A stretch of DNA of 64,000 bases. It comes from an uncultured Parcubacteria group bacterium. GTDB taxonomy: Bacteria > Patescibacteriota > Patescibacteriia > UBA9934 > CAMTUG01. The stretch spans positions 74,166-138,165 of the forward strand of contig CAMTUG010000001.1 of NCBI GenBank assembly GCA_947084965.1, written 5' to 3'. The position numbers and the translations under genes are program-made. The notes below the pieces were generated by a model. The model was given only the letters and a program-made list of their open reading frames with translations. It searched no databases and was not told the origin of the DNA. Positions 1 to 64,000 of this stretch are shown one piece after another (the stretch's first letter is position 1; each line of letters begins with the position of its first letter).

Positions 1-1
1 T

Positions 2-1552
2 AAAGTTACGCTCGGGCCAAAGGGCCGCAACGTGATTGTGGATCGCGGATTTGGTTCGCCGATGGTGACCAAAGACGGTGTGTCAGTGGCGAAAGAGATC
101 GAGTTGCCAGATAAGTTTGAAAATCTTGGAGCGGAGCTCGTGAAGGAGGCGGCGAGCAAGACGAACGACGTGGCAGGGGACGGCACCACGACCGCGACCG
201 TCCTCGCTCAGGCGATCGTGGAAGAGGGGCTGAAGAACGTGACTGCGGGGACGAATCCTTTGCAGATTCGTCATGGGATCGAAAAGGGCGTGGCCGCGAT
301 CGTGGCTGAACTCAAAGCGAATATTGCCAAACCGGTACAAGGCGATGAGATCGAACATGTCGCCGCAATCAGTGCCAATGATCCAGAGATCGGTAAGATG
401 ATCGCTCAGGCGATGGAGAAGGTCGGTAAGGATGGCGTCATTACGGTTGAAGAGGCACAAACGTTTGGAATCGATGTCGATGTGGTCGAGGGGATGCAGT
501 TCGATAAGGGCTACCTCTCGCCGTACATGGTCACCAATCAGGAACGGATGGAAGCGGTTTTTGAAGATGCCGAAATCTTGATCACCGACCGCAAGATCAG
601 CTCGATCACGGACATCCTTCCGATTCTCGAAAAGCTCGCTGCAAGTGGAAAGAAGCAGTTGGTGATTCTGGCCGAAGATGTAGACGGCGACGCCTTGACC
701 ACCCTTCTGGTGAACAAACTACGTGGGGGATTCCATGCCCTTGCGATCAAAGCGCCGGCGTTTGGTGATCGCCGCAAAGCGATGCTTGAAGATATCGCCA
801 TTTTGACCGGCGGGAAGGTGATCAGCGAAGAAGTTGGATTGAAACTCGAGAACGTGGAGCTCGCGGACCTCGGCCATGCCCGCAAAGTCGTTTCAACCAA
901 AGATACGACGACGATCGTTGAAGGCCGAGGAAGCGCGGAGGCGGTGAAGTCACGCGTGGATCAGTTAAAGGCGCAGGTTGCTGAAACAGAATCTGAGTTT
1001 GATCGCGAGAAGTTGATGGAACGGATGGCCAAGTTGGCTGGCGGCGTGGCCGTTATTAAAGTCGGCGCGGCGACGGAAACGGAAATGAAAGAGATTAAAC
1101 ATCGTGTGGAAGATGCCGTTGCGGCGACCAAAGCGGCGGTGGAAGAGGGGATCGTGCCAGGGGGCGGGGTGGCGCTTCTTCGTGCTGCACACGTGCTCGA
1201 CGATCTGTCGGTTGAGGCGGGGGAAGAGATCGGTTTGAACATCCTGCTTCGTGCGGTTGAAGCTCCGGTGCGGGCGATTGCGGATAACGCCGGCATGGAC
1301 GGCTCGGTCGTTGTGGCCAAGATTAAAGAAGGGACGGGAGCGTTTGGATTCAACGCCCTTGAAAATCGTTATGAAGATATGATCGTTGCGGGGATTATCG
1401 ATCCGGCCAAAGTCAGCCGTACCGCGCTGCAAAATGCTGCGTCCGTCGCGGTCATGATTCTGACCACCGAGTGTGCGATCGTTGATCTACCAAAGGAAGA
1501 AAAGGGAGATGACGGACACGGGCACGGGGGAGGTGGAATGGGGATGTACTAA
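2..1552 (+). CDS. groL: Chaperonin GroEL (Cpn60), 5'-truncated by window edge
   Basis: Frame continues from window start ([24 protein letters not shown]); typical GroEL length and GGM-rich C-terminus. Confidence 0.95.
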
Positions 1553-1573
1553 AAGATTCAAGCAAAGGCGGGG

Positions 1574-1607
1574 CTTTCGAGCCTCGCTTTTGTTCCGCCT
1601 CCCCACG
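1574..1607 (+). terminator. Rho-independent terminator after groL
   Basis: GC hairpin gcggggc-tttcgag-cctcgc followed by ttttgtt. Confidence 0.5.
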
Positions 1608-1698
1608 CGCTACGCAGAATCCCACCACGACATAGATTCTTGGCCATGAATGTCGTGGTGGGATCCTGCTCCGCGGTGGGGATTGCTTGGCCTGACTT

Positions 1699-1708
1699 GT
1701 GCTATACT
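1699..1708 (+). promoter_or_regulatory. Extended -10 promoter TGcTATACT, 9 nt before ATG (near-leaderless)
   Basis: TGCTATACT motif recurs upstream of several genes in this window. Confidence 0.5.
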
Positions 1709-1717
1709 TTTCCTACT

Positions 1718-2068
1718 ATGCAAGAACAACATCTGTCCGAGGTCGATAAGAAAGATATGGAGGAGAACAAGGTCGTGGCCGCCATTGGGTACCTTTTTAT
1801 CCTCTGCCTGTTGCCGCTTCTTGGCAAAAAAGATTCCAAGTTTGCTCAGTTCCATGGCAAACAGGGATTGGTGCTGACGATCGCCGCGGTCGTGCTCTGG
1901 GTCGCTTCGTTCATCCTCGCCTTTATTCCGATCATCGGCTGGCTGGCGATGTTTGTTGGCTGGATCGCCCTTGTGGTCCTCGCGATCATGGGCATCATGA
2001 AAGCGTTGGCAGGTGAGTATTGGGAGATGCCGTTTTTGGGCCAGTACGCTAAAGAGATTAAGTTATAA
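1718..2068 (+). CDS. Small membrane protein, DUF4870-like
   Basis: 3 predicted TM segments, conserved FHGKQ motif; ATG at 1718 just after the promoter motif. Confidence 0.6.
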   Translation: MQEQHLSEVDKKDMEENKVVAAIGYLFILCLLPLLGKKDSKFAQFHGKQGLVLTIAAVVLWVASFILAFIPIIGWLAMFVGWIALVVLAIMGIMKALAGEYWEMPFLGQYAKEIKL

Positions 2069-2181
2069 ATTCGAAATACGAAATCCGAAATTCGAAACAA
2101 ATTCAAATGCCAAATTTAAAAATTCGAATTTTCTCATTCTGATTTACCGATTGTTTCGTATTTCGACATTCGAATTTCGCA
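2068..2181. repeat. Palindromic intergenic repeat, CGAAATACGAAA family, copy a
   Basis: Arms ttcgaaatacgaaa..cgaaacaa and ttgtttcgtatttcg are reverse complements; ends 4 nt before prfB ATG. Confidence 0.7.
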
Positions 2182-2184
2182 TAT

Positions 2185-3319
2185 ATGAGTGATTTACTCA
2201 ATCAGATCCAATCGCTCCAGTCTCGTGTGGCAGAGACGTGGGGCTTACTTTGATGTCGATCAGATGAAAACCGAGCTCAAGAATCTGGAGTCGCAGATGG
2301 CGACACCGGATTTTTGGTCTGATCAGAAGAAGGCGGCAGAGGTGAGTCAGAAGGCCGGGGATATTCGGAATGAAGTTGAACGCTGGGAGAAGGTGAAAGG
2401 AGATATCGATGCTCTGTTTGAGTATGAGCAACTGGCCGAACAAGAAGGAGTGACAGACGTCGCCGAAGGCGAAAGTCTGTTACAGCTTGCTGAACTTGAA
2501 AAAACGTTTACAGAACTCGAGTTCCGTACCTTGTTTAATGAACCGTACGATGTGAACAACGCCATCGTCGCGTTTCATGCGGGGAGCGGCGGAACGGAGG
2601 CTAACGATTGGACGGAGATGCTGGTACGCATGATCATGCGGTTTTGTGAAAAGAAAGGATTCAAAATTGATATTTTGCACGAGTCGCGGGCAGAAGTGAC
2701 CGGATTCAAAAGTTTGATGATGCGGGTCAGCGGTCGCTTCGCCTACGGCAACCTCAAATCTGAAAGTGGTGTCCATCGCTTGGTGCGCATCTCACCGTTT
2801 GATGCGGAGAAGATGCGTCACACCACGTTTGCGCTGATCGAAGTGATGCCGGAATTGGAAGATGTGGCTGAGATCGAGATCGATCCCAAAGATCTGCGCA
2901 TCGATACCTTCCTTGCTGGCGGCCACGGTGGGCAGAGTGTGCAGACGACGTACTCGGCGGTGCGCATCGTTCACTTACCAACAGGAATTACCGTGTCCTG
3001 CCAAAATGAACGTTCACAAGCCCAGAACAAAGAGGTGGCCATGAAGGTGTTGAAATCAAAACTTCATCTGTTGGCCCTCAATGCACGCAAGAAGGAAAAC
3101 TCAGAACTGCGGGGCGAATACACCTCGGCCGAGTGGGGGAACCAAGCACGATCGTACGTTCTGCATCCGTATAAATTAGTGAAAGACCATCGTACGGAGT
3201 ACGAAACGCAGGACGCGGAAGATGTGTTAAACGGCGATCTGGATGCGCTGATCGAATCGTATTTGCGATGGAAGCTCGCGGAAAATTCGAAAATCGAAAA
3301 TCGAAATACGAAACAATAG
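2185..3319 (+). CDS. prfB: Peptide chain release factor 2, programmed +1 frameshift at CTT TGA C (2248-2253)
   Basis: Frame-1 ORF MSDLLNQIQSLQSRVAETWGLL stops at TGA, continues +1 as DVDQ...; GGQ motif; C-terminal tail (ENSKIENRNTKQ) encoded by repeat copy b. Confidence 0.9.
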
Positions 3320-3392
3320 GGAAAATCGAAAACGTTTGCGCATTTCCGGTTTTCCGATTAGGATTTGTTTGAGATTTCGGATTCCGTATTTC
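3283..3392. repeat. Palindromic intergenic repeat, copy b (overlaps prfB 3' end)
   Basis: cgaaaatcgaaatacgaaacaat ... atttgtttgagatttcggattccgtatttc inverted arms. Confidence 0.7.
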
Positions 3393-3398
3393 AACTTT

Positions 3399-4331
3399 AT
3401 GGCCAAATATAAGAAAGCTCTTGTCACCGGTGGCGCCGGGTTCATTGGATCACATATTGTTGATGCCTTGATTAAGCGTCGTATTAAGGTGTACGTCGTT
3501 GATGATCTGTCGGCGGGAAAGCGGTCGAATATCAATCCCAACGCTGTTTTTTATAAGATTTCGGTGGCCAATCCGGCCGTGATGAAACTGATCGAAAAGA
3601 TCAAACCGGATGTCGTTTTTCATCTGGCTGCCCAGATTGATGTGCGTTGTTCGGTGGAAGATCCGCCGCACGATGCCCGAGTGAACGTTCTTGGTACGCT
3701 GCACGTTGCTCACGCCGCGGCCAAGGCCGGGGTTAAGAAGTTTATTATGACCTCAAGCGGAGGGGCGATGTATTCGGACGATGTGCGCCCTCCGTACACC
3801 GAGGCAACGCCCGCTGACCCGATTTCGCCTTATGGCATCGCCAAACGGACCGCCGAGATGTATCTGGATTTTGAACATCGGATCCACAATCTTCCGTGCG
3901 TGGTGTTGCGTTTAGCCAATGCCTACGGACCACGCCAACGACTAAGCGGCGGATACGCTGGGGTTATTTCCAAGTTCGCTTCCAACATGCTACAGGGAAA
4001 GCAATGCATGATCACCGGAAGCGGGAAGCAGACGCGCGATTACGTCTACGTCAGCGACATCGTTCGTGCAGAGATACTGGCGATGGAGAAAGATGTCAAA
4101 GGGATCTATCATATCGGGACAGGCAAGGAGACGAGCGTGACCCAGTTGTTTAAAAAGATCAATGCCATTACTTCGGCCAAACAGAAAGAGGTTCATGTGC
4201 CCGCTTGTCAGGGGGAAGTGATGCGTTCCGCGCTTGATGCGCGTAAGGCGCGGCGTGATTTGGGTTGGAAGCCAGAGGTCATGCTCGACGAAGGATTGAA
4301 ACGAACGATCGAGTGGTTCAAGAAAAAATAG
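3399..4331 (+). CDS. NAD-dependent epimerase/dehydratase (GalE-like)
   Basis: GGAGFIGSH Rossmann motif, YGIAK catalytic YxxxK; start MAKYKK. Confidence 0.8.
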   Translation: MAKYKKALVTGGAGFIGSHIVDALIKRRIKVYVVDDLSAGKRSNINPNAVFYKISVANPAVMKLIEKIKPDVVFHLAAQIDVRCSVEDPPHDARVNVLGTLHVAHAAAKAGVKKFIMTSSGGAMYSDDVRPPYTEATPADPISPYGIAKRTAEMYLDFEHRIHNLPCVVLRLANAYGPRQRLSGGYAGVISKFASNMLQGKQCMITGSGKQTRDYVYVSDIVRAEILAMEKDVKGIYHIGTGKETSVTQLFKKINAITSAKQKEVHVPACQGEVMRSALDARKARRDLGWKPEVMLDEGLKRTIEWFKKK

Positions 4332-4332
4332 T

Positions 4333-4884
4333 ATGGATCTGAAGCAGGCGGTCGCCGTATTGAAACAGGGCGGAGTCGTTGTTTTTCCGACGGAGACGAG
4401 TTACGGGATCGGTTGCGACGCCACGAACGCGCGGGCGGTTGCTCAGGTGTTTGCGTTAAAGGGGCGACCAGAAGGGAAGGGAACGCCGCTGATCGTGGAT
4501 TCTTTAGCGATGGCAGAAACATTTGGGGTATTTAGTGCGATAGCCAAGAAGCTCGCCAAGAAGCATTGGCCTGGAGCGCTGACCCTTGTTGTACCGAAGA
4601 AAGGGAGGATCGCAGACGCGGTGCTCCAGGACGGCACCGTCGCCTTGCGCGTTTCAAGTCACCCGATCGCGCGCGCGCTCGCCAAAGGACTTGGCAAACC
4701 ACTTGTGGCGACGTCCGCGAACAAATCTGGGGAGCCGCCGGCCTTTTCCGTCCGTGCTGCTCAAGCGCTCGGCGCCGACGCTTTTGTTTCTGGTGGCACC
4801 CTGCGCAAGCGGCGGGCCTCGACGTTAGTGCGCATTACGGGTGATGCGGTTGAAGTCCTACGACAAGGACCGGTCAAACTATGA
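4333..4884 (+). CDS. tsaC: L-threonylcarbamoyladenylate synthase (YrdC/Sua5 domain)
   Basis: VVVFPTETSYGIGCDA motif, 183 aa. Confidence 0.85.
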   Translation: MDLKQAVAVLKQGGVVVFPTETSYGIGCDATNARAVAQVFALKGRPEGKGTPLIVDSLAMAETFGVFSAIAKKLAKKHWPGALTLVVPKKGRIADAVLQDGTVALRVSSHPIARALAKGLGKPLVATSANKSGEPPAFSVRAAQALGADAFVSGGTLRKRRASTLVRITGDAVEVLRQGPVKL

Positions 4885-5654
4885 TCGCCAAGAAATCATT
4901 CGGTCAACACTTTTTGCATGATCATCGCGTGATCGAAAAGATTATCGCTGCGGCAGAGATCACCCCCGGTGAAACGGTGATCGAAGTCGGGCCAGGGCAT
5001 GGGGTGCTGACCAAAGCGCTGGTTGAAGCGGGGGCCAAGGTGATCGCTATCGAAGCAGATCGTGATCTGATCACGGAGCTTGAAGTGAAGTTCCCTCAGG
5101 CCAAGATTATTTTTTCCGACGTTTTAAAAGTGGACATTTCTGATCTGTCTCGCATTTCGAATTTCGCATTTCGAAATTATAAAGTTGTTGCTAACTTGCC
5201 GTACAACATTGCCTCTGCGGTGATTGAAAAGTTTTTTACCGCGCCCATTCCGCCGTCGGAGATGATCGTGATGGTGCAGAAAGAAGTTGCAGATCGGATT
5301 CTCGCCGCACCAGGGGAGATGAGCGTTCTGTCGGTCGCTTGTCAGCTGTACGCCGACGTTTCGCGGGTGACCAATGTCGCTCCAGGGGCTTTTTCCCCGC
5401 CGCCCAAAGTAGAATCCGCCGTGATCCGTTTGGAGACCAAAAAACGAAGGATCAAAAACGAGGAGATCATCCAGTTGGCTAAAGTTGGCTTTTCTTCGCG
5501 CCGCAAACAGCTGCACGGTAACCTTGCTGCGGCACAGGTCGCTTCGTCAGAGGAGGTCAAGCGATCCCTGCAGGCGCTCGGTCTGGCCGCGACCGCTCGC
5601 GCCCAAGAACTTTCGGTGGATAACTGGGCTCAGCTCTTCGAGAAGCTCCGTTGA
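4881..5654 (+). CDS. rsmA: 16S rRNA (adenine1518/1519-N6) dimethyltransferase
   Basis: FGQHFL, VIEVGPGHGVLT SAM motif, NLPYNI; ATGA overlap with tsaC. Confidence 0.9.
   Translation: MIAKKSFGQHFLHDHRVIEKIIAAAEITPGETVIEVGPGHGVLTKALVEAGAKVIAIEADRDLITELEVKFPQAKIIFSDVLKVDISDLSRISNFAFRNYKVVANLPYNIASAVIEKFFTAPIPPSEMIVMVQKEVADRILAAPGEMSVLSVACQLYADVSRVTNVAPGAFSPPPKVESAVIRLETKKRRIKNEEIIQLAKVGFSSRRKQLHGNLAAAQVASSEEVKRSLQALGLAATARAQELSVDNWAQLFEKLR
5151..5178. repeat. Partial copy of CGAAAT repeat embedded in-frame in rsmA (encodes SRISNFAFRN)
   Basis: cgcatttcgaatttcgcatttcgaaatt inside the CDS. Confidence 0.4.
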
Positions 5655-5656
5655 TC

Positions 5657-5665
5657 TGCTATACT
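5657..5665 (+). promoter_or_regulatory. Extended -10 promoter TGCTATACT, 10 nt before ATG
   Basis: Same motif as at 1699. Confidence 0.5.
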
Positions 5666-5675
5666 GTGAACGGGT

Positions 5676-6338
5676 ATGGAAGAACGACCCGTTTTAGATT
5701 ATCAACCGCGAGTGTTCTCGAAAGAAGAGAAGGTTGCTTTTGTGTTTCTGATTATCGCCGGGATCGGCGGACTCTTTTTCGGAATGAAGTATCTGGGGAA
5801 GAATCTGGAAGCGCCGTTTGTCTTTTCTTATAACGGAGAAAAGTTTTTAACGAGTGATCAGAAAGAATCAGCCGAGGCCGAAGCGATGAAAGGCCGCGAC
5901 ACCGACGGGGACACATTGAACGATTACGACGAGGTGTATATCTATAAAACGTCTGCCTATCTCGCTGACTCCGATTCCGACGGCTACAACGACAACACAG
6001 AATTAGAAAGCGGCAATGATCCGAACTGTCCGATCGGGAAGGAGTGTACAGGATCAGCATCGGTTGACACGGCGGTCGACGCAAGCGATGCGTTGATTGG
6101 CGGACTGGCTGAACCACAAGCGCCAGATCTCGTCGCCGCTCAGGCGATCCTTGATCAGGCCGAAGATCCGGCGGTGGCAATTACGCAAGTGACCGCAGAG
6201 CAGTTGCGTGATCTCTTGATCGCCAATGGCGCGGACGAAGCGACGGTCAATCAGGTGGATGATTCGCAGCTGATGCTTATGTACGAAGAGGCCCTCAGAC
6301 AGTACGCAGAATCACAATCATCCTCAGGAACACCCTAA
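5676..6338 (+). CDS. Secreted/membrane-anchored acidic protein with thrombospondin type-3-like Ca-binding repeats
   Basis: N-terminal TM; DTDGDTLNDYDE and DSDSDGYNDNTE repeats; 3 nt upstream of the giant gene. Confidence 0.55.
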   Translation: MEERPVLDYQPRVFSKEEKVAFVFLIIAGIGGLFFGMKYLGKNLEAPFVFSYNGEKFLTSDQKESAEAEAMKGRDTDGDTLNDYDEVYIYKTSAYLADSDSDGYNDNTELESGNDPNCPIGKECTGSASVDTAVDASDALIGGLAEPQAPDLVAAQAILDQAEDPAVAITQVTAEQLRDLLIANGADEATVNQVDDSQLMLMYEEALRQYAESQSSSGTP

Positions 6339-6341
6339 GCT

Positions 6342-9300
6342 ATGGACGAACAGAAACCAAAACGGAACGGGTATCTTCTTCGCCGGGCAGGGGCGACCGT
6401 TTGTCTCCTTTTTGTTTTGTTTGCGGCGGTGCTTCCGTCAGCGGTATCCGCTCAGGTTGTTCAGGTTGTCACTGCTCCAGGTGTGCCAATCGAGACGACA
6501 GAAGATCTAAAAAAGGAGCTCATTGAAAAGCCGTTCCAGGTCGCCTTTTTGACGATCATCTGGAATTTCATGACGTTTATTTCGAATCGCATCGCCTACG
6601 ATGCAGCTGTGGCGATCGCGACGGCCGGTAATGGGGAAGAGCCGTTGATTGAATTGCGCGATCCGATGCGTTATTTAGAGGATCTAGGAAAGGACGTCGT
6701 TGGTGCGGGTATCGATGCCTTAAATCAGTCGCTTGAGGCGGTTAACATCCACTTTGATCTGTGTGCTCCAAAAGCGCCACTGGTTAAACTTTCGCTCCAG
6801 CTTGGTATTCGTTCGGCCTACGACCGCCCGGAACCAGATTGTGATTTTCAAGAGCTGACAGAAAACTGGGAGGCCTTTACGGCATCTACGATCTTTTCCG
6901 CCAGCCCGGACGAGGCGGCACTGTTTCAATTTTCCGCCACGATGAATCCGCGCACGACTGATCTCTCCTCTGCTATTACCCTTCTTGATCAGATTTATAC
7001 CGACGAAGCTCTGACAAAATCAAGTAGTTTTGCTGAGTATCTTGCCAACAACGGGTATAAGAACGTCGTTAATAGCATCACGGGTAATGTAGAGACCCCA
7101 GCTGATCTTGTTGAAAATGCATGGAGCAGGTCGGTTGAAATTGCTATTCCAACAAAGGAAGACCGCATCGCTGGGTTTAACTTTTTCTTAGAGTCTAAGG
7201 ATTTATGGAAACAGCTTGGTGTTTCTGCCTTGAGTACATTTGCCAACACGTTGCTTTCTACATTCACCCAGCGCATTTATAGTGGGATGTTTGACATCGA
7301 CATTCCAGAATCTGATGTATTGGACGTCGGAACGATTACGTTTCGCGGTGGTGTCGATGCGGCCGAATCGCATTTCCGGTCGATGTTTACAGCCAAAATC
7401 ATCAGTTTAGATAACTACAGTGTCATTTCAGAATTTTTGACTTGCCCGGGAACGACGACACGACAGCTAAACAACTGCGTGATGGATAGTGGCTTCGGTA
7501 ACGCTGTCGCTGGGGCTGAGGTTGGTGACCCGTTTACGGTACAAGAAGCGATTGATGAAGGATACATTCATGGCGATTGGCCGCTGATCAGCCAGGACGA
7601 TTCTCGCGACCTGGACCAGAATTGTTATAGTTACGGATATTGTTACGGCAACTTAGTTCGCATGCGCAAAGCGCGGATCATCCCGGTGGGATGGGAGATG
7701 GCCGCATCGATCCAGGCGGCTGGAGATTCAGATACTTTACAAGATGTCATCGATCAGTTTGATGACTGTAATGCTGATAATGAACGGGATCCGAGCCATC
7801 CGTATTGCCACCTAATCGACCCAAATTGGGTTTTGAAATATCCCTCGACGCAATGCCGCGCGAGTGTGCCAGGACAATTAGTTGACAACGACGGCATAAA
7901 ACGCGGAACAGAGTGTGTTGATGCTCCGAGCTGTATTCAAGAAGATGCCGGGGGAGAGTGTGTTGGTGGTTATGGCTACTGTGTGCGTGAGCAGAACAGT
8001 TTCGACTTCCGTGGCACTTCTTGTCCCGAGCAATACGCTACCTGTTTGGCAGTCAGTAATGAAGATGACGAATTGTCGGGGAACTATCTCTTTAATACCA
8101 CAGACCTCGAAGAATGCGATGCGGATTCTGCAGGCTGCCGCTGGTATCAGACGACCAAAGAATCAACAGACGATGTCTTTGACTGGCCGACGATCGATGA
8201 CTTGCCAACGCTTGACGCCGCGGCTGGCACGTATGCTTCTCGTTTTTACTACAACAACGACGTCGAGGAATGTGATTCAGACGACGCTGGTTGTACGCGG
8301 GTGATTGAAAAGACGGACGATGTCACCTTGAACCTCATCCGAAATCCGAGCTTTGAAGATGATGAGGATGCCGACGGTGTGCCGGATTACTGGACGTTCA
8401 CGGGAGCGGGAACGTACGACCTTTCAGGGACGACCTCCGCTTTTGCCAGTGATTCAGTAGCTCCAGGGGCTTCCGGATCATCGGCGATTATTTATCAGAC
8501 CGATCTCCCGCTCCAGCAGGCGACGTTCTACACTCTTTCGTTTTATGCCGAGCAGGCCGATGCGACCAGTAGTGAGACATTAACGGTTTATGCCGTTATA
8601 AATTCAGAGGATGGTTCAGCAGAAGTTGACCTGAGTGGTACGAGTTATGGCGGTGACTGTACGATTGCCGATTTAGATAGCTCTGGAGGCGAGGAAACGA
8701 TCCTCATGAGTGTGACCCCGGCCTCGAACACTTCCGAGCGCTTCAGTTGTACCTTTACCTCACCAACGTTCACGGATGAGGATCTTGGAGTGCGAATCCA
8801 GTTCCTCGACTTCATCGGCGAGGAGATTTATGTCGACGCCGTTCAGCTTGAAGCCGACGAGGATCTTTCGGATTTCGTCGTTGGATACGGCACAACGCTT
8901 GAGCAGTTGAATCCGACGTACTATAAATTACCACCGTCTTACCTGGGCTGTACGGGCGATAGCGACGTGGATCCTGCTGAATGCGCTGATTACGCGCCGG
9001 TCTGTACAGCGCAAGACGTTGGATGTTCCGAATACACTCCGGAAAACGGGGATCCGGTGGTGACCGGTATCGCTGGTGCGCTTGATGAATGTCCGGCGGT
9101 TTGTTCAGGGTATGACACCTATAAGCAAGAACCGACGCGGTACGAACCGGACGGAGATTTCCCGTTGTACTTTATCCCTGACACCGCCATCTCGTGCGGC
9201 GCGCAGTACGTTGGATGTGATGAATTCACCAATTTAAATACCGAAGAGCGCGAATCCTACACCTACTTGCGCGCTTGCCAGACGACGACCCAAACGACCG

Positions 9301-12300
9301 ACGAAGCGACCTACTACACCTGGGAAGGCTCAGATCTCGAAGGGTTCCAGCTCGTCTCTTGGTCGCTGATGCAGAGCGACACCACGGACGCTCCGTGTAC
9401 GACCTGGTCAACAACTTCAAGCGCGATCGAGTGTGCGGATCTTTCCACTGCCGGCACGGACGATGCTTGCGATGAGCACGACGATATTTTTGAGAATCCC
9501 GACTGTCGTGAATTCTACGACGCCGATGGCGACATCTTCTATCGTCTTTGGTCAGAAACGGTGACAGTAACGGATTCGTGCACTCCGTATCGCAAGACGC
9601 AGATCGTCGGTGATGATGCCACGGAACAAGCGAGCAACTGCTCCGGTGCCGGTGGTTATTGGGACGGAACGGTCGGGGAGTGTAATTTTTACGGCTACGC
9701 GGATGAGTCCGACGAGTGCCCAGCCACGGCCAACGGGTGTCGTGAATACACCGGCGGCAATAGCCGCAACTCCTCGGTTGTTTATGAGGATGATGTAGAG
9801 GATGAAGACATCGATGAATATATCGTCAACGCAACGACTACCACGGCCGAGGTCAGCAATGAATCGGTCGCCACAGACGGTCACTCGATTCACGTTGAGA
9901 TGTCGGCCGATGACGGCTATGTGGCGGTCGCATCCGCAACGATGGCCGACTGTTCTGAATCGGACGGCTGTACCGCCGATACTGCGGATGAAGACGCCGA
10001 CGGTTCCACCGCTGATTGTGGCGAATCCGACGGTTGTGATGCAGAAGTCGGCACGCTCGGAGTTTCCTGCACGATTAGCGAGGGGGACGCTACGTGTGGC
10101 GCCTTGACCGGGGAACTGGCAGAAGGAAAAGTGTACATCTTAAAATTCTGGGCGAAGACTACGACCAGCAGCTTAGTCATCACTCCGGTATTTATCGAAC
10201 AGGCAGGGACAGGGGATGAATATCAGTTTGATACAGTGACCCTTTCTCCGATCTGGAAGGAATACACCGTCGGCCCGCTCGACACAACGGATGAATCCGG
10301 TTTCGATGATTCAGCCCTTTTGGCCTTCATGGCCGACAGCGGGGCGGAGTTCTATCTCGACAACATCACCTTGCGACAGACCGAAGAAAACATCACCGTT
10401 ATTAAAGATTCTTGGGAAACCCCAGCGACCTGTGATGAAACAGAGGATGGCGTCAGTTCAGATCAGTATCATCTCGGGTGCCAGGAATATCGCGATCAAG
10501 ATGGCGAAACGGTGTACTTGAAGTCCTTCACGCGATTGTGCGACGAAGATCAGGTCGGTTGTGCGGCGTTCTACGACACCCAATCATCGGATTCCGTCTA
10601 CGGCGCGGTGTACAACATCACCTGTGAAGCGGTCACCTCGGCCGGGATCGGCGGAGCGTGCGAAATCGACGGGGAAGAAGTTTGCGACATGGCTGCAGGG
10701 GAGTCTTCCTGCCAGTTTGACTGGATTGGCGGGGTGCCGCGCGAAGATGATGGAACGCTTAAAGATCTGGATAGCACCGATTATCAGTTAGCTCTAAACG
10801 CGGATGCGGTGGTCGTCCCGCCAGACGAAGTGACCTACTTCGTCGCCAGCGATACGTATGCCTGTGACGAAGGCGCTATGGGCTGTATGGAGGTCGGCGT
10901 GCCGACGTACAACCAAGATCAATCGCAGGTAGCCTCCTGGGAAACGAGCTATCTGTTGAATGTGGTCGATGCGTATGATGATATTTTGTGCAACGTCGAT
11001 ACGCTCTTCTGCGAAGCCTGGGACACGACTCAAAATGGGACGTATTACTTCAAGTATCCGCAGGACAAAACGTGCGAATACCGCACCGGAGTGGTGATCG
11101 ACGGATCAGAGTATTCGGGGTGGTTCCGCACGGACACCGATCAATTCTGCTACGGTTCAGGGACCTGTTCGGATGACGCGACCGTTTCCTGCAGCCTTGA
11201 TGCTGATTGTGCCTCTGCCGATGCAGGAACGTGTGAAATCAACGATGGATCGTACGTTCAAGGCGGCACGTTCTCTGGTGTTTGGAGGAACGGGGATACG
11301 GCGTTCGACGGTTGGGTTGGCACGTGTGACGATGAATACGACCTCTGTTCAGAATTTATCGACACACTCGATGTTGGGGAGAACGGCCTTTACGGAACGG
11401 ACGGAGGTTCGTCCAGCTTCTTCTTGAATAACGATGAACTCGATGAGTCAAACTTGCCAGCGTCAAAGCAGTGTTCGGGCCAAGTGAGTCAGAAACAAGG
11501 GTGTATCCTGTTTAATGACACCCTCGATTCTGAATTGAATTATAATGCTTCAGCAACGTATACGCTGAGTGTCCATGCTAACGAATTCTATTCAGGTACA
11601 ATGACCTACGGACTGGTCGATCCGATTAGCTGCCCAGATTCTGGGGTCGTTGAAACGTTGAGTGGCACGTCCTACGATCTTTGCGCGATGCGTTGTACGT
11701 ACCGCAACGATCTGTTGCATCCTTACGAAGACTATTCAACGACCACGGGAGAGGATTTTTACACTTTTACGACTTCTTGTATCTATGACAGTGACTGCCC
11801 ATTGATTGAATCGGACGGCAGCGATCTTGTTGACGGAACGTGCGAAACAGGAACCTTTACTGGTGCAGGAAGCTCAGGGAGCATTACGGTTCCGACTCTT
11901 GAAGACGATACCAATCGTATCCAAAAAGTGAATCTCGACCGCGACTGCGCCGAGTGGCTTTCGTGTTCATCGCAAACAACAGTTTGGGATGAGTCAGCGA
12001 GCGCCTACAAGACCGTCTGTGATGGTATCGGAATGTGTAATGAATACTCCTCGCTCGGTGAAACAAGTTTCTGCACCAACTGGAACATTGATGCCAGTCC
12101 AACTCTGCTGACGAGTAATCATTACGCTTCGCGCGATATTGGTTGGTACGGATATGAATATGCTGGGTATGCCGTTCCGTATAGTCTGCCGGCGCATCTT
12201 TTGAGTCAAAAGAATGTCAATCCTAGCAAATGGTGTACTTACTCAACAGCAGATGGCAGTGTGTATGATGGCCGCGATTACGGATACGAGACCCCGTTTA

Positions 12301-15300
12301 TTGATTGTTCGGCAGATGATGGTATGTGTGATGATGCGACGGGCTCGACGAGCGCCGTCTGTAGTTCGGCTCCAACGGACTATCGCTTGGTCTACGACGC
12401 TGGAACGTGCGACGAGGAAAACGGTGAAAGTTGTGAAGTTGGTTTCTGTGCCTCAAGCGGCGCATCGTGCGGAACCGACAGTGACTGTGATTCGGGCGAC
12501 ACCTGTGAAACAGGGTATTGTGGATACGCCGCATCATCCGGAACGTGCGAGGTTGATGCAGACTGTACCGACTCAGTGTACAACACCTGTAATAACAATC
12601 TCTGCACTACCTTAACAGCCGAAGCCTGTTCCGTCTCTTCAGAATGTACTAATACGTCACTTGGTACCGCTACTTGTATTGATTCAGCTACATCGATGGA
12701 CGGGATGTGCTTTGAAAACGAGTGTTTGGTTGATGTTTCTGATCGAGATGAAGACGGGAATCTTGATGACTTTGATTACGATCTGGCCGAAGCTCTTGAT
12801 TGTCGAGGGTGGCCAGAAAGTTCCGCTCCGTTCCCAAATGAAGTAGTAACGATCTGGCAAAACGCCGACGGGGCGACCGACGCCACCCCAGATGGTGATG
12901 AAAACGCGATCACGACGCTGTCGACCTTTGAAGATGTCAATTTGTGTGCGGGCGGCGAAGAATGTCTCTGTAACTACGATGTGGTTGAGTATGGCACGGG
13001 GAAAACGTGGTATTACGATCAGGCCTCAGACGCGATCCCGACCTATAAGTGCGTTGGTGGGTTGTATGATGGTGGCGAATGTGATGCCACCGCCGGTGGA
13101 GCGATGGTTATTGATGATGTTATTCAGACAGAATTGTGTTCAGAGGGGTCAGGAGTTTGCACGCGCCTTTCTTCCCAACAAACGATGATTGGGCTTGAGG
13201 GTTACTGCTTAGAGCGTGACACGTCGCTCACCCTAAACGGTCAGACCGGGGAAGCACCGTGTCTGACCTGGCTCCCCGTCGATCGTCCAGCGGGCGCGAC
13301 GGACATTTACGGCAAAGCGACCGAAGCGGGATATCCACTCGAAGACACCTTCTACTGCGGCGACATCGATCTGTACATGGATGTTCCGACTTCGTCGATC
13401 GGTTGTGCCCAGCACGAAACTTCGTCTGGTGGTCAAGATTGTAACTATGTAAGTAGTACGGAAGATCCTTACTGGGGTGACTTGCTCCGCGGGGACGGAA
13501 ACGCCGTTTGTCCGGACGGTATGTTCGCTGTGATCGGCCGCTGTATCGATTCGGATGGTAAAACGGACGGTGATTTTGATGACCCGTATGCCTCCTCGAG
13601 TGGAAATTCAGCCGTAGATACCTGCATGGCGGACGCTGCTGATGATTCAAACGATCATCCCTACTTCTGTGTCCCTGAAGGTTCGGTACATACAGAAGGG
13701 ATCGACGAAGGAGATCTTTGCGACATTCCAGATGACGACCTGCTTAATGACTTCGGAGCTGCCTTAAATGAGGTAAAAGAAAGCGACTGGGATTACGATG
13801 ATGTCTGGGACATTAACGGAACGTGGGGTCAGATGGAGACCGTAGCTTCATCGTTATCACTCGGGAACGATGTCTATAAGATTGAGGCCCAGCCGGATGA
13901 ATTCGATACACTGTACGAGTACTATTCTGATTGTGTATTAGAAGGAGTCGACTACTTATCGACTAAGAATAATCCGTACTTAATCCCGACACCGGATAAC
14001 TTACTTAGCGGTTCGTACTACACCTGTTCAAACAGCAGCGGCCCGAGCCGCGAAGCGGCAGTTTGTGCTGATGGAAACTATGATAATCGTGACCTCGTTT
14101 CGGAAGTGGAGAATAGTTACCACGACCTGACATTTGGCACTGTCGTTTATCCAGGGTGTTCTTCGATTGTCCAGGTCGCTTCGACGACAGAAAACAGAGC
14201 CTGGACCGACCGCGTGCTCTTTGATGGTCGCGCGTATGCGATCGATCAGTTCTCGTCCGCTTCGCTCGCCTTCACGATGGATACGGTGGAAAATCCGTTC
14301 GGTGTCTCGGTATCTCCGACCTATTTGAACGAAGAGATTGATCCGAACCCAGCCCGTCCGCTTAGCTGTCTTGGTGACATTGACGGTGACGGCTATGATG
14401 ACATCTATTTGCCGAACGTGAGTGGATCATGTGGTTCTGGCTCATTGATCTCGGATGGCCTCAACCAGGGCCGCGCTTACGACGACTTTGACGGGGAAAC
14501 GGGAGGGTACATCATGGTTAGCGACAGTGAAAATCTGCGCCCAGATCAGGTTCTCTTCGGCCTGATCTCCCCGAGTACGGCTTGGGAAAACGCCATCTCC
14601 GAAATTTTTGCCTTCGCTAATACCTGGTCGAGGTTTGATCAAGGATTGGACGATGATGACGACTTTGAATCGATCGGGTCGTACAGTACTCTTGCAGAAT
14701 CATCCGGCCTGTGGGACATCACGGACTCTGGGGACAGTAATATCGAAGATGGTAATCCGACTGCGCCTGTTGTGCGTGCGGTCGGTGAAACGTGTGTCGA
14801 TCAGTACTGCCGTGAAGGGGTCGAAGATACCTTCAGCGTTAACGGCCAAGACGACAGCGACTTAACCGGTGATGGCGGCCAATTCTTCGCTGACGTGAAG
14901 TTCTTCGTCGAAGCGAACGCCAACCAGATGCCGATTCGTCGTGTGATCGTTGACTGGCAGGATCAGCGCGATACCATGTCCGGTTCGTTGACCGACGATA
15001 ATTACTACAAGAACCGCCGTGGGTTAAACGACAGCAACAACCATTGGTGCGAGCAGGAAACGAACTGGGGCGAAACCGCCGAAGCCTGTGAACCAAACTA
15101 CTTCAATACCACCAATGTCTACACCTGTTCCATGGCACTCGTGGAAACGCTCCCTGTCTGTTCCACTAATGACTCAGGTAACTTGGAAGAATCTCCATGT
15201 CGTGGTGGTGACTCCGGCTACAGCGAAGATGTCTGTATCTTCCAGCCGCGTGTCCACGTTCGCGACAACTGGGGTTGGTGCACAGGGGTGTGTGGGACGG

Positions 15301-15443
15301 ATGGGGAGAGCTGTTATGATGGGGATGGGGAAATTATGACTAATGATAGTACTGATGAGTGTAATTTAGACTACCCGAATGCAGATATGACAGCATGGGA
15401 TCCCTGGGTCTATTACGAAGGACTGATCATCGTTGAGCCATAG
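6342..15443 (+). CDS. Giant secreted Cys-rich acidic surface protein (3033 aa), function unknown
   Basis: Uninterrupted 9.1 kb ORF; signal peptide; >150 Cys, D/T/S/G-rich; no recognisable catalytic motif. Confidence 0.85.
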   Translation: MDEQKPKRNGYLLRRAGATVCLLFVLFAAVLPSAVSAQVVQVVTAPGVPIETTEDLKKELIEKPFQVAFLTIIWNFMTFISNRIAYDAAVAIATAGNGEEPLIELRDPMRYLEDLGKDVVGAGIDALNQSLEAVNIHFDLCAPKAPLVKLSLQLGIRSAYDRPEPDCDFQELTENWEAFTASTIFSASPDEAALFQFSATMNPRTTDLSSAITLLDQIYTDEALTKSSSFAEYLANNGYKNVVNSITGNVETPADLVENAWSRSVEIAIPTKEDRIAGFNFFLESKDLWKQLGVSALSTFANTLLSTFTQRIYSGMFDIDIPESDVLDVGTITFRGGVDAAESHFRSMFTAKIISLDNYSVISEFLTCPGTTTRQLNNCVMDSGFGNAVAGAEVGDPFTVQEAIDEGYIHGDWPLISQDDSRDLDQNCYSYGYCYGNLVRMRKARIIPVGWEMAASIQAAGDSDTLQDVIDQFDDCNADNERDPSHPYCHLIDPNWVLKYPSTQCRASVPGQLVDNDGIKRGTECVDAPSCIQEDAGGECVGGYGYCVREQNSFDFRGTSCPEQYATCLAVSNEDDELSGNYLFNTTDLEECDADSAGCRWYQTTKESTDDVFDWPTIDDLPTLDAAAGTYASRFYYNNDVEECDSDDAGCTRVIEKTDDVTLNLIRNPSFEDDEDADGVPDYWTFTGAGTYDLSGTTSAFASDSVAPGASGSSAIIYQTDLPLQQATFYTLSFYAEQADATSSETLTVYAVINSEDGSAEVDLSGTSYGGDCTIADLDSSGGEETILMSVTPASNTSERFSCTFTSPTFTDEDLGVRIQFLDFIGEEIYVDAVQLEADEDLSDFVVGYGTTLEQLNPTYYKLPPSYLGCTGDSDVDPAECADYAPVCTAQDVGCSEYTPENGDPVVTGIAGALDECPAVCSGYDTYKQEPTRYEPDGDFPLYFIPDTAISCGAQYVGCDEFTNLNTEERESYTYLRACQTTTQTTDEATYYTWEGSDLEGFQLVSWSLMQSDTTDAPCTTWSTTSSAIECADLSTAGTDDACDEHDDIFENPDCREFYDADGDIFYRLWSETVTVTDSCTPYRKTQIVGDDATEQASNCSGAGGYWDGTVGECNFYGYADESDECPATANGCREYTGGNSRNSSVVYEDDVEDEDIDEYIVNATTTTAEVSNESVATDGHSIHVEMSADDGYVAVASATMADCSESDGCTADTADEDADGSTADCGESDGCDAEVGTLGVSCTISEGDATCGALTGELAEGKVYILKFWAKTTTSSLVITPVFIEQAGTGDEYQFDTVTLSPIWKEYTVGPLDTTDESGFDDSALLAFMADSGAEFYLDNITLRQTEENITVIKDSWETPATCDETEDGVSSDQYHLGCQEYRDQDGETVYLKSFTRLCDEDQVGCAAFYDTQSSDSVYGAVYNITCEAVTSAGIGGACEIDGEEVCDMAAGESSCQFDWIGGVPREDDGTLKDLDSTDYQLALNADAVVVPPDEVTYFVASDTYACDEGAMGCMEVGVPTYNQDQSQVASWETSYLLNVVDAYDDILCNVDTLFCEAWDTTQNGTYYFKYPQDKTCEYRTGVVIDGSEYSGWFRTDTDQFCYGSGTCSDDATVSCSLDADCASADAGTCEINDGSYVQGGTFSGVWRNGDTAFDGWVGTCDDEYDLCSEFIDTLDVGENGLYGTDGGSSSFFLNNDELDESNLPASKQCSGQVSQKQGCILFNDTLDSELNYNASATYTLSVHANEFYSGTMTYGLVDPISCPDSGVVETLSGTSYDLCAMRCTYRNDLLHPYEDYSTTTGEDFYTFTTSCIYDSDCPLIESDGSDLVDGTCETGTFTGAGSSGSITVPTLEDDTNRIQKVNLDRDCAEWLSCSSQTTVWDESASAYKTVCDGIGMCNEYSSLGETSFCTNWNIDASPTLLTSNHYASRDIGWYGYEYAGYAVPYSLPAHLLSQKNVNPSKWCTYSTADGSVYDGRDYGYETPFIDCSADDGMCDDATGSTSAVCSSAPTDYRLVYDAGTCDEENGESCEVGFCASSGASCGTDSDCDSGDTCETGYCGYAASSGTCEVDADCTDSVYNTCNNNLCTTLTAEACSVSSECTNTSLGTATCIDSATSMDGMCFENECLVDVSDRDEDGNLDDFDYDLAEALDCRGWPESSAPFPNEVVTIWQNADGATDATPDGDENAITTLSTFEDVNLCAGGEECLCNYDVVEYGTGKTWYYDQASDAIPTYKCVGGLYDGGECDATAGGAMVIDDVIQTELCSEGSGVCTRLSSQQTMIGLEGYCLERDTSLTLNGQTGEAPCLTWLPVDRPAGATDIYGKATEAGYPLEDTFYCGDIDLYMDVPTSSIGCAQHETSSGGQDCNYVSSTEDPYWGDLLRGDGNAVCPDGMFAVIGRCIDSDGKTDGDFDDPYASSSGNSAVDTCMADAADDSNDHPYFCVPEGSVHTEGIDEGDLCDIPDDDLLNDFGAALNEVKESDWDYDDVWDINGTWGQMETVASSLSLGNDVYKIEAQPDEFDTLYEYYSDCVLEGVDYLSTKNNPYLIPTPDNLLSGSYYTCSNSSGPSREAAVCADGNYDNRDLVSEVENSYHDLTFGTVVYPGCSSIVQVASTTENRAWTDRVLFDGRAYAIDQFSSASLAFTMDTVENPFGVSVSPTYLNEEIDPNPARPLSCLGDIDGDGYDDIYLPNVSGSCGSGSLISDGLNQGRAYDDFDGETGGYIMVSDSENLRPDQVLFGLISPSTAWENAISEIFAFANTWSRFDQGLDDDDDFESIGSYSTLAESSGLWDITDSGDSNIEDGNPTAPVVRAVGETCVDQYCREGVEDTFSVNGQDDSDLTGDGGQFFADVKFFVEANANQMPIRRVIVDWQDQRDTMSGSLTDDNYYKNRRGLNDSNNHWCEQETNWGETAEACEPNYFNTTNVYTCSMALVETLPVCSTNDSGNLEESPCRGGDSGYSEDVCIFQPRVHVRDNWGWCTGVCGTDGESCYDGDGEIMTNDSTDECNLDYPNADMTAWDPWVYYEGLIIVEP

Positions 15444-15456
15444 ATATTTGGGCAAT

Positions 15457-15494
15457 TTTAATAGGCGGGAGCCACTGTGCCCCGCCTATTAAAA
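15457..15494 (+). terminator. Terminator hairpin after giant gene
   Basis: taataggcggg-agccactgtg-ccccgcctatta inverted repeat. Confidence 0.55.
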
Positions 15495-15500
15495 TATCAA

Positions 15501-15541
15501 CTAAAAAGCGTTGACCACCATGGAGTGTACATGGTGGTCGT
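15501..15541 (-). terminator. Rho-independent terminator of lipoprotein gene, copy 1 of duplicated hairpin
   Basis: gaccaccatgg-agtgtac-catggtggtc then GCTTTTTAG on minus strand; near-identical copy at 16589-16628. Confidence 0.65.
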
Positions 15542-15586
15542 GCGCGCGCCGGGGATGTGTCCTCGGCGGAAGAAGTTGTGGCCCGA

Positions 15587-16243
15587 TCAGAGGCGGGTGC
15601 AGGTGTAGCGGTAGTTCGCACCCCCGTCGGTGTTGACGACCCGGCCGGTCAGCGTGTCGGTGCCCTCGAGGATGAGCTTGATGTAGCCGTCCTGGTGGGT
15701 GAACTCGACGAAGTTGCCGTTGATCGTCGCCGTGTTGTTGCCGACCGCGATGCCTTCCATCTGGAGAGCACAGCCGTTGTTGATCTCGGCCGTGACCCCG
15801 TTGTACACCGTGGCGCCCGACTCGCTCGAGCAGTCCCAGGTCCCGGACAAGTCGGCGCAGAGGTTGCCGGACAGGTCGGCGATCTCGCTGACGTCGTTCG
15901 ACCCGTAGCCGAGGTAGTTCACGCCGTTCGCGCTGTAGGTGTACGCGGCGGTGTGGATCTCGGGGGAGAGGCCGTCGATGTAGTCGATCGTCTTGCGGCC
16001 GGTCTGGACGCCGTCGATCGCGTAGTCGGCGCTGATCTCCTCGGTGTCGACGAGGGTGAACTCGGTGAAGTCGTCGTTGGCCTCGTAGGTGTTGAGGCTC
16101 GCGGCGGCGAGCACGTCGTTGACGGTCTCCTCGGTGCCGTCGGTGTTGTCGGGGTTGGTGTCGAGATCGCGGCCGTCGGTGACGGTCGGATCGGTGATGT
16201 CCCCGCCGCACGCGGCGAGGAACACGAGGGCGATGAAGCGCAT
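15587..16243 (-). CDS. Lipoprotein, acidic D/T/G-rich, GC-rich gene (paralog of 16676-17284)
   Basis: Start MRFIALVFLAACGG (lipobox LAAC) with AGGAGG RBS; about 68 % GC. Confidence 0.7.
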   Translation of the reverse strand: MRFIALVFLAACGGDITDPTVTDGRDLDTNPDNTDGTEETVNDVLAAASLNTYEANDDFTEFTLVDTEEISADYAIDGVQTGRKTIDYIDGLSPEIHTAAYTYSANGVNYLGYGSNDVSEIADLSGNLCADLSGTWDCSSESGATVYNGVTAEINNGCALQMEGIAVGNNTATINGNFVEFTHQDGYIKLILEGTDTLTGRVVNTDGGANYRYTCTRL

Positions 16244-16588
16244 GGCTTCCTCCTGTGTTGCCTTTCGGCGGGTGGGTGAGTTTCCGTTGGCCGGTAAAAG
16301 AGATACTCGGCTGGCCAGGGATCCTCGGGGGATCAAGGAACTGTCTTTCAGGGATCAGCTCTCTCGAAATTGCTCCGGAAATCTCACTTTCTTAGAGTTT
16401 CCGCTAGGATTGACGATAATCCGAGCAGTTTCGAGAGGGCGATCAACCTGATGACTCAAAATCAACGTACCATGAAATAGGGGAATAGTCAATGCGTCAA
16501 GGTGTGGGCGGTGGATAAGTGCATATTTTAGCCAATTTCTGCTAAAAGTTTTGCGACACATAATCAGGTGGTTTCTGCAAGGTTCGCA

Positions 16589-16628
16589 TAAAAAGCGTTG
16601 ACCACCATGGAGTGTGCATGGTGGTCGT
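16589..16628 (-). terminator. Rho-independent terminator, copy 2 of duplicated hairpin
   Basis: ttgaccaccatggagtgtgcatggtggtc plus T-run on minus strand. Confidence 0.65.
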
Positions 16629-16675
16629 GCGCGCGCCTCGGGGAAGTATCCGTGGCGGAAGAAGTTGTGGCCCGA

Positions 16676-17284
16676 TCAGCGGCGGCAGGTCACGGTCCCG
16701 TATTGGGCACCGGTGTTCCCGTAGACGTTGAGGGTGATCACTGAGCCGTCCAGGGACACGATGCCGTCGTAGTCCTCGGAGGAGAAGTGGTGGCCGTCCA
16801 GCATGATCTCGGTGTCCATCCCTGACTCGACATGACAGTCATCAGAGACCTCGATGTAGTTCTCCCAGCTTGGGTACTCGGTTCCGTCGTACGTGTTCTG
16901 ACATACCCACTCATCCGTCAGGTCCAGACAGAGCTCGGTGGACAGTTCGGCGGTCTCGCCGACGTCGATCGGTGCCTGACCGAAGTACGTCGCGCCCTCG
17001 TCGCTGGTGAAGGCGAAGGTCACGGTGTAGTCCTGGGGGTCGAGGCCGTCGATGGTGTCTGGGGTGGTGCCGGTGATGTCGGTGCCAGCGATCGCGTAGG
17101 TGACGCCTTCCACTTCCTGGAGGTCTTCGATGACCTCGGTCATGTCATCGTTCCAGTCGGCGAAGTTGATCGTGGCGGTGATGGTCACCGTCATGTTGTT
17201 GATCGCGGGCGGGGTGCTCGTGTCCTTGCTCGTCGAGGTGGTGTCGGTGCAGGCGGCGAGGAGGATGAGGGTGATGAGGTGCAT
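16676..17284 (-). CDS. Lipoprotein, acidic, GC-rich (paralog of 15587-16243)
   Basis: Start MHLITLILLAACTD (lipobox LAAC); shared C...W.C...C...TC.R framework with paralog. Confidence 0.7.
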   Translation of the reverse strand: MHLITLILLAACTDTTSTSKDTSTPPAINNMTVTITATINFADWNDDMTEVIEDLQEVEGVTYAIAGTDITGTTPDTIDGLDPQDYTVTFAFTSDEGATYFGQAPIDVGETAELSTELCLDLTDEWVCQNTYDGTEYPSWENYIEVSDDCHVESGMDTEIMLDGHHFSSEDYDGIVSLDGSVITLNVYGNTGAQYGTVTCRR

Positions 17285-17411
17285 GGGGTCTCCAGGGAAC
17301 GAATGTGTACGATCAGGACTCTCGAAGCTAAACGGTTTGTTTAAAGCGCTCAGGTTTAAGGTCCCGATCATCGGACAGACAACCACAAATAACGCGACGC
17401 GTCAATGTCTC

Positions 17412-17804
17412 CTATAAACTCTCTTCGTCGAGGCATTTTTGAAAATACGTTTGCAAGTTTTCGTGACTTATTGTTTTTGTCACATCATCAACAGGCACCC
17501 AGCGCAGGGCATCGCCTTCATGTTCAATACGCAGATCTTGCTTTGGGTTAAGCGGCTCGGCGAGAAACATTGCTGTCGTTACTTCGCCCTCAAACGGAGA
17601 GAGATAGAAATGATCGGGGAGCGACCTGATGATCGTGGTATCAAGTCCTGTTTCTTCCCTAATCTCCCGCACCGCCGCCTGCGTCGCCGTTTCGCCAGAT
17701 TCGATATGTCCTTTCGGAAAGGACCAGTCTTCGGTTCCTTGGCGGTAGACGAGAAGGATTTCGCCTTTTGTGTTTCGGACGATCGCGCCGGCTTTCTTTA
17801 TCAT
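17412..17804 (-). CDS. NUDIX hydrolase
   Basis: Nudix box GHIESGETATQAAVREIREETGL. Confidence 0.85.
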   Translation of the reverse strand: MIKKAGAIVRNTKGEILLVYRQGTEDWSFPKGHIESGETATQAAVREIREETGLDTTIIRSLPDHFYLSPFEGEVTTAMFLAEPLNPKQDLRIEHEGDALRWVPVDDVTKTISHENLQTYFQKCLDEESL

Positions 17805-17961
17805 ATATCGGTACTGTAACGTTTATCCACATTTTTTGAAATCATTGTCAGAAACTTTTGACATCACTTTTTGTTTGATTTAGCGCGGGTGAGATGGATT
17901 TTTTTGAATAGGGTTGTCAGAAAGTATTAACAAAAAGTTTGCTAATTTTAGCCAAAAAGTG

Positions 17962-17990
17962 TTGACAAAAAGCGATTTTTGCGATACAGT
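17962..17990 (+). promoter_or_regulatory. sigma70-like promoter TTGACA-17-TACAGT upstream of M23 lipoprotein, about 220 nt GC-rich leader
   Basis: Consensus -35, 17-nt spacer, -10 TACAGT. Confidence 0.5.
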
Positions 17991-18216
17991 CGAATCATGA
18001 GATTTGAAATGTTCTGACAGTATCTGGTTCCAGCGTGATCACTCAGGCGGTTAATTACGGGGGGACTTGAGCGGCGCGCGGCCCCGGGGCTTCAACACAC
18101 ATTTCTGTCCGGTTTCACCGATCTCCCGACGCTGGGAAAGTACTAGCCCGGCGCGGGAGGGGCGATGAACGGTTCATCGGTACTCTCGTCAACACGAGAC
18201 AATAAAGGAGGGCGCC

Positions 18217-20286
18217 ATGCGCCTCACCAGGCTTCTTTACACCCACATCATCGTCTTCATCCTCGGGATGATCACGATGCTCACGAGCCTCACCGGCTGC
18301 TCGGATCCGTTCGAACAGTGGCAGGAAGAGATGCGTCTGGCCGAGATCGGCGGCCACGAAGGCGACATCATCGATCTGCCGTTCGAGGCGGGCTACGAGG
18401 CGCTCTGCACCCAGGGGGCGCATGGGGAGTACAGCCACGCGAGCGAGTCGACCGAGTACGACATCGACCTCGACACCCCGAACGACAGCGTCGACCTCGT
18501 CTACGCCCCGGTCGGCGGGGTGGCCTACGTCCACATGGACTCGGCGTCCAAGAACTTCGGCTACCACGTCAACATCGACCGCGACGACGGGACCTACGTC
18601 ATCCTCGGACACCTCTCGGACATCTACGTCGAGGACGGGGTCGAGGTGGCGGCCGGGCAGATCGTCGGGACGGAAGGGTGCACGGGCTACTGCTCGGGCG
18701 ACCACGTCCACTTCGGTCTGCACTCCGGCGATGCGGCGAGCCCCGGTGAGCGGGCGACCTCGATCAAGGTCAGCTACCTGGTCGACGACGTGACCGCCGG
18801 GGAGGAGGGCGAGGTCTACACCAGCGAGGAGATGATCTGCGACCTCGAAGGCGGCGGGCACCGCTACCGCTCGCTCCTCACGACCCCGACCTGGCACCCC
18901 AACGGGTCCTTGGTCAAGACCCCGTGGGACGAGGAGGTCTTCCTGATCGAGAACGGCACCAAGCGGTGGATCACCGATCAGGACGTCTTCTGGTCGCTCG
19001 GCTACTCCTTCGAGGACGTGGCGCTCATCTCCGGCACGGAGCTGAACTGCTACGACCAGGGGGATGACGTGGCCACGGCGGACGAGGTGCCGACCGCGTA
19101 CACGAGCGCGGACGGGACGGTGACGCTCCACGAGGGCGAGCTGGTCAAGGAGAGCTCGGAGAGCGACGTCTACGTCATCTCGGAAGGGGTGGCGATGCCG
19201 ATCGAATCCTGGGACGTGCTCCTGAAGCTCGGCTGGGGTGAGCGGCCGATCACCACGATCGACGACGGGACGATCGAGGAGATCGTCGGCGCGGTCGGGA
19301 GCTGTGCGGCCGACATCTGGTGCCTCGACCACGACCTCCTCGAGGCGTGCGAAACGACCAACCCGGCCAACGTCGGCGGGAGCGAGGACACCGCGAGCGA
19401 GGAGGAGAACGAGACCGAGGCTGTGGATCCGTCGTCGATGCTCGAGGGGGAGATCGAGGACGGGGAGTTCGGGCTCGTGTTCCTGCCGCCCGATGGCTAC
19501 GAAGCGGAGCACATCACCCTCACCGGGACCGCGATCGACGCTGAGGGGAACACCCTCTACGCCGAGCGCGAGCTGGCGAGCGAGAACGGGGACACGGCGC
19601 TCTGGTGGACGACCATGGCGTTCGAGGACGGTGGAGTCTTCGACTTCTACGTCACCTACACCGACGGGATGGGCGACCGCTACTCCTGCGAGATCGAGAA
19701 CGACGGGAGCTACCGCATGAACGGCACGCTCTACATGGTCTACGGCGCCGAGGTGATCGACATCGAGACCGTGCTCGAGAGTGCCAACGGCGGGCGGCAC
19801 TGCTACGTGCGGCCGCGGATTCCGCCGGGGTACACGATCGAGATCGATACCGGCGACTCGAACAGCAGCGGGGACACCGGAGAGCCGACGGTCGACACCG
19901 GAACCGCCACCGACGCGGAGGTCGAGATCTGCTACGCCCCCGGGGTGACGATGTCTGGCGGGGAGCTCTACCTCGACGGAGGATTCTTCACCCACTGGGA
20001 TACGAGTCCGGCTGACACCGCCGCTTCCGGCGACACGACGATGTGCGAAACGGTCACCGCTGTCTCAGGAGAGACGATCAAGGTGAACGGTTGGTTCATC
20101 GAGCGCGGCGGATCCGGGACGGTCGAGTGGGCGGCGTACAACAACGTGTGCGCGTCGATCGACTGGCAGGGGAGTGTGACCGTGGACTCGGCGAGCGTCA
20201 GCGTGACGACCGCGCCGTGGAGCGCCGCGTCCTGGGCCAGCGACCCCTGCATGACCGGCGGGGACGGCTACTTCACCGTCCCGTAG
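18217..20286 (+). CDS. Lipoprotein with M23 (LytM-type) metallopeptidase domain, 689 aa, GC-rich
   Basis: Lipobox LTGC; HxxxD (HVNIDRDD) and HxH (GDHVHFGLH) motifs; AGGAGG RBS; about 68 % GC. Confidence 0.75.
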   Translation: MRLTRLLYTHIIVFILGMITMLTSLTGCSDPFEQWQEEMRLAEIGGHEGDIIDLPFEAGYEALCTQGAHGEYSHASESTEYDIDLDTPNDSVDLVYAPVGGVAYVHMDSASKNFGYHVNIDRDDGTYVILGHLSDIYVEDGVEVAAGQIVGTEGCTGYCSGDHVHFGLHSGDAASPGERATSIKVSYLVDDVTAGEEGEVYTSEEMICDLEGGGHRYRSLLTTPTWHPNGSLVKTPWDEEVFLIENGTKRWITDQDVFWSLGYSFEDVALISGTELNCYDQGDDVATADEVPTAYTSADGTVTLHEGELVKESSESDVYVISEGVAMPIESWDVLLKLGWGERPITTIDDGTIEEIVGAVGSCAADIWCLDHDLLEACETTNPANVGGSEDTASEEENETEAVDPSSMLEGEIEDGEFGLVFLPPDGYEAEHITLTGTAIDAEGNTLYAERELASENGDTALWWTTMAFEDGGVFDFYVTYTDGMGDRYSCEIENDGSYRMNGTLYMVYGAEVIDIETVLESANGGRHCYVRPRIPPGYTIEIDTGDSNSSGDTGEPTVDTGTATDAEVEICYAPGVTMSGGELYLDGGFFTHWDTSPADTAASGDTTMCETVTAVSGETIKVNGWFIERGGSGTVEWAAYNNVCASIDWQGSVTVDSASVSVTTAPWSAASWASDPCMTGGDGYFTVP

Positions 20287-20372
20287 CAACAACATCAATC
20301 GACAGGGGGCGGATGGCTACTCCATCCGCCCACCTTCGCTTACGAAACTGAACTAGTTTGAGCGTCAAAACC

Positions 20373-20395
20373 TGAGGTCACAATTTGTGACCTCA
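20373..20395. repeat. Perfect 23-nt palindrome tgaggtcacaatttgtgacctca (operator-like)
   Basis: Self-complementary; 29 nt upstream of ORF6N gene. Confidence 0.7.
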
Positions 20396-20423
20396 AGTTA
20401 CGCAGTCAGAATGATTCTAAAAT

Positions 20424-20927
20424 ATGGAAACGAATATTCCCATCGAACGTATCTATCAAAATATTTATCTCATTCGGGGAAAAAAGGTTATGTTAGATTC
20501 TGATCTGGCTATCCTTTATGGTGTAGAGACAAGATCCCTAAACCAAGCCGTGCGTCGCAATATCGAACGTTTTCCGGAAGACTTTATGTTTGAACTAAGC
20601 TCAGTTGAGCTAAAATCTTTGAGATCACAAATTGTGATCTCAAACGGTCGAGGTGGAGCCAGATATGGCCACATGGTTTTTTCTGAATACGGAATCGCCA
20701 TGTTATCGAGTGTTTTGCGAAGTGAAAAGGCGGTGCAGGTCAATATTCAGATCATTCGGGCATTTATTGCTCTGCGTGACTTTGTGCTTAGTAATGATGA
20801 TTTGCAGATGAAAATCGAAGCACTTGAATTGCGTTATGACGGCGAGTTGCGTTCAGTTTTCGATGCTCTGAATCGTCTTCTGACTGAAGAGGAGAAGCCG
20901 GAACCAGAAATCGGCTTCAAAACTTGA
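20424..20927 (+). CDS. ORF6N/KilA-N domain protein (phage antirepressor-like DNA-binding)
   Basis: KVMLDSDLAILYGVETRSLNQAVRRNIERFPEDFMFEL signature. Confidence 0.7.
   Translation: METNIPIERIYQNIYLIRGKKVMLDSDLAILYGVETRSLNQAVRRNIERFPEDFMFELSSVELKSLRSQIVISNGRGGARYGHMVFSEYGIAMLSSVLRSEKAVQVNIQIIRAFIALRDFVLSNDDLQMKIEALELRYDGELRSVFDALNRLLTEEEKPEPEIGFKT
20619..20643. repeat. Perfect 25-nt palindrome ttgagatcacaaattgtgatctcaa inside ORF6N gene
   Basis: Identical to copy at 20925-20949. Confidence 0.7.
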
Positions 20928-20949
20928 GATCACAAATTGTGATCTCAAA
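20925..20949. repeat. Perfect 25-nt palindrome overlapping ORF6N stop codon
   Basis: ttgagatcacaaattgtgatctcaa. Confidence 0.7.
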
Positions 20950-20987
20950 GATGATCCACCTTATACACACGAAAAAGTTGGTCATCT

Positions 20988-20998
20988 GTGTTATACTT
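20988..20998 (+). promoter_or_regulatory. Extended -10 promoter TGtTATACT, 8 nt before ATG of VirB6-like gene
   Basis: Motif match; possible -35 ttggtc upstream. Confidence 0.45.
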
Positions 20999-21006
20999 TT
21001 ACCGAT

Positions 21007-23787
21007 ATGCAAGCGCTTAAGGTGCACGTCGAGCGTGCTCTGAATTGGCTCCGCGGCCACAAACGAGAGGTCGTCGGGGTGTTTTGCGTTTTGACGATCA
21101 TGCTGGTTGTTGTGCCGGCGTTTGGTCAAGACGGTGGTGCGGGGGGCGGCGGTCTCGACACCTTTGAACGCTTTGCTTTGTGGATCGCTCGGCTCATGTC
21201 CTATATCGCCATCGGTGTTGTTAAACTGATCGTCCTTTTGATCGACGTCGTTCTGATCCCGATCATGCGTTACAACGAATTTTCCACTTCGCCGATTGTG
21301 GCCCAGGGGTGGGTAGTGGTGCGCGACTTGGTCAACATGTTCTTCGTCGTCGTCCTGCTTTTGATCGCCTTCCAAACGATCCTCGGTCTTGGTCGTGCGG
21401 ATTGGAAGACGCAAGTTCCACGTCTTCTCATCATGGCCGTGGTCATCAACTTTTCTCGCACGATCGCCGGGGTCTTGATCGACTTTGGCCAGGTGGTGAT
21501 GATCACCTTTGTGAACGCGATCCAAAATGTGGCGGGTGGAAATTTTATCCAGCTTTTTGGCCTCGACGAACTATTTAAGTTCAGTGAAGTGGCGGTGGCG
21601 AGCGGGGTCGATAACGGCTCAGGGATGCAAACGTTTGATTTTTTGATCGCCTCGTTTTTGACGCTCATCTTGACCTTTGTCATTTTGGCTTCGATGGTCG
21701 TTCTTTCTGGGTTGCTGGCGTTCCGGATCGTGATTTTGTGGTGTTTGATTATTATGGCTCCGCTCACCTTTTTCCTCGGCGGAGCAAAAGGGGTTATCGG
21801 TCCGGCTGGCGGGCATTACGCCGATTGGTGGAAGCGGTTTACCGGTGCGGTGACTCTCGGACCGATTTTGACGTTCTTCATATGGCTAGCGCTCGCTGCG
21901 GCCAGTGCAGGGAATCTTGCTGAAACACAGGGGTTTGATACGTCGAACGCGAATGAAACAGAGACACAGACGACCGGTTTGATCACCGCCGCATTCGAAG
22001 CTGAGAATATGACCTCGCTGATTATTGCGGTGGCGTTGTTGTTTGCTGGGATTGAAGTTTCGCAATCATCGGCCAGTGCGATCGGTTCGCAGGCGGGGAA
22101 GATCGCCTCTGGTGGGATCGCTTCCATCCCTGGCCTCGCCCGCACCATGGGTCGCATGACCGCCACCGCTCCGCTTGCGGCTGCGGGCGCGGCGAAAAAA
22201 GTCGGGTTGGCTGCCACACCAATCGCGGTTCAGCACGGGGTTCGTCAATGGACCGGCGGCACGTTGGCAGGAATCGGACAGCGGATGGCCGCTATCCCGG
22301 TCATCGGCGGTATTGGGCGCGGAGTGCGTAACGCCGGTCTTTCAATTAACGCCGGTGTAGCGTCAGAAAAAGAACACGAGCGTGCCGAAGCGGCCAAAGC
22401 GAACGCTGGGCTTGGCAAAGCCGATCTCATGTCTGTGGCCCGTACCCCAGATTCGGCCTTTATGGGTGAAATGGACAAACTCCGTAAACAGGACGCCGCT
22501 ATTGCGCTTCTCAACAGCAAGAAGAAACTTCAATCCCTTTCACCGGACGAAGTTTTGGAATTTGGTCGCACGTACCACGACATTTCCGGCGAATTGCCTG
22601 ATGACATTAAGGACAAGTTTGGTAAGAATGCTTTGATGATGGCGCCACAGATCGCTGGGGAAGAAGTCAAGCGCGAAGACTTTGCCGACGAGGCCTCGTA
22701 CCGCGAAGCGCGCAAAAACAAGATCAAAGGCCAGCTTGGCGTTATGGCTCAGACGCCGGGTGATCTTCTGAAGATCGAATCACAAGCGTTTCAGGATCAG
22801 GATTTCATCGCGGCGATGCAAGAGACAAAAGGGATCCGTGGCGAGCCGGACAAGAACGTTATGGAATGGATGGAAACACGCGGAAAGCCAGAACAAAAAC
22901 TTGCGCTGCAGGGAGTTTTGGCTAATCGCGAAGCGCAGTCGCGTGGGGAGCTCTTCTCCTCCGCTGCGGCCGTGGCCGGGATTCCGCGCGGCACTGCGGC
23001 TGGCGATCCAGCATTAACGGCGGCGATTGCAGATTTGGCTGCAAGGATTGCGGCGCTAAAGCCGGGGGCGGACGGGAAGTTTGCTGTGCCTGGGGCTTTG
23101 AATGACGTGATGCTGAGCAATCCGAACGTTGCCAAGACATTCATGGAAAATGCGCAGCCTGGTCTTCTCAAAGCTGCGCTTGAAGATCCGGTCCGCGGTG
23201 CGGCGATTGCCGGTTCCGTGAACGTTTCGAACGTCGAAGAATTGCTAGATTCGGAAAATCTTACCCCAGAGAATAAAAATCTACTCGCCAAAGATCCAAA
23301 GATGGCTGAGGCGCTCAACAATGCTCTCGACGCTCGCGACCAGGAGATCTCCGACGCTCAGCCAGACGTTGACCTGCGAGCGGAGGAACTTGCTCCGAAC
23401 GCAGCCCGACGGTTGGAAGCGGGGCTTGGTGCCGGGTCTGTTGGCTACAATCGTGATACGAGAACTTTCAGCAGTCCAGAATCGCAAGCGGCGCTTATTG
23501 CGGCTATCTCTGAGAAGCCAGAGATCGTGGTTAACCTTGGCGATGCCTTGAAGGCGGAGAATTTTGCTGGACCGCTTGGGGCGGCGGTCGCCCAGGCGAT
23601 GAAGAACGTCAACGTCCCAACGCTCAGCCAGCGCGTGTTGAATGCCGGTTCGCAAGTTGAACAGGCCGGTTTGATTGCGGCGATCAATTCACTCGAGCGC
23701 GCATTACGCGCGGATGCATCTGGCGACGCCGTGGTGGCACAGAAACTGGCGCAGTTGATCAGTGCCAAAAAACGCATGAACATTTAG
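21007..23787 (+). CDS. T4SS VirB6/TrbL-like polytopic membrane protein with long hydrophilic C-terminal extension
   Basis: 6-7 N-terminal TM helices, 926 aa, followed by VirB4-type ATPase locus. Confidence 0.6.
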   Translation: MQALKVHVERALNWLRGHKREVVGVFCVLTIMLVVVPAFGQDGGAGGGGLDTFERFALWIARLMSYIAIGVVKLIVLLIDVVLIPIMRYNEFSTSPIVAQGWVVVRDLVNMFFVVVLLLIAFQTILGLGRADWKTQVPRLLIMAVVINFSRTIAGVLIDFGQVVMITFVNAIQNVAGGNFIQLFGLDELFKFSEVAVASGVDNGSGMQTFDFLIASFLTLILTFVILASMVVLSGLLAFRIVILWCLIIMAPLTFFLGGAKGVIGPAGGHYADWWKRFTGAVTLGPILTFFIWLALAAASAGNLAETQGFDTSNANETETQTTGLITAAFEAENMTSLIIAVALLFAGIEVSQSSASAIGSQAGKIASGGIASIPGLARTMGRMTATAPLAAAGAAKKVGLAATPIAVQHGVRQWTGGTLAGIGQRMAAIPVIGGIGRGVRNAGLSINAGVASEKEHERAEAAKANAGLGKADLMSVARTPDSAFMGEMDKLRKQDAAIALLNSKKKLQSLSPDEVLEFGRTYHDISGELPDDIKDKFGKNALMMAPQIAGEEVKREDFADEASYREARKNKIKGQLGVMAQTPGDLLKIESQAFQDQDFIAAMQETKGIRGEPDKNVMEWMETRGKPEQKLALQGVLANREAQSRGELFSSAAAVAGIPRGTAAGDPALTAAIADLAARIAALKPGADGKFAVPGALNDVMLSNPNVAKTFMENAQPGLLKAALEDPVRGAAIAGSVNVSNVEELLDSENLTPENKNLLAKDPKMAEALNNALDARDQEISDAQPDVDLRAEELAPNAARRLEAGLGAGSVGYNRDTRTFSSPESQAALIAAISEKPEIVVNLGDALKAENFAGPLGAAVAQAMKNVNVPTLSQRVLNAGSQVEQAGLIAAINSLERALRADASGDAVVAQKLAQLISAKKRMNI

Positions 23788-23927
23788 GGAATGTTTAAAA
23801 AACTCGCGATCTGCCGGTTTGCGGGGCCCTGCCACCTCTTCGTCGTACGTAGTGTGTACGCCTCAGAGGATGGCTGCCCCGCGCACCGACATCTCATCAA
23901 GTTTTTCAAACATTCCAGCTTTACTTA

Positions 23928-25571
23928 ATGGGGGGTATGCCGACACGGCTGGAACAATATCAACAGTTGCCAAAAGCCGTTTCCGACTTCTTTTTTGATC
24001 TGTCAAAGCAGGAAGCGGCCACGGCTAAACTTGTGACGCACGGGATCACGGAGGACATGGCGTTTGATCTATTACTTATCGCTGAAGATGTCCTTCTAAA
24101 AAACGTGCGCTTACAGGATGTGTATTCTAAAGTCGCGGATTTGACGAAGCTCGATCCAGAAAAAGCAAAGATCGTGGCTCGCGACTTGATCGGCTCGCGA
24201 TTGCTCCCGCTTGAGGCCTTTACGCCAGGGGTCCCTGAAGAGCTCGCTCGTCTTGGGGGAACCGTTGCGGAGTATCCGGCCGAGCGGGTAGAAAAACGCA
24301 AAGTGAGTGCGGAGAGTTTTGTTCGTGAAACGTTGAACGGCTTGAATTTGCGTCTGCCTGATCCGGCTTTGCAGAGTCGACTGGAGTTTATTCTCGTTTC
24401 GTTTGCCCGCGGAGTGCGCACGGCCGATCAGGCGGTCGCCATGATGGGACGATCTGACAAGGTCGGTGGATTGAACTTGTCCGAAGAGCAGGCGAGAAAG
24501 GTCATCACAGTGATCGACGAGCGGAAGAAGTCGGTGGATGTAGAAGAAATGAGTACAGAAGACAGGAAAGAGGAAAGAGGGGAGAGGAAAGAAGAGGAGA
24601 AAACGGAGGTGCGGGTGGCACCAGCCGTAGTGCCAAACGGAATCGATACGTTTGTTGCAGATGTTCTTGCAAAGATTAATCTCTCCTTTCCGTCCTCAGA
24701 TTTGAACACACGCTTGAAGAATGTCGTCACGGCACGTTTGCGTGATTTGCGCACGTTGGCACAGACAAAAGATCTGCTTGTTTCGCCGATCGATAAGAAC
24801 GGTCTCGCGTTGAGTCCTGAGCAGGCTGCTCAGGTGGCGACGATCATCGAATCTGCCGTTGCCGAGCGATCAGGTGCACATCAAGCCGTTGCTAATCAAG
24901 CCAAGTCAACGTACATCGATGATCGTCAGAAGCAGCTCAGTCAGCGCGAAGTCTTGGCGCAACGAGAAGGCGAGGTGCTAGCCAAGCGCTATGCGGCGAT
25001 GACGGGCAAGGCGCCGATCGGTGCGGTGGAGTCGGCAGCCCCAGCTTCTGCTCGTGTTTCTGCTGCTGTTCCCAAAATGGCCGATTTGAGTGCTCATGAA
25101 AGGCGTGTGGATGCTGCGGCCAAAGCGGTCATGACCAGCGCGGCTCCGCGTCCGGCCCCGGTCATGCCGAAACTCTCCACCCCGTCTGTTGCCCCAGCCG
25201 GAGGAGCAGATCGTCCGCCTGTGGCAGACGTGAAATATGCACCCAAGCTCGCTGGCCCCGTTCAGGAACTCCAGATGATGACCCCTGTCGACTTTCGCCG
25301 TCTTTCGAGTGATCCTGAACAAGCGGCGCTTAAAGTTCAAGATATTATCGGCCTTTTGACTCAACAATCCTACGAAAAGCGGGTGGAGGGGGTTCAGGCC
25401 TGGCAATCTTCGCCGGTCAACAAGCTGTATATCGCCATGTCCCAAGACGTTCTCACGACAGGAAAGTCCGTCGTTGATGTATCGGCCGCCTGGAAAGCGG
25501 CGGGGAAGGAGGCGCTGACCCCAGAAGAGCTTCGGGCGATCGTGAAATTGAATGCAGGACTCCACTTTTAG
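23928..25571 (+). CDS. Hypothetical T4SS-associated protein with internal duplicated about 70-aa segment
   Basis: Repeat LNLRLPDPALQSRLEF.. / INLSFPSSDLNTRLKN..; contains in-frame purine-rich insertion at 24557-24600. Confidence 0.5.
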   Translation: MGGMPTRLEQYQQLPKAVSDFFFDLSKQEAATAKLVTHGITEDMAFDLLLIAEDVLLKNVRLQDVYSKVADLTKLDPEKAKIVARDLIGSRLLPLEAFTPGVPEELARLGGTVAEYPAERVEKRKVSAESFVRETLNGLNLRLPDPALQSRLEFILVSFARGVRTADQAVAMMGRSDKVGGLNLSEEQARKVITVIDERKKSVDVEEMSTEDRKEERGERKEEEKTEVRVAPAVVPNGIDTFVADVLAKINLSFPSSDLNTRLKNVVTARLRDLRTLAQTKDLLVSPIDKNGLALSPEQAAQVATIIESAVAERSGAHQAVANQAKSTYIDDRQKQLSQREVLAQREGEVLAKRYAAMTGKAPIGAVESAAPASARVSAAVPKMADLSAHERRVDAAAKAVMTSAAPRPAPVMPKLSTPSVAPAGGADRPPVADVKYAPKLAGPVQELQMMTPVDFRRLSSDPEQAALKVQDIIGLLTQQSYEKRVEGVQAWQSSPVNKLYIAMSQDVLTTGKSVVDVSAAWKAAGKEALTPEELRAIVKLNAGLHF

Positions 25572-25580
25572 TGCTATACT
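25572..25580 (+). promoter_or_regulatory. Extended -10 promoter TGCTATACT, 6 nt before ATG
   Basis: Motif match. Confidence 0.5.
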
Positions 25581-25586
25581 TCCTTC

Positions 25587-26018
25587 ATGCCTGATCAATT
25601 TGTCGTCCCTCAATTTATCGATGTCGAGGATAAAATTTTAGGACCGCTTTCGGTGCGGCAGTTTGTGATTTTGCTCCTGGTGCTGCTAACGGACGCCTTG
25701 CTCTATAAGCTCCTCACCTTTGGAAAGTTTATGATGGTGGGGATTCCGGTGATCATCATCGGTGGGGTGTTCGCTTTTGTGAAGATTAACGGCCAGCCGT
25801 TTCATTATGCTCTTCTGAATATCGTACAGACGCTTCGTAAACCGGGGATTCGGGTGTGGGATAAGCACCTGACCGACGGCGAGGTGCGTAGTTTTATTAC
25901 AGAAGAAGCAGCCCCGCCACCGCCACCACCGGTCCGTAAGGCTGCGCTTACTTCGAGCCGTTTGTCTGAGCTGTCCCTCGTCGTCAACACAGGTGGGGTT
26001 TACAATCCAGAGGAATAG
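25587..26018 (+). CDS. Small 2-TM membrane protein, possibly VirB3/PrgI-like
   Basis: Two hydrophobic helices, poly-Pro stretch; position in T4SS-like locus. Confidence 0.35.
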   Translation: MPDQFVVPQFIDVEDKILGPLSVRQFVILLLVLLTDALLYKLLTFGKFMMVGIPVIIIGGVFAFVKINGQPFHYALLNIVQTLRKPGIRVWDKHLTDGEVRSFITEEAAPPPPPPVRKAALTSSRLSELSLVVNTGGVYNPEE

Positions 26019-26021
26019 TAT

Positions 26022-26137
26022 GAAATTCGAAATACGAAGTACGAAACAATCGGAAAATCAGAAAGGGAAAGTTTCAAAATTTCCTCTTTCCGATTCGAAT
26101 TTGTTTCGGATTTCGATATTCGAATTTCGTATTTATA
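26022..26137. repeat. Palindromic intergenic repeat, copy d
   Basis: gaaattcgaaatacgaagtacgaaacaat ... attcgaatttgtttcggatttcgatattcgaatttcgtattt. Confidence 0.75.
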
Positions 26138-26146
26138 GCGAGCGGT

Positions 26147-26851
26147 ATGGCCAAAGATAAGAACACCTTAGCAAAACCGAAGCCGGGTCCAGCGACCCAG
26201 CGGTATTTGGATATCGCCGAAATCCGCGATGACATGGTGCTGTTGAAGGACGGCACGGTTCGCGGGGTGTTGATCGTCTCTTCGCTTAACTTTGCGTTGA
26301 AGTCGCACGATGAACAGCAGGCGATTATTCAGGCATACATGTCCTTCTTGAACGGGATCGAATATCCAATTCAGATCGTGGTGCAGTCGCGCAAAATGAA
26401 CATTGATAAGTATATTGAGGAGATGCGCGAACAGTGGCGCAATCAAACAAATGAGTTGCTGAAAACGCAGATCCAGGAATATATCGGTTTCATCACCCAG
26501 CTCGTCACCCTTGGGGAGATCATGACCAAGCGTTTCTTCGTCGTCGTTCCCTATGACCCGGTGACCAACAGCAAGAAAAAGTTTTTGTCGCGGGTGGGGG
26601 AAGCATTTTCCCCAGCGAAACTTTTCAAACTCAAGCGGAAGCAGCTTGAAGAGCGCAAGCGCGAATTAGATCAGCGCCTATCTCTCATTCAAAGTGGGCT
26701 CGGTTCGATGAGTTTGCAGTCCGTGCGGCTCGATACCCAGGGGCTGATTGAACTCTATTATTCGGTGTACAATCCTGAGCAGGCCGAAGTACAAAAATTG
26801 GAAGACGTCAATAAATTGCGGGTCGAAGATTCGGGTGCAGTAAGTCTCTAG
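26147..26851 (+). CDS. Hypothetical protein, VirB4 N-terminal-domain-like
   Basis: KDGTVRGVLIVSSLNF...IEYPIQIVVQS resembles VirB4/TraC N-domain logic. Confidence 0.35.
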   Translation: MAKDKNTLAKPKPGPATQRYLDIAEIRDDMVLLKDGTVRGVLIVSSLNFALKSHDEQQAIIQAYMSFLNGIEYPIQIVVQSRKMNIDKYIEEMREQWRNQTNELLKTQIQEYIGFITQLVTLGEIMTKRFFVVVPYDPVTNSKKKFLSRVGEAFSPAKLFKLKRKQLEERKRELDQRLSLIQSGLGSMSLQSVRLDTQGLIELYYSVYNPEQAEVQKLEDVNKLRVEDSGAVSL

Positions 26852-26855
26852 TATG

Positions 26856-26950
26856 AAATTCGAAATACAAAATACGAAGTACGAAACAATCGGAACATCT
26901 GAAGGAGAAAATCAGAAAATTTCGAATTTCGATATTCGGATTTCGTATTT
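26856..26950. repeat. Palindromic intergenic repeat, copy e
   Basis: Near-identical to copy d at both ends. Confidence 0.75.
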
Positions 26951-26958
26951 ATCATAGT

Positions 26959-28947
26959 ATGGCGATTGAAATTGGCAAATTAGATTTTCCCAAAGAGATT
27001 CGGCCGCCGGCGCCGGTGAAACCGCCTTCTGCGGAAGAGTTGCGCGCGGCGCAAGAACGGGTGGCGCTGGAAGAAGAGCGGATCTATCGCCGCGGGGTCG
27101 TTTCGATTAAGGATCTGATCGCTCCGGCGAGTTTTGAAGTCACCCCGGAATATGTTCGGCTCGGCGACACGTATGTGCGGACGATGTTTGTCGTCAACTA
27201 TCCGCGCTACGTTGGGGTGGGCTGGTCTGCACCGATCATTAATTTCAACGCCACGCTCGATATCGGGATGTTCTTTTATCCCGTGCCGGCGCCGATTATT
27301 TTGAAGCAGTTGAAAAAGAAGGTCGGTATTCTCGAAGCGACGATCGTGGCGGACTCAGAAAAAGGGATGCCGCGCGATCCGATGCGCGAAACGGCGTTGC
27401 GCGACATTGAATCGTTACGCGATAATCTGACGCAGGGGGTCGAGCATTTTTTCCAGTTTGCTTTTTACGTTTCCATTTACGCCAAAAACAAGGATGAACT
27501 GGATAACCTTTCCAAGCAGATTGAATCGCAGTTCGGTTCGAAGTTGATTTACACCAAGACCGGTTATTATCAGAGCGAGCAAGGGTTCAACTCGACGATG
27601 CCGCTTGGCAACGACGAATTGACGATCACCTTCAACATGAACACCAGCCCGATCGCTTCGTCCTTTCCGTTCATTTCGGCGGACTTAACGAGCGATCATG
27701 GGATTTTGTACGGGATCAATCGTCATAACAACTCGCTCATTCTCTTCGACCGTTTTTCGTTGCCGAACGCCAACGCCTGTGTTTTTGCGACCTCTGGTGC
27801 AGGGAAGTCGTACACGGTGAAACTCGAAGTACTGCGCTCGATGATGATGGGGTGTGACGTCTTGATTATCGATCCGGAAATGGAATACAAGCATCTTTCG
27901 GACGCGGTTGGCGGAAGTTACATCAACATTTCACTCGCTTCAGAATCGAAGATCAATCCGTTCGACCTGCCGCGTGCGAAAGGGGAAGAGACGAAATCTG
28001 AAGATATCATTCGCAGCGCGGTTATCACCATCAAGGGGCTGTTGCGCATCATGATCGGTCTGCCTTCGGGTGAGCAGGGCAAGCTTGGATTTACGCCAGA
28101 AGAAGATTCGATTCTCGACCGGGCGTTGCTCGAAGCGTACGCCAAGCGCGACATCACCGCGGATACCCGCGATCTTTCCGTGGTTGAGCCGCCAATTTTG
28201 CAAGATTTGATCGATGTGCTTGAAGGGATGGAAGGGGCCAATCAGCTCGTTGCGCGTCTGAATAAATATACGGACGGAACGTTCGCTGGGTTACTCAACT
28301 CGCCAACTACGGTCGAAACCCGCAATCAGCTTGTTGTCTTTTCGGTCCGCGATTTGGAAGACGAGCTGCGTCCGATCGCCATCTATACGATCGTCAACTA
28401 CATTTGGAACGTGGTGCGTTCGGAACGCAAGAAGCGCATTTTGGTGATTGATGAAGCCTGGTGGTTGATGCAGCACGAAGATTCAGCTAAGTTTATTTTT
28501 GCTCTGGTCAAACGCTGCCGCAAATATTATCTTGGAGTCACAACGATCACTCAGGATGTGAATGATTTCTTAGGCTCACCGTACGGACAGGCGATTGTCA
28601 CCAACTCGCAGATGCAGATTTTGATGAAACAATCTCCGGCGTCGGTAGATCTGATTCAAAAAACGTTCAACCTGACGGACGGAGAAAAGTTCTTGCTGAT
28701 GGAATCCGGCGTTGGGGAAGGGATCTTCTTTGCCGGACGCAATCACGCGGCGATCAAGATCGTTGCCTCCTACGCAGAAGATCAGATCATCACGACCGAC
28801 CCGCGGCAATTACTGCAGATTGAGGAATCTAAAAAAGAGTTTGAGGCGGCGTTAGCCGAAGCGGCTGGGCCAGAGGACGAAGTCGTTTCTGATGAACCGG
28901 CATCAGCCCCAACAACGGAATCAACCCCTCAACCACCAACAGCATAA
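26959..28947 (+). CDS. T4SS ATPase VirB4/TrbE/CagE family
   Basis: Walker A FATSGAGKSYTV, Walker B VLIIDPE. Confidence 0.85.
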   Translation: MAIEIGKLDFPKEIRPPAPVKPPSAEELRAAQERVALEEERIYRRGVVSIKDLIAPASFEVTPEYVRLGDTYVRTMFVVNYPRYVGVGWSAPIINFNATLDIGMFFYPVPAPIILKQLKKKVGILEATIVADSEKGMPRDPMRETALRDIESLRDNLTQGVEHFFQFAFYVSIYAKNKDELDNLSKQIESQFGSKLIYTKTGYYQSEQGFNSTMPLGNDELTITFNMNTSPIASSFPFISADLTSDHGILYGINRHNNSLILFDRFSLPNANACVFATSGAGKSYTVKLEVLRSMMMGCDVLIIDPEMEYKHLSDAVGGSYINISLASESKINPFDLPRAKGEETKSEDIIRSAVITIKGLLRIMIGLPSGEQGKLGFTPEEDSILDRALLEAYAKRDITADTRDLSVVEPPILQDLIDVLEGMEGANQLVARLNKYTDGTFAGLLNSPTTVETRNQLVVFSVRDLEDELRPIAIYTIVNYIWNVVRSERKKRILVIDEAWWLMQHEDSAKFIFALVKRCRKYYLGVTTITQDVNDFLGSPYGQAIVTNSQMQILMKQSPASVDLIQKTFNLTDGEKFLLMESGVGEGIFFAGRNHAAIKIVASYAEDQIITTDPRQLLQIEESKKEFEAALAEAAGPEDEVVSDEPASAPTTESTPQPPTA

Positions 28948-28950
28948 CGT

Positions 28951-29526
28951 ATGACAGTCTCAAATCGTGCCAAAGCGATTATCGCCGGCGTCCTCGTGCT
29001 TATCGCTCTTATTTTGATCATCATCTTTTTGCCGCGCCCGGGCGCGGAGCCGGCTCCTGAACCGACGGTGACGCCGACAGAGCTGCCGGTTACGGATACA
29101 ACTCCGAAGACACCGACGCCAGAACCTGAGCCGACGATCACTCCAGAACGCCAGCAGGAAGTGTCGCTCTCGACGGTCGGGAAGATTTTCGTCGAGCGTT
29201 ACGGATCATATTCATCAGAAAGTGACCTGGCGAATATCGAAGACATCTTGCCTCTGGCGACGACGCGCTACCAAACGGAGCTTGAAAATTTCATCGAGGA
29301 TTCCCGTGCGGGGGGTTCGGCAACGACCTACTACGGCGTCTCCACACGCGTCTTGTCTGTCGAGGTGACGGAAAGCACAGCCGGGACAGCGACACTTACT
29401 GTTTTGACGCAACGTGAAGAATCGCGTGGAAGCGTCCAGGACGCGTCCATTCGCTATCAATCGATCGTTTTAGAACTCGTTAAAACGGGGGACACATGGT
29501 TGGTCGACAGCGCCATTTGGCAATAA
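28951..29526 (+). CDS. Bitopic membrane protein with Pro/Thr linker and NTF2-like C-domain (VirB8-like candidate)
   Basis: N-terminal TM, PEPTVTPTELP linker, globular C-domain. Confidence 0.35.
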   Translation: MTVSNRAKAIIAGVLVLIALILIIIFLPRPGAEPAPEPTVTPTELPVTDTTPKTPTPEPEPTITPERQQEVSLSTVGKIFVERYGSYSSESDLANIEDILPLATTRYQTELENFIEDSRAGGSATTYYGVSTRVLSVEVTESTAGTATLTVLTQREESRGSVQDASIRYQSIVLELVKTGDTWLVDSAIWQ

Positions 29527-30128
29527 TTCTCAACGCTCTCTTTCCGGAGTATTGCCTGCGGTGCAGAAAGGAGGGGAGCGTTTTGTGTTCTTGGTGTGAA
29601 ATGAATTACGTCCCTCATCCGATCTGGCGCGATGCCGTTTTTTCCGTCGGGGCCTACCATGATCCGGTTCTACAGGGATTACTGCGGACCTGGAAGTATC
29701 ACGGAGTTACGAGTGCGCGCCAGGCTCTGTTTCGACTGACTGAACGGACGATCGAGGATTATGCGGCGGTGCTTCCTGCGATCGATGCCGTCAGTTTTGT
29801 GCCGCTCCATAAACGAAAGCGCAATCTGCGAGGGTTTGATCAAGCAGAGATGATCGCTGTAGGTGTGGCTCGGGTGCTTGAAGTTCCGATGATTTCTTTC
29901 GTCCGCAGAACACGCTTTACCGAATCACAAGCACAGACCGATCGCGAAGATCGTGATACGACGGAGTTTTTCAACGCGTTTGCTCTTCGTGATTCTTTGC
30001 AATCTGTTCCTGGGAGCGTTCTTCTGGTCGATGATGTCTATACGACCGGCACGACGTTTCGTTCCGCGGCCGCAGCTCTTGAGGCGGCAGGAACAACGAT
30101 CACAGGACTTACGATTGCCAGAGGATAA
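29496..30128 (+). CDS. comFC: ComF family phosphoribosyltransferase-domain competence protein
   Basis: N-terminal Cys4 finger CLRC..CSWC, C-terminal PRTase motif LLVDDVYTTGTT. Confidence 0.75.
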   Translation: MVGRQRHLAIILNALFPEYCLRCRKEGSVLCSWCEMNYVPHPIWRDAVFSVGAYHDPVLQGLLRTWKYHGVTSARQALFRLTERTIEDYAAVLPAIDAVSFVPLHKRKRNLRGFDQAEMIAVGVARVLEVPMISFVRRTRFTESQAQTDREDRDTTEFFNAFALRDSLQSVPGSVLLVDDVYTTGTTFRSAAAALEAAGTTITGLTIARG

Positions 30129-30130
30129 AT

Positions 30131-30159
30131 TTGACACCCATTTTTTTCGGTGCTATTCT
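30131..30159 (+). promoter_or_regulatory. sigma70 promoter TTGACA-17-TGcTATTCT driving a 155-nt leader of the GC-rich gene
   Basis: Consensus -35, 17 nt, extended -10. Confidence 0.55.
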
Positions 30160-30313
30160 TGCATTGTATGAAGCGTTTGATCAGCAATTTCTGCCATCAC
30201 AACCTCCTCTCTTCGAGAGCGGGTTGAGTTGATGTTGCATCGCAAACATAAAAGCAGCCCCCTCTCGCAAGAGAGGGGGCTTTGCATTCAGCGAAACAAA
30301 CACGGAGTGAAAG

Positions 30314-31222
30314 ATGAACTCGAAGGAACTTCTTCGCGGTTGGTTCGAGGCGTCCGGTGATGACATGAAGGTCGGCGAGACGATTGGGGCGGAGGTGGAG
30401 ACGAGCGTTGTCGGCGAAGACGGTCAGCCGATCACGGTCGAGAAGTCTCAGGAGATCTTCCGGCTTCTCGCGACCTCCGGTCGTGAATGGACGGTCCGCA
30501 CGCGGAAGGGGAATCTCGTGACCGAGATCGTGCATGATCATGTCGGCTCGATGCTCTATGAGCTCGGGCGGCAGAACATCGAGATCGCCACGCTTCCGGC
30601 CACGTCGCGGGAGCGCTGTCAGGGCAAAGTTTTCCAGGGCATCTGGGACCTGAAGTGGGCGGCGGAAGAGGTCGGTGCTCGTTTGTGGCACCGCCCGATC
30701 ATCAACACCGATGAGGATCTTCTCGTCATCCCGGATGAGCGCGACGCGACCTGGCTCGATCTCGACGGCCGTGAGGCGCTCACCCTCCTGACCAAGTGCT
30801 CCGCCGTGCAGTTCACGGTCGGTGTGCCGCGCAGCCGGGCGATCGGGGTCATCAACCGCCTCGGGGATCGTATCGATGACTTCCTCAAGGACTACCCTCA
30901 GGAGGCGCTCTGGCGGGACTACATCGCCACGTCCAAGGCGGGGTATCGTCCTGATCGCTATGGTGGCCCGCTCCACTTCCGTGACCTCGAGCACTACTGC
31001 GAAGAGCTGGTGCGTCACGATGTGGTCCAGAACGGTCGGCTCGTCCCGCACAGCGAGATCGCCGATCTCGACATCCCGCTCTTCCTGCGCTCGGTCTGGT
31101 GGTACTTTCGTCTGAAGAAGTACGGCCGCCGCCTGGCGATCGAAGTCCGTCCGATGCCCCGTCGCGAAGATGCCTACATCTTCGAGCAGCTCGACACCGT
31201 TCTCCAGATCATGGGACAATAG
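30314..31222 (+). CDS. Carboxylate-amine ligase / glutamate-cysteine-ligase family 2-like protein (tentative), GC-rich
   Basis: N-terminal GxExE (TIGAEVETSV), IEIATLP, C-terminal IEVRPMP resemble the GCS2/YbdK family; GGAG RBS; about 62 % GC. Confidence 0.35.
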   Translation: MNSKELLRGWFEASGDDMKVGETIGAEVETSVVGEDGQPITVEKSQEIFRLLATSGREWTVRTRKGNLVTEIVHDHVGSMLYELGRQNIEIATLPATSRERCQGKVFQGIWDLKWAAEEVGARLWHRPIINTDEDLLVIPDERDATWLDLDGREALTLLTKCSAVQFTVGVPRSRAIGVINRLGDRIDDFLKDYPQEALWRDYIATSKAGYRPDRYGGPLHFRDLEHYCEELVRHDVVQNGRLVPHSEIADLDIPLFLRSVWWYFRLKKYGRRLAIEVRPMPRREDAYIFEQLDTVLQIMGQ

Positions 31223-31267
31223 TCCTGGAAAAATCAGAGGGGAGGCGCTCCTCCCCTCGCTCCTCTT

Positions 31268-32023
31268 ATGAAAATTCTTTTTCTCGATATTCTCGGTGAT
31301 GACCCGGCGCTGTACAGGTCGATTGAAACGATTATCTATCGTGGTGCGGCATTTCCAGAGCGGACCCGCATAAGCGGCGGACTCAAACCTGGAGAACTTA
31401 CGCGGGTAGTGGCGTACAAAGGGGTCTTTCCGGAGCCAAAAGGGTTTGATGGTGTGATCATCAGCGGTTCGGCGATGAATTCGGTCAAGGGCGAAGAGAA
31501 ACCGTGGATGAAAAAGACGTACGCCTACATTCGGCGGCTGATCCGCGCGGATCTACCGATCCTCGGTATTTGCGGCGGGCTGCAGTTTACCGCGCGTGCT
31601 CTCGGCGAAGAGGTGGTCTATAACAAGCACGGGCGGAATATGGGGACGGATAAGACAGAACTTACGCCTGCAGGGCAGAAGGATCCTCTATTTCATGGAG
31701 TTTCAAAAGGGTTTTTGGCTCAAGTGAGTCACCGTTGCATTGTGAAGAAGATCCAACCGTCCTGGAGATTATTAGCCAAGTCCGCCAAGTCCCCGTACGC
31801 CGCCTTTTCGATCGGCGACAAGATTCGGTTGGTTCAGTTTCATCCAGAGATCCCTCCCACGGTGATGCGTCGTATGGCACGCCAGCGACGACCAGCTCTT
31901 GAAGCCGAGGGGCGTGTGAGGCGAGGGGAGATGGGGGCGTTCCTCGCGGCGATTCATGATCCTAAAAGGGATGGACGAAGGATTTTGCGCAATTTTATCC
32001 GCTCTTTTATCGCTCCGCGGTGA
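31268..32023 (+). CDS. Class I glutamine amidotransferase-like (C26 peptidase fold) protein
   Basis: Catalytic ILGICGGLQ Cys and VQFHPE His motifs. Confidence 0.7.
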   Translation: MKILFLDILGDDPALYRSIETIIYRGAAFPERTRISGGLKPGELTRVVAYKGVFPEPKGFDGVIISGSAMNSVKGEEKPWMKKTYAYIRRLIRADLPILGICGGLQFTARALGEEVVYNKHGRNMGTDKTELTPAGQKDPLFHGVSKGFLAQVSHRCIVKKIQPSWRLLAKSAKSPYAAFSIGDKIRLVQFHPEIPPTVMRRMARQRRPALEAEGRVRRGEMGAFLAAIHDPKRDGRRILRNFIRSFIAPR

Positions 32024-32064
32024 CTTTACGAAATGGCCTGAATCGGCTATGATCGCTGTCGCAT

Positions 32065-32155
32065 GGAGAGGTACCCAAGTGGTTGAAGGGGACGGTTTGC
32101 TAAATCGTTAGGGGTCGCAAGGCCCGCGAGGGTTCGAATCCCTCCCTCTCCGCCA
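32065..32155 (+). tRNA. tRNA-Ser (anticodon GCU), CCA encoded
   Basis: Cloverleaf with long variable arm; anticodon loop ttGCTaa. Confidence 0.85.
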
Positions 32156-32175
32156 TGCAAATTTTGTGCTATGAT

Positions 32176-32265
32176 GGTGGGGTGCTCGAGTGGTTTAAGA
32201 GAACAGTCTTGAAAACTGTCGTGGGTGAAAGCTCACCGTGAGTTCGAATCTCACCCCCACCGCCA
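32176..32265 (+). tRNA. tRNA-Ser (anticodon UGA), CCA encoded; preceded by TGcTATGAT -10
   Basis: Acceptor ggtgggg/ccccacc, anticodon loop ctTGAaa, long variable arm. Confidence 0.85.
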
Positions 32266-32267
32266 TT

Positions 32268-32762
32268 ATGGAAACAACGACAACGCCTTCCTACGGAAAA
32301 TCAATTATCTCCTGGGACACTTGGGACGGAGCCAAACATGATCGTTCGGTTTGGTGGTACGTCCTCACCGGAGCGATCGGTGTGGCCTTACTCCTTTACG
32401 CTATTTTGACCGCCAGTTTTCCGTTTGCGGTGATCATCCTGATGGTCGGGATTATCACCCTCATGTCCCATTTGCGTGATCCGGAACAGATCACCGTTCA
32501 TATTACGACGAGTGGAGTGTTGGTAGGTCGACACTTTTATGGCTGGAAGGAGATCAAGAATTTTTCGATCGTTTATAACCCCCCGCGCGTCAAATTGCTC
32601 TACCTCGATTTTCAAAGTCGGTGGATCCCACTAACCTCTGTTCCCCTCGATGACATGGATCCAAATGACGTCCGTGACGCCTTGAAACCGTACGCGGTTG
32701 AAAATCTTGAGCGGGACGAGGAATCATTGACAGACTTCCTCAACCGGGTGTATAAACTCTAA
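32268..32762 (+). CDS. Small membrane protein (2 TM), unknown function
   Basis: Starts METTTTPSY 3 nt after tRNA; two hydrophobic helices. Confidence 0.55.
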   Translation: METTTTPSYGKSIISWDTWDGAKHDRSVWWYVLTGAIGVALLLYAILTASFPFAVIILMVGIITLMSHLRDPEQITVHITTSGVLVGRHFYGWKEIKNFSIVYNPPRVKLLYLDFQSRWIPLTSVPLDDMDPNDVRDALKPYAVENLERDEESLTDFLNRVYKL

Positions 32763-32902
32763 GCTTAGCGAGTGAAACCGCTCCAAACGTTCAGTTACAA
32801 GGCGCGGGGAGGCGACGAGGAGACGTCCAAAACGTACGTTGACGAAGTCGTCGGGGCCCCGCAACGCAGTAAATGAATGTTTGGTGCGGTTTCACATTAC
32901 AA

Positions 32903-32979
32903 GCGCCCGTAGCTCAGTTGGATAGAGCGTCAGGTTGCGGACCTGAAGGTCGCATGTTCGAGTCATGCCGGGCGCACCA
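32903..32979 (+). tRNA. tRNA-Arg, anticodon reads GCG (unusual), CCA encoded
   Basis: Acceptor gcgcccg/cgggcgc, D-loop with A20, T-loop TTCGAGT, anticodon loop ttGCGga. Confidence 0.75.
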
Positions 32980-32985
32980 CAAAAT

Positions 32986-33016
32986 AAAAAACACCCACCG
33001 GGTGATTTTTTATTTT
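32986..33016 (+). terminator. Rho-independent terminator after tRNA-Arg
   Basis: caccc-acc-gggtg hairpin then ATTTTTTATTTT. Confidence 0.6.
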
Positions 33017-33162
33017 GCGGCATGACTCGAAATGGGGAAAGGGGTTCGGGGAAAACGGGAGTTTTCCCCGCGAGGCCGCGGCGGAGGAAGGGGTGACAGC
33101 GAGCATATGCGAGCGCCAGAGGGGAAACGACGTTTCCCCATGGAGAGGAGCGGAGCGACGAT

Positions 33163-33222
33163 GTTCGCGTCATGCCGGGCGCACCACAAAATAAAAAACA
33201 CCCACCGGGTGATTTTTTATTT
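33163..33222 (+). repeat. 60-nt direct duplicate of tRNA-Arg 3' end plus terminator (attR-like)
   Basis: 59/60 identity to 32956-33015. Confidence 0.7.
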
Positions 33223-33245
33223 CTGGCGTGTTACTGTGCGCCCAT

Positions 33246-35243
33246 ATGCTGCCCCTTAGTGCAATCCCTGGACTCGGTCCTAAAGCGATCGCTGATTTAA
33301 AGCGGCTGGGGGTTTTGTCTGTCGCCGATCTGCTGGCTCATTATCCTTTGCGTTACCAAGATCTGTCACACAAGGTGACGACGGCAGAGTTGCATGCAGG
33401 GGAAACAGTGACGATCGATGGGGTAATAAAGTCGATCGCATCGCGCATCACGCCGCATCGCCGGATGACCTTAATCGAAGCCGTTTTGAGTGATGATCAT
33501 GGATCGGTCAAAGTGATCTGGTTTAATCAACGCTATTTGATGAAAGCTCTGCATCCCGGAAGCCTAGTGAGGTTATCTGGGCAGGTGACGCTCGGTCCGC
33601 GCGGGTTGCAGTTCACCAATCCGACCTTTGAACTGCAGCGGGCGGGGGAGTCGGTGCATACCGGACGGATCGTGCCGATCTATCCGCTGACCGGCGGAAT
33701 CACCCAGAAACGGATTCGTTCGGCTGTGGCGTGGGCGATGAAGGTCGTGCCGATCGCAGACTGGTTGCCAGAGGAGGTCAAAGAACGCGAGGATTTGATC
33801 GACTTGGTGGAGGCGGTCCAGCAGATTCATCTGCCAGATTCTTTTAAGGCGGTCGAAGAGGCCAGGAAGCGGTTGCAATTTGATGAACTGTTTTTGTACG
33901 AGTTGACGCATCTGAAGTCACGGGCTGAGTTGAAGAAGCTCACCGCGCCGTCGATCCCTTCGTCGATCGATGCGGTTAAAACATTCGTGGCGTCCCTTCC
34001 GTTTGAGTTAACCGGAGCACAGCGCAAAGCGGCTTGGCAGATTATGCAGGATATGGAGCGGGGTGAGCCGATGAATCGACTGCTCGAAGGGGACGTTGGA
34101 TCAGGAAAGACGGTGGTGGCCGCGATCGCGGCGTTCAATGCCGCTCAGAGTGGATTTCAAACCGCCGTATTGGCACCAACGGAGATTCTTGCGGAACAGC
34201 ACGATCGATCATTTGAGAAGCTCGGTCTGAACGTTTCGTTAATTACAAGTTCGCACGATGGAGACCCGTTGGCCGATGTCGTTGTTGGTACACACGCCTT
34301 ACTCGAGACGAAGATTCAGTTTCGTAAGCTTGGATTAGTTGTCGTTGATGAACAGCATCGTTTCGGGGTGCGCCAGCGGCAGGCGCTACAAGAGAAAGAG
34401 ATCGAGAACGTTGGTGTGCCGCATTTATTGTCGATGACCGCCACGCCGATTCCGCGTACACTGGCCCTAACGCTCTACGGAGATCTTGATCTATCCGTGC
34501 TCGATGAACTTCCGAAGGGTCGCAAACCGATTGCGACACGACTGGTGAAGTACGGCAAAGAGGCGGAGATGTACAAGCATGTGCGGAGTGAGCTTGATCT
34601 GGGGCGTCAGGCGTTTGTTGTCTGCCCCCTGATCGATTCTTCTGAAGAAGTTGCAGCAAAGTCCGTCACCGATCTGTTCGCGCTGCTCACAGCAGGGGAG
34701 CTGAAGGCGTACCGTTGTGTGATGCTGCATGGGCGGATGAAGAGCGAGGAGAAAGATGCGATCATGCAGGCGTTCAAGCGCGGAGAGATAGACGTGTTGG
34801 TGGCGACCACGGTGATCGAGGTTGGCGTTGATGTGCCGAATGCGACGGTGATGTGCATCGAGGGGGCAGAGCGGTTTGGACTAGCTCAAATGCACCAGCT
34901 GCGTGGGCGTGTTGGGCGTTCGGACAAGCCGTCGTTTTGTTATCTAAATCCGAGTGGGTTTGTTCCTGAAAAAACATACGAGCGCCTTAAGGCGCTCGTC
35001 GATTGTCAGAATGGGTTTGAGCTTGCCGAACGTGATTTGGCATTGCGCGGGTCAGGGGAGCTCTATGGCACGCAGCAGTCTGGCTACCCAGAGTTTAAGA
35101 TCGCAAATATTTTTGATGCGCCGCTTATTTCGAAGGCGCGGAACGCGGCGGCGGATCTGTTAAAAGAGGATGGGGAATTGGTGGAGCATCCGGCCGTGCG
35201 TGCTCGATTGGAGGAATATGTGCATCGAGTGCACTTTGAGTAG
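33246..35243 (+). CDS. recG: ATP-dependent DNA helicase RecG
   Basis: Wedge domain, DVGSGKTVVA Walker A, DEQHRFG; possible GTG start at 33228. Confidence 0.9.
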   Translation: MLPLSAIPGLGPKAIADLKRLGVLSVADLLAHYPLRYQDLSHKVTTAELHAGETVTIDGVIKSIASRITPHRRMTLIEAVLSDDHGSVKVIWFNQRYLMKALHPGSLVRLSGQVTLGPRGLQFTNPTFELQRAGESVHTGRIVPIYPLTGGITQKRIRSAVAWAMKVVPIADWLPEEVKEREDLIDLVEAVQQIHLPDSFKAVEEARKRLQFDELFLYELTHLKSRAELKKLTAPSIPSSIDAVKTFVASLPFELTGAQRKAAWQIMQDMERGEPMNRLLEGDVGSGKTVVAAIAAFNAAQSGFQTAVLAPTEILAEQHDRSFEKLGLNVSLITSSHDGDPLADVVVGTHALLETKIQFRKLGLVVVDEQHRFGVRQRQALQEKEIENVGVPHLLSMTATPIPRTLALTLYGDLDLSVLDELPKGRKPIATRLVKYGKEAEMYKHVRSELDLGRQAFVVCPLIDSSEEVAAKSVTDLFALLTAGELKAYRCVMLHGRMKSEEKDAIMQAFKRGEIDVLVATTVIEVGVDVPNATVMCIEGAERFGLAQMHQLRGRVGRSDKPSFCYLNPSGFVPEKTYERLKALVDCQNGFELAERDLALRGSGELYGTQQSGYPEFKIANIFDAPLISKARNAAADLLKEDGELVEHPAVRARLEEYVHRVHFE

Positions 35244-35285
35244 TCGTGGGGTCTCGAAAAGTACTTTTTTCGAAGGTATATCGGT

Positions 35286-35362
35286 CAGGTTAACATCGGG
35301 TTAATCCTAGGTAACGATTAGGTAACATCCAGGTTAAGGTTCAAAAAATAGTTTTTTGAGAT
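35286..35362. repeat. Iteron-like repeat (five helically phased AGGTWAC units plus A/T hairpin), copy A
   Basis: About 80 % identical to 57934-58005. Confidence 0.6.
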
Positions 35363-35397
35363 GCCCAGAGCCGCGAGGATAATTCGTGAATTTGCCC

Positions 35398-36657
35398 CTA
35401 CAGCAAATCACGCACATGTTTGATGGACGTGAACGGCTGCATCCCAAACCGTACAACCTCGGCCGCACGCCGATCCATAAAAGGAACTGCCCGGACCTCC
35501 CCGCCCAATCCGACTTCACCGACCACGACCTGATCTTTAAATGACGTCTCCCGTTTCGCGGAAAGAATCGCCGCGAGCACAGCCAAATCAACGGCCGGTT
35601 CTTTGATCTTCAGCCCTCCGACGATATTGACATAGACATCGCTCTCGTCGAGTTTCGCTCCAGCGTGACGATTCGCGATGGCGATGAGTAACTGCAATCG
35701 ATTAACATCAAAGCCCGATGCGCGACGGACAGGGTAGCCGTAACTTGTTTTATCGACGAGCGCCTGCACTTCAACGAGCACAGGTCGTTTGCCTTCCATC
35801 ACACAGGTCACGACTGATCCTGGTCCAGCCGTCCGTTCGGATAAGAATCGTTCTGAAGGATTTGGTACGGCGACGAGTCCAGCGCTCGTCATCTCAAAGA
35901 TCCCGACTTCATCCGTTGAACCAAATCGATTTTTCTCTGCGCGCAAAATACGGTAGGCGCTCGCTGGATCTCCTTCAAGGGTCATCACGACGTCAACCAA
36001 GTGCTCGAGCATTTTTGGCCCAGCCACAGATCCGTCTTTGGTGATCTGCCCCACGATAATGATCGGCGTTCCGCTGCGTTTGGCAAGTTCGACGAGCTTA
36101 ACGGCACTCGCCCGTACTTGCGAAGGCGACCCCGGCAATCCCTCAACGTCTTGCGTCGAGCAGGTTTGAATCGAATCGACGATCACAAGAGTAGGGGAGA
36201 GTTTTTCCACGGCGCCGGCGATCGCTTCGACAGTGGTCTCTTCAATCATCTTCACATGTTCCAGTGCTGCTCCCACGCGCTCCAGACGCATCCGGATCTG
36301 CGTCGGTGACTCTTCACCAGAAGAGAGTAAGACATTTTTAAACGAGGAAGAAAGGAGCTGGCTGAGCAATGTCGATTTGCCGATTCCAGGTTCGCCTGCG
36401 AGCAAGATGATGCCACCAGGCACGACCCCTCCTCCGAGCACACGATCTAATTCACTAATTCCTGTCGGAGTGTGTTTGGTCCCACCGACAGACTTCGTAT
36501 CCCAATCAACGACCGTTGCTTTGCCAACGGCCGCGCGATTCGCTGTCTTTCCGGTCGGCACATCGTCCTCCTCGCTGAGCGTCCCCCACGCCCCGCACGT
36601 CCCGCACCGTCCGGCCCACTTCAGGTGCTGGGCGTCACACTTGGTGCAATGGAACAT
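35398..36657 (-). CDS. radA: DNA repair protein RadA/Sms
   Basis: N-terminal C4 zinc finger, GEPGIGKST Walker A, KNRFG motif, Lon-like C-domain. Confidence 0.9.
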   Translation of the reverse strand: MFHCTKCDAQHLKWAGRCGTCGAWGTLSEEDDVPTGKTANRAAVGKATVVDWDTKSVGGTKHTPTGISELDRVLGGGVVPGGIILLAGEPGIGKSTLLSQLLSSSFKNVLLSSGEESPTQIRMRLERVGAALEHVKMIEETTVEAIAGAVEKLSPTLVIVDSIQTCSTQDVEGLPGSPSQVRASAVKLVELAKRSGTPIIIVGQITKDGSVAGPKMLEHLVDVVMTLEGDPASAYRILRAEKNRFGSTDEVGIFEMTSAGLVAVPNPSERFLSERTAGPGSVVTCVMEGKRPVLVEVQALVDKTSYGYPVRRASGFDVNRLQLLIAIANRHAGAKLDESDVYVNIVGGLKIKEPAVDLAVLAAILSAKRETSFKDQVVVGEVGLGGEVRAVPFMDRRAAEVVRFGMQPFTSIKHVRDLL

Positions 36658-36663
36658 AAGTGA

Positions 36664-38094
36664 TTATTCGCAGGTAATCTGACCTGTATCCGAGTTTGTT
36701 TCGCAGACGCGCTCTTCGGTCGAGGATTCTCCCGCTCCTACCGTCGAGAGATCGGTGTAATTTTCGTCTAAACAGGCGATCAGCGGCGTACGGGAGCTGC
36801 CGTAGAAGAGGGAACCGTGGGCGTGTGGCCCGGAGGTATTGCCGGACGCTTTCCAGTTTTGGCAGTCACAGTCCGTGTTGCCGCCATATGGGCTGCCACA
36901 TTCTGTTCCTTGGTCCGTACACCAACCGCGCTGAGACATCGACCATCCTTGTGGAACGTCTTCGGCCGAGGTAGCGCAACAGCGGCCACCGATGTAACCG
37001 ATGACATCTCCGGCCTTTACGTTCGGAGGATTTCCTTCCAGATTCGTTGCGAACGCTTTAACGTGGCAGATCGTGAATCGTCCGCCGCCTGTTAGATTGA
37101 CGTCAATATAGTTTCCACAACGATTTGATCCATCGCCAGCGACAAATTCGACTGTCCCATCACCTGGTGCAACGACTTCGCTCCCCCACGCAGCGGGAAA
37201 ATCCAAACCAGCGGTCATCTCCTCCCAATCATAGTCGGCATCGCGAAAATGGTAGTTGCACGAGAATGGTTGGCCGTTCGGGGAGTAGAGCGGCTGGGAG
37301 AGTGGACAGGAATCTGACGCTTGAGCCAAATCAAAGGCTCCCTCACAATCCGATGCTGATCCGCCCCCGCTTTCTCCTTCAAGCCCTGAAGTGTCGAGGT
37401 CGAGCGTTACCGCTTCAACTTCGACCAGCTGAATTGATTTGAGCTCTGTTAATTCGGGGTTGACTACGCGAAGGATGACGTACGCTCCCATAATCAGGAT
37501 CAATCCGATCGCCGCGTTCTGAATGCGTTTCTTCGCTGCGTCGGCATGGCCAACCGAGGAGCCGATCATATATTGCACCCCGCCGATCATGATCATGACG
37601 ATCGCTACGATCGCGGATGCTCCCAGCAAGTAGATGTAAACGCCGTTAATGTACTCTGCCAGAAAATTGATCTGCAATTTTCCATCGCGACTCAAAACAT
37701 CCCCAAAGGAAAGCCCGGGAATATCGATCGCGAGGTCCGGGGTAAGGTACGTGTGGCGAATCGCTTCGGCGGCCTGCGAGGTGATCTCTTCACTACTGAA
37801 GACGTACGTGCTGTCAAAAATTTTATAGATGCTTCCGGGGTTCTCCGACTGTTCAATCTCGGCCCAAATCCTACACGTCTCATCACAAGATGCTTCATCC
37901 GTGATTCCTTCATCCGTCATGTCAATCTTCTGGATGTTACTGGTTACGCATGTTCCACTTCTTCCGCTGATTTCGACATCATAGCTGCACTCTTTGACGG
38001 TGTATTCACACGTACAGCTTCCGGGAACCTGTGGCTCCTGAGCGAGGACCGATTGAGGAAGGAAGAGGAGTGACAATACGATGAAGAATCGCAT
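36664..38094 (-). CDS. Secreted/membrane M23 family metallopeptidase
   Basis: Signal peptide; GNYIDVNLTGGGRFTICHV...GDVIGYIGG...GPHAHG motifs. Confidence 0.65.
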   Translation of the reverse strand: MRFFIVLSLLFLPQSVLAQEPQVPGSCTCEYTVKECSYDVEISGRSGTCVTSNIQKIDMTDEGITDEASCDETCRIWAEIEQSENPGSIYKIFDSTYVFSSEEITSQAAEAIRHTYLTPDLAIDIPGLSFGDVLSRDGKLQINFLAEYINGVYIYLLGASAIVAIVMIMIGGVQYMIGSSVGHADAAKKRIQNAAIGLILIMGAYVILRVVNPELTELKSIQLVEVEAVTLDLDTSGLEGESGGGSASDCEGAFDLAQASDSCPLSQPLYSPNGQPFSCNYHFRDADYDWEEMTAGLDFPAAWGSEVVAPGDGTVEFVAGDGSNRCGNYIDVNLTGGGRFTICHVKAFATNLEGNPPNVKAGDVIGYIGGRCCATSAEDVPQGWSMSQRGWCTDQGTECGSPYGGNTDCDCQNWKASGNTSGPHAHGSLFYGSSRTPLIACLDENYTDLSTVGAGESSTEERVCETNSDTGQITCE

Positions 38095-38096
38095 AT

Positions 38097-38756
38097 CTAA
38101 CGAGCACTGATCAGTGAACGAACGATCGCTTCGAGGTCGGCAAGGGACGTCGCGCCGGTAAAGCGTTCTTCCCCGATAAAGAGCGTGGGAGTTGATTTGA
38201 GATCAAGGGCGAGACCTTCGTTAAACGTTTTCTTGACGATCGGGAGCGGTTCCTGGCTGGCGTAGCATTCTTGGAACGCTCGGGTATCTAATTGTAAGTC
38301 CTGAGCGATCGCCAGATAGGTCTGATCGTTTTGTTGGGATTGACGCAAAAAGAGTTCATCGTGGTACGGCCAGAATGCATCCTGTGCTCCTGCGCACCGT
38401 GCTGCGAGAGCGGCTGGAGTTGCCTGTGTGTGCAACGATTCATTGGGAAAATCTTTCCAAACGACACGAACATCTTCTGGAAATTTTTGTTGGAGCGAAG
38501 CGAGCGTTGAGGCCATCTTGGCGCATGGCTCGCAGGCAAAATCGCCGAACTCCACGATCGTCACCGCTGCTTCTGCCGGCCCTTTGCTCGGATCGATGAA
38601 GGTGATCGTCGGTTTGGAGAGCATGATTCGTTCCGGCTCGGTGATCTGAATCTTCTCTTCATCGCGGGACGCAAAGGCAAAGAAGATCATCGTCACCACG
38701 AGAAAAAATCCGAGTACGATCAGGATATGCCATCGATAGACATGAGCGGTTGCCAT
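38097..38756 (-). CDS. DsbA-like thiol:disulfide oxidoreductase
   Basis: N-terminal TM, thioredoxin CEPC active site. Confidence 0.75.
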   Translation of the reverse strand: MATAHVYRWHILIVLGFFLVVTMIFFAFASRDEEKIQITEPERIMLSKPTITFIDPSKGPAEAAVTIVEFGDFACEPCAKMASTLASLQQKFPEDVRVVWKDFPNESLHTQATPAALAARCAGAQDAFWPYHDELFLRQSQQNDQTYLAIAQDLQLDTRAFQECYASQEPLPIVKKTFNEGLALDLKSTPTLFIGEERFTGATSLADLEAIVRSLISAR

Positions 38757-38757
38757 A

Positions 38758-39996
38758 TTATTTCAATCGCATTTGTTGCAAGCGGCCGTCTTCATCTGTG
38801 TAGTACAAATAACGACCGTCTGCCGAAACAGCCAAGTTGGACATCTGGGTCCGGTCTTCTGGCTCGCCAATCAGCCGAACCTTTCCGCTATCGACGTCGA
38901 TGCGGTAGATGGAATCTTGGATCGTGTTTATGGCTGGTTGGAGCCCGGCATTTTCTGGTAAGTATTGGGGCACGGCGCAGTAGATCGTTGAAGCGTCGGC
39001 AAAGGTGCATTTTTCAACCCAGGTGTTGAGACCGAGCGAGCGACGGTCGTCTCCCATCGTTTTTGGAGTACCGTCGACGATCCACAGCAGCGGCCGATAA
39101 CTGCTTGTTGGACCGGTGACGTCATAGAGAATTCGGGCGCCATCCGGTGACCAGATCGCATGAAACGCTAACCCTTCGACTACCAGTCCTTTGAAATTTT
39201 CGTCGTTCTTGCCAATGGGGAGGATCATGTTGCGGCCGAATCCGCTTTGCGAACCTCCGGTGTTAGAAAAGGCGACGACCTGATCGTTTGGCGACCAGGC
39301 AACATCGACGAGGTCGGCGTTGTCGCCAAGAGCGGCGATGACCTGTGTCTTGCTTCCGTCCGTTGAAGTGACGACCAGCGCTCGCGCATTCGGGTCATTG
39401 CCGATCGATTTGGCGATGACCTCTGTGCCTGTACTTGAGAAATCAAACTCTTCCCAGTGGGCGGGGAGGGTGGTTTGGTCTTCGCTTTCAAAGTCGTAAA
39501 TGATGTTTGATCCGTCCGGGAATTCAATGACCACCGTATCGGCCGCTTCGTCCAAGACGATCGTTTCGGCGTCGGGGAACGTTGCGTCTGAGAGAGGGCT
39601 TATTTCGCCGTCACTATTGACGGTATAGAATTTTCCGTCATCCGGGTCGTAATAGTTGACGCCCGAGCCATCGCCCGCGAGGGTTGCGGCCATGATTTCA
39701 CTTGCGGTTAACCGTTCCGTTTGGGTAATGCCGCCATCGGCCACCTCCGCCACGGGAAGATCGGTCGTTCCCGTTGTAGGTGAGGTCGGTCTTGTGGGGC
39801 TCCCTTCGCCCGCACCTGGGAGTCCGCTCGTGCCGCCTGGTTCTTCCTCAACCGACGGTGGTGTCGTAATGACCTGGGACGGGGATCGGAAAAAGACGGC
39901 GTAAATGGCATAAGCCACGACGACAATGATTCCAAGGAAACCGGCGATAAATAAAATACGCTTAAGTCGTTCTGACATATAAGCGTATTTTATCAC
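38758..39996 (-). CDS. Membrane-anchored beta-propeller protein (TolB C-terminal/PD40-like repeats)
   Basis: N-terminal TM, Pro/Thr/Gly linker, repeated SPDG/SADG..Y motifs. Confidence 0.5.
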   Translation of the reverse strand: MIKYAYMSERLKRILFIAGFLGIIVVVAYAIYAVFFRSPSQVITTPPSVEEEPGGTSGLPGAGEGSPTRPTSPTTGTTDLPVAEVADGGITQTERLTASEIMAATLAGDGSGVNYYDPDDGKFYTVNSDGEISPLSDATFPDAETIVLDEAADTVVIEFPDGSNIIYDFESEDQTTLPAHWEEFDFSSTGTEVIAKSIGNDPNARALVVTSTDGSKTQVIAALGDNADLVDVAWSPNDQVVAFSNTGGSQSGFGRNMILPIGKNDENFKGLVVEGLAFHAIWSPDGARILYDVTGPTSSYRPLLWIVDGTPKTMGDDRRSLGLNTWVEKCTFADASTIYCAVPQYLPENAGLQPAINTIQDSIYRIDVDSGKVRLIGEPEDRTQMSNLAVSADGRYLYYTDEDGRLQQMRLK

Positions 39997-40002
39997 GATC
40001 TG

Positions 40003-40866
40003 TTAGTTGTCGCTAACGGTGGCCACATCGATCAGGTTGACGTTTAATTCCGACGCCGCTTGGCGCACCTCTGGTATGGTTGCTCCAGTGAGTGGGTCGA
40101 CAAAGAAGTAGTAGAGGAGGTACATCAGGAAGAGGACGAGGAAGAGGACGAGGAGCCCAAAAACAATTCCGACGATCGCTTCCCCCAGAGCCGTAAGGTC
40201 CGTAGCGATACGCGAAAGGTTCTCGGTCATTTTGACCGGGTTTTTTGTGAGGAATCGAACTTTTGGCGGGGTGAGGATCGTTGCCACGCTGTTGAGTGGC
40301 TCTTCGCTCGTTCGGTATTTTATCCCTTTATTCAAACGATACAGAATGATGCCGAACGCCATCCAAGAAAAAAGGCCGAAATCCAAGCCCCAGACCGTGT
40401 CGGTTATTGCTGGGAGGGACGTTTGAACAGATTGCCAAAGTTTGATGCGGAATCCTTCCAGTTGTTCGCGCTGCTCTTCGGTGAGGGCCTTGTCAAGAAT
40501 TGAACCTTCCCGTTCCTTGATCTGTTGCAGCAGTGCACTGACCATTGCCACGGAACTGGCAGAGCGAATTTTCTGCGTTTGTTCCTGCAAGAACTTGGTG
40601 TATTCATCAAACTCATCCCCTTGGACAAACCCGCTGTCGTTCATGCGAGAGACAGCTGGATTCGTGTCGAGTGCGCCTTGGTTTGCCTGCGTCTGGGCGG
40701 TTTGGGCATCGAACTGCTCTTGGGCAGAGAGATTTTGAGGGATCGAAGTGGGCAGTGGGGAGCTTACGTCCATCGGCTGTGAACCATTAACGCGATCTTG
40801 CGCCTGCGAAGTTTGCAGGCGCTCGGCGCGGTCACGTTCTAAGGCTTGAGCCACGGCCATACGCAA
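40003..40866 (-). CDS. Hypothetical membrane protein
   Basis: C-terminal TM helices, 287 aa. Confidence 0.45.
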   Translation of the reverse strand: MRMAVAQALERDRAERLQTSQAQDRVNGSQPMDVSSPLPTSIPQNLSAQEQFDAQTAQTQANQGALDTNPAVSRMNDSGFVQGDEFDEYTKFLQEQTQKIRSASSVAMVSALLQQIKEREGSILDKALTEEQREQLEGFRIKLWQSVQTSLPAITDTVWGLDFGLFSWMAFGIILYRLNKGIKYRTSEEPLNSVATILTPPKVRFLTKNPVKMTENLSRIATDLTALGEAIVGIVFGLLVLFLVLFLMYLLYYFFVDPLTGATIPEVRQAASELNVNLIDVATVSDN

Positions 40867-40888
40867 TGTCGGGGATCAGGCGCGATCC

Positions 40889-43351
40889 TTAACGCTTCTT
40901 GACCGCAATTGTACCACGGCTGACTTTAGCAGAGAGCGAAAGGGGACGGCTGTGAGCGAGGGCGAAGTCGGCTACGGCATTTTCGAGATCAGTTTGAATC
41001 AGGCGACGTAGATCGCGGGCGCCAAGTTTCTGATTGGCTTTACTGGCGAGGTGGGCGCCGAGGTCGTCGGTAACGTTGAGATCAATCCGTTCGAGGGCAA
41101 GTCGGGCGGTCAATTCGTTCAGGAGTTTGTTGGCGATCAGGGCGAGTGTTTCATTCCCGAGAGGTTGGAAGACCGCTGTGTGATCGATGCGATTGAGTAA
41201 TTCTGGGCGGAAGGACTCCTCGAGCTCCTGACGGAGATCGTGAGTCAGAAGAGTGGGCTTTTCTCCGGCAGCGTTGAAGCCAATGTCGCCTCGTTCGAGT
41301 TTGTCTGCTCCGGCATTGGTGGTCATCACCACGATCGTATTTTTGAAGTTGACGTTGCGGCCGGTCGCATCCGCGAGGGTGCCTGTTTCCAGAATCTGGA
41401 GCAAAAGATTGTGTACGTCGCGATGTGCTTTATCGATTTCGTCGAACAGCACCAAGCAATACGGCCGCGTTTTGACGCGATCCGTCAGCTTGGTCGGTTC
41501 ACGATAGCCGACATACCCGGCCGGCGCGCCGACGAGTTTGCTCACAGAAAATCCTTCGACAAATTCGCTCATGTCGAGCGAGACGAGAGCGGACGGATCT
41601 TGAAAGACTTCGGTCGCGAGGGCTCGGGCAAGTTCTGTCTTGCCGACCCCAGACGGCCCCATGAAGAGGAACGAGGCGAGCGGACGACGAGGATCACTGA
41701 TGTGGGCATGTGCCCGACGTACCGCGGCTGCAACCGCTTTAACCGCCATGTCCTGTCCGATCACCTGTGTGGCCAGCGTTGCTTCGAGGGTGTCTAGCCG
41801 ATGTTGCTCTCCGACCAACGTCGCCAGAGGGATGCCGGTCATACGGGTAATCGTTTCGGCCACGTCGCGATCGGTCAGGGTGGCGTGCCGATCAGCTTCC
41901 TTGGTACCGGGTTTGGCCAGCTCGGCAAGCAGTCGTGTTTCTTCGTCTTTCAGTGCAGCTGCATCATCAAATTGTTCCTCAATGATGGCCTGGCGCTTTT
42001 TCTCGCGAAGATCGCGCAGACGACGTTCAAGGTCAAGATGGGCTGGCGGGGCGGCATTTTTTACCGCGCGCAATCGCACCGCCGACCCTGTTTCGTCGAT
42101 CAGATCAAGCGCTTTGTCTGGCTGATGGCGTTCCGGGATGTAACGATTAGAAAGGGTGATCGCTGCGTTTAACGCCTGATCTGCGATCGTCACATGGTGG
42201 TACGATTCGTACTGTGCTTTTACACCGTTCAAAATTTGGAGAGTCTCTTCCGCATCCGGTTCTGTCACCATAAGTGGACAGAATCGGCGCTCAAGGGCGG
42301 CGTCGGTTTCAAAATTCTTTTTGTACTCCGCTTGGGTGGTAGCCCCAATGCAGTGGATGTCGCCGCGAGCCAGCGCTGGTTTTAAAATATTAGCTGCGTC
42401 CATCGAACCGGTCGCCGCGCCAGCACCGATCATGGTGTGTACTTCGTCGATGAAGAGAATGACGTCCGTGCGCTTCTGCACTTCGTCCACGATCTGTTTT
42501 AAGCGCCCTTCGAATTCACCGCGATAGGCCGTGCCAGCGACGACAAGCGAGAGATCAAGGGCATACAACCGCTTGCCAGCGAGCGGGGGAGGGACGCGAC
42601 CCTCGACGATCCGTTTGGCCAGCCCTTCGACGATCGCGGTTTTTCCCACGCCCGGTTCGCCGAGCAAGATCGGATTATTTTTCATCCGGCGGCAGAGAAT
42701 CTGTTGGACGCGCTCAATTTCCGGTTCGCGGCCGATGACCGGATCGATCTTTTTTTGTGCTTCCGGACTCGTCAGTTCATAACAGAAATAATCAAGGGCA
42801 GGGTTTTTTTGTTCTTCTTTCGTCACCGCGCCATCTTTGGTTTGCACTTCTTCTTTTCTTTTTCCTCGTTCCTCTTTCCCAACCACCCCAGACGCCAGAT
42901 CGGGGAATCGTGAAGTGCTTTTGAGAACGGTGGCCACCTCGTCACTTAGATGTTCAACATCAATCCCTTCCGCATGGAGAAAATCCATCACCGTTGTCGG
43001 GGCGATCTGTAAAAGTCCGCTGAGCAGGTGTTCGGTCCCGACATAGCGATGGTCATACGTATTGGCAGTGAGAACCGCTTTTTCTACTATGCGGCGTGCT
43101 TCGTCCGAGAGCACAGGCAGGACGTTACCGATCGTGGCCCGAGGGACACGCAACAGTAAGGCACGCACACCGTCGAGTTTGACTTCGGCTTTGACGAGGA
43201 GCTCCGCACCGATCGATCCTTTTTGTGATGCGAGAGCCCACAAGAGATGCTCGGGTAGCACCGCCTCCTGACCATTTTCGACAACAAAAGTCAACGCGCG
43301 CGTGAGCACGTTTTTTAAGTGGGTCGTAAATTTGTTGACGATCTCTTGCAT
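40889..43351 (-). CDS. clpC: AAA+ chaperone ClpC/ClpB family ATPase
   Basis: Clp_N repeats, two Walker A ([22 protein letters not shown]); start MQEIVNKF at 43351; ORF upstream of it is repeat-encoded. Confidence 0.85.
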
Positions 43352-43357
43352 AAGGTT

Positions 43358-43470
43358 AGAAATCCGAAATTCGAATATCGAAATACGAAATAAGCGGAAA
43401 CCGGAAAGTTCGAATTTCAAATTTTTCTCTTTCCGATTCGAATTTGTTTCGTATTTCGAATTTCGTATTT
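43358..43470. repeat. Palindromic intergenic repeat, copy f (between htpX stop and clpC start)
   Basis: gaaatacgaaat...ttgtttcgtatttcgaatttcgtattt. Confidence 0.75.
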
Positions 43471-43477
43471 TTTATCT

Positions 43478-44392
43478 TCATACCCCCATGCTACGCAGGC
43501 GTTTAATGCGTTCTTCAACAGGCGGATGTGTGGAGAACCAGGAGGCGAGTTTGTTTCCCGGCCCGAACGGGTTTGAGATGTAGAGGTGGGCGGTGGCGTG
43601 GTTGGCCTTTTTCATCGGAGCGCCGTACGCCCGGATCTTTTCGAGAGCGCTGGCTAATCCTTCAGGGTAGCGGGTCAGAAGCGCACCGGATGCGTCTGCC
43701 AAATATTCGCGTTGGCGTGATACGGCGAGTTTAATCAGTTCGGCAAAAAACGGAGAGAGGATCGAGAGGACGAGGCCGATCACAAAGAGGGCGATCGTTG
43801 CTTGATTGTGTTCGCGATTGCGACCAAACATGAACGAGCGTAGCATCCAGTCTGCAAGCAAGGTCACGATACCGACGAGGACGATGACGATCGTCATCAC
43901 GAGGATGTCGTAGTTTTTGATGTGCGACATCTCGTGAGCCAGCACCCCTTCAAGTTCTTTTTTCTCCATGATACGCAGAAGCCCGGTCGTCACGGCTACG
44001 CTCGCATGTTCAGGGTTGCGGCCGGTAGCGAAGGCGTTTGGGGCATCGTCTTGAACGATGTAGACCTTGGGCATTGGGGTGCCGTTGGTGATCGCCAGAT
44101 TCTCGATAATTCTCCAGAGTTCCGGGGCCTGATCCTTTTCAATCTGTTTTGCTCCGGAAGTGGCGAGGGCTAATTTGTCGCCGCCGAAGTAACTGATGAG
44201 CGACATCGTCGTCGCAAGGATCGTCGCAAGAACGATTCCGCTCGTGGCATCGCCATTTGCTTCCCCGAAGACCCAACCGATCGTCAGAATCAGGACGGAG
44301 AAGAGGGTGACCAGCAAAACGGTTTTGCGTTTGTTGGAAGCAATCTGGTTATACACAGAAATACGAAATACGAATATCGAAATTCGAAACAA
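43478..44392 (-). CDS. htpX: Zinc metalloprotease HtpX (M48); annotated N-terminus (MFRISIFVFRISV) is repeat-encoded and start is uncertain
   Basis: HEMSHIKNYD HExxH motif, 4 TM. Confidence 0.8.
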   Translation of the reverse strand: MFRISIFVFRISVYNQIASNKRKTVLLVTLFSVLILTIGWVFGEANGDATSGIVLATILATTMSLISYFGGDKLALATSGAKQIEKDQAPELWRIIENLAITNGTPMPKVYIVQDDAPNAFATGRNPEHASVAVTTGLLRIMEKKELEGVLAHEMSHIKNYDILVMTIVIVLVGIVTLLADWMLRSFMFGRNREHNQATIALFVIGLVLSILSPFFAELIKLAVSRQREYLADASGALLTRYPEGLASALEKIRAYGAPMKKANHATAHLYISNPFGPGNKLASWFSTHPPVEERIKRLRSMGV

Positions 44393-44478
44393 TTGGAAAC
44401 GTGAAAGGGAAACGTGTTTGCGAATTTTCTCTTTTCATTTCGAATGTGTTTCGTATTTCGTTTTTCGAATTTAGAATT
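44357..44478. repeat. Palindromic intergenic repeat, copy g (between lemA stop and htpX start)
   Basis: gaaatacgaaatacgaatatcgaaattcgaaacaat ... gtgtttcgtatttcgtttttcgaattt. Confidence 0.75.
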
Positions 44479-45025
44479 TAACCGCTGGAGCCTGGTGGAC
44501 TTCATCTGGGGCGTCAAAGAAATCGCGTTTGGTGAATTTGAGCATTCCAGCGATCAGGTTGGCAGGGAAGGTCTGTTGGGTCGTGTTGAAGTCGCGGACG
44601 TTGGCGTTGTAGAATCGGCGCGCGGCTTGGATTTTATCTTCGGCGTCTGAAAGCTCGGTCTGCAAGTGCAAGAAGTTTTGTGACGCTTGGAGGGCCGGAT
44701 AATTTTCGGCGACCGCGAAGAGGGACTTCAAGGTGTTGGTCAGCATGTTTTCTGCTTCGGCGTGCTGAGCAGCAGTTGTTGCGCCCATGGCGGCGGAACG
44801 CGCTTTGGTCACGTTCTCAAAGACCGACGATTCGTGTTTGGCATACCCTTTGACCGATTCGACCAAGTTCGGGATCAGATCGTAGCGGCGTTTCATCTGC
44901 ACTTCGATGTCCGACCAGGCTTCATCTGTACGATTGCGAAGCGTGATAAGCTTGTTAAACAACATCACGATCCAGAGGATCAACACCACGATCACGGCCC
45001 CGAGGATCAGCGGCAAATACATCAT
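44471..45025 (-). CDS. lemA: LemA family protein
   Basis: N-terminal TM plus conserved LemA region (NRTDEAWSDIEVQMKRRYDLIPNLV). Confidence 0.8.
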   Translation of the reverse strand: MMYLPLILGAVIVVLILWIVMLFNKLITLRNRTDEAWSDIEVQMKRRYDLIPNLVESVKGYAKHESSVFENVTKARSAAMGATTAAQHAEAENMLTNTLKSLFAVAENYPALQASQNFLHLQTELSDAEDKIQAARRFYNANVRDFNTTQQTFPANLIAGMLKFTKRDFFDAPDEVHQAPAVKF

Positions 45026-45090
45026 ACGAATATAGGCGTTAATTTACGTTTATGTTATCGTAGTAACTCGACAATGTCAAAAGAAAAATT

Positions 45091-46428
45091 ATGCCAATCT
45101 CAGAGGAAATTTTCCGCGCCTACGACATCCGTGGTTTGCTCGAACAGGTCACACCTGAGGTAGCTAAAGCCGCCGGGATGGCCTTGGTCAGAAAAACAGG
45201 GGCCAAGACGGTTATTGTCGGTCGAGATATGCGCTCTACCAGCCCCGAATTACAGGCGGCGGCGATCGAAGGGATCACCGAGGCGGGGGCGAACGTGATC
45301 GATATCGGTTTGTGCACAACATCGATGTACAATTTCGCTGTTTCGAGCCAGCCCCATGTGGATGCGGGGCTGATGGTCACCGCTTCGCACAATCCGCCGG
45401 AATACAACGGAATCAAAATGGCCCTTGCGAGCGGGATGCCGGTTTCTGGGATCGAGATCCTTTCTGTCATCAAGGAAGGCACGACGTCGTCCGCAACAAA
45501 AGGAGCGGTTAGTGAGCAAGACATTCTTTCTGCTTACATTGATTTTTGTCTCCGCGCGACCGACGTTTCAGATCTAAAAGGGACAAAGCTGGTTGTCGAT
45601 TATGGCAACGGGATGGGCGCGTTGTCCGTTCGTCCGCTTGCCAAGCGACTTGGAATCACGCTCATCGAACTCTATCCAGAACCAGATGCCCGTTTCCCAA
45701 ATCATGAAGCGAACCCGGCCAATGAAAAGAATTTGGCTGACGCCCGTGCAGCGGTTGTGCGCGAAGGGGCTGACTTCGCGATCGCGATTGATGGGGATGC
45801 GGATCGCATGGCATTCATCGATAACGAAGGTGTGCCACTGCGCGGAGATCAGACGCTTGCGCTCATGGCCGAAGATCTTTTGGTCAAGCGTCCAGGTGCA
45901 AAGGTGGTCTCGGCGCCAAACCAAGGGTGGGCTGTTCGTGATGCAGTTGAAAAGCATGGCGGTACGATCGTGGAACAACGCATCGGACGCACCTTTGTGA
46001 TTAAAGCGATGCACGATACTCATGCTCAGCTCGGCGGTGAAGTTTCTAGTCATTTCTTTTTCGAAGAGACGCATGGACTCGAAGCGATCGACTACGCTTT
46101 GGTACGGGTGTTGTCGATCTGGAAGCGTTCAGGAAAAACGTTTGCCGAATTGGTGCGACCGCTGCGTCAGTACGCCAACAGCTGGGAGGTCAACATTCAC
46201 GTTGCCGATAAAGCATCAGTGCTGGCGCGACTTGAAGAAACGTACGTCTCGGCGGCAACGGCTGTAAATCGTCTCGACGGCTTGCGTTGCGAGTTTGATC
46301 GCGACTGGTGGTTCATCGTCCGTCCATCAAACACCGAACCATTGTTGCGCCTGACCGTCGAAGCGAACTCACAGGAGTTGATGGAACAGAAACGCGACGA
46401 ATTAGCGACATTTATTCAAGCGATGTGA
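45091..46428 (+). CDS. Phosphoglucomutase/phosphomannomutase
   Basis: Active-site TASHNP, Mg-binding DGDADR. Confidence 0.85.
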   Translation: MPISEEIFRAYDIRGLLEQVTPEVAKAAGMALVRKTGAKTVIVGRDMRSTSPELQAAAIEGITEAGANVIDIGLCTTSMYNFAVSSQPHVDAGLMVTASHNPPEYNGIKMALASGMPVSGIEILSVIKEGTTSSATKGAVSEQDILSAYIDFCLRATDVSDLKGTKLVVDYGNGMGALSVRPLAKRLGITLIELYPEPDARFPNHEANPANEKNLADARAAVVREGADFAIAIDGDADRMAFIDNEGVPLRGDQTLALMAEDLLVKRPGAKVVSAPNQGWAVRDAVEKHGGTIVEQRIGRTFVIKAMHDTHAQLGGEVSSHFFFEETHGLEAIDYALVRVLSIWKRSGKTFAELVRPLRQYANSWEVNIHVADKASVLARLEETYVSAATAVNRLDGLRCEFDRDWWFIVRPSNTEPLLRLTVEANSQELMEQKRDELATFIQAM

Positions 46429-47222
46429 TCGGTGTATTCGATTCAGGATTTGGAGGGCTGACCATTTTGAAAGAACTTTTGGCAAAGATGCCGGAGTACG
46501 ATTTTGTGTACCTTGGCGATAATGCACGGAATCCATATGGACCACGGAGTGCAGAAGAAATTTTTCTGTTCACCCTCGAGGGGATTGAGGAGCTTTTTTC
46601 TCGCGGTTGTCCGCTCGTGATTCTCGCTTGTAACACGAGTTCGGCGAATGCTTTGCGCAGAATCCAACAAGAAGTATTGCCGGAGAAGTACCCTGATCGT
46701 CGTGTACTCGGGATTTTAGTGCCAACGATTGAACAACTCGAAGCGGGGAGTGTGGTTGGGATCTTGGCGACAGAGGCAACGGTGCGATCAAACGCGTATG
46801 TGAAAGAAGCGGCGGAGAAGAATCCGAGCGCCATGATCGTGCAGCAGGCCTGCCCAAATTTGGTGCCGCTCATCGAACGCGGGGCCTCGGGCGAAGAGCT
46901 ACAAACGGAAGTTCGCGGGTATGTTGAAGCCTTGATCGCCCAAAACCCGAAGATTGAGACCGTTCTGCTTGGCTGCACCCATTATGCCCTGATTGCTGAC
47001 CACATTTCCCAAGAACTGCCAAAAGGCGTAAAATTACTCGGCCAAAGTGCGATCGTGGCCGAAGCCCTTGCGGATTATTTGGCGCGGCATCCGGAGATCG
47101 ATCAGCGACTTACAAAGGGCGGTTCACGTACATTCCTCACGACCGGCGACGCGAACGAAGTCTCGCGACTTGGTAGTAAGTTCTTTGGTGATCCGATCCA
47201 ATTCGAAAACGTCCGTCTCTAA
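46425..47222 (+). CDS. murI: Glutamate racemase
   Basis: VIGVFDSGFGGLT, LACNTSSA motifs; GTG start overlapping pgm stop (GTGA). Confidence 0.8.
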   Translation: MIGVFDSGFGGLTILKELLAKMPEYDFVYLGDNARNPYGPRSAEEIFLFTLEGIEELFSRGCPLVILACNTSSANALRRIQQEVLPEKYPDRRVLGILVPTIEQLEAGSVVGILATEATVRSNAYVKEAAEKNPSAMIVQQACPNLVPLIERGASGEELQTEVRGYVEALIAQNPKIETVLLGCTHYALIADHISQELPKGVKLLGQSAIVAEALADYLARHPEIDQRLTKGGSRTFLTTGDANEVSRLGSKFFGDPIQFENVRL

Positions 47223-47249
47223 TTACTGCTTTCCACTTACCATTTTTCC

Positions 47250-48347
47250 ATGTCGATTCTTCTCTTCATCGTTATCCTTTCTGTTCTCGTGCTCGTTCAT
47301 GAAGCTGGGCATTTTTTCACGGCGCGTTGGATAGGGGCACAGGTCGAAGAATTTGGTGTCGGATTTCCACCCCGGGCCTGGTCGTTCGTGCGTAAAGGGG
47401 TGCGTTACTCGCTCAATTGGATCCCGCTCGGCGGATTTGTGAAGATTCGTGGCGAGTCCGGCGATGGCCGCAACGATCCGTTGTCATTTTCGAGCAAGCC
47501 GGCGTGGAAACGCTTGGTCGTGCTTTCTGCTGGTGTCATCATGAACTTCGTTCTCGCCGCCTTTTTACTTGCGATCGGTTTTATGGTCGGTGTGCCGCAA
47601 GCGATCGAGAGCAACCTTTCATCTTCGGCCATTGTTCGCGAGCGGGCGATCGCGGTCGTTCAGGTCGCCGAAGGTTCAGCTGCGGCGCTTGCAGGTGTGC
47701 AGTTTGGCGATGAAGTCGCCTCGATCGACGGAGCGATGTTTGAAAGCGCGGAAGAGGCACGGACGTATATTCAAGCGCATCTCGAAAGTGAGATGCAGGT
47801 CACGGTCAAACGCGGGGAAGAATATTTTACCTATCCGATGACCGCAACAGAGCTTGAAGCGGCAGACAACGCACGCGTTCTTGGGATCGGCCTCGCGACG
47901 AGCGGTGTTGTGTCTTATCCCTGGTATCTCGCTCCGATCGAAGGGGTGAAGTCTGCGGCGTTCCTAACAAAAGAAGTCGTGCTTGCGTTTTACGGATTGC
48001 TCAAAAACCTAGTTGTGCATCAGGAGGTCGCGGTTGATCTTTCCGGACCGATTGGGATTGCAGTCATGACGGGCGAAGTGGCTAAGCTTGGATTCGTCTA
48101 TCTGTTGTACTTCGCCGCGCTCCTTTCCATCAATCTTGCGGTCATTAACTTTATCCCGTTCCCGGCGCTTGATGGCGGTCGCGCCCTGTTCGTGATTATT
48201 GAAAAGATTAAAGGGAGCCCGGTTCACGAAAAGTTTGAAGCGACCGCCCACACGGTCGGGTTTGCCTTGTTGATGATTCTCGTCGTTTTGGTAACGTATC
48301 GAGATCTGGTACGTTTTGGAGGTGATATTCTCTCGGTATTCAAGTAA
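47250..48347 (+). CDS. rseP: RIP zinc metalloprotease RseP (site-2 protease)
   Basis: HEAGHFF HExxH, PDZ domain, LDGG motif. Confidence 0.85.
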   Translation: MSILLFIVILSVLVLVHEAGHFFTARWIGAQVEEFGVGFPPRAWSFVRKGVRYSLNWIPLGGFVKIRGESGDGRNDPLSFSSKPAWKRLVVLSAGVIMNFVLAAFLLAIGFMVGVPQAIESNLSSSAIVRERAIAVVQVAEGSAAALAGVQFGDEVASIDGAMFESAEEARTYIQAHLESEMQVTVKRGEEYFTYPMTATELEAADNARVLGIGLATSGVVSYPWYLAPIEGVKSAAFLTKEVVLAFYGLLKNLVVHQEVAVDLSGPIGIAVMTGEVAKLGFVYLLYFAALLSINLAVINFIPFPALDGGRALFVIIEKIKGSPVHEKFEATAHTVGFALLMILVVLVTYRDLVRFGGDILSVFK

Positions 48348-48349
48348 GT

Positions 48350-49399
48350 ATGGATCTCGGACAGCTAGAAAAAGCATTAGAACAGGCCCTTTCTTCCGTT
48401 TCTGACGAAGCGGGGTTGGAAGGGGTGCGCGTTGAATATCTTGGCCGAAAAGGCAAGCTAGCCGAAGCTATGAAGACCCTTGCCAACCTCCCGGAGGCAG
48501 AACGCAAGGCGATGGGTTTGCAGGCGAACGAAGTGAAGACAAAGATGGAAGCGATGTTCGCCGCAAAGCAGAGCGCGTTCGAAACACAGAAGGCGTCCAA
48601 GCTTGCCGAGAGTGAGTGGATCGACGTCACCCTTCCTGGCCTTGCGCTCGAAGAAGGGCATCTGCATCTCACCAGCCAGGCGATCGAAGAGATCAGCGAT
48701 ATTTTTTCGCGCATCGGATTTTCCCGCGTGCTCGCTCCGGACGTTGATTGGGATTGGTACGCCTTTGAATCGTTGAACATCCCGGCCGATCATCCTGCCC
48801 GCGACAACTGGGAAACGTTTTTCATTGATCAACCGGCGGGGAAAAAAGGCCGCGTGGTGCTGACTCCACACACGAGCAATTCGCAAGTGCGTGAGCTGGA
48901 AAAAGGAAAACTGCCGATTCGCATGATCAACATCGGTCGCTGTTATCGCCGTCAATCAGACGTGAGCCACGTCCCGATGTTTCATCAGTTTGAAGGGTTC
49001 ATGGTTGATAAAGGATTGTCCGTCGCTCACTTGAAAGGGGTGCTCGATTATTTTGCTCAGACGTTTTTTGGTCCGACGCGCAAGATTCGTTTGCGACCGC
49101 ATCACTTCCGTTTCACCGAACCGAGTTTTGAGGTGGATATCACCTGTGGTGTTTGCAACGGGACAGCGATGGTCGGTCTCGACAAGTGTCGATTGTGCAA
49201 AGCAGGTTGGCTTGAACTTGGCGGCGCGGGGATGACCCATCCGAACGTCTTGAAAGCTGGTGGCCTTGATCCAAATGAATATTCTGCGTTTGCTTTTGGT
49301 TGGGGTGTTGAACGCACCCTCATGATGCGTGAGGGGATCAAGATCGCCGACATCCGCGAACTGTACAAAAACGATCTGCGTTTCATCCAGCAATTCTAG
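48350..49399 (+). CDS. pheS: Phenylalanine--tRNA ligase alpha subunit
   Basis: Class II aaRS motifs, FRFTEPSFEVD. Confidence 0.9.
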   Translation: MDLGQLEKALEQALSSVSDEAGLEGVRVEYLGRKGKLAEAMKTLANLPEAERKAMGLQANEVKTKMEAMFAAKQSAFETQKASKLAESEWIDVTLPGLALEEGHLHLTSQAIEEISDIFSRIGFSRVLAPDVDWDWYAFESLNIPADHPARDNWETFFIDQPAGKKGRVVLTPHTSNSQVRELEKGKLPIRMINIGRCYRRQSDVSHVPMFHQFEGFMVDKGLSVAHLKGVLDYFAQTFFGPTRKIRLRPHHFRFTEPSFEVDITCGVCNGTAMVGLDKCRLCKAGWLELGGAGMTHPNVLKAGGLDPNEYSAFAFGWGVERTLMMREGIKIADIRELYKNDLRFIQQF

Positions 49400-49400
49400 T

Positions 49401-51797
49401 ATGGCCAATATTCTCGCTTCTTACGACTGGATCAAAGAGCATCTTAAAACAGACGCCTCCGTGGCTGAGTTTGCCAAAAAGATGACTGACGCGGGGAACA
49501 GTGTCGAACACATTCATGATGTTGCTGAAGCCTACAACGGGATCGTTGTTGGTCGTATTTTGGTCGTTGATGCCCATCCGAATGCGGACAAGCTTCGCGT
49601 GGTCACGGTAGACGTTGGTAAGAAGGTGCAGATCGTTTGTGGTGGGTTAAATCTCGAAGTTGATCAGTTGGTCTGCGTTGCTCTGCCTGGAGCAAAAGTG
49701 CGTTGGCATGGGGAAGGTGAGTTGATTGAGTTGAAAGAGGCCGAGCTCCGTGGTGTGCAATCGTTTGGGATGATCTGTGCGCCTGACGAAGTTGGATTTG
49801 AAAAGTTGCAGGCCGGGGAAAAGATGATTTGGGATCTGACCAACGTTACGGATGCGAAACCCGGGACGCCACTTGTCAAAGCGCTCGGGCTCGAAGATAC
49901 TTTGTTTGATATTGAAGTGACGACCAATCGACCGGACGCCATGTCGATTGTTGGGCAAGCAAGAGAGGCAAGTGCTTGTGGGTTAGGAAAATTCGAAATG
50001 CGAAAATCGAAATTCGAAACAAGTGGAAAGTCAGAAGGAAAAAATGGGAAAATGGATCTCAAGGTGTCGGTCAAAGATAAAGATTTGTGCCCACGCTACC
50101 AAGCGGTGGTGATCGAAGGGGTCAAGGTTGCGCCATCACCGTGGTGGATGCAGAAGCGTTTATTGCTCTCTGGTCATCGTCCGATTAACAACGTGGTCGA
50201 TGTGACTAATTACGTTTTGCACGAGCTCGGTCAGCCGCTGCATGCTTTTGACGCCGACACGCTTGAAGGGCAAGAGATCATCGTGCGCAAAGCCAAAAAG
50301 GGAGAGAAGATCCTGGCGCTCGATGGGAAAGAATACGAACTCGATGCCTCGATGCTGGTGATTGCTGATGCAAAGAAACCGGTTGCCGTTGCTGGGGTGA
50401 TGGGGGGAGAGCTTACAGGAACAAAAGAAGGAACAACACGCCTCGTGATTGAATCTGCGGTGTTCGATGCTGTATCTGTCCGTCGCACGGCTCGCACCCT
50501 CAACTTGTATTCTGACTCTTCCAGCTTGTTTGAAAAGGGGCTTTCGCCGGAAGCGACAACCGGAGCGATTGAACGAGCGATTGAACTTATCTGTGAATTG
50601 ACCGGTGGTCACGTTGCCTCGGTCATCTACGATGCGCGTGCGGAAAAGTACAAACCGGAAGTGTATCCGTATGACGCCAAGCGCATCAGTGATGTGATCG
50701 GCCTTGATGTCCCAGAGAAAAAGCAAAAGGAGATTTTGGAAGCACTCGGGTTTGTTATCGATGGAAAAAAAGCGACCGTTCCGTATTGGCGCGATCATGA
50801 CATCGAAGATGCGATCGACTTGGCTGAAGAGGTCGCCCGGGTGGTGGGTTATGCCAATGTGCCGTCGGTCATTCCAACAGGGGAGATTCCGGTTACGTTG
50901 CCCGATCCAAAGATTGTCTGGGAGCGGAAGCTGAAAAATATTCTGAAAGGCGCTGGCGTCAGCGAGGTGTACAGCAACGCCTTTGTTTCCGAAGCGATAC
51001 TCGGCAAGTACAAGATTCCGCTCGATGCGGCCAGTAAATTGGAAAATCCGCTGACCGATGAATGGGTGTACATGCGCCCGACGCTTGTACCGAGTATGCT
51101 CACAGTAATTGAAGAAAATCAGCGACGCTTTGAAGCGGCCGCATTATTCGAGCTCAACCACGTGCACCATCCGCGCAAAGGGGATATTCCTTCCGAAGAT
51201 TGGCGCCTGTTAATTGCCGGTTACGGTCCAGACGGCGGGGCGCAAGCGTTCCGTTATGTCAAAGGAATCCTCGAGCGCGTGTTGCGAGAAGCGGGCGTGG
51301 CTGCGGTTAGCTTTGAATCGGGCGGAGCAGACGATCACTTCCACCCAGGCCGCAGCGCCAAAGTCATCGCTGGAAAAGATATGGTCGGGACGATCGGCGA
51401 ACTCGCGCCGCACTACGCGCAGGCGTTCGGTATCGACCGTCGCGTTGTTCTGGCTGACCTGAATCTCGATCATCTCTTGCCACACTTAGGTGCTGGCAAG
51501 CGCTATCAGCCAACCCCAGAGTTCCAAGACCTGATCCGCGACTTGTCATTCGTCCTCCCGGAACGCAAAACGCACGCCGAAGTGCAGGCGGCGCTGGTTG
51601 GAGTTGATCCATTGATCAGTAGTGTTTCCCTCGTCGACGTCTATCAAGGGAAAGGGATCGAGGCGGGACAGAAGTCAATGACGTATCGCTTATCTCTGCG
51701 TGCCTCTGATCGCACATTGTCTTCCGACGAAGCTGATGCGGTCATGAACTCTGTTGGAAAGATGCTCACTTCCGATTTTGGTGCTATACTACGGTAG
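49401..51797 (+). CDS. pheT: Phenylalanine--tRNA ligase beta subunit (contains in-frame repeat insertion 49988-50030)
   Basis: tRNA-binding, B3/B4, B5, FDX-ACB domains; start MANILASYDW. Confidence 0.9.
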   Translation: MANILASYDWIKEHLKTDASVAEFAKKMTDAGNSVEHIHDVAEAYNGIVVGRILVVDAHPNADKLRVVTVDVGKKVQIVCGGLNLEVDQLVCVALPGAKVRWHGEGELIELKEAELRGVQSFGMICAPDEVGFEKLQAGEKMIWDLTNVTDAKPGTPLVKALGLEDTLFDIEVTTNRPDAMSIVGQAREASACGLGKFEMRKSKFETSGKSEGKNGKMDLKVSVKDKDLCPRYQAVVIEGVKVAPSPWWMQKRLLLSGHRPINNVVDVTNYVLHELGQPLHAFDADTLEGQEIIVRKAKKGEKILALDGKEYELDASMLVIADAKKPVAVAGVMGGELTGTKEGTTRLVIESAVFDAVSVRRTARTLNLYSDSSSLFEKGLSPEATTGAIERAIELICELTGGHVASVIYDARAEKYKPEVYPYDAKRISDVIGLDVPEKKQKEILEALGFVIDGKKATVPYWRDHDIEDAIDLAEEVARVVGYANVPSVIPTGEIPVTLPDPKIVWERKLKNILKGAGVSEVYSNAFVSEAILGKYKIPLDAASKLENPLTDEWVYMRPTLVPSMLTVIEENQRRFEAAALFELNHVHHPRKGDIPSEDWRLLIAGYGPDGGAQAFRYVKGILERVLREAGVAAVSFESGGADDHFHPGRSAKVIAGKDMVGTIGELAPHYAQAFGIDRRVVLADLNLDHLLPHLGAGKRYQPTPEFQDLIRDLSFVLPERKTHAEVQAALVGVDPLISSVSLVDVYQGKGIEAGQKSMTYRLSLRASDRTLSSDEADAVMNSVGKMLTSDFGAILR
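49988..50030. repeat. Half copy of CGAAAT repeat inserted in-frame in pheT (encodes KFEMRKSKFETSGK)
   Basis: ttcgaaatgcgaaaatcgaaattcgaaacaagtggaaag. Confidence 0.6.
51782..51790 (+). promoter_or_regulatory. Extended -10 promoter TGCTATACT inside pheT 3' end, 8 nt before next ATG
   Basis: Motif match. Confidence 0.45.
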
Positions 51798-51798
51798 T

Positions 51799-52074
51799 AT
51801 GATTGAATCAAAAGATATTTTATTCTTCGTCCTCGCCTTTTGCGTGCTTTGGTTCACGCTCTTCCTGTCCTGGCTCATCTGGCAGGTGGCGATGATTCTG
51901 AAGAACGTCAACGATGTGATTACCGAGGCTAAGGAGAAGTTGTCGTTGATCGAAAAGGCGATTTCCGGCATCCGCGATCGTTTGGAAAAGGCGACGAGTA
52001 TGTTTGCCGTCGTCGGTAAAGGGATCGAACAGGTGGTAGACTACGCGATGGAAAAACGCCGCGAGAAGAAATAA
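51799..52074 (+). CDS. Small membrane protein (92 aa), unknown
   Basis: One TM then a predicted coiled-coil segment. Confidence 0.45.
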   Translation: MIESKDILFFVLAFCVLWFTLFLSWLIWQVAMILKNVNDVITEAKEKLSLIEKAISGIRDRLEKATSMFAVVGKGIEQVVDYAMEKRREKK

Positions 52075-52202
52075 GAAGACCGTTTATCGAGGAGGAGAAG
52101 ATCTTGTGCGGGACCCCCTGCGCTGGGGTCTTCTTCTTGGGTTTTGGCCCCTCCCCAAACCGCTGGCGAAAGCAGGCGGCGCGTGTTAATCTGAGGGGCG
52201 AT

Positions 52203-55200
52203 ATGGCCAGCAAATTCGTCCATCTTCACGTGCATTCGCACTATTCGCTTCTTGAGGCGTTGCCTAAGATTAAAGCGCTTTTAAAGCAGGCCAAAGCGAT
52301 GGAGATGGATGCGATGGCACTCACCGATAATGGGGTGATGTACGGCTCGATCGAGTTTTATCAAAAGTTTTCAGAAGAGGGGATCAAACCGATCATCGGG
52401 ATCGACGCTTACTTGGCGCCATTTACGCGGTTTGATAAGCGGCACAAGATCGATACCAAGTCGCATCGACTCGTCTTGCTCGCCGAGAATATGGTCGGCT
52501 ACAAAAACATGATGAAGATCGCCACGCTCGGATTCATGGAAGGATTTTATTACAAGCCGCGGATCGACAAGGATGTTTTACGATCATTCTGCCTAGGGAA
52601 GTCCCATGGACTGATCGTCTTATCTGGTGGATTTTACGGCGAGATTCCGACCTTGGTGCGTCACGGCGAAACGGACAAGGCAAAAGAAGTGATCAAGGAG
52701 TTCGTTGAAGTCTTTGGAGCCGGTAATTTTTTTCTTGAGCTCGTTGATCGCCCGGAATTGCCCGAAGACAAAGCCGTCAACGCCACACTGATCACGATCG
52801 GACAGGAACTCGGTGTGCCACTTGTCGTCACCAAAGACGCGTATTATTTGAAGCCGGACGATGCAGAGGCTTGGAAAGTTTTAGCCTGTGTGAAGAGCGG
52901 AAAGTCGCTCGAAGAGTTTGAGCGCCAGAACCCGACGGAGTTTGACGCATCTTTGTGTTCACCCTCAGAGATTGAAGAACGTTGGGCAGATGTACCGGAA
53001 GCGATTGAGAATACGCGTCGGATCGCCGATCGTTGTAACGTCACGCTTGAACTCGGAACGTGGAACTTTCCGATTATTGAAATTCCTGAAGGGTACACCC
53101 ATGATGCGTGGCTAAAAGAACGCGCTCATAAAGAGATTGAAGCGAAGGTGCCAGCGGTGACGCAGATGATGCGCGATCGTATTGATTACGAACTGTCCGT
53201 CATCAGCCAAAAAGGATTCGCTCCGTACTTTCTCGTCGTGTCAGATTACATCGAGTGGGCGCGCCGCAACGGAATCGTCACCACCACACGCGGATCGGCC
53301 GCCGGTTCCTTGGTTGGTTTCTCGATCGGCATTTCTACTGTTAATCCGATTACCTACAAACTTCCGTTCGAGCGTTTCTTGAACCCGGAACGTCCGAGCG
53401 CGCCAGACGTCGACGGTGACTTCGCGGATAATCGTCGTGAAGAGGTGTATAAATACGTGCAAGAAAAGTATGGGGAAGATAAGGTAGCGCAGATCTGTAC
53501 GTTCGGGACGATGATGGCTCGCGGTTCGGTGCGCGACGTCGGTCGCGCGCTCGGCTTCCCGCACCACGAGTGCGATCGGATCGCCAAGATGGTCCCGCAA
53601 GGGTCGCAAGGGTTTCCGATGTCGTTGAAGCGCGCCCTCGAAGAGAATCCAGATTTGGGCAAGTTGTATAAGGAAAACGCCCAAGTTCGGCGGCTGATCG
53701 ATCTCGCCATGCAGATTGAAGGGTGTGGCCGTCACGTCTCGATTCACGCCGCCGGGGTCGTTATTTCGCCGCTTCCGTTGACCGAATTCACTCCGCTGCA
53801 AGTTGATACAAAGGAAGGGAAAGTGCTCACCCAATACGAAATGAAAACGGTCGAAGCGGCCGGGGTGTTGAAGATGGACTTTTTGGGGATTCGCAACTTG
53901 TCGATTCTTGGAGATGCCGTCGCACTGGTGAAAACGTTGAAGGGCGAAACGATCGTGCTCGAAGAGATTCCGATTGATGATAAAAAGACGTTTGAACTGC
54001 TCGCTGCCGGAAAGACGATGGGGGTGTTCCAATTAGGCGGTGATGGGATGACCAAGTATTTGATGGAGCTGAAGCCGGAACGCGTCGAAGACATCATGGC
54101 CATGGTCGCCTTGTACCGCCCAGGGCCGATCGAATCGATCCCGGAATATATCAAGCGCAAACACGACCGTTCGCTGGTGAGTTATCTTGACCCGCGCATG
54201 GAGAAGATTCTCGATCAGTCGTTCGGAGTTATTACGTATCAAGACGACGTCATGTTGCTGGCGATTGAACTGGCCGGCTATAGCTGGCTCGAGGCGGACA
54301 AGTTGCGCAAGGCGATGGGGAAGAAAATTCCAGAAGAGATGGCGGCGCAGAAAGAAAAGTTGCTCGACGGGTTTGTGAAGAAAGGGAAGTTGAGTAAATC
54401 TCTTGCTCAACAGCTTTGGAAGTTGATTGAGCCGTTTGCCGCCTATGGGTTTAACAAAGCCCACGCGGCGAGCTACGGCATGGTCGCTTATCAGACGGCC
54501 TACATGAAGGCCAACTATCCGGCGATGTACATGACCGCTCTCATGACCGCAGAATCGGCTGATCTAGAAAAGATCGCCGAAGCGTTTGTGGAATGCGAAC
54601 GCATGGGAATCAAAGTTTTGCCGCCGGACATCAACGAATCGCGTAAGAACTTTACCTACATTGACGATCAGAATATTCGTTTTGGATTGTTGGCGATTAA
54701 AAACTTGGGACAGGATGTGATCGAATCGATGATCGCAGAGCGCGAGGCGAACGGCCCGTTCGTTGACTTGGCTGACTTTGTTAGTCGAATCCACCATCGT
54801 GCGTTTAACAAAAAGTCTCTTGAAGCGCTGACCAAAGCGGGGGCACTCGATCGATTCAGCGAACGTGGACAGATCCTGGCCAACATGGATCAGATTTTAC
54901 TCTACAACAAAGCGGTGCAGCAGGAGAAGTTGCAAAATCAAGTTTCGTTGTTCGCCAGCGCCCCAAATATGGAGATCGCCACCTTGCGGTTGCGTCCCGC
55001 GCCAGAAGTTTCCGGATTTGTGAAACTTGCCTGGGAGCGCGAACTCCTGGGGCTGTATGTAAGCGCCCATCCGACGGAGGCACTTATTTCTCGGGCCCCG
55101 GATGCGATCACGCGTATGGCCAAAGCGATGACGTCGCCGGACGGGACGTTTGTTTATCTGTGCGTCGGGGTAGGCGAACCTAAGGTGATCATGACCAAAA

Positions 55201-55757
55201 AACAGGAGCCGATGGCCTTTGTGCCGATCAATGATCTTTCTGGGGCAGGGGAGTTGATCGTCTTCCCGCGCACCTTTGCCACAAGTAAGGAGAAGGTTGT
55301 TGAAGGGGCGGTGTTGCTTGTGAGTGCCAAAGTCTCGGTCCGTGACGGTGCCACCGCACTTATTTGCAATAGTGTGATCCCGGTCACGGAGGCGAATACG
55401 GATGGTCTGATCGAAATGATGCGCAATGGGATGTGGATTCTGGATGGGGAAGTGGGGGGAGGAACGACAGAGGAAAGAGGGGAGAGGAAAGAGGAGGGGG
55501 GCGGGAGACGAGAGGAAAGGACGGAAAAGCGGACGGGGGTGGAGATTCTGTTGCGCGGCAAACCGAGTCCGGAGATGATCGCGGATCTGCGCGAAGCGCT
55601 CCAGGCATTCCCTGGCACGAGCCGAGTTTCATTTATTGTGGAGTCGGCTGGGACGGAGCGGCGCATCGAAACGGAGTACGCGATCAATCCAGTATCTGAG
55701 GCGTTGGGACGTGTCCGTGCGATTGTCGGTGCCGAAAATGTACGCACGGCGGGCTAA
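52203..55757 (+). CDS. dnaE: DNA polymerase III alpha subunit (contains in-frame purine-rich insertion 55468-55515)
   Basis: PHP domain HVHSHYSLL, palm/fingers motifs; start MASKFVHLHVHS. Confidence 0.9.
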   Translation: MASKFVHLHVHSHYSLLEALPKIKALLKQAKAMEMDAMALTDNGVMYGSIEFYQKFSEEGIKPIIGIDAYLAPFTRFDKRHKIDTKSHRLVLLAENMVGYKNMMKIATLGFMEGFYYKPRIDKDVLRSFCLGKSHGLIVLSGGFYGEIPTLVRHGETDKAKEVIKEFVEVFGAGNFFLELVDRPELPEDKAVNATLITIGQELGVPLVVTKDAYYLKPDDAEAWKVLACVKSGKSLEEFERQNPTEFDASLCSPSEIEERWADVPEAIENTRRIADRCNVTLELGTWNFPIIEIPEGYTHDAWLKERAHKEIEAKVPAVTQMMRDRIDYELSVISQKGFAPYFLVVSDYIEWARRNGIVTTTRGSAAGSLVGFSIGISTVNPITYKLPFERFLNPERPSAPDVDGDFADNRREEVYKYVQEKYGEDKVAQICTFGTMMARGSVRDVGRALGFPHHECDRIAKMVPQGSQGFPMSLKRALEENPDLGKLYKENAQVRRLIDLAMQIEGCGRHVSIHAAGVVISPLPLTEFTPLQVDTKEGKVLTQYEMKTVEAAGVLKMDFLGIRNLSILGDAVALVKTLKGETIVLEEIPIDDKKTFELLAAGKTMGVFQLGGDGMTKYLMELKPERVEDIMAMVALYRPGPIESIPEYIKRKHDRSLVSYLDPRMEKILDQSFGVITYQDDVMLLAIELAGYSWLEADKLRKAMGKKIPEEMAAQKEKLLDGFVKKGKLSKSLAQQLWKLIEPFAAYGFNKAHAASYGMVAYQTAYMKANYPAMYMTALMTAESADLEKIAEAFVECERMGIKVLPPDINESRKNFTYIDDQNIRFGLLAIKNLGQDVIESMIAEREANGPFVDLADFVSRIHHRAFNKKSLEALTKAGALDRFSERGQILANMDQILLYNKAVQQEKLQNQVSLFASAPNMEIATLRLRPAPEVSGFVKLAWERELLGLYVSAHPTEALISRAPDAITRMAKAMTSPDGTFVYLCVGVGEPKVIMTKKQEPMAFVPINDLSGAGELIVFPRTFATSKEKVVEGAVLLVSAKVSVRDGATALICNSVIPVTEANTDGLIEMMRNGMWILDGEVGGGTTEERGERKEEGGGRREERTEKRTGVEILLRGKPSPEMIADLREALQAFPGTSRVSFIVESAGTERRIETEYAINPVSEALGRVRAIVGAENVRTAG

Positions 55758-55758
55758 T

Positions 55759-55767
55759 GTGCTATAC
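55759..55767 (+). promoter_or_regulatory. Extended -10 promoter TGCTATACT overlapping dnaE stop
   Basis: Motif match; 44 nt to ATG 55812. Confidence 0.4.
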
Positions 55768-55811
55768 TTTTGCTATCCGTTCGTCGTCCGTCGCTTGTTT
55801 TAGATAAATCT

Positions 55812-56993
55812 ATGGAGGCTACACCTATTAAAAAGATCGCGAAGAAAAAACCGGCCGTGGCAGCACCGTTACCACCACCGAGCCCTTCCATGCATATGTA
55901 TCGACGCATTGCTGTAACCTTTGTGGCGATCACCTTTCTCGCTCTTGCAGCGGTCGTCTATCTTTCGTTTTCGCGTGCGACGGTGCACATCACCCCTGAG
56001 GCGATCAACGTTGAAACGTCGTTTGTCGCCGACGTTGTCGCCACTCCGCTCGCAGAGAACGAAGTCGAGGGGCGTGTTGTAAACAATACATTCGAACAGG
56101 CGAAGACCGTCGAGTTGGCAGGCGAGGGGAACAAACCGGTGGAAGGAAAAGCCGGCGGGACGGTGACGATTTACAACAACAGTGGGAGCGCCCAGCCGCT
56201 GGTGGCGACGACTCGTCTTTTGACGCCAGAAGGGATCCTCTTCCGTATTGATTCAGGTGTGACCGTGCCGGCCGGGGGATCGGTACAGGCCACGGCTCAT
56301 GCTGACGTCGCCGGCGCATCTGGGGACATCGGTCCTTCCAAGTTTACGATTCCTGGGTTGAATCCAACGCTGCAGACGCTTATTTATGCGGAAAGCACTC
56401 AGCCGATGGTCGGTGGGGTGAGCTATGTGCGCGTCGTGACACAGGAAGATTTAGACGCAGCTGCCGAGGCACTTCGTCTCGAGATGTTAGAAGCGGCAAA
56501 ATCTACTCTGCGATTGGCCGTCGGTGGAACGTACAGCGGCGAAGTATTTTTCGATGAAATTTTGGAACGCAAGTCTGATACCGAACCTGGTGGAGAAACG
56601 GGCGTGATTGTCGTTTCGGTCAAGCTGAGTGTGGTCGGTGTTTTCTTCCAGCGTGAGGATCTGCGCTCGATCGCCGAAGGGAAGTTGTATGAAAAGATGC
56701 CGAGCGGCATGGAGGTCATCGGCGTTGATGCAGATTCCTTGCAATTCACCGTCATGCGGTATGACGTTGAACAACAGTTGGCAAATGTGAATGTGACGCT
56801 GGTCGCATCAACGACCCTTTCGCCGACGAGCAACGTTCTTGATCGCGATGCTATGCTCGGGAAATCGCCGACAGAAGTGAAGGCCAACCTCGAAGCGTCT
56901 GATGCGATCAAGTCTGTCGACATTTCGTTCACGCCGTTCTGGCTCCAGCGCATGCCGACGCTTAAGGATCACATTCACCTGATCATCGAGTAG
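55812..56993 (+). CDS. Hypothetical signal-anchored protein
   Basis: N-terminal TM IAVTFVAITFLALAAVVYL; no recognisable domain. Confidence 0.5.
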   Translation: MEATPIKKIAKKKPAVAAPLPPPSPSMHMYRRIAVTFVAITFLALAAVVYLSFSRATVHITPEAINVETSFVADVVATPLAENEVEGRVVNNTFEQAKTVELAGEGNKPVEGKAGGTVTIYNNSGSAQPLVATTRLLTPEGILFRIDSGVTVPAGGSVQATAHADVAGASGDIGPSKFTIPGLNPTLQTLIYAESTQPMVGGVSYVRVVTQEDLDAAAEALRLEMLEAAKSTLRLAVGGTYSGEVFFDEILERKSDTEPGGETGVIVVSVKLSVVGVFFQREDLRSIAEGKLYEKMPSGMEVIGVDADSLQFTVMRYDVEQQLANVNVTLVASTTLSPTSNVLDRDAMLGKSPTEVKANLEASDAIKSVDISFTPFWLQRMPTLKDHIHLIIE

Positions 56994-56999
56994 AACGTT

Positions 57000-57827
57000 C
57001 TATAATTCTTGGCACTTGGGGCAATAGGCGGTCGTCCGACCACCTATTGTTTCTTTTTTGAGCAGTGTTTTGCATCGGCGGCAGGGGAGGCCTTCGCGGC
57101 CGTAGACGTTTAACTTTGGCACGAAGGTGCCTTGATGGCCGTAGACGTCGACGTACGAATCGGCAGATGCGCCGCCGGCGGGGATGGCACGTTTGAGAAC
57201 GGAGATTAGGCCTTTGCAGAGTTGTTTCATCTGGGCGTCCGTGATCTTCTCGACGTTGGTCATCGGATGCAGCTTCGCATACCATACCCCTTCGGCCGCA
57301 TAAATATTTCCGATCCCGGCGATGCAGGACTGCTCGAGTAAAAGTGGCTTGATCCGCTTTTTGGGATGAGCGCGTAGACACATCGCCATTCTCTTCCAGG
57401 TAAAAGACTTTTCAAGTGGCTCGGGTCCATACGCCTGCGCTTCGAGGTGCTTTTCTACTTCGGCATCATCGAGCGCTTTCATAAATCCAAACCGGCGCCA
57501 GTCTTCCCAATGGATCTCTTTTCCTCCGCTCAGTTTGAATACGACGTGTGTATGTTTCGTCGGCTCTGTTCCTGCACGACGTAGAAGTACCCGACCGGTC
57601 ATCTTCAGGTGAATCAAGATGTTCATCCCACCGGAGAGTTTTACAATAACCAACTTTGCTCGTCGTTCAACACGGAGAATCTTTCGTCCTTTGGTTCGTT
57701 TTATAAATGTGTTCGCACTTGGTTCTAACTTCTGCCCAAATCGAACGACCACGTCCTTGATTGTCGTTCCTTTGGTTTCTGTTTCTAATTGTCGGCGCAC
57801 GGTTTCGACTTCTGGGAGTTCGGGCAT
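57000..57827 (-). CDS. mutM: Formamidopyrimidine-DNA glycosylase
   Basis: MPELPEVE N-terminus, C-terminal zinc finger CRRC..CPKC. Confidence 0.9.
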   Translation of the reverse strand: MPELPEVETVRRQLETETKGTTIKDVVVRFGQKLEPSANTFIKRTKGRKILRVERRAKLVIVKLSGGMNILIHLKMTGRVLLRRAGTEPTKHTHVVFKLSGGKEIHWEDWRRFGFMKALDDAEVEKHLEAQAYGPEPLEKSFTWKRMAMCLRAHPKKRIKPLLLEQSCIAGIGNIYAAEGVWYAKLHPMTNVEKITDAQMKQLCKGLISVLKRAIPAGGASADSYVDVYGHQGTFVPKLNVYGREGLPCRRCKTLLKKETIGGRTTAYCPKCQEL

Positions 57828-57933
57828 AGTGATCGAATTATACTCGGGCGGGGGGTTCATTTAAAGACGGTGGGCGGCGGCTCGCCAGCAAGTTGTGTGG
57901 TGAAAAATCGCATTTTTCGATCATATATCATTC

Positions 57934-58005
57934 TGGTTATTAGGAGGTTAATCGTAGGTAACAGTTAGGTTACATCTAGGTTAAGGTTGAAAAAGTGACT
58001 TTTTT
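57934..58005. repeat. Iteron-like repeat, copy B
   Basis: tggttattaggaggttaatcgtaggtaacagttaggttacatctaggttaaggttgaaaaagtgactttttt. Confidence 0.6.
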
Positions 58006-58117
58006 AGCTAACTACAGCCACGGACCATTGACAAAATGGCTTTTTTGTGCTATCCTGCTCGGTCCGGCATCTGGTCCATACAGATGATTTCCCCCGGGTC
58101 CGGCCCCAAGGATTGTC

Positions 58118-58612
58118 ATGCGTTACCTCTTCTTCCACCTCTCGATGTTTTTCTTCGTGGCCTGCAGCGAGGCCCCCGAAGTTCGGACCATCCAGGGCAC
58201 CCTGGCGCTCGAGACCGCCAAGGCGGAACTCGACGCCGAGAAGGCCAAGTCCGCGGACCTCGCCAAGAAGCTCGCCGACGAGCAGGCCAAGGTGCGGGAC
58301 TGTGCCTCGCGCGCGCAGGCGGCCAACTCCGAGCTCTACGACCTGCGCATCGTCGCCGAGACCTACGTGGCGACGCAGCGGCAGCGTGGTGACACGCTCA
58401 TCGTCTGCGAGCTCCTGGAGGGCGAGGGCGAGGGTCGCGCCCCCGTCGGCGAGGCGGTGCTCCTCGTCACCGGCGACGGGGACGCGATCATCAACGGCGA
58501 GCAGGCGGTGGAGTTCGGCGGCAAGTCCTTCGTGACCGACATCCAGAAGGACTGCACCGGCTACCACGTCGTGTACGCCGCCGACGGGACCCCCTCGATC
58601 ACCTGGAACTGA
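58118..58612 (+). CDS. Lipoprotein with coiled-coil segment, GC-rich gene
   Basis: Lipobox FVAC; about 65 % GC. Confidence 0.6.
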   Translation: MRYLFFHLSMFFFVACSEAPEVRTIQGTLALETAKAELDAEKAKSADLAKKLADEQAKVRDCASRAQAANSELYDLRIVAETYVATQRQRGDTLIVCELLEGEGEGRAPVGEAVLLVTGDGDAIINGEQAVEFGGKSFVTDIQKDCTGYHVVYAADGTPSITWN

Positions 58613-59054
58613 CCGCCCCCCGTCGTGGCTGAGAGCTGTACTAGCTCGTACGAGGCCGCGCATCTCTTGGGGAGGCGGTCTTGTATTTTTAGAGACATTT
58701 TTAAAAAAACAGAAAGGGCCCCTGAGATCATCTTGTGTGATGATTCTCAAGGGCCACCTTTCCGTGACACCGAGAGCTAAGGTTCATCGATAAACCCCGC
58801 TTGGATATTTCGATTAAATCATAAATCGCACAAAATGTCAATCGTTTTGTTGTGGATAGTTGACACTATTGGCAGGCGAAGTATCATGTGTCTACGGCGT
58901 TGATTGGGCTACCAACCCAGGAGTCGACGGAGCACGAACGCGTCGTGCAACAAAGAGGTTTGGTGGACGAGAATCGCCAAACAACTCGGGTGGAACCGTC
59001 TGGCGCGAGCTGGATCCCGGGATCTAATACATTTAGGTCGCGGTTTTTGTTTTT

Positions 59055-60842
59055 ATGAGCACAGACACGTTGTTCGCGATGCGGCATTCGGCTGCCCACG
59101 TTATGGCTAAGGCGATCCAGGAATTGTATCCGGGAGCCAAACTTGGTGTTGGTCCGGTGATTGAGAACGGGTTTTATTATGACGTGCAATTTCCTAAACC
59201 GGTTGGTGAGGAAGAACTGCCAACGATTGAAGCGAAGATGCACGAGATCATTAAACGCAACGATGCCTTCCGTCGCGAAGAGATGTCGTTGGATGATGCT
59301 GTCGGATTTTTCCGCAAAGAGGGGCAGGATTTTAAAGTGGAGTTGTTGAAGAGTTTGAAAGAGAAGGGGACGACCTCTGTGAAAGAGGATGAAGCTCTCG
59401 ATGTGGATGCGGCTAAGCCGGACGTGGCGAGCGTCTATTACACCGGCGACTTCGTCGACCTCTGTCGCGGTCCGCATATTGCGCAGGCGAGCGAGATTGG
59501 CGGTGCCTTCAAGCTGACCAAAGTTGCTGGGGCCTACTGGCGTGGAGATGAAAAGAATCCACAGTTGACCCGCATCTACGGCGTTTTGTTTGCCACACAG
59601 GAAGAACTCGACGCGCACTTGACCATGCTTGAAGAAGCGAAGAAACGCGATCATCGCAAGCTCGGGCAAGAGTTGGATCTGTTTGCCTTTTCGCCGCTCG
59701 TTGGTTCGGGTCTCCCGCTCTTTACGCCAAAAGGAACGGTCATTCGCAAGTTGCTTGAAGAATTTGTTTGGTCGCTGATGAAACCGCATGGCTATATGCG
59801 CGTGGATATTCCACACATGGCCAAGGCGGATTTGTACAAGACGAGCGGACACTACGAAAAATTTGCCGACGACATCTTTCACGTCCACAGCAAAAAGTCC
59901 GACGACGAGTTCATCATGAAACCGATGAACTGTCCGCATCACACCCAGATTTACGCTTCGCGTCCGCGTTCGTATCGCGATCTGCCATTGCGCTACTCTG
60001 AAGTGACCAAAGTGTATCGCGACGAAAATACGGGTCAGCTCGCCGGGTTGTCGCGGGTGCGTTCGATTACGCAAGACGACGCGCATATTTTCTGTACGCT
60101 CGACCAGGTGAAAGCCGAGGCGTTGAAGATTCACGATATCATCACCGCCTTCTACGCCATGTTCGACATGCCACTGCGTATTCGTCTGTCCGTGCATGAT
60201 CCAAAAAACCCGGAGAAGTATCTTGGGACGCCAGAGACGTGGACCAACGCCGTTGGAATTCTCGAGGGGTTGTTGAAAGAGCTTGGGAAGGAATACGAAG
60301 TCGGCGTCGGTGAAGCGGCGTTTTATGGACCAAAGATCGACTTTATCGCCAAAGATGCGATCGGCCGCGAATGGCAGTTAGCTACGATCCAGCTCGACTT
60401 CAACTTGCCGGAGCGCTTTGAGCTTGAGTACGTTGATTCGGACGGCACGAAGAAGCGTCCGGTCATGATCCACCGCGCGATCAGCGGTTCGATCGAACGA
60501 TTCATGTCCGTTCTCATCGAACACTACGCCGGCGCCTTCCCGCTCTGGCTTGCTCCGGTACAGGTCCGCCTCTGCCCAGTTGGAGAAGCACATATGGAGT
60601 TCTGCCAATCACTTGCGGCGAAGTTGACCGAGATCGACGCCCGTGTGGACATGGATGAATCTGGCGACAAAGTTGGCGCCAAGATTCGTCGTGCTGCATC
60701 GGAAAAGATTCCATGGACGATCGTCATCGGTGACAAAGAAGTCGCGGGTGAGGATTTCCAGATTCGTGTCTTTGGACAAGAAGATGCGCTAATCCTCTCT
60801 GGTTCTGCGCTCCTCCAGGAACTCAAAAAACAGATCATCTAA
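59055..60842 (+). CDS. thrS: Threonine--tRNA ligase lacking N-terminal TGS domain
   Basis: Starts at editing-domain HSAAH motif; class II motifs; anticodon-binding domain. Confidence 0.9.
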   Translation: MSTDTLFAMRHSAAHVMAKAIQELYPGAKLGVGPVIENGFYYDVQFPKPVGEEELPTIEAKMHEIIKRNDAFRREEMSLDDAVGFFRKEGQDFKVELLKSLKEKGTTSVKEDEALDVDAAKPDVASVYYTGDFVDLCRGPHIAQASEIGGAFKLTKVAGAYWRGDEKNPQLTRIYGVLFATQEELDAHLTMLEEAKKRDHRKLGQELDLFAFSPLVGSGLPLFTPKGTVIRKLLEEFVWSLMKPHGYMRVDIPHMAKADLYKTSGHYEKFADDIFHVHSKKSDDEFIMKPMNCPHHTQIYASRPRSYRDLPLRYSEVTKVYRDENTGQLAGLSRVRSITQDDAHIFCTLDQVKAEALKIHDIITAFYAMFDMPLRIRLSVHDPKNPEKYLGTPETWTNAVGILEGLLKELGKEYEVGVGEAAFYGPKIDFIAKDAIGREWQLATIQLDFNLPERFELEYVDSDGTKKRPVMIHRAISGSIERFMSVLIEHYAGAFPLWLAPVQVRLCPVGEAHMEFCQSLAAKLTEIDARVDMDESGDKVGAKIRRAASEKIPWTIVIGDKEVAGEDFQIRVFGQEDALILSGSALLQELKKQII

Positions 60843-61801
60843 TGATCCCCAAGATTCTCGCCATCGTCGGACCGACCGCGTCCGGCAAATCAGATCTCGC
60901 CATCACCTTCGCCAAACAATTGGGCGGCGAGGTGATTTGCGTTGATTCACGCACGGTCTATCGCGGGATGACGATCGGGACTGCCAAGCCGATCGGACAA
61001 AAAGAATGGAGTGGAGGAGAAGTGATCTGGAAGATTGGGGACGCGGCGCTGATCGTCGACGGTGTGCGGCACTGGGGGATCGACCTGGTTGATCCGAACG
61101 TAGAGTACTCGATCGCAGACTTTAAAAAATACGCCGAAGAAAAGATCGAAGAGATTCTCCATCGGGGGAATCTCCCGATTTTGGTCGGTGGCACCGCGCT
61201 TTGGATGAATGCAATCACGCAGAACCTTGATCTGCCAGAAGTTCCACCTGATCCGACATTACGTGCAGAGCTTGAAACGCAAACAGCAGAAGCACTGTAT
61301 CAACAACTTCTCAAGCTCGATCCAGGAAGTGAGGCGTTTATCGATCCGTTCAACAAACGCCGTCTAATTCGTGCACTTGAAGTTTGTATCAAAACGGGCA
61401 AGCCGTTTTCCGAGCTTCGTCGGGCAGGGGAGTTGAAGTATGACGTGACGACGATCGGCATCGAGATCGATCGCGACGAGCTGCGTAGACGGATTGACGC
61501 ACGCGTCGATCAGATGATTGCACATGGCCTGATCGACGAAGTGCGTTACTTGAAAGATAAATTTGGTTGTGATGTGCCGGCAATGAGTGGAATTGGCTAT
61601 CGTCAGATCTGTTTTTTTCTCGAAGGCCGCGCCAACTTAGAAGCGGCGATTGCCGATACAAAAGCTGACACCTGGCAATTTGCCAAGCGTCAGCTGACCT
61701 GGTGGAAATCTCGTACGGACATTCACTGGGTTACTGGAGTTTTGACGCCAGAATATTTTTTGCAGCTCCGGGATCAGCTTGACCGTCCGTCTCTTTCATA
61801 A
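60842..61801 (+). CDS. miaA: tRNA dimethylallyltransferase
   Basis: P-loop GPTASGKS; TAATG overlap with thrS. Confidence 0.85.
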   Translation: MIPKILAIVGPTASGKSDLAITFAKQLGGEVICVDSRTVYRGMTIGTAKPIGQKEWSGGEVIWKIGDAALIVDGVRHWGIDLVDPNVEYSIADFKKYAEEKIEEILHRGNLPILVGGTALWMNAITQNLDLPEVPPDPTLRAELETQTAEALYQQLLKLDPGSEAFIDPFNKRRLIRALEVCIKTGKPFSELRRAGELKYDVTTIGIEIDRDELRRRIDARVDQMIAHGLIDEVRYLKDKFGCDVPAMSGIGYRQICFFLEGRANLEAAIADTKADTWQFAKRQLTWWKSRTDIHWVTGVLTPEYFLQLRDQLDRPSLS

Positions 61802-63212
61802 TCATCCCGAGGAAGAACTTGATCAGCTGGACTTCGCCGGCTTTGTAGCGTTCGACGTCTTGGGGGAAGTTGGCGAGCACACGATCAACAACTTCGGCTA
61901 ATGCTTCCGTGTCCTCCATCTTGCCGAGTTTGGCGTCTTCCATGATGTGTGTTGGGTCGCCTCCACTTTCGAGCATCTGCGTTAAAATTTTGAGCGCCGT
62001 TGCCTGGGTGACCTGGTTGGAACCGATCAACCCAATCAGTTCGGCAAAGTTTTCTGCCGTAACTTTCATCGTGCGAAGATCCCCGCCACGTTCGTTTAAT
62101 GCCCCAGCAAGTTTGTTGATGATCCAGTTGCCGACCAGTCTCACAAATTTCTTTTGAGCAGCCGGGAGATCTTCTGGGGTAATGTTCACCTGCGATTCCA
62201 TCCAACCGCCAAGCTCCGAAACAACCTGTTCGGCAAACTCAGCCAGCGCTGGATCGGCAACGAGCGCCCGGGCATCGGCCGCGTTAAATCCGTATTCTTC
62301 CATAAACCGCGCGCGCTTGGTGGCAGGAAGTTCTGGTACCCGACCGCGTAACTCTTCCAGTAGATCGCTCAAATCAAGCGATGGGATGTCCGGCTCAGGG
62401 AAGTAGCGATAGTCTGCCTCGGCTTCTTTGGTGCGTTGTTCGACTGTTTTCATCGTATCACCGTTCCATCCGCGAGTGGTCGTGATACTCGGCGGGGAAC
62501 CGGCCTCCCACATCTTTGTTTGGCGATCAATTTCGAACTTGAGCGCTCGCTCAACGTTTCTGAATGAGTTGATATTTTTGACCTCGGTTTTTGGATGGTA
62601 CTGCAGGCCGACGTAATTGCCGTTTCCATCTACCTCACGCAAAGAGATATTGGCATCACAGCGCATCTGCCCTTTTTCCATGTCTGCGTCGCTGATGCCG
62701 AGCGTGCGTACCAAGAGCTGTAGTTCTTGCAAAAAAGTTTTGGCTTCTTCCGGGGAGCGCAGATCTGGCTCGGTCACAATCTCGAGGAGCGGGGTGCTCG
62801 CGCGATTAAAATCAACGAGCGATGCGTCGCCGGCGTGAATGTTTTTTGCCGAATCCTCTTCCAGATGCGCGCGGGTGATCGCTACGCCTTCGATTCGCCC
62901 ACCGCGGACGATCGGTTGATCATACTGTGAGATCTGATAGCCCTTTGGTAAGTCCGGATAAAAATAATGCTTACGATCAAATTTGGAATGGGCTGGCACA
63001 TCGGCCCCGATCGCTAAACCAAATAACACCGCGCGGCGGATCGCTTCGCCGTTGGCGACGGGGAGGGTTCCTGGGTGCCCAAGACAGATCGCGCAGACGT
63101 TCACGTTCGGAGCATCGTGGGCACTGGCGTGGGCCGAACAGGAACAGAACATCTTGGACTTGGTGTTCAGCTGGACGTGAATTTCTAATCCAATAACCGG
63201 CTCGAGGTTCAT
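61731..63212 (-). CDS. gatB: Asp/Glu-tRNA amidotransferase subunit B
   Basis: MNLEPVIGLEIHVQL N-terminus, 493 aa. Confidence 0.9.
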   Translation of the reverse strand: MNLEPVIGLEIHVQLNTKSKMFCSCSAHASAHDAPNVNVCAICLGHPGTLPVANGEAIRRAVLFGLAIGADVPAHSKFDRKHYFYPDLPKGYQISQYDQPIVRGGRIEGVAITRAHLEEDSAKNIHAGDASLVDFNRASTPLLEIVTEPDLRSPEEAKTFLQELQLLVRTLGISDADMEKGQMRCDANISLREVDGNGNYVGLQYHPKTEVKNINSFRNVERALKFEIDRQTKMWEAGSPPSITTTRGWNGDTMKTVEQRTKEAEADYRYFPEPDIPSLDLSDLLEELRGRVPELPATKRARFMEEYGFNAADARALVADPALAEFAEQVVSELGGWMESQVNITPEDLPAAQKKFVRLVGNWIINKLAGALNERGGDLRTMKVTAENFAELIGLIGSNQVTQATALKILTQMLESGGDPTHIMEDAKLGKMEDTEALAEVVDRVLANFPQDVERYKAGEVQLIKFFLGMIMKETDGQADPGAAKNILASKLQ

Positions 63213-63958
63213 ACGCTTTTGGGTTTTTTTCCTTTCGCATCCTCCGCCTTTATATCTAAATAGAGCATCGTTGTGAAGATCACGAAGGGAGCCATGAAGA
63301 AGGCGTCCACAATCGCTTGGACGGTGAGCGCTGCAACAGACGGCGTTTCGTTCATGAAGGTGATTGCACCGGTGGTAGCGACTTCGATCAGAGCAGTGAG
63401 TCCAGAGGACGTCGTGAGGTAGACGGCCAGGAGGACGAGCGTTCCCACCAGAATACGAATGAGGACAGGCCAGAATTTTCCTCGGGTGAGCTCACGACTG
63501 CTGGTCAGTGCTGCGACCCCACGCTTATCATTGAGGACGACTTCCATCTCGGCAAAGGCGTACCAAACGGTTAGAATCACACCAGGAACGATCAGAAGAA
63601 GAAAGCCGATGAGTTGGATGATCCCCGCCAGGAGAGCGATCCAGAATACCGAAGCGATGATCGGGAGTGAGGTGCGGGAGATTATCTCCAGATCGAGTTT
63701 TTTGCGCAATAAAATCCCGGCAGTGATTTTTGTCATGACGATTCCGATCCAGATGGCGAGCACCATGACGAGGATGCTGATCGCCGCTTGGCCGATGAGG
63801 AAATCATCCGGCAGGGCGCCGCTGAGAAAGATCAGCACCGCTTCTGGAATCAAAATCCAGGCAGCGTAACCAAAGTACAACCCAAAATTGCGTTTGTAGA
63901 CCGCGGCAGTCAGTTGCAGGAGTTCGATCGTCGACAGCATATTATTTCGCTGTCTCAC
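63209..63958 (-). CDS. Polytopic membrane protein, unknown
   Basis: 6 predicted TM helices; ATGA overlap with gatB. Confidence 0.5.
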   Translation of the reverse strand: MRQRNNMLSTIELLQLTAAVYKRNFGLYFGYAAWILIPEAVLIFLSGALPDDFLIGQAAISILVMVLAIWIGIVMTKITAGILLRKKLDLEIISRTSLPIIASVFWIALLAGIIQLIGFLLLIVPGVILTVWYAFAEMEVVLNDKRGVAALTSSRELTRGKFWPVLIRILVGTLVLLAVYLTTSSGLTALIEVATTGAITFMNETPSVAALTVQAIVDAFFMAPFVIFTTMLYLDIKAEDAKGKKPKSV

Positions 63959-64000
63959 GCAAGTTTTTGTAGACGATGGTATTGGCAGAGAGGATAAGTG

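Follow-up and report, generated by a model that had tools for sequence, protein, structure and literature searches.

In the window, the whole 64-kb stretch of DNA analysed, an AT-rich imperfect palindrome is present in six full copies and two half copies. These repeats probably represent a palindromic insertion element that is selfish, non-autonomous, and without an ORF, and that by its behaviour belongs to the class of the Rickettsia RPEs and of MITE-like palindromes. The first-pass annotation had already leaned towards such a non-autonomous element. Two observations bear this out: the junctions that hold the copies are empty in relatives, and members of the family lie in frame within conserved genes.

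Copies in the window

All six full copies of the first-pass annotation were recovered at essentially the same coordinates. Two half copies, both located inside ORFs, had been missed. The copies, with boundaries given by the profile for the full ones, are as follows.

Copy 1, 2067-2182: full; between a MamF/MmsF-like membrane protein gene and prfB; nhmmer E = 3e-21
Copy 2, 3283-3397: full, degenerate; between the prfB tail and a galE-like gene; nhmmer E = 1e-16
Copy 3, 26021-26134: full; between a PrgI-like gene (TAG 26016-26018) and a TraC-like/VirB4-N gene (ATG 26147); nhmmer E = 1e-20
Copy 4, 26856-26950: centre deleted; between the TraC-like gene (TAG 26849-26851) and virB4 (ATG 26959); nhmmer E = 6e-11
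Copy 5, 43360-43470: full; between htpX (stop 43478-43480, minus strand) and clpC (ATG 43351-43349, minus strand); nhmmer E = 1e-18
Copy 6, 44359-44479: full; between lemA (stop 44471-44473, minus strand) and htpX (GTG 44356-44354, minus strand); nhmmer E = 2e-19
Half copy, 5120-5177: right arm with three TTTCGNN heptamers; in the rsmA/ksgA coding sequence; nhmmer E = 2e-6
Half copy, 49990-50033: left arm with four CGAAANN heptamers; in the pheT coding sequence; nhmmer E = 9e-7

A profile made solely from 120 elements of other genomes matches 8/8 window loci, with nhmmer E-values ranging from 2e-6 to 3e-21. All eight loci are therefore members of one family, the consensus of which is ~130 nt long. 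The full elements in the window measure 95-121 nt. The whole element is an inverted repeat and contains no transposase ORF. Its motif CGAAANNCGAAANNCGAAA, with up to two mismatches allowed, occurs 35 times, compared with 0.43 occurrences expected from shuffles. The GC content of the copies is 29-35%, as against 53.5% for the window.

Anatomy and folding of the element

The element has the layout 5'-AAATYCGAA...TTCGRATTT-3'. Each arm is composed of four to five well-conserved CGAAANN heptamers, followed by three to four degenerate CAAAANN heptamers, and the two arms are inverted about a centre that varies in length. The elements have sharp ends and random flanks. The arms are nearly devoid of stop codons in all six frames. 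An asymmetry between the arms is conserved in the family, with a CGAATAT heptamer on one arm (the ATAT arm) and GCA/GTA heptamers on the other.

As predicted earlier, every copy folds as a long imperfect hairpin, the quality of which is very uneven (z-scores of -0.04 to -6.4). Copy 3 forms the best hairpin among the six (-44.6 kcal/mol, z = -6.4), and copy 2 has a z-score of -0.04. In an RNAalifold analysis of 76 copies, just 10 pairs were invariant, no compensatory change was seen, and the covariation term was 0.07. Wobble pairs show no preference for the sense strand (222 versus 208). Mirrored heptamers are complementary less often than expected by chance (7% versus 21%), and the mirrored variable positions are anti-correlated. 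The heptamer phase breaks across the centre, and the spacing has no mod-7 preference. It is the sequence, not the pairing, that is conserved. The feature recognised would be the heptamers rather than the base pairs, and the reader would probably be a protein that maintains or moves the element. Scans of the elements found no promoter-like or terminator-like sites.

The copies had also been described as sharing one orientation relative to the downstream gene. For a palindrome this is no trivial statement, but the arm asymmetry allows an orientation to be assigned. By this criterion the description holds for five of the six, in which the ATAT arm adjoins the downstream start; copy 2 has degenerated too far for a call. 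Relative to transcription, the 5/5 callable window copies are thus oriented alike, and elsewhere a weak bias is seen (37 versus 21, p = 0.048). The orientation tracks the gene strand and not the replication strand, and the GC skew is constant across the window.

Insertion into short intergenic spacers

In relatives with 74-86% protein identity, the spacers at the junctions of copies 1 and 3-6 are just 2-13 nt long. The orthologous junction of copy 1 reads TAA-C-ATG in relative L246. The junctions of copies 3 and 4 measure 9-13 nt and 2-8 nt, respectively, in relatives L249 and L250, and those of copies 5 and 6 measure 2-3 nt and 3-9 nt, respectively, in relatives L121 and L124. At the copy 2 site, the prfB C-terminus differs in the relatives, which carry an additional gene of 196-223 aa. 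Orthologous sites are thus polymorphic for presence and absence: five spacers are empty, and the sixth holds the extra gene and the different prfB tail with no element. No full element is present in 73 kb of the relatives' DNA, compared with six in the 64-kb window. Because five of the six junctions are empty in relatives, the copies are lineage-specific insertions that fill whole intergenic spacers. They are shown to have entered the lineage after its split from the sequenced relatives.

The copies fit tightly between their neighbours. Every full copy begins -37 to +7 nt from the upstream stop codon, so that the entire spacer is filled. In copy 1, the upstream TAA (2066-2068) overlaps the first bases of the element, and the ATAT arm adjoins prfB (ATG 2185). 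The lemA stop falls within the first heptamers of copy 6. The final 11 codons of prfB and its TAG stop (3317-3319) come from copy 2, which ends 1 nt ahead of the galE-like ATG at 3399. The annotation is corrected accordingly: the NCBI galE-like protein begins within copy 2, and the prfB tail is element-encoded. The copies survive solely where harm is small, in 2-13 nt spacers of co-directional genes, with one having replaced the last codons of prfB. Even ~1-Mb CPR genomes with gene spacers of 2-13 nt have thus recently acquired selfish DNA.

Apart from the prfB tail, the only in-frame cases within the window are the two half copies. The half copy in rsmA/ksgA encodes ...SRISNFAFRNY... in a variable loop, and an alignment with solved KsgA structures revealed no extra length. 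The half copy in pheT encodes GKFEMRKSKFETSGK and does not lengthen the protein; the same array is found at the same place in pheT of L121.

The proximity of the copies to start codons was noted earlier, as was a possible 5'-UTR regulatory role. The former is confirmed: all six full copies end within 15 nt of the downstream start, with gaps of 2, 1, 12, 8, 8, and 2 nt. Such placement, with no Shine-Dalgarno sequence between copy and ATG, is what a cis-regulatory leader RNA would display if its hairpin governed translation or transcription of the downstream gene. The single orientation of the callable copies and the weak bias elsewhere also fit a leader, and there is a precedent in the TAACTGA heptamer arrays before start codons, which were proposed as translational signals (PMC4679880). 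However, the full copies abut the upstream stop as closely as the downstream start, and in a compact genome, the filling of 2-13 nt spacers by itself brings them near start codons. Across 77 co-directional contexts of other genomes, the element lies a median of 12 nt from the upstream stop versus 32 nt from the downstream start; the stop is the closer of the two in 47 and the start in 28. The same genes lack copies in relatives, and some family members reside inside ORFs. Downstream of the copies are prfB, the galE-like gene, T4SS genes, clpC, and htpX, which share no function, and the neighbours are heterogeneous. The lack of covariation, of a sense-strand G·U excess, and of any Rfam family match likewise argues against a leader. 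The first-pass annotation had named an absence of positional bias elsewhere and of covariation as grounds for giving up the regulatory role; this is what was found, save for the weak orientation bias, and the role is very unlikely.

A selfish element in these positions would be co-transcribed with its operon. Its imperfect hairpin may loop out of the transcript, and the upstream stop and downstream start would therefore remain close to each other.

No regular target-site duplication is evident. Adjacent direct repeats are no commoner than in permutations, and with offsets allowed, a repeat of at least 7 nt occurs in 4/111 copies, versus ~0.9 expected. Direct repeats of 7-10 bp are present in only three to four copies. 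The TAGTATG junction motif is doubled around copy 4 (26849-26855 and 26955-26961), TAGTATG being the usual stop-T-start junction of this genome. No transposase was found among 789 neighbouring ORFs, and no other enzyme is enriched beside the elements. These negative results speak against a mobile selfish element. The native end of lemA, AAATTCTAA, is similar to the terminus of the element.

The family in other genomes

The family is present in at least 119 genome stretches, which come from Patescibacteria, Omnitrophota, the PVC group, Desulfobacterota, Nitrospirota, Chloroflexota, Acidobacteriota, and Gammaproteobacteria. The hosts span more than 10 phyla and are all uncultured bacteria. Alphaproteobacteria are absent from the at least 119 stretches among the matches listed.

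An artefact of low complexity, of chance, or of chimeric joins in metagenome assemblies is hardly credible as the source of these matches. It would agree with the fact that the genomes with the element are all MAGs or SAGs, with no isolate among the matches listed, and amplification or assembly errors can make palindromes. Yet only ~0.9 chance matches to the 22.5-base pattern are expected in 596 Gb, as against the at least 119 found, and the copies differ from one another. The element is contained in the long-read complete chromosomes OZ246404.1 and OY775912.1 and in one single-cell genome. The same locus is occupied in two independent assemblies of related species, and the protein domains around in-frame inserts are intact.

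Outside the window, members of the family also persist in frame inside genes. At least one open frame is kept in 117/135 elements, with a mean of 2.05 open frames versus 0.27 in shuffles. Inserts of ~40 aa lie in frame in the essential genes for TsaD (two), transketolase, and a class I aaRS, as well as in DUF2298 (two) and a PBP. Compared with PDB 8iey, the TsaD inserts add 41 and 38 aa. The insert peptides are related and take the form NPKSEYRNPKQ...NLDIVSNFDIRASDF.

The consensus is ~70% identical across more than 10 phyla, whatever the GC content of the genome (32-67%). Pairwise identity barely differs between copies within one genome (median 76%) and copies from different phyla (median 70%). 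Between L169 and L231, an orthologous copy shares 91% identity, versus 64-80% for the flanking genes. For identity to stay at ~70% over many uncultured phyla, the family must either have spread widely by horizontal transfer or be recognised by some conserved factor. Three points, namely the similar identities within genomes and between phyla, the 91% identical orthologous copy, and the orientation bias, hint at constraint beyond pure selfishness.

Such constraint is the essence of another reading, in which the host maintains the DNA under purifying selection. The inverted heptamer arrays would serve either as a platform, in DNA or RNA, for binding of a conserved oligomeric protein, or as an intercistronic signal for mRNA processing or stability of the REP, ERIC, or RNase III type. 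Besides the three points above, the ~70% identity of the consensus at any genome GC content, the conserved arm asymmetry, and an orientation that depends on the strand of the gene and not on that of replication are consistent with this reading. The six full copies also form three pairs, each flanking one gene (P ~0.001, post hoc). On the other hand, all orthologous sites in close relatives lack the element, with no sign that the relatives need one, and insertions are found inside essential coding sequences. Some copies, namely 2, 4, and the half copies, have degenerated or lost parts, and the gene context is inconsistent. The pairwise identity may simply saturate, because 4/7 positions are fixed. 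Maintenance by the host is thus rather unlikely, and a selfish insertion element is preferred.

The element family is apparently undescribed. Rfam scans of the window and 16 loci at gathering thresholds yielded only tRNAs and one 16S rRNA, and permissive scans yielded only generic miRNA-hairpin models, far below threshold. A literature search on heptamer strings and keywords returned primers and unrelated papers only. A metagenome scan for the window-specific subfamily gave two irrelevant matches. A phage vector was rejected, as the whole of IMG/VR yields just three full elements, and INPHARED and PLSDB contain no match. The perfect tandem heptamers of many IMG/VR contigs are a different phenomenon.

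Comparison with known repeats

Several known systems resemble the family in part. Integron attC sites were rejected: they need RYYYAAC...GTTRRRY ends and belong to arrays of promoterless cassettes beside intI, whereas the ends here are AAATYCGAA...TTCGRATTT and the neighbours are housekeeping genes in conserved synteny. PARCEL repeats, which are 25-residue tandem coding repeats, were set aside on that account. The omega repressor of pSM19035, a small oligomeric ribbon-helix-helix protein, cooperatively reads contiguous 7-bp operator units in direct and inverted orientation. Contiguous 7-bp units, direct and inverted, are also found in the window family. The resemblance would be functional only, by analogy; the pSM19035 arrays are promoter operators and not dispersed insertions.

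Like the window family, the Rickettsia RPEs are palindromes of ~100-150 bp that have no transposase gene and are scattered between genes. In both, copies also occur in frame within unrelated housekeeping genes, the encoded peptide being conserved (for the RPEs, PMC10969869). However, RPEs are limited to Rickettsia, whereas the window family has a Patescibacteria host and extends over more than 10 phyla; the likeness is one of behaviour. The CGAAANN heptamers that make up the arms are a further difference. The window family adds an RPE-like case, and in-frame inserts in essential genes were formerly held to be a peculiarity of Rickettsia.

ERIC/IRU, Correia (CREE/NEMIS), and REP/BIME repeats are likewise non-autonomous imperfect palindromes in operon spacers, which are co-transcribed and tolerated or exapted as mRNA hairpins; for the window family, co-transcription is presumed. 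ERIC is also similar in length (127 bp). However, each of these families is confined to one lineage. Correia elements have a TA duplication that the window family lacks, and REPs are GC-rich, 20-40 nt long, and marked by a GTAG/CGTC tag, unlike the family described here. Nothing in 5,426 complete E. coli genomes matched copy 3 by blastn.

The TAACTGA arrays of Beggiatoaceae, cyanobacteria, and Bacteroidetes, and the STRR of cyanobacteria, share with the family a 7-nt periodicity, a patchy spread across phyla, and the lack of a known mechanism (PMC4679880). TAACTGA arrays are similarly located directly before start codons, where ribosome-binding sites are rare (PMC4679880). They are, however, direct repeats of one exact heptamer, whereas the element here is discrete and sharp-ended, with two inverted arrays of the variable CGAAANN.

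A PF05635 gene between the same arms

At locus L175, a PF05635 (S23p/Avd-like) gene (E = 2.5e-14) is situated between the same two arms as in the window family. Its ATG lies within the inner-arm motif CAAATGACCAAAAT. The motif, which corresponds to the first codons of the ORF, is retained in 26/136 ORF-less copies. The window family thereby seems to be an ORF-less version of a PF05635-carrying element with these arms; the product of the gene is a pentameric four-helix-bundle protein. Against this, the gene is carried by 1 of ~140 elements only, and none is found in the window.

Heptamers also surround other PF05635 genes. Of ten loci examined, eight belong to cultured cyanobacteria, Bacteroidota, or Chloroflexota. 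In 10/10, the gene is flanked by heptamer arrays, and the flanking non-coding DNA has its strongest periodicity at 7 or 14 nt. This periodicity is absent from the coding DNA neighbouring the ten loci. A PF05635 gene of Chondrinema is flanked by ACAGTNN/TAACTG arrays similar to the TAACTGA arrays.

The PF05635 gene within the same arms, together with the heptamer-flanked PF05635 genes, links the family to the intervening sequences (IVS) of 23S rRNA. The Coxiella IVS has been described as a selfish element that has terminal inverted repeats, an S23p ORF, and tandem heptamers, and is excised by RNase III (PMC4990558). The tandem heptamers of the IVS adjoin the S23p start codon (PMC4990558). [quoted passage not shown] They differ in that the window copies are ORF-less and are located in mRNA operon junctions or ORFs, not in rRNA helices 25 or 45, and the heptamer is different (GACAGAT in Coxiella).

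Tentatively, the palindromes may be ORF-less members of a hitherto unrecognised, pan-bacterial class of heptamer-armed selfish elements, the full members of which encode the PF05635 pentamer. Such a class would unite the 23S rRNA IVS, the STRR/TAACTGA arrays, the RPE-like palindromes, and the genes annotated as 'four helix bundle protein' that cultured cyanobacteria, Bacteroidota, and Chloroflexota have between cas2 and cas1, between an RND adaptor and its permease, and between restriction-modification genes. The four to five conserved heptamers per arm would be putative binding sites of the pentamer. Spread would proceed without target-site duplication and might be RNA-mediated, because Avd, a related protein of DGRs, acts together with a reverse transcriptase. 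The link between PF05635 and heptamers suggests a function that can be tested for S23p ('four helix bundle protein'), a very large protein family whose role is unknown, and it may account for the heptamer repeats of cyanobacteria and sulfur bacteria, which have long gone unexplained.

Six full copies and two half copies of a palindromic element

All six copies of the palindromic element described in the first-pass annotation are present in the window, and a repeat search sorts them into direct and inverted families. Each is AT-rich (29–35% GC vs 53.5% for the window) and has a left arm built of 7-nt CGAAANN units and a right arm built of NNTTTCG units. The sequence CGAAANNCGAAANNCGAAA, with up to two mismatches, occurs 35 times in the window vs 0.43 expected, at eight loci. 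Two half copies that had gone unnoticed lie within open reading frames:

5120-5177, half copy in rsmA/ksgA
49990-50033, half copy in pheT

The long hairpin claimed for the element can be folded, imperfectly, in every copy, but its stability is uneven. Compared with shuffled sequences, z ranges from -0.04 in copy 2, which is no better than shuffles, to -6.4 in copy 3.

The genes of the window are densely arranged, and the motif TAGTATG (stop, one T, start) is frequent at their junctions, with six occurrences that are all on the plus strand. By its HtpX, GalE-like and VirB4 homologues the window belongs to Patescibacteria, with Uhrbacteria closest. Each full copy constitutes the entire spacer of a co-directional gene pair.

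Genes flanking the six full copies in the window
Copy 1: upstream MamF-like, downstream prfB
Copy 2: upstream prfB, downstream galE-like
Copy 3: upstream PrgI-like, downstream TraC-like
Copy 4: upstream TraC-like, downstream virB4
Copy 5: upstream htpX, downstream clpC
Copy 6: upstream lemA, downstream htpX

The copies form three pairs, each enclosing a single gene (prfB, TraC-like and htpX), a pattern with P ~0.001 in a post hoc test of six junctions drawn at random from 47. As had been claimed, all six end near a downstream start codon, with gaps of 1–12 nt; the distance from the upstream stop codon is -37 to +7 nt. The 3' end of prfB, comprising its final 11 codons and the stop, is encoded by copy 2. 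At 3336-3399, the galE-like product has an identical database entry (320 aa) that begins 10 codons before the ATG at 3399, within copy 2; this upstream start is probably mis-called.

The element belongs to a cross-phylum family

The window copies belong to a family that spans many phyla. By chance, the inner-arm pattern CGAANNNCGAAAYA-N40-65-TGTTTCGNNTTTCG would turn up about 0.9 times in 596 Gb; at least 119 matching stretches were obtained. The matches listed come from many Patescibacteria classes, Omnitrophota, Planctomycetota, Chlamydiota, Verrucomicrobiota (Kiritimatiellia and Lentisphaerae among them), Desulfobacterota, Nitrospirota, Nitrospinota, Chloroflexota, Acidobacteriota, and low-GC Gammaproteobacteria, with a locus GC of 32–67%. 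Firmicutes, Actinobacteria, Bacteroidota, Cyanobacteria, Alphaproteobacteria, and Archaea are not among them. The source genomes of these matches are all MAGs, save one SAG, and none is an isolate.

A family profile of 130 positions was aligned from 120 elements of the matches listed, without the window sequence, and it matches every window copy. In this alignment, the family ends are sharp (AAATYCGAA...TTCGRATTT) and the flanks are random. The 7-nt period extends into the element center, which is 30–78 nt long and displays no mod-7 length preference.

The full element is scarce in IMG/VR (3 contigs). No match was obtained by blastn against PLSDB plasmids, INPHARED phages, and complete E. coli genomes, no Rfam family matches the element, and its heptamer strings were not found in the literature searched for them. 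Perfect tandem arrays, (TTTCGAC)n, (CGAAAGT)n, and (TTTCGGG)n, with similar flanking motifs are present in many IMG/VR viral contigs and were set aside as a different phenomenon.

The median identity of element pairs is 76% within genomes and 70% across genomes, and pairwise comparison revealed no near-identical, young copies. Two related deltaproteobacterial MAGs carry an element at the same locus, which argues against an assembly artefact. These two elements are 91% identical and differ by a two-heptamer indel, whereas their flanks are 64–80% identical; this single case hints at constraint. In a Parcubacteria MAG (L172), an element at 815-944 adjoins the 3' end of a 16S rRNA gene at 933-3063. 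The gene measures 2,131 nt vs a 1,533-position model and therefore carries insertions.

The window copies are lineage-specific insertions

The window copies are lineage-specific insertions of a real repeat family. Relatives share the gene order of the window and encode proteins 74–86% identical. Their junctions orthologous to those of copies 1 and 3–6 are spacers of 2–13 nt. Between prfB and galE, the relatives contain an extra gene of 196–223 aa that is absent from the window, where copy 2 is found instead, suggesting a deletion associated with the element. The extra gene spans 2889-3479 in one relative (L246) and 3034-3705 in another (L248), and copy 2 (within window 3283-3399) is located at exactly that position. 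Across 73 kb of the relatives' DNA, the family profile detects no full elements; it matches there solely the half copy in pheT, whose codon position is unchanged. The six full copies were therefore gained in the lineage of the window.

Sequence units rather than base pairs are conserved

The constant placement before start codons had been taken to suggest a 5'-UTR regulatory role. The placement does not hold in 77 co-directional contexts in other genomes, where the element lies a median of 12 nt from the upstream stop codon and 32 nt from the downstream start codon; it is closer to the stop in 47 and closer to the start in 28. The proximity to start codons arises because the elements inserted into very short spacers.

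RNAalifold analysis of 76 oriented copies yielded 10 invariant pairs, no compensatory changes, and a covariation term of 0.07. Only ~71% of arm positions form Watson–Crick pairs, and mirrored heptamers are complements of each other in 7% of cases, below the 21% expected by chance. No excess of G·T mismatches was observed on the transcribed strand (222 vs 208, p=0.53). These tests therefore show conservation of the sequence units and not of the base pairs. The elements also contain no promoter-like or terminator-like sites, and none of these tests provides evidence for a structured regulatory RNA.

The arms are distinguished by a conserved asymmetry: CGAATAT is the third unit of one arm, and GCA-type units occur on the other. 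By this asymmetry, the single orientation relative to the gene that had been proposed holds for five of the six copies; copy 2 is uncallable. In other genomes, the two orientations number 37 and 21 (p=0.048), a weak bias. Since the GC skew is of one sign across the window, element orientation tracks the strand of the gene and not that of replication.

In-frame insertions resemble Rickettsia palindromic elements

Stop codons are depleted in the elements. At least one frame is open in 117 of 135. On average, 2.05 of the six frames are open (0.27 in shuffled sequences), a figure that rises to 5.4 (vs 3.2) for the arms alone. Copies are inserted in frame in several genes.

In-frame copies in protein-coding genes
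TsaD, Saccharibacteria MAG: two copies, inserts of 41 and 38 aa by alignment to PDB 8iey
Class I aminoacyl-tRNA synthetase: one copy
Transketolase, gammaproteobacterium: one copy, N domain split
DUF2298 protein: two copies
PBP: one copy

These insertions encode related peptides, such as NPKSEYRNPKQ...NLDIVSNFDIRASDF. In-frame gene insertion with related encoded peptides is the hallmark of Rickettsia palindromic elements (RPEs; PMC10969869) and is also seen in the present family, bearing out the RPE-like character proposed earlier.

Target-site duplication is not general across elements. Three elements depart from this. Window copy 4 has TAGTATG on either side, the right one offset by 4 nt; in L232, a matching stretch, a 7 bp repeat immediately adjoins both sides of the element; and L131, another such stretch, has a flanking 10 bp repeat. 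The neighbors are ordinary genes (histidine kinases, ABC transporters, pilB/pilC, LeuRS, and EF-G), and transposases are not enriched among them.

A possible link to PF05635 and intervening sequences

A Berkelbacteria MAG (L175) has the same arms on either side of ~370 nt encoding a 121-aa protein of PF05635 (S23p/Avd-like, '23S rRNA intervening sequence protein'; E=2.5e-14), whose nearest solved structure is 2rld, with five chains. Its ATG is located within the inner-arm motif CAAATGACCAAAAT, which is retained in 26 of 136 ORF-less copies; such retention would be expected of internal-deletion derivatives. The 2.1 Mb of loci covered contain just one more PF05635 gene, in a deltaproteobacterial MAG (L169), and the arrays beside it are built of another heptamer, CAATGNN.

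Eight further PF05635 genes, chosen on protein similarity alone, are plasmid-borne in cultured cyanobacteria, Bacteroidota, and Chloroflexota. They are wedged between functionally linked genes, such as cas2|cas1, RND adaptor|permease, and helicase|methylase. At all ten loci (eight plasmid and two MAG), a period of 7 or 14 nt is the strongest in the non-coding flanks (values of 0.41–0.71); adjoining coding DNA has no such period. Heptamer arrays on opposite sides of the gene are often inverted. The plasmids (L255-L262) belong to Nostoc, Anabaena, Planktothrix, Pseudanabaena, Euhalothece, Bernardetia, Chondrinema, and Chlorohelix. Their 'Four helix bundle protein' (PF05635) gene is a single small insert, also found between restriction-modification genes, and their arrays are lineage-specific (e.g., ATTTACG/CCCCAAT, CCAGTGA, ACAGTNN, GTAAAAA, and GAAGAAT).

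The Coxiella intervening sequence (IVS) is reported to be a selfish element with terminal inverted repeats and an S23p ORF, with tandem heptamers preceding the S23p start codon and with excision by RNase III (PMC4990558). Our literature search found no paper on a general link between PF05635 and heptamer arrays. The present family may descend from an IVS-like, S23p-bearing element, and the heptamers are putative protein recognition units. Element copies would be co-transcribed with neighboring genes, and looping out of the imperfect hairpin could keep the stop and start codons near each other.

Other repeats in the window

A second repeat, of 119 nt and 73% identity, occurs at 35257-35375 and 57904-58022. 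It contains five or six (A/G)GGTWA(A/C) motifs with a terminator-like hairpin on either side and matches no Rfam family; the pair looks like two small-RNA genes. A 26-bp palindrome occurs three times around the ORF at 20424-20927. The copies at 20619-20644 and 20924-20949 are perfect (TTGAGATCACAAATTGTGATCTCAA), with an 81% variant at 20372-20397; all three resemble operator sites. The segment 32954-33015, which holds the 3' end and terminator of tRNA-Arg(GCG), recurs 207 nt downstream at 33161-33222 with 98% identity, resembling an att-type scar of an integrated or excised element. Finally, two paralogous 236-aa ORFs on the minus strand each have, at the downstream end, a ~95-nt repeat (15502-15596 and 16589-16685, 87–98% identity).

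What the first reader, a model, noticed from the sequence alone, without database searches (positions are those of the whole stretch)
6342..15443. 9.1-kb gene for a 3033-aa secreted Cys-rich acidic protein, co-transcribed with a TSP3-repeat protein
The single uninterrupted ORF has a signal peptide, extreme D/T/S/G content, more than 150 cysteines in recurring pairs, and no recognisable enzymatic motif. It is preceded by 3 nt by a membrane-anchored protein with thrombospondin type-3 Ca-binding repeats under a TGCTATACT promoter, and is terminated by a strong hairpin. Giant Cys-rich surface proteins are a hallmark of CPR and episymbiotic bacteria and are candidates for adhesion to host cells.
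Basis: partly seen in the sequence, partly recalled or inferred. Interest (0 to 1): 0.55.

Follow-up and report, generated by a model that had tools for sequence, protein, structure and literature searches.

The report
Conserved giant cysteine-rich surface protein operon
This is a real, intact 9.1-kb gene for a 325-kDa secreted, disulfide-rich, very acidic protein that, with a small membrane-anchored partner gene, is kept almost unchanged in layout across hundreds of Uhrbacteria-type ultra-small (CPR) bacteria; it is most likely a permanent cell-surface fibre or tether, but its function has never been tested.

Summary
The ORF 6342..15443 (+) is real. It has 3033 codons and no internal stops, its DNA is identical in an independent assembly, and it is collinear with more than 100 full-length homologues. 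It has a cleavable signal peptide, 37.8% D+T+S+G, and 135 Cys, not the ">150" reported; 116 of those Cys are at least 90% conserved.

It is not a repeat adhesin. It is an almost non-repetitive multidomain protein:
- an N-terminal helical domain
- a highly conserved core with a unique basic patch
- two CBM4/9-like jelly rolls
- long Cys-stapled modules
- one variable region (aa 2346-2800)
- a confidently modelled PKD-like C-terminal domain

The family occurs in at least 532 stretches of GTDB species genomes (Cand. Uhrbacteria, Komeilibacteria, other Patescibacteria). It comprises about 1,100 clusters at 50% identity in the protein library.

The 220-aa partner (TM helix plus two TSP3-type Ca-binding motifs) lies immediately upstream in 65/65 loci. 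An extended -10 promoter (57/60 loci) and a strong post-stop hairpin (47/52 loci) are also conserved. A DsbA-like oxidoreductase lies in the window.

Best reading: a constitutive, Ca2+- and disulfide-stabilised envelope fibre or tether with lectin-like modules. It is a new, unusually conserved member of the known class of giant CPR surface proteins. Function is inferred, not shown.

The parts
5657..5665 (+). Extended -10 promoter element TGCTATACT, 10 nt upstream of the partner gene's ATG. It implies a very short 5' UTR.
   Evidence: Sequence read. The consensus scan finds TCGAGA-16-TATACT with an upstream TG. TGnTATA[A/C]T lies between rsmA and the partner gene in 57 of 60 homologous loci, against 1.3 expected from shuffles.
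5676..6338 (+). Partner gene: a 220-aa bitopic membrane protein. It has an N-terminal TM helix (aa 20-38), two TSP3-type Ca-binding motifs (aa 75-86 and 98-109), a conserved Cys pair (C118, C124), and a C-terminal ~50-aa conserved probable helical segment.
   Evidence: Translation, alignment, KD 2.14. A homologue lies immediately upstream in 65/65 loci. The typical homologue is 205-250 aa with exactly 2 motifs and 2 Cys, and ends no more than about 30 nt before the giant gene. Pfam TSP3_bac gives E 0.11. NCBIfam throspo3_MtsD gives a local match at E 2.6e-6, below cut-off.
6342..6452 (+). Signal peptide of the giant protein (aa 1-37, ...PSAVSA|QVV).
   Evidence: This is the only segment with KD above 1.6 (2.31). 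An n-region, h-region and A-x-A|Q pattern is present in all homologues inspected.
6453..7388 (+). N-terminal Cys-poor domain (aa 38-349), predicted to be all long alpha-helices.
   Evidence: The AF2 model shows helices over aa ~52-317 at pLDDT 50-70, so confidence is low. Mean pairwise identity is 32%. No significant PDB or fold match was found.
7389..8321 (+). Most conserved 'core' (aa 350-660, 17 Cys). It includes a confidently modelled subdomain (aa 387-497) and the only cluster of conserved basic residues (R440, R442, K443, R445; nt 7659-7676).
   Evidence: Mean pairwise identity is 52%, with invariant residues listed. pLDDT is 80-94 for aa ~387-497. The core is found in 1096 clusters at 50% identity. 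In the 150 best hits listed it sits at about aa 330-440 of the ~2600-3700-aa proteins (one exception, at aa 602); the shorter hits are presumed fragments.
8322..8861 (+). CBM4/9-like jelly-roll domain A (aa ~661-840).
   Evidence: Pfam CBM_4_9 matches aa 664-759 at E 2.4e-10, 41.3 bits against a 25.9 cut-off. PF02018 is precomputed for most homologues.
8862..9791 (+). Cys-stapled module 1 (aa 841-1150, 18 Cys), with recurring C-x6-C-x2-[YFW] hairpin motifs.
   Evidence: Mean pairwise identity is 54%. Motifs are listed. Part of this module is duplicated with aa 1325-1518 (hhalign).
9792..10391 (+). CBM4-like jelly-roll domain B (aa ~1151-1350).
   Evidence: The family profile hits the CBM4 of Thermotoga laminarinase 16A (1gui) at aa 1260-1347, E 3.3e-4. 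hhalign relates aa 723-764 to 1258-1296.
10392..13376 (+). Long Cys-stapled region (aa 1351-2345, 64 Cys). It is non-repetitive and includes a dense Cys cluster at aa 2001-2140.
   Evidence: Cys conservation is and regional identity of 38-48%. No Pfam or PDB sequence match was found. Apart from the CBM+Cys module duplication, no internal repeats were detected.
13377..14741 (+). Variable region (aa 2346-2800). It contains a DIDGDG Ca-loop-like motif (weak FG-GAP hit at aa 2676-2690).
   Evidence: Mean pairwise identity is 26%, and length ranges from 381 to 614 aa among 63 homologues. It is gap-rich. The FG-GAP hit has E 0.0046, below cut-off.
14742..15443 (+). Conserved C-terminal domain (aa 2801-3033, 12 Cys, motif DNWGWCTGxC) plus the stop codon. 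It is a PKD/Ig-like beta-sandwich with Cys-rich insertions. There is no LPXTG motif and no C-terminal TM segment.
15455..15495 (.). 17-bp AU-flanked GC-core hairpin between the convergent genes; a probable bidirectional terminator.
   Evidence: RNA fold gives dG -26.5 kcal/mol and z -4.85. The 100 nt after the stop fold with z below -2 in 47 of 52 homologous loci, median z -3.9.
15587..16243 (-). Convergent small acidic lipoprotein gene (probable start MRFIALVFLAAC|GG). It is conserved in position but only weakly in sequence, so its membership of the module is uncertain.
   Evidence: The alignment with the downstream genes of four homologous loci shows a shared lipobox and D/T-rich N-terminus. 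A convergent lipobox ORF is present in 37 of 45 loci. It has no Pfam or NCBIfam hit.

Best explanation
The locus is a conserved two-gene operon of a Uhrbacteria-type Patescibacterium (CPR). It makes a permanent cell-surface fibre or tether.

Shown:
- A dedicated, phylogenetically conserved extended -10 promoter precedes a 220-aa bitopic membrane protein with two TSP3-type acidic Ca-binding motifs.
- Three nucleotides later comes the 3033-aa giant, and a conserved hairpin ends the unit.
- The giant has a cleavable Sec signal peptide, no membrane or sortase anchor, 134 mature Cys (an even number, 116 at least 90% conserved), and a calculated pI of about 4 or lower.
- Its domain order is fixed: helical N-domain, conserved core with a basic patch, CBM4/9-like A, Cys module, CBM4-like B, about 1000 aa of Cys-stapled sequence, a variable region, and a PKD-like C-terminal domain.
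- A DsbA-like oxidoreductase is encoded in the same window.

Inferred:
- After export the protein is oxidatively folded into a chain of disulfide-stapled, Ca2+-stabilised modules.
- One end, probably the N-terminal helical domain with the basic patch, is held at the cell. The holder could be the acidic extracellular part of the partner protein, the neighbouring lipoprotein or the wall.
- The rigid beta-rich middle projects outward.
- The two lectin-like CBM modules, the variable region and the PKD-like end contact external glycans. These could belong to a host cell wall, to neighbouring cells or to particulate polysaccharide.
- Conservation of the whole architecture beside housekeeping genes suggests a constitutive envelope component rather than a rapidly evolving, host-specific adhesin.
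For: - Gene integrity: the ORF is intact and independently assembled.
- Family breadth: 299 homologues, the best 120 nearly all full length at 34-52% identity. 532 stretches in GTDB species genomes are titled Uhrbacteria or Patescibacteria. 1096 clusters at 50% identity carry the core, which among the 150 best hits listed lies near aa 330-440 in the ~3000-aa proteins. A 27%-identical collinear homologue with the same partner and rsmA neighbour occurs in Cand. Komeilibacteria.
- Cysteines: 116/135 Cys are at least 90% conserved, and close Cys pairs are enriched.
- Export: the signal peptide is present, with no other TM segment and no LPXTG.
- Partner and context: partner upstream in 65/65 loci and RsmA in 60/61, with spacing mostly 10 nt or less. 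The promoter is conserved in 57/60 loci against 1.3 expected, and the hairpin in 47/52.
- Local features: a unique conserved basic cluster lies within the high-confidence subdomain. A single variable region spans aa 2346-2800.
- Disulfide machinery: DsbA-like protein at 38097..38756. CPR-enriched DsbA/MdbA-VKOR systems are described in 10.1101/335083.
- Precedent: giant surface proteins with PKD, integrin or CBM-type domains are proposed for surface fibres and attachment in other CPR (PMC8080830; PMC4736985; PMC10936435).
Against: - No localisation, expression or binding data exist for any member; every source calls it 'hypothetical protein'.
- No recognised wall-anchoring module was found (SLH, CWB2, LysM, LPXTG). 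The proposed docking on the partner is pure inference, and the polarity (which end is proximal) is unknown.
- Most of the protein could not be modelled confidently (mean pLDDT 53 for aa 38-660), and nothing between aa 661 and 2794 was modelled at all.
- CBM4/9-like jelly rolls can be purely structural, and their ligand sites were not assessed.
- The degree of conservation is unusual for adhesins.
- An episymbiotic lifestyle has not been demonstrated for Uhrbacteria here.
Confidence: 0.55

Rival explanations
1. S-layer or sheath protein. The giant self-assembles, with Ca2+, into the paracrystalline outer layer seen on ultra-small CPR cells, and the partner and/or lipoprotein tether it to the membrane.
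For: - It is secreted, very acidic, Ser/Thr-rich and lacks an anchor.
- Each of the 80 retained loci comes from a different assembly, and the gene is universally conserved with its own strong conserved promoter beside housekeeping genes.
- It carries Ca-binding-type motifs.
Against: - From general knowledge, S-layer proteins are typically Cys-poor and evolve fast. This one has 4.45% Cys with 116 fixed positions.
- No SLH or other S-layer anchoring domain was found. The only SLH-related PDB match had E 0.25, which is noise.
- At 325 kDa it is far larger than known bacterial S-layer subunits.
- Abundance is unknown.
Confidence: 0.15
2. Secreted glycan-targeting protein for nutrition. The CBM modules bind environmental or host polysaccharide, and the conserved core (aa 350-660) is a novel hydrolase/lyase or a scaffold for such enzymes, like a cellulosome scaffoldin.
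For: - There are two CBM4/9-type modules; the closest solved relative is the CBM4 of a laminarinase.
- The core has many invariant charged residues: D425, R442, R445, E452, D493, R521, D527, E550.
Against: - No catalytic family was detected in Pfam or NCBIfam, by PDB profile search of the whole protein, or by fold search of aa 38-660 and 2795-3033; aa 661-2794 was never modelled.
- No cohesin or dockerin modules were found.
- About 2000 aa of disulfide-stapled non-catalytic sequence and a dedicated membrane partner are hard to rationalise for a diffusible enzyme.
Confidence: 0.12
3. Fast-evolving host-specific adhesin or virulence factor, as for the strain-variable Cys-rich giants of Peregrinibacteria. 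This is essentially the first reader's reading. The protein's main role would be specific recognition of one host species.
For: - It belongs to the class of giant Cys-rich extracellular CPR proteins (PMC4736985).
- It has a variable region of 381-614 aa at 26% identity near the C-terminus.
- It carries lectin-like and PKD-like modules.
Against: - About 85% of the length, the domain order, 116 Cys positions and the genomic context are conserved across hundreds of species from very different habitats.
- There are no tandem repeat expansions.
- No within-population variation data are available.
Confidence: 0.12
4. Contact-dependent toxin or effector-delivery protein (polymorphic-toxin-like giant exoprotein).
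For: It is a giant secreted protein. T4SS-like genes lie elsewhere in the window: a VirB4/TraG-like ATPase and a T4SS pilin-M23 fusion.
Against: - The C-terminus is conserved and PKD-like, not a variable toxin tip.
- No immunity gene follows it; the downstream gene is a convergent lipoprotein.
- No toxin or PADLOC-type domain was seen in Pfam or NCBIfam.
- The Sec signal peptide argues against T1SS, T4SS or T5SS-style export.
Confidence: 0.03

Closest known systems
Large extracellular cysteine-rich proteins of CPR Peregrinibacteria (Ca. Peribacter riflensis; Anantharaman et al. 2016, PMC4736985)
   Same: - CPR origin.
- More than 1000 aa with a signal peptide and a very high Cys content.
- Weak FG-GAP/integrin-like hints.
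- Mostly no functional annotation.
- Proposed roles in rigidity and attachment.
   Different: [quoted passage not shown]
- This family was found once in each of the 80 retained loci (each from a different assembly), is architecture-locked across hundreds of species, and is paired with a conserved membrane partner.
- Sequence homology between the two sets was not tested.
Giant membrane-associated proteins of Vampirococcus lugosii (Absconditabacteria; Moreira et al. 2021, PMC8080830)
   Same: - Proteins of 1392-4163 aa in a CPR bacterium carrying PKD, integrin and fibronectin-type interaction domains.
- Thought to form the fibrous cell surface and to mediate host recognition.
   Different: - Different lineage and different domain sets.
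- No evidence there of a dense conserved disulfide framework, CBM4/9 pair, or TSP3 partner operon.
- No homology was shown.
CBM family 4/9 carbohydrate-binding modules (Pfam PF02018; e.g. CBM4 of Thermotoga maritima laminarinase 16A, PDB 1gui)
   Same: Two domains of the giant match this beta-jelly-roll family by sequence. One is above Pfam's gathering score. The second matches by family profile against 1gui at E 3.3e-4.
   Different: - Here the modules are embedded in a non-enzymatic 3033-aa protein.
- Ligand-binding residues and sugar specificity are unknown.
Bacterial thrombospondin type-3 repeat proteins (Pfam TSP3_bac PF18884; Myxococcus cell-cell cohesion protein MtsD, NCBIfam NF047639)
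   Same: The partner carries two DxDxDGxxDxxE acidic Ca-binding-type motifs. They match the MtsD repeat region locally at E 2.6e-6. TSP3_bac is recorded for several orthologues.
   Different: - There are only two repeats in a 220-aa bitopic protein.
- Scores are far below the family cut-offs (12.8 against 25 bits; 25.9 against 800 bits).
- The match is at repeat level, not orthology.
PKD (polycystic kidney disease) Ig-like domains of secreted proteases, collagenases and archaeal S-layer proteins (PDB 4xed, 4l9d, 4u7k, 1l0q)
   Different: - Only about 95 of 239 residues align, and the rest are Cys-rich insertions.
- No Pfam PKD match was found.
Giant repeat adhesins of Gram-negative bacteria (LapA/Bap/RTX adhesins, SiiE)
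   Same: They share size, acidity, Ca2+-binding motifs and a proposed role as a rigid surface-projecting fibre.
   Different: - Those are built of tens of tandem Ig-like repeats, are Cys-poor, and are exported by T1SS with a C-terminal signal.
- This protein is essentially non-repetitive, Cys-rich and Sec-dependent.

Membership tests
Giant extracellular Cys-rich surface proteins of CPR bacteria (descriptive class, PMC4736985 / PMC8080830) | CPR/Patescibacteria origin | tested here: met
   All named homologues are Patescibacteria or Cand. Uhrbacteria/Komeilibacteria. The lineage was checked.
Giant extracellular Cys-rich surface proteins of CPR bacteria (descriptive class, PMC4736985 / PMC8080830) | More than 1000 aa, signal peptide, predicted extracellular location, several % Cys | tested here: met
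   3033 aa and 4.45% Cys. A signal peptide is present with no other TM segment.
Giant extracellular Cys-rich surface proteins of CPR bacteria (descriptive class, PMC4736985 / PMC8080830) | Strain-level hypervariation, as reported for the Peregrinibacteria examples | tested here: inconclusive
   Between species the architecture is strongly conserved, with one variable region at aa 2346-2800. No same-species strains were available, since the nearest relative is 52% identical.
Giant extracellular Cys-rich surface proteins of CPR bacteria (descriptive class, PMC4736985 / PMC8080830) | Actual surface location and role in attachment | not testable with these tools
   Requires proteomics, microscopy or genetics.
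CBM_4_9 (Pfam PF02018) carbohydrate-binding module | Sequence match above Pfam's gathering score | tested here: met
   aa 664-759 score 41.3 bits against a 25.9 cut-off, E 2.4e-10. A second copy is supported by the family profile against PDB 1gui at E 3.3e-4 and by hhalign.
CBM_4_9 (Pfam PF02018) carbohydrate-binding module | Carbohydrate binding / conserved binding-cleft residues | not tested
Glycan arrays are needed.
Bacterial TSP3 repeat protein (Pfam PF18884), for the partner | Match to the repeat model above the gathering score | tested here: not met
   E 0.11, 12.8 bits against a 25 cut-off for the window protein. Only 'faint' or 'weak' precomputed hits exist in orthologues.
Bacterial TSP3 repeat protein (Pfam PF18884), for the partner | DxDxDGxxDxxE acidic Ca-binding motif in tandem | tested here: met
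   Exactly two motifs occur in the window protein and in about 55 of 61 orthologues. A local match to the MtsD TSP3 region has E 2.6e-6. Ca2+ binding itself is not testable here.
S-layer protein | Known wall-anchoring module (SLH, CWB2 etc.) | tested here: not met
   No such Pfam or NCBIfam domain was found. The best SLH-related PDB hit has E 0.25.
S-layer protein | Typical composition: acidic, Ser/Thr-rich, Cys-poor | tested here: not met
   It is acidic and Ser/Thr-rich, but has 4.45% Cys.
S-layer protein | Self-assembly into a 2-D lattice; among the most abundant cell proteins | not testable with these tools
   Needs cryo-ET or proteomics.
Tandem-repeat giant adhesins (Bap/LapA/RTX type) | Many tandem Ig-like/cadherin-like repeats | tested here: not met
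   All-against-all hhalign of 120-aa profile tiles finds only one duplication, aa ~723-962 against ~1258-1518.
Tandem-repeat giant adhesins (Bap/LapA/RTX type) | T1SS C-terminal secretion signal or LPXTG sortase anchor | tested here: not met
   It has an N-terminal Sec signal peptide and no LPXTG, and its C-terminus is a folded PKD-like domain.
PKD domain (C-terminal domain) | Ig-like beta-sandwich superposable on solved PKD domains | tested here: inconclusive

The most novel reading that the evidence does not exclude
The partner-giant pair is the universal envelope scaffold or attachment organelle of a whole CPR phylum (Uhriibacteriota and neighbours). It would be a 325-kDa fibre stapled by about 67 disulfides and stabilised by Ca2+, docked on a TSP3 membrane anchor. 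It would either form the outer lattice seen on ultra-small cells or be the conserved tether through which these cells hold on to partners. This architecture has no counterpart among characterised bacterial surface systems.
Probability: 0.2. Interest if true: 0.7.

Novelty: new member of a known kind. Interest (0 to 1): 0.45.

Why it matters
Patescibacteria make up a large share of bacterial diversity, yet almost nothing is known about how the Parcubacteria-group lineages build their envelope or contact other cells. A 9.1-kb gene is a large investment for the small genomes typical of CPR bacteria. Despite that cost it is kept, with its partner gene, promoter, terminator and 116 cysteine positions, across hundreds of species. 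That makes it one of the best-defined candidates for a core surface structure of these organisms. It also gives concrete handles for study: an antigen, the CBM modules, a confidently foldable C-terminal domain, and a variable region to track in populations. The work further shows that 'giant Cys-rich CPR protein' is not a single category. This family is a conserved scaffold, unlike the strain-variable giants described in Peregrinibacteria.

Tried and rejected
The afdb50 fold library was not available.
3. PDB profile searches with the N-terminal tile (A5) and the C-terminal tile (A8) found nothing significant. The 14-3-3 and SLH hits at E 0.25 are noise. Single-sequence CBM-A against PDB also found nothing.
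4. Pfam at E up to 10 on the core, the Cys-dense region (aa 2001-2350), the C-terminal domain and the lipoprotein gave no families. NCBIfam gave nothing for the giant.
5. A second homologue search with the C-terminal domain returned only 14 short fragments. These were useful as alignment rows but not informative otherwise.
6. Rejected: assembly chimera or frameshift, because the DNA is identical in a second assembly and the protein is collinear with homologues.
7. Rejected: a second TM helix at aa 67-85 (KD 1.33, family median 1.34).
8. Rejected: the + strand ORF 15557..16279, called as a gene in one assembly, as the real downstream gene. The convergent lipoprotein frame is the one conserved in four homologous loci.
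9. The terminator-like hits inside the first 70 nt of the giant gene are treated as chance: 4 found against 1.8 +/- 1.0 expected.
10. Literature searches for this family in Uhrbacteria found no paper.

Full report
**Observation**

The window contains one uninterrupted ORF at 6342..15443 on the + strand: 3033 codons, ATG start, no in-frame stop. Its 9102 nt are identical in an independently assembled Logan contig. The exact protein is also on record from a 476,519-bp NCBI contig. Assembly chimerism and frameshifts can therefore be excluded.

- **Composition.** D 11.5%, T 9.0%, S 8.9%, G 8.4%. D+E is 560 against K+R 124. The mature protein is 324.5 kDa with a calculated pI at or below about 4.
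- **Cysteines.** The 'recurring pairs' are real: 44 of 133 consecutive Cys-Cys gaps are 4-8 residues, against 23.8 +/- 4.2 for random placement. A C-x6-C-x2-[YFW] motif recurs.
- **Hydrophobic segments.** The only strongly hydrophobic segment is the N-terminal signal peptide (Kyte-Doolittle 2.31), with a family-wide A-x-A|Q cleavage pattern. There is no LPXTG and no C-terminal hydrophobic tail.
- **Upstream ORF.** The ORF 5676..6338 ends 3 nt before the giant's ATG, and an AGGA lies 10 nt upstream of that ATG. It encodes a 220-aa protein with one TM helix (aa 20-38, KD 2.14), two DxDxDGxxDxxE motifs and a conserved Cys pair.
- **Flanking signals.** TGCTATACT is at 5657-5665. A 17-bp hairpin follows the stop codon at 15455-15495, with dG -26.5 kcal/mol and z -4.85.

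**Organism and spread of the family**

The neighbouring genes are ordinary housekeeping genes: GroEL, a class-I release factor, an NAD-dependent sugar epimerase, Sua5/YrdC and RsmA.

The homologue search returned 299 proteins. The best 120 are 2536-3509 aa and mostly cover 80-100% of the query at 34-52% identity. Every one that has a name is a 'hypothetical protein' of Patescibacteria or Candidatus Uhrbacteria.

A scan of one genome per GTDB species found 532 stretches encoding a relative. The titles are overwhelmingly Cand. Uhrbacteria or Patescibacteria group. Many TPA records are evidently mislabelled 'uncultured Gammaproteobacteria'. NCBI places Uhrbacteria in the Parcubacteria group of the Patescibacteria.

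An exhaustive HMMER search with the conserved core (aa 350-660) found 1096 clusters at 50% identity, 560 of them at E <= 1e-30. In the 150 best hits listed, the core sits at about aa 330-440 of the ~2600-3700-aa proteins, with one exception at aa 602. The shorter hits (540-2200 aa) are presumed fragments. A 27%-identical, fully collinear 3203-aa homologue occurs in a Cand. Komeilibacteria genome, again preceded by rsmA and a 233-aa TSP3-type partner. This is a large, architecture-locked family, not a one-off.

**Anatomy of the giant protein**

In a 48-sequence alignment, 116 of the 135 Cys are conserved in at least 90% of sequences, even though overall identity is only 35-50%. The 63-sequence alignment A1 confirms the invariant Cys framework.

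An all-against-all profile comparison of 120-aa tiles detects only one internal duplication, aa ~723-962 against ~1258-1518. This is a jelly-roll domain plus the following Cys module. Otherwise the protein is non-repetitive. The domain map is:

| Region (aa) | Description | Evidence |
|---|---|---|
| 1-37 | Signal peptide | |
| 38-349 | Cys-poor domain, predicted as long alpha-helices (pLDDT 50-70), 32% mean identity | |
| 350-660 | Most conserved region, 52% identity; confidently modelled subdomain at aa 387-497 (pLDDT 80-94) | |
| 661-840 | CBM_4_9 domain, Pfam 41.3 bits against a 25.9 cut-off | |
| 841-1150 | Cys module | |
| 1151-1350 | Second CBM4-like domain; family profile against laminarinase CBM4 1gui, E 3.3e-4 | |
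| 1351-2345 | About 1000 aa of Cys-stapled sequence without any database match | |
| 2346-2800 | The single variable region, 26% identity, 381-614 aa long | |
| 2801-3033 | Conserved C-terminal domain | |

The subdomain at aa 387-497 carries the only cluster of conserved basic residues in this very acidic protein: R440, R442, K443 and R445.

**The operon and its conservation**

tblastn of the window's neighbours against the homologous loci gives these counts:

| Neighbour | Present / loci with enough flank |
|---|---|
| Partner, immediately upstream | 65/65 |
| RsmA | 60/61 |
| Epimerase | 52/54 |
| Release factor | 50/53 |
| GroEL | 40/48 |
| Sua5 | 42/57 |

- The partner orthologues are 205-250 aa with exactly two TSP3-type motifs and two Cys. 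They end within a few nucleotides of the giant's start, mostly 10 nt or less.
- The TSP3 label rests on the motif and on sub-threshold matches: Pfam TSP3_bac E 0.11, and a local match to the repeat region of the Myxococcus cohesion protein MtsD at E 2.6e-6, far below the equivalog cut-off.
An extended -10 element TGnTATA[A/C]T lies between rsmA and the partner gene in 57 of 60 loci, against 1.3 expected from shuffles. It usually sits 7-35 nt before the start codon, so the unit has its own promoter and a very short leader.
- The 100 nt after the giant's stop fold significantly better than shuffles in 47 of 52 loci, median z -3.9.
- Downstream, a convergent small acidic lipoprotein gene (lipobox LAAC|GG; window 15587..16243, - strand) is conserved in position in 37 of 45 loci, but only weakly in sequence. 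Whether it belongs to the system is open.
- Elsewhere in the window a DsbA-like thioredoxin-fold protein (38097..38756, -) provides the expected extracytoplasmic disulfide oxidase. A CPR-enriched DsbA/MdbA family frequently adjacent to VKOR has been described (10.1101/335083).

**How it most likely works**

Shown by the analyses above:
- Sec-type signal peptide.
- A conserved even-numbered Cys framework.
- Lectin-type and PKD-type extracellular modules.
- A dedicated membrane-anchored partner gene under a shared conserved promoter.
- A disulfide oxidoreductase encoded in the same window.

Inferred:
- The giant is exported and oxidatively folded into a chain of disulfide-stapled, Ca2+-stabilised modules. 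It stays on the cell because one end is held non-covalently.
- I favour the N-terminal helical domain plus the basic patch docking on the acidic ectodomain of the partner, or on the lipoprotein or wall polymers. The reasons are that this is the only conserved cationic surface, and that the partner is translationally coupled. The polarity is not established.
- The long beta-rich middle would act as a rigid spacer. The two CBM-like modules, the variable region and the PKD-like end would contact external glycans.

Conservation of about 85% of the protein across hundreds of species, and its position among housekeeping genes, point to a constitutive envelope component rather than a rapidly diversifying host-specific adhesin. 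The variable region could still tune specificity. I put 0.55 on this 'conserved surface fibre/tether' reading.

Rivals:
- A true S-layer subunit (0.15). Acidity, conservation and Ca motifs are in favour. The Cys richness, the size and the lack of any S-layer anchoring module are against.
- A secreted glycan-targeting enzyme or scaffold (0.12). The CBMs and the invariant charged core residues are in favour. No catalytic family or fold was found, though aa 661-2794 was never modelled.
- The classical fast-evolving adhesin (0.12).
- A toxin-delivery protein (0.03).

**Comparison with what is known**

Giant extracellular proteins are a recognised feature of CPR genomes.
- Peregrinibacteria encode about 20 large, signal-peptide-bearing, very Cys-rich proteins that are the main locus of strain variation. 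They were proposed to give rigidity or attachment (PMC4736985).
- Vampirococcus lugosii has giant membrane-associated proteins with PKD, integrin and fibronectin domains, thought to form its fibrous surface and bind the host (PMC8080830).
- Expressed Patescibacteria proteins with Ig-like, PKD and galactose-binding-like folds have been proposed as adhesion factors (PMC10936435).

The present family belongs to that descriptive class. It differs in being found once in each of the 80 retained loci (each from a different assembly), non-repetitive, locked in architecture and Cys framework, and coupled to a conserved TSP3-type membrane partner. I found no paper describing it.

It is not a member of the tandem-repeat T1SS adhesins: no repeats and a Sec signal. 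It is not a member of known S-layer families: no anchoring module and Cys-rich. Membership in CBM_4_9 is met at domain level. PKD and TSP3 are resemblances below family thresholds.

**Verdict**

The finding is a new, well-delimited and unusually conserved member of a known kind, the giant CPR surface proteins. It is not a new kind of system, and its function remains inferred. Interest is moderate (0.45). It would rise substantially if the pair proved to be the universal envelope scaffold or attachment organelle of this phylum (probability about 0.2).

Noticed in passing
window 38097..38756 (-): DsbA-like thioredoxin-fold protein (PF13462 E 1.4e-24; PF01323 E 2.5e-13). It is the likely extracytoplasmic disulfide oxidase needed to fold the 134-Cys protein. 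No VKOR was looked for.
   Followed up: partly
window 26959..28947 (+), 36664..38094 (-), 18217..20286 (+): Scattered type IV secretion-like genes: a VirB4/TraG-like ATPase (PF19044 E 1e-28), a fusion of a T4SS pilin domain with an M23 peptidase, and a separate 689-aa M23 peptidase in a GC-rich stretch (65% GC at 18-20 kb).
   Followed up: no
window 21007..23787 (+) and 23928..25571 (+): Two further large ORFs (926 and 547 aa) with no Pfam match, just downstream of an ORF6N-domain gene (20424..20927). A 952-aa gene without Pfam hits follows the M23 peptidase at the corresponding place in L003; its similarity to the window ORFs was not checked.
   Followed up: no
window 15587..16243 (-); L002-L005 and 37/45 loci: A convergent acidic lipoprotein (lipobox, D/T-rich N-terminus) is conserved in position next to the giant gene but is very divergent in sequence. 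It could be a third component of the surface module.
   Followed up: partly
window 15557..16279 (+) vs 15501..16336 (-): Three overlapping ORFs of 236-249 aa on both strands in an acidic-repeat-coding stretch. One public gene call (Logan) chose the + strand ORF, whereas comparison with homologous loci favours the - strand lipoprotein frame.
   Followed up: partly
L044 20882..26632 (+): A second very large ORF (1917 aa) lies about 2 kb downstream of the giant gene in one homologous genome (838,942-bp contig). It was not compared with the giant family.
   Followed up: no
loci L007, L014, L015, L021, L023 and many others: Many TPA metagenome-assembled genomes that carry this Patescibacteria-specific gene and its conserved neighbourhood are titled 'uncultured Gammaproteobacteria bacterium', and one is titled 'Candidatus Kapaibacterium'. 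These are apparently mislabelled or mis-binned records.
   Followed up: no
window 32065..32265 and 32903..32979 (+): Two adjacent tRNA-Ser genes (GCT, TGA) and a tRNA-Arg (GCG). These are the only RNA genes found in the window by Rfam and ARAGORN.
   Followed up: no
window 5657..5678: The conserved extended -10 lies only about 10 nt from the partner's ATG here, and 7-35 nt in homologues. This implies a leaderless or near-leaderless mRNA for the first gene of the operon.
   Followed up: partly

Follow-up and report, generated by a model that had tools for sequence, protein, structure and literature searches.

The ORF6N locus

The window (the whole 64 kb stretch of DNA that was analysed) contains a gene for an ORF6N-domain protein that is accompanied by three palindromes, one upstream of the gene, one within it and one across its stop codon. 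The features are as follows.

20373-20395: upstream palindrome TGAGGTCACAATTTGTGACCTCA, that is TGAGGTCACAA-T-TTGTGACCTCA, with 11-nt arms and the central T at 20384 (from the sequence)
20424-20927, plus strand: ORF6N-domain gene, 167 aa (Pfam PF10543)
20496-20561, plus strand: predicted helix-turn-helix, residues 25-46, DLAILYGVETRSLNQAVRRN (AF2 model and mutual information)
20619-20643: internal palindrome, the 25-mer TTGAGATCACAAATTGTGATCTCAA, within the ORF6N ORF (from the sequence)
20724-20885, plus strand: long C-terminal helices, residues 101-154 (AF2 secondary structure)
20924-20948: 3' palindrome, a 25-mer identical to the internal site, centre 20936 (from the sequence)

The gene product is a clear sequence member of ORF6N (PF10543), part of the KilA-N/Bro-N/Rha superfamily of phage and mobile-element DNA-binding domains, and matches the Pfam model over residues 13-97 (E = 2.7e-32, 111.3 bits compared to a cutoff of 27.8). 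It has more than 8000 homologues, and two alignments of homologues show that it shares the motifs RFPxDFMF and LRSQ[IF]V[TI]S; Bacteroides and Legionella plasmid relatives are annotated merely as “ORF6N domain-containing protein”, and a search of the PDB gave no sequence homologue. Culturable carriers of the gene include a Legionella pneumophila plasmid (NZ_CP048619.1, gene at 38318-39214) and Bacteroides ovatus (NZ_CP081918.1, gene at 16795-17346). The AF2 model is of moderate quality overall (mean pLDDT 74; confidence is low in the loop formed by residues 70-83). Within the predicted helix-turn-helix (HTH), which has an A-x3-G-V pattern, pLDDT is 82-88 and helices span residues 25-32 and 36-45, the latter being the predicted recognition helix that bears Arg37, Ser38 and Gln41. 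The C-terminal helices presumably form a dimerisation coiled coil. Foldseek matches to the model are weak (best E = 0.07), and all are to DNA-binding winged-helix, Ski-DHD or MerR-like structures.

The gene has the lowest GC content of any 500-nt stretch in the window (0.419 compared to a median of 0.532), and is thus probably a recent horizontal arrival. Its neighbours in the window encode an M23 lipoprotein, T4SS-like proteins, GroEL, RF, KsgA, RecG, RadA and ClpC, and the T4SS-like locus looks chromosomal. Neither an integrase (among the 21 window ORFs scanned) nor an att site was found, and the tRNAs of the window are confined to 32065-32979; together with the housekeeping neighbours, this leaves unsupported the previous suggestion that the gene is the boundary remnant of a mobile element. 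The label “antirepressor-like” is likewise unsupported: we found no evidence of such activity, the gene has no phage or immunity context of the kind expected for an Ant/KilA-type gene, and housekeeping genes are among its neighbours. A consensus scan recognised no sigma-70-like promoter in the window. Neighbourhoods vary among the ORF6N loci compared, with no conserved partner gene such as a toxin, a restriction-modification (R-M) system or a recombinase.

The initial annotation had reported three palindromes of 23-25 nt around and inside the gene, which the sequence, the coordinates and a mismatch search bear out; the single detail to be corrected is the distance from the upstream palindrome to the start codon, given as 29 nt, since we count 28 nt from the end of the site (40 nt from its centre) to the ATG at 20424. 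All three copies are perfect palindromes about one unpaired central base. The arms of the internal site reach 13 nt when taken over 20618-20644 (TTTGAGATCACAA-A-TTGTGATCTCAAA, centre 20631), and the site codes for L65-R-S-Q-I-V-I-S72. Its half-site, GATCACAA, is of the type that goes with Arg37/Gln41 in the analysis below, while the upstream half-site, GGTCACAA, combines the Gln41 type at positions 4-5 with the Lys37 type (G) at position 7. The 3' site overlaps the TGA stop codon at 20925-20927, and its centre lies 71 nt 5' of the ATG of the next gene (21007). A search of the 64 kb with the 25-mer, allowing up to three mismatches, returns only these three sites (0.00 expected from 100 shuffles), as does the 13-nt core TCACAAWTTGTGA (0.11 expected). 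The idea that the flanking copies are relics of decayed ORF6N genes can be set aside for the window, where similarity stops at the edges of the palindromes and tblastn gives only matches with E = 2.4-2.5 that are confined to the motif. ORF6N fragments do occur at some other loci (L072, L203, L273 and L311).

The internal palindrome across the family

The internal copy is a family-wide feature that the initial annotation missed. It encodes the most conserved motif of the ORF6N family, L-R-S-Q-I/F-V-T/I-S, and its two arms vary in concert. Across 126 non-identical homologues from many phyla (12 arm pairs, 1512 cells), standard pairs make up 93.2% of the arm cells, compared to 76.1% with shuffled partners and 25-44% with slid ones. 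Double changes account for 252 cells compared to 72 in shuffles, compensatory change is seen in 11 of the 12 arm pairs, and none of 500 shuffles reached the observed values. The arm variants among the homologues include TCA..GTG, TCG..GCG, TGC..GGC, TTC..GGA and TAC..GGT, and the changes often alter the encoded residues, from Ser/Val to Ser/Ala, Cys/Gly, Phe/Gly or Tyr/Gly.

Codon usage within the motif departs strongly from that for the same amino acids elsewhere in the same genes, whose GC3 ranges from 0.21 to 0.86. Leucine is encoded by TTG in 84% of cases (17% elsewhere), arginine by AGR in 96% (28%), serine by TCA in 77% (13%), glutamine by CAA in 93% (47%) and valine by GTG in 97% (27%). 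The base sequence itself is therefore conserved, beyond pairing. The choice of synonymous codon in one arm moreover depends on the other.

Covariation of this kind could also arise if the palindrome acted as a hairpin in RNA or single-stranded DNA, or as a cruciform in DNA, and were selected for pairing rather than for being read by a protein; it might then control processing or stability, work as a terminator or attenuator, or give a structure-specific signal for recombination or replication. The compensatory changes are strong, the three window copies fold as single-stranded DNA at -9.9 to -10.9 kcal/mol (z = -5 to -6.6), and each non-coding copy is a near-perfect palindrome even where it is unlike the internal copy of its own locus. 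Several copies on viral contigs that lack ORF6N (L083-L087) also lie between an A-run and a T-run, much as bidirectional terminators do. However, the 103 non-standard cells among the 1512 show no RNA-type tolerance of wobble (about 18 G.T compared to about 39 A.C), the identities of the bases are conserved and not their pairing alone, and a purely structural model leaves unexplained why residues of the HTH recognition helix predict base identity (see below). Nor is there an Rfam match, a sense-strand T-run at the window copies, or a conserved recombinase or HUH nuclease nearby. We consider a hairpin or cruciform improbable as the main explanation. A sense-RNA hairpin in particular was rejected on the lack of a G.U preference, the lack of an Rfam match and the contrary HTH coupling, and so was an intrinsic terminator at the window copies, where no copy fits on the plus strand and the internal copy alone does so on the minus strand. 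The perfect symmetry of the two arms at nearly all positions exceeds what is usual for operators, and hairpin-templated correction could contribute to it.

Coupling of the predicted recognition helix to the palindrome

At positions 4-5 and 7 of the palindrome, the bases vary with residues 37, 38 and 41 in the predicted recognition helix. When homologues are classed by positions 4-5, the protein column with the highest mutual information is 41 (z = 44), followed by 38 (z = 23), 42 and 37; the palindrome-encoded columns excepted, z does not exceed about 5 in any other, and this holds for the intervening columns 43-66 as well. The correspondence is nearly without exception: TCACAA occurs with Gln41 in 69 of 69 genes, TCGCAA with Glu41 in 19 of 19 (all 21 CG-class genes have Arg38), TGCCAA with Arg41 in 14 of 14, and TTCCAA with Lys41 in 8 of 8, seven of which also have Asn38. 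At position 7, G in both arms goes with Lys37 (52 of 58 genes) and A in both arms with Arg37 (27 of 43). An independent sample of 95 metagenome genes gives the same picture, with Lys37 in 55 of 58 genes having G7/G7, Arg37 in 20 of 24 having A7/A7 (P = 1e-14), and Gln41 in 80 of 86 having TCACAA. The pairings of Gln with A, Arg or Lys with G and Glu with C, at about positions 2, 3 and 6 of the helix, fit the established recognition rules for HTH proteins.

As the site is itself coding, the covariation might in principle lie between amino acids, with residues 67-72 packing on helix 37-41 and the palindrome arising secondarily from codon bias or common descent; the coupled positions could indeed be near each other in the fold. 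The coupling nevertheless survives when the encoded residues are identical and only synonymous bases differ. With Arg67 and Thr72 fixed, AGG goes with Lys37 in 46 of 46 genes and AGA with a residue other than Lys in 9 of 10 (Fisher P = 1.3e-9), and with Phe68 and Gly71 fixed, GGA goes with Lys41 in 8 of 8 and GGC with Arg41 in 6 of 7 (P = 1.6e-4), so the tie is to the nucleotides and not to the residues that they encode. The dependence of synonymous codons in one arm on the other arm, and the fact that non-coding copies share the consensus, also count against packing, and on these sequence comparisons we strongly disfavour a protein-level explanation and give it hardly any weight. When a tree is made from the remainder of the protein, the classes are spread all over it (45 changes compared to 48.5 with shuffled labels), and the coupling is thus not a clade effect. 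With about 90 nt between them, the HTH and the internal site might be passed on together as one linked unit, so that the co-switches may not all be independent.

Copies outside the coding sequence

Non-coding copies with the consensus of the internal site lie 18-111 nt 5' of ORF6N starts or 8-81 nt 3' of stops, and none arises in shuffles of 1.6 Mb. Sites just after the stop codon are found, in addition to the window, at L065, L209, L307 and L315, the last being a locus on a Legionella pneumophila plasmid. Flanking sites accompany only about one sixth of ORF6N genes. In an unbiased scan, metagenome contigs yielded 133 exact matches, of which 120 (about 90%) were in or beside ORF6N genes: 92 lay inside them, 20 upstream of them, 4 downstream of them and 4 next to fragments. 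The remaining 13 had no ORF6N in the surrounding DNA examined. The concern that the palindrome might be a common genome-wide repeat unrelated to the gene is thereby answered, as it is no general repeat.

Whether a flanking site belongs to the neighbouring protein is less clear-cut. At the protein-selected loci, the class of the flanking site equals that of the adjacent gene in 14 of 26 cases compared to 10.9 by shuffling (P = 0.07). The view that flanking sites are always cognate to the adjacent gene is therefore not supported, and many would be bound by a different paralogue.

Flanking copies might alternatively be att-like sites of a single-gene mobile cassette moved by a host or trans-acting recombinase, with solo palindromes as its scars or landing pads. 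Sites lie on both sides of ORF6N in the window and at L315, the window gene stands out in composition more than anything else in the window, and ORF6N lacks conserved neighbours and is found across phyla with 50-60% identity. Solo intergenic palindromes are found at seven loci (L200, L232, L263, L285, L295, L306 and L308), and tandem arrays and truncated copies also occur. However, most ORF6N genes lack flanking sites, those present vary in distance and number and are often upstream only, and a cassette leaves the HTH-base code unexplained. Known core sites of tyrosine or serine recombinases are also, to our knowledge, not built around a single unpaired central base. We regard the cassette as quite improbable.

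Proposed function and implications

The 27-bp palindrome is very probably the binding site of the ORF6N protein itself, given that helix and palindrome covary in more than 200 relatives. The initial annotation had asked whether an HTH protein might be predicted to bind the palindrome, and the most likely candidate is ORF6N, whose residues 37, 38 and 41 covary almost deterministically with the bases. We consider it likely that this is a dimeric HTH protein with a cognate operator inside its own coding sequence and further copies near its promoter and stop codon. The palindromes had previously been described as typical of dimeric-repressor operators. They do behave as two-fold-symmetric operators, judging by the three window sites, the sites throughout the family and the covariation of residues with bases; from these patterns we infer physical binding and dimerisation, along with the direction in which the gene is regulated and the mechanism.

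The ORF6N protein would accordingly act as a two-fold-symmetric, probably dimeric, HTH binder of the 27-bp site YTTGAGGTCACAA-W-TTGTGACCTCAAR, one copy of which would be built into its gene at codons 65-73, with residues 37, 38 and 41 reading positions 8-4 of each half-site. A switch in specificity would then carry both arms of the intragenic site along with it. For the window protein (Arg37, Ser38, Gln41), the predicted exact cognate is GATCACAA, which the internal and 3' sites carry, and the 5' site has the predicted near-cognate GGTCACAA; a protein with Lys-Arg-Glu at 37/38/41 would be predicted to prefer GGTCGCAA. The likely outcome would be negative autoregulation of the ORF6N gene, in which the 5' site would serve for occlusion near the promoter and the internal and 3' sites for a roadblock or loop. 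An effect of the 3' site on the downstream T4SS-like gene is possible because its centre is so close (71 nt) to that gene's ATG.

There is also a small chance that ORF6N is a self-recognising single-gene element, in which binding of the protein to its own coding DNA favours retention or horizontal spread of the gene and not only the tuning of its level. It might do so by marking or protecting an incoming gene, by nucleating recombination at the palindromes or by excluding paralogues of a rival class. Such an element would explain the spread across phyla without conserved neighbours, the unusual composition of the gene, arrays of mixed class, tandem paralogues, and solo palindromes in genomes and phages.

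With an autoregulatory HTH protein as the preferred reading, a very large uncharacterised family, found on plasmids, conjugative elements, phages and in candidate-phyla genomes, gains a concrete predicted function: a sequence-specific DNA binder with a 27-bp site and a residue-to-base specificity code. If the operator is built into codons 65-73, the “protein motif” LRSQ[IF]V[TI]S would be largely a conserved DNA site, in which a nucleotide palindrome restricts the amino acids allowed (for example Ser/Val, Ser/Ala, Cys/Gly or Phe/Gly). That a conserved protein motif in Pfam can be largely a DNA operator would call for caution in motif-based inference. The classes, at least four at positions 4-5 and two at position 7, could supply natural orthogonal repressor-operator pairs for synthetic biology. 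They would also offer an unusually clean natural system for studying how specificity and target co-evolve, since a single stretch of 150 nt encodes both regulator and operator.

Comparison with known systems

The literature that we found mentions ORF6N incidentally only, with no binding site, specificity rule or regulatory role for the family, and nothing relevant turned up that links ORF6N or KilA-N to a palindrome, an inverted repeat or an operator; the intragenic palindrome and the residue-base code appear to be undescribed. Auxiliary operators in transcribed or coding DNA are known for autoregulated dimeric HTH repressors, for instance lac O2 in lacZ, gal OI in galE and the purR operators past the gene's own start. 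These resemble the ORF6N sites in being two-fold symmetric, with several per promoter or gene, and similarly a roadblock or looping would be expected. Unlike them, the ORF6N operator would lie in the regulator's own coding sequence at a codon position fixed throughout the family, where it would dictate the most conserved peptide motif and co-evolve with a recognition helix encoded about 90 nt upstream.

A similar example is found in the controller (C) proteins of R-M systems, which are small HTH dimers of the Xre-type family that bind palindromic C-boxes and are encoded with R-M genes. Here too the boxes adjoin the protein's own gene, the module travels horizontally with its cis sites and relatives differ in specificity; the C-boxes, however, are upstream rather than intragenic, and ORF6N has no conserved partner gene. 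The MerR family, which is among the weak Foldseek matches, combines an N-terminal (winged) HTH with a long dimerising helix and has palindromic targets, as ORF6N would. ORF6N nevertheless has no MerR Pfam match, the Foldseek matches are poor (E = 0.45-1.9, TM about 0.2), and we saw no sign of promoter-spacer distortion or of an effector domain.

A parallel for the specificity code is the lac repressor, in which positions 1, 2 and 6 of the recognition helix set operator specificity. Specificity in ORF6N is likewise predicted to reside in helix residues 37, 38 and 41/42, through chemically conventional pairings (Gln-A, Arg/Lys-G and Glu-C). The rules for the lac repressor came from mutagenesis, whereas those for ORF6N come from natural covariation with a site in the protein's own gene.

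The ORF6N gene and its palindromes

The gene considered here encodes a clear ORF6N-domain protein (PF10543, E = 2.7e-32), and three palindromes lie in or around it, each with perfect arms and one unpaired central base:

20373-20395, 5' palindrome, TGAGGTCACAATTTGTGACCTCA
20424-20927 (+), ORF6N gene, 167 aa
20619-20643, internal palindrome, TTGAGATCACAAATTGTGATCTCAA
20924-20948, 3' palindrome, a 25-mer identical to the internal copy, overlapping the stop codon (20925-20927)

The initial annotation had described operator-like palindromes in and around this gene, and we confirm them: at up to three mismatches the 25-mer occurs at these three places only in the 64-kb window (0.00 expected), and its 13-nt core TCACAAWTTGTGA likewise three times only (0.11 expected). 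As single-stranded DNA the arms would form hairpins of -9.9 to -10.9 kcal/mol. A different palindrome at 61666-61692 (TGACACCTGGCAATTTGCCAAGCGTCA, 10/12 arm pairs) has a CAA-W-TTG centre as well and passes the generic detector described below; it has no ORF6N gene near it and its class is not among the recognised ones.

Family-wide conservation of the internal palindrome

More than 8000 homologues of the ORF6N protein are detectable. In a species-level genome collection the 80 top-ranking loci, all at 48-60% identity, are spread over Patescibacteria, Omnitrophota, Planctomycetota, Acidobacteriota, Pseudomonadota, Bacteroidota, Nitrospirota and further groups. The family's most conserved motif, L65-R-S-Q-I-V-I-S72, is encoded by the internal palindrome, and at the homologous codons the DNA palindrome is retained despite amino-acid changes, with the unpaired central base W giving Ile (ATT) or Phe (TTT). 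The outer arms pair in the same manner: AGG with (A)CC-T, AGA with (A)TC-T, TTG with TCA-A, TGG with TCC-A, and CTA with TTA-G.

Table. Palindrome variants and encoded residues
TCA CAA WTT GTG A; Ser..Val
TCG CAA WTT GCG A; Ser..Ala
TGC CAA WTT GGC A; Cys..Gly
TTC..GGA; Phe..Gly
TAC..GGT; Tyr..Gly
TTG..GCA; Leu..Ala

Watson-Crick complementarity at arm positions 2-13 holds in 80-98% of 127 unique genes taken from genomes and viral contigs; it drops to about 50% for positions 14-15 and reaches background further out. The consensus is YTTGAGGTCACAA-W-TTGTGACCTCAAR. In an ungapped alignment of 126 sequences with a 12-pair helix, standard pairs make up 93.2% compared to 76.1% in 500 shuffles and 25-44% when partners are slid by 1-3 columns. 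There are 252 double-change cells compared to 72 when shuffled, 11 of the 12 pairs show compensatory change, and none of the 500 shuffles reached the observed values. Base identity is conserved as well as pairing, as seen when motif codons are compared with the codon usage of each amino acid in the remainder of these genes, whose GC3 ranges from 0.21 to 0.86.

Table. Codon use at the motif and elsewhere in the same genes
Leu TTG; motif 84%; elsewhere 17%
Arg AGG/AGA; motif 96%; elsewhere 28%
Ser TCA; motif 77%; elsewhere 13%
Gln CAA; motif 93%; elsewhere 47%
Val GTG; motif 97%; elsewhere 27%

A helix in the sense-strand RNA is disfavoured, since the mismatches carry no wobble bias (about 18 G.T compared to about 39 A.C cells, among 103 non-standard cells of 1512); nor does any Rfam family match. 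The symmetry is near-perfect at almost all 12 positions and exceeds that of most operators, and hairpin-templated (quasi-palindrome) correction may contribute to it.

Residue-base coupling in the predicted recognition helix

We found no solved relative. In the AF2 model of the ORF6N protein (mean pLDDT 74), a helix-turn-helix (helices 25-32 and 36-45, DLAILYGVETRSLNQAVRRN) is accompanied by two short strands, other alpha/beta elements and long C-terminal helices (101-154). The Foldseek matches are all weak, and every one is to a winged-helix-type DNA-binding domain: Ski/Dachshund DHD (probability 0.97, E = 0.07), the MerR family, RacA and BldC.

We computed the mutual information of every protein column with the variable palindrome positions. 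For positions 5-4 of the half-site the top column of the whole protein is residue 41 (1.47 bits, z = 44), which outscores even residues 71 and 68, both encoded by the palindrome. Residue 38 follows (z = 23), then 42 and 37; apart from palindrome-encoded residues, no other column, the intervening 43-66 among them, exceeds a z of about 5. For positions 8-7, residue 37 is the best non-encoded column. The resulting rule is almost deterministic.

Table. Half-site features and coupled residues
TCACAA; Gln41 in 69/69
TCGCAA; Glu41 in 19/19; Arg38 in all 21 CG-class genes
TGCCAA; Arg41 in 14/14
TTCCAA; Lys41 in 8/8; Asn38 in 7
Hybrid TTC..GCA; Arg41 in 6/7
G at position 7, both arms; Lys37 in 52/58
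A at position 7, both arms; Arg37 in 27/43, the rest Gly, Phe, Ser or Ile

Classical helix-turn-helix recognition of DNA would lead one to expect both the pairings (Gln with A, Arg or Lys with G, Glu with C) and the helix positions used.

A contact within the protein could couple the same columns, and we reject this explanation because the coupling persists where the encoded residues are identical and one synonymous base differs. Where Arg67 and Thr72 (ACC/ACT) are both present, all 46 genes with AGG have Lys37, and of the 10 with AGA, 7 have Arg37 and only 1 has Lys (Fisher P = 1.3e-9); where Phe68 and Gly71 are both present, the 8 genes with GGA all have Lys41, and 6 of the 7 with GGC have Arg41 (P = 1.6e-4). 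A clade effect was also rejected: on a neighbour-joining tree computed from the remainder of the protein, the site classes lie dispersed, requiring 45 parsimony changes compared to 48.5 for shuffled labels, which implies either that many co-switches occurred independently or that a block linking helix-turn-helix and site recombined. The rule was replicated in an independent sample, 95 genes from a metagenome DNA-pattern scan, among the matches listed: Lys37 in 55/58 with G7/G7, Arg37 in 20/24 with A7/A7 (P = 1e-14), and Gln41 in 80/86 with TCACAA.

Copies outside the coding sequence

We applied a generic detector (CA..TG core, T6..A6, at least 10/12 pairs) to fetched loci totalling 1.6 Mb. It picked out 124 distinct sites within ORF6N genes, 195-235 nt past the start, 20 upstream (centre to start 18-111 nt), and 5-6 shortly downstream (8-81 nt past the stop), with three sites only elsewhere in the protein-selected loci and none in shuffled sequence. 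Some loci have two or three upstream sites spaced 34-56 nt apart.

A protein-blind metagenome scan for TTGAGRTCACAAWTTGTGAYCTCAA gave at least 133 matches in at least 120 stretches. Among the matches listed, at least 92 are inside ORF6N genes at the motif, at least 20 upstream, at least 4 downstream and at least 4 beside ORF6N fragments. The possibility that the palindrome is a common genome-wide repeat was thus checked and does not hold: 120 of the 133 matches listed lie in or beside ORF6N genes, and it is therefore not a general repeat. The other 13 of the matches listed are in stretches without ORF6N in the DNA examined, and include true solo intergenic sites. Metagenome contigs with such a 25-mer and no ORF6N nearby are L200:572-596, L232:6278-6302, L263:10109-10133, L285, L295, L306:823-847, L308 and L218:524-548. 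The L218 site lies 13 nt past a TATAAT box and 44 nt ahead of where an unrelated membrane-protein gene begins, which would fit regulation of other genes in trans by ORF6N proteins.

In viral contigs the exact 21-mer occurs in 25 stretches, 13 of which also have an ORF6N gene; those without it carry non-coding copies in 8 distinct contexts. Exact GAGGTCACAAWTTGTGACCTC is found in non-coding DNA, with no ORF6N within the viral DNA examined, at L083:5600-5620, L084:727-747, L085:6191-6211, L086:5416-5436, L087:1845-1865 and L088:1613-1633. Several viral non-coding copies sit between an A-run and a T-run, resembling bidirectional intrinsic terminators; the ORF6N-less copies may be ORF6N targets in phages, terminators, or both.

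Proposed binding and regulation

The window protein has Arg37, Ser38 and Gln41, and its predicted cognate half-site is GATCACAA, which the internal and 3' copies match exactly. The 5' half-site GGTCACAA differs at position 7 on both arms and nowhere else, and would belong to the Lys37 type. We conclude that the three palindromes are very probably binding sites of the ORF6N protein, which would bind as a dimer, and negative autoregulation would be the most likely function. The 5' site could act by promoter-proximal occlusion, and the intragenic or 3' site as a roadblock or through a loop. The 3' site, centred 71 nt ahead of the ATG (21007) of a downstream 926-aa membrane protein of the T4SS-like locus, might influence this gene as well. 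No sigma-70-type promoter was recognised in a scan of the window, which would not be surprising in a candidate-phyla host.

Flanking sites occur at about 1 in 6 ORF6N genes only, and their class often differs from that of the gene beside them (14/26 match, 10.9 by chance, P = 0.07, in protein-selected loci). Two or three flanking sites of mixed class (Gln41, Glu41 and Arg41 types) stand beside a single ORF6N gene at L198:1153-1324, L204:3059-3103, L244:5790-5837, L287:400-477, L051:1091-1135 and L276:1185-1249. Tandem arrays of 2-4 paralogues are found at L015:3814-6108, L066:1068-2474, L071:4558-6156, L079:5001-6474 and L187:5583-6543, and their internal palindromes are of different predicted specificity classes. 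Together, the mixed arrays, non-matching flanking sites and tandem paralogues of different classes suggest cross-regulation among paralogues rather than simple autoregulation everywhere. Some of the tandem paralogues are truncated and retain the N-terminal domain only.

Regulators paired with operators, and auxiliary operators within genes, are well known. We found no description of an ORF6N binding site or specificity code in the searchable literature and, with no solved relative either, three things appear to be new: the family's binding site and specificity code; an operator fixed within the regulator's own coding sequence throughout a huge family; and an operator that shapes the domain's signature motif while co-evolving with a recognition helix about 90 nt away.

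Genomic setting and family architecture

The suggestion that the gene marks a mobile-element boundary is not supported, since the window is chromosomal in character (GroEL, release factor, KsgA, M23 lipoprotein, VirB4-like, ComF-like, RecG, RadA, ClpC, and three tRNAs at 32.0-33.0 kb) and no integrase is among the ORFs scanned; nothing speaks for an antirepressor role. The ORF6N gene is the lowest in GC of 635 500-nt stretches in the window (0.419 compared to a median of 0.532; upstream neighbour 0.663), which points to recent horizontal acquisition of the gene with its flanking sites.

Several other features of the window were observed:

6342-15443 (+), single 3033-aa ORF upstream of the lipoprotein block
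20307-20331, GC-rich stem-loop (GGGCGGATGG ctact CCATCCGCCC), 10-bp stem, no T-run, 21 nt past the M23 lipoprotein stop at the upstream border of the low-GC segment; probably serves the lipoprotein gene as terminator or stabiliser
36664-38094 (-), ORF joining a T4SS pilin domain (PF18895) and an M23 peptidase domain, the second M23 protein in the T4SS-like neighbourhood

Neighbourhoods of ORF6N genes are not conserved, the sole constant gene being ORF6N itself; contexts include housekeeping genes of an Uhrbacteria chromosome, a defence island with Cas1/Cas2, a Bacteroides integrase and conjugative transposon, and a Legionella conjugative plasmid. Among homologous proteins, two of 282 aa (P0002, P0003) have two ORF6N domains per polypeptide as fused tandem copies, and another (P0035) has an excisionase-type HTH_17/MerR HTH fused to ORF6N. 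An ORF6N protein on the Bacteroides ovatus plasmid NZ_CP081918.1 (L316:4986-5537) contains the motif twice (..CLRSQIATLEKGADDETNLRSQTVTSRWGG..), with the full palindrome at the second copy only (centre L316:5232), as though a short internal stretch around the site had been duplicated. The Legionella pneumophila plasmid NZ_CP048619.1 (L315) encodes a 298-aa ORF6N-domain protein that carries an additional C-terminal domain, and has an internal site and a second site 18 nt past the stop (6181 and 6894). This is the same layout as in the window, in a culturable organism, and thus a candidate experimental system.
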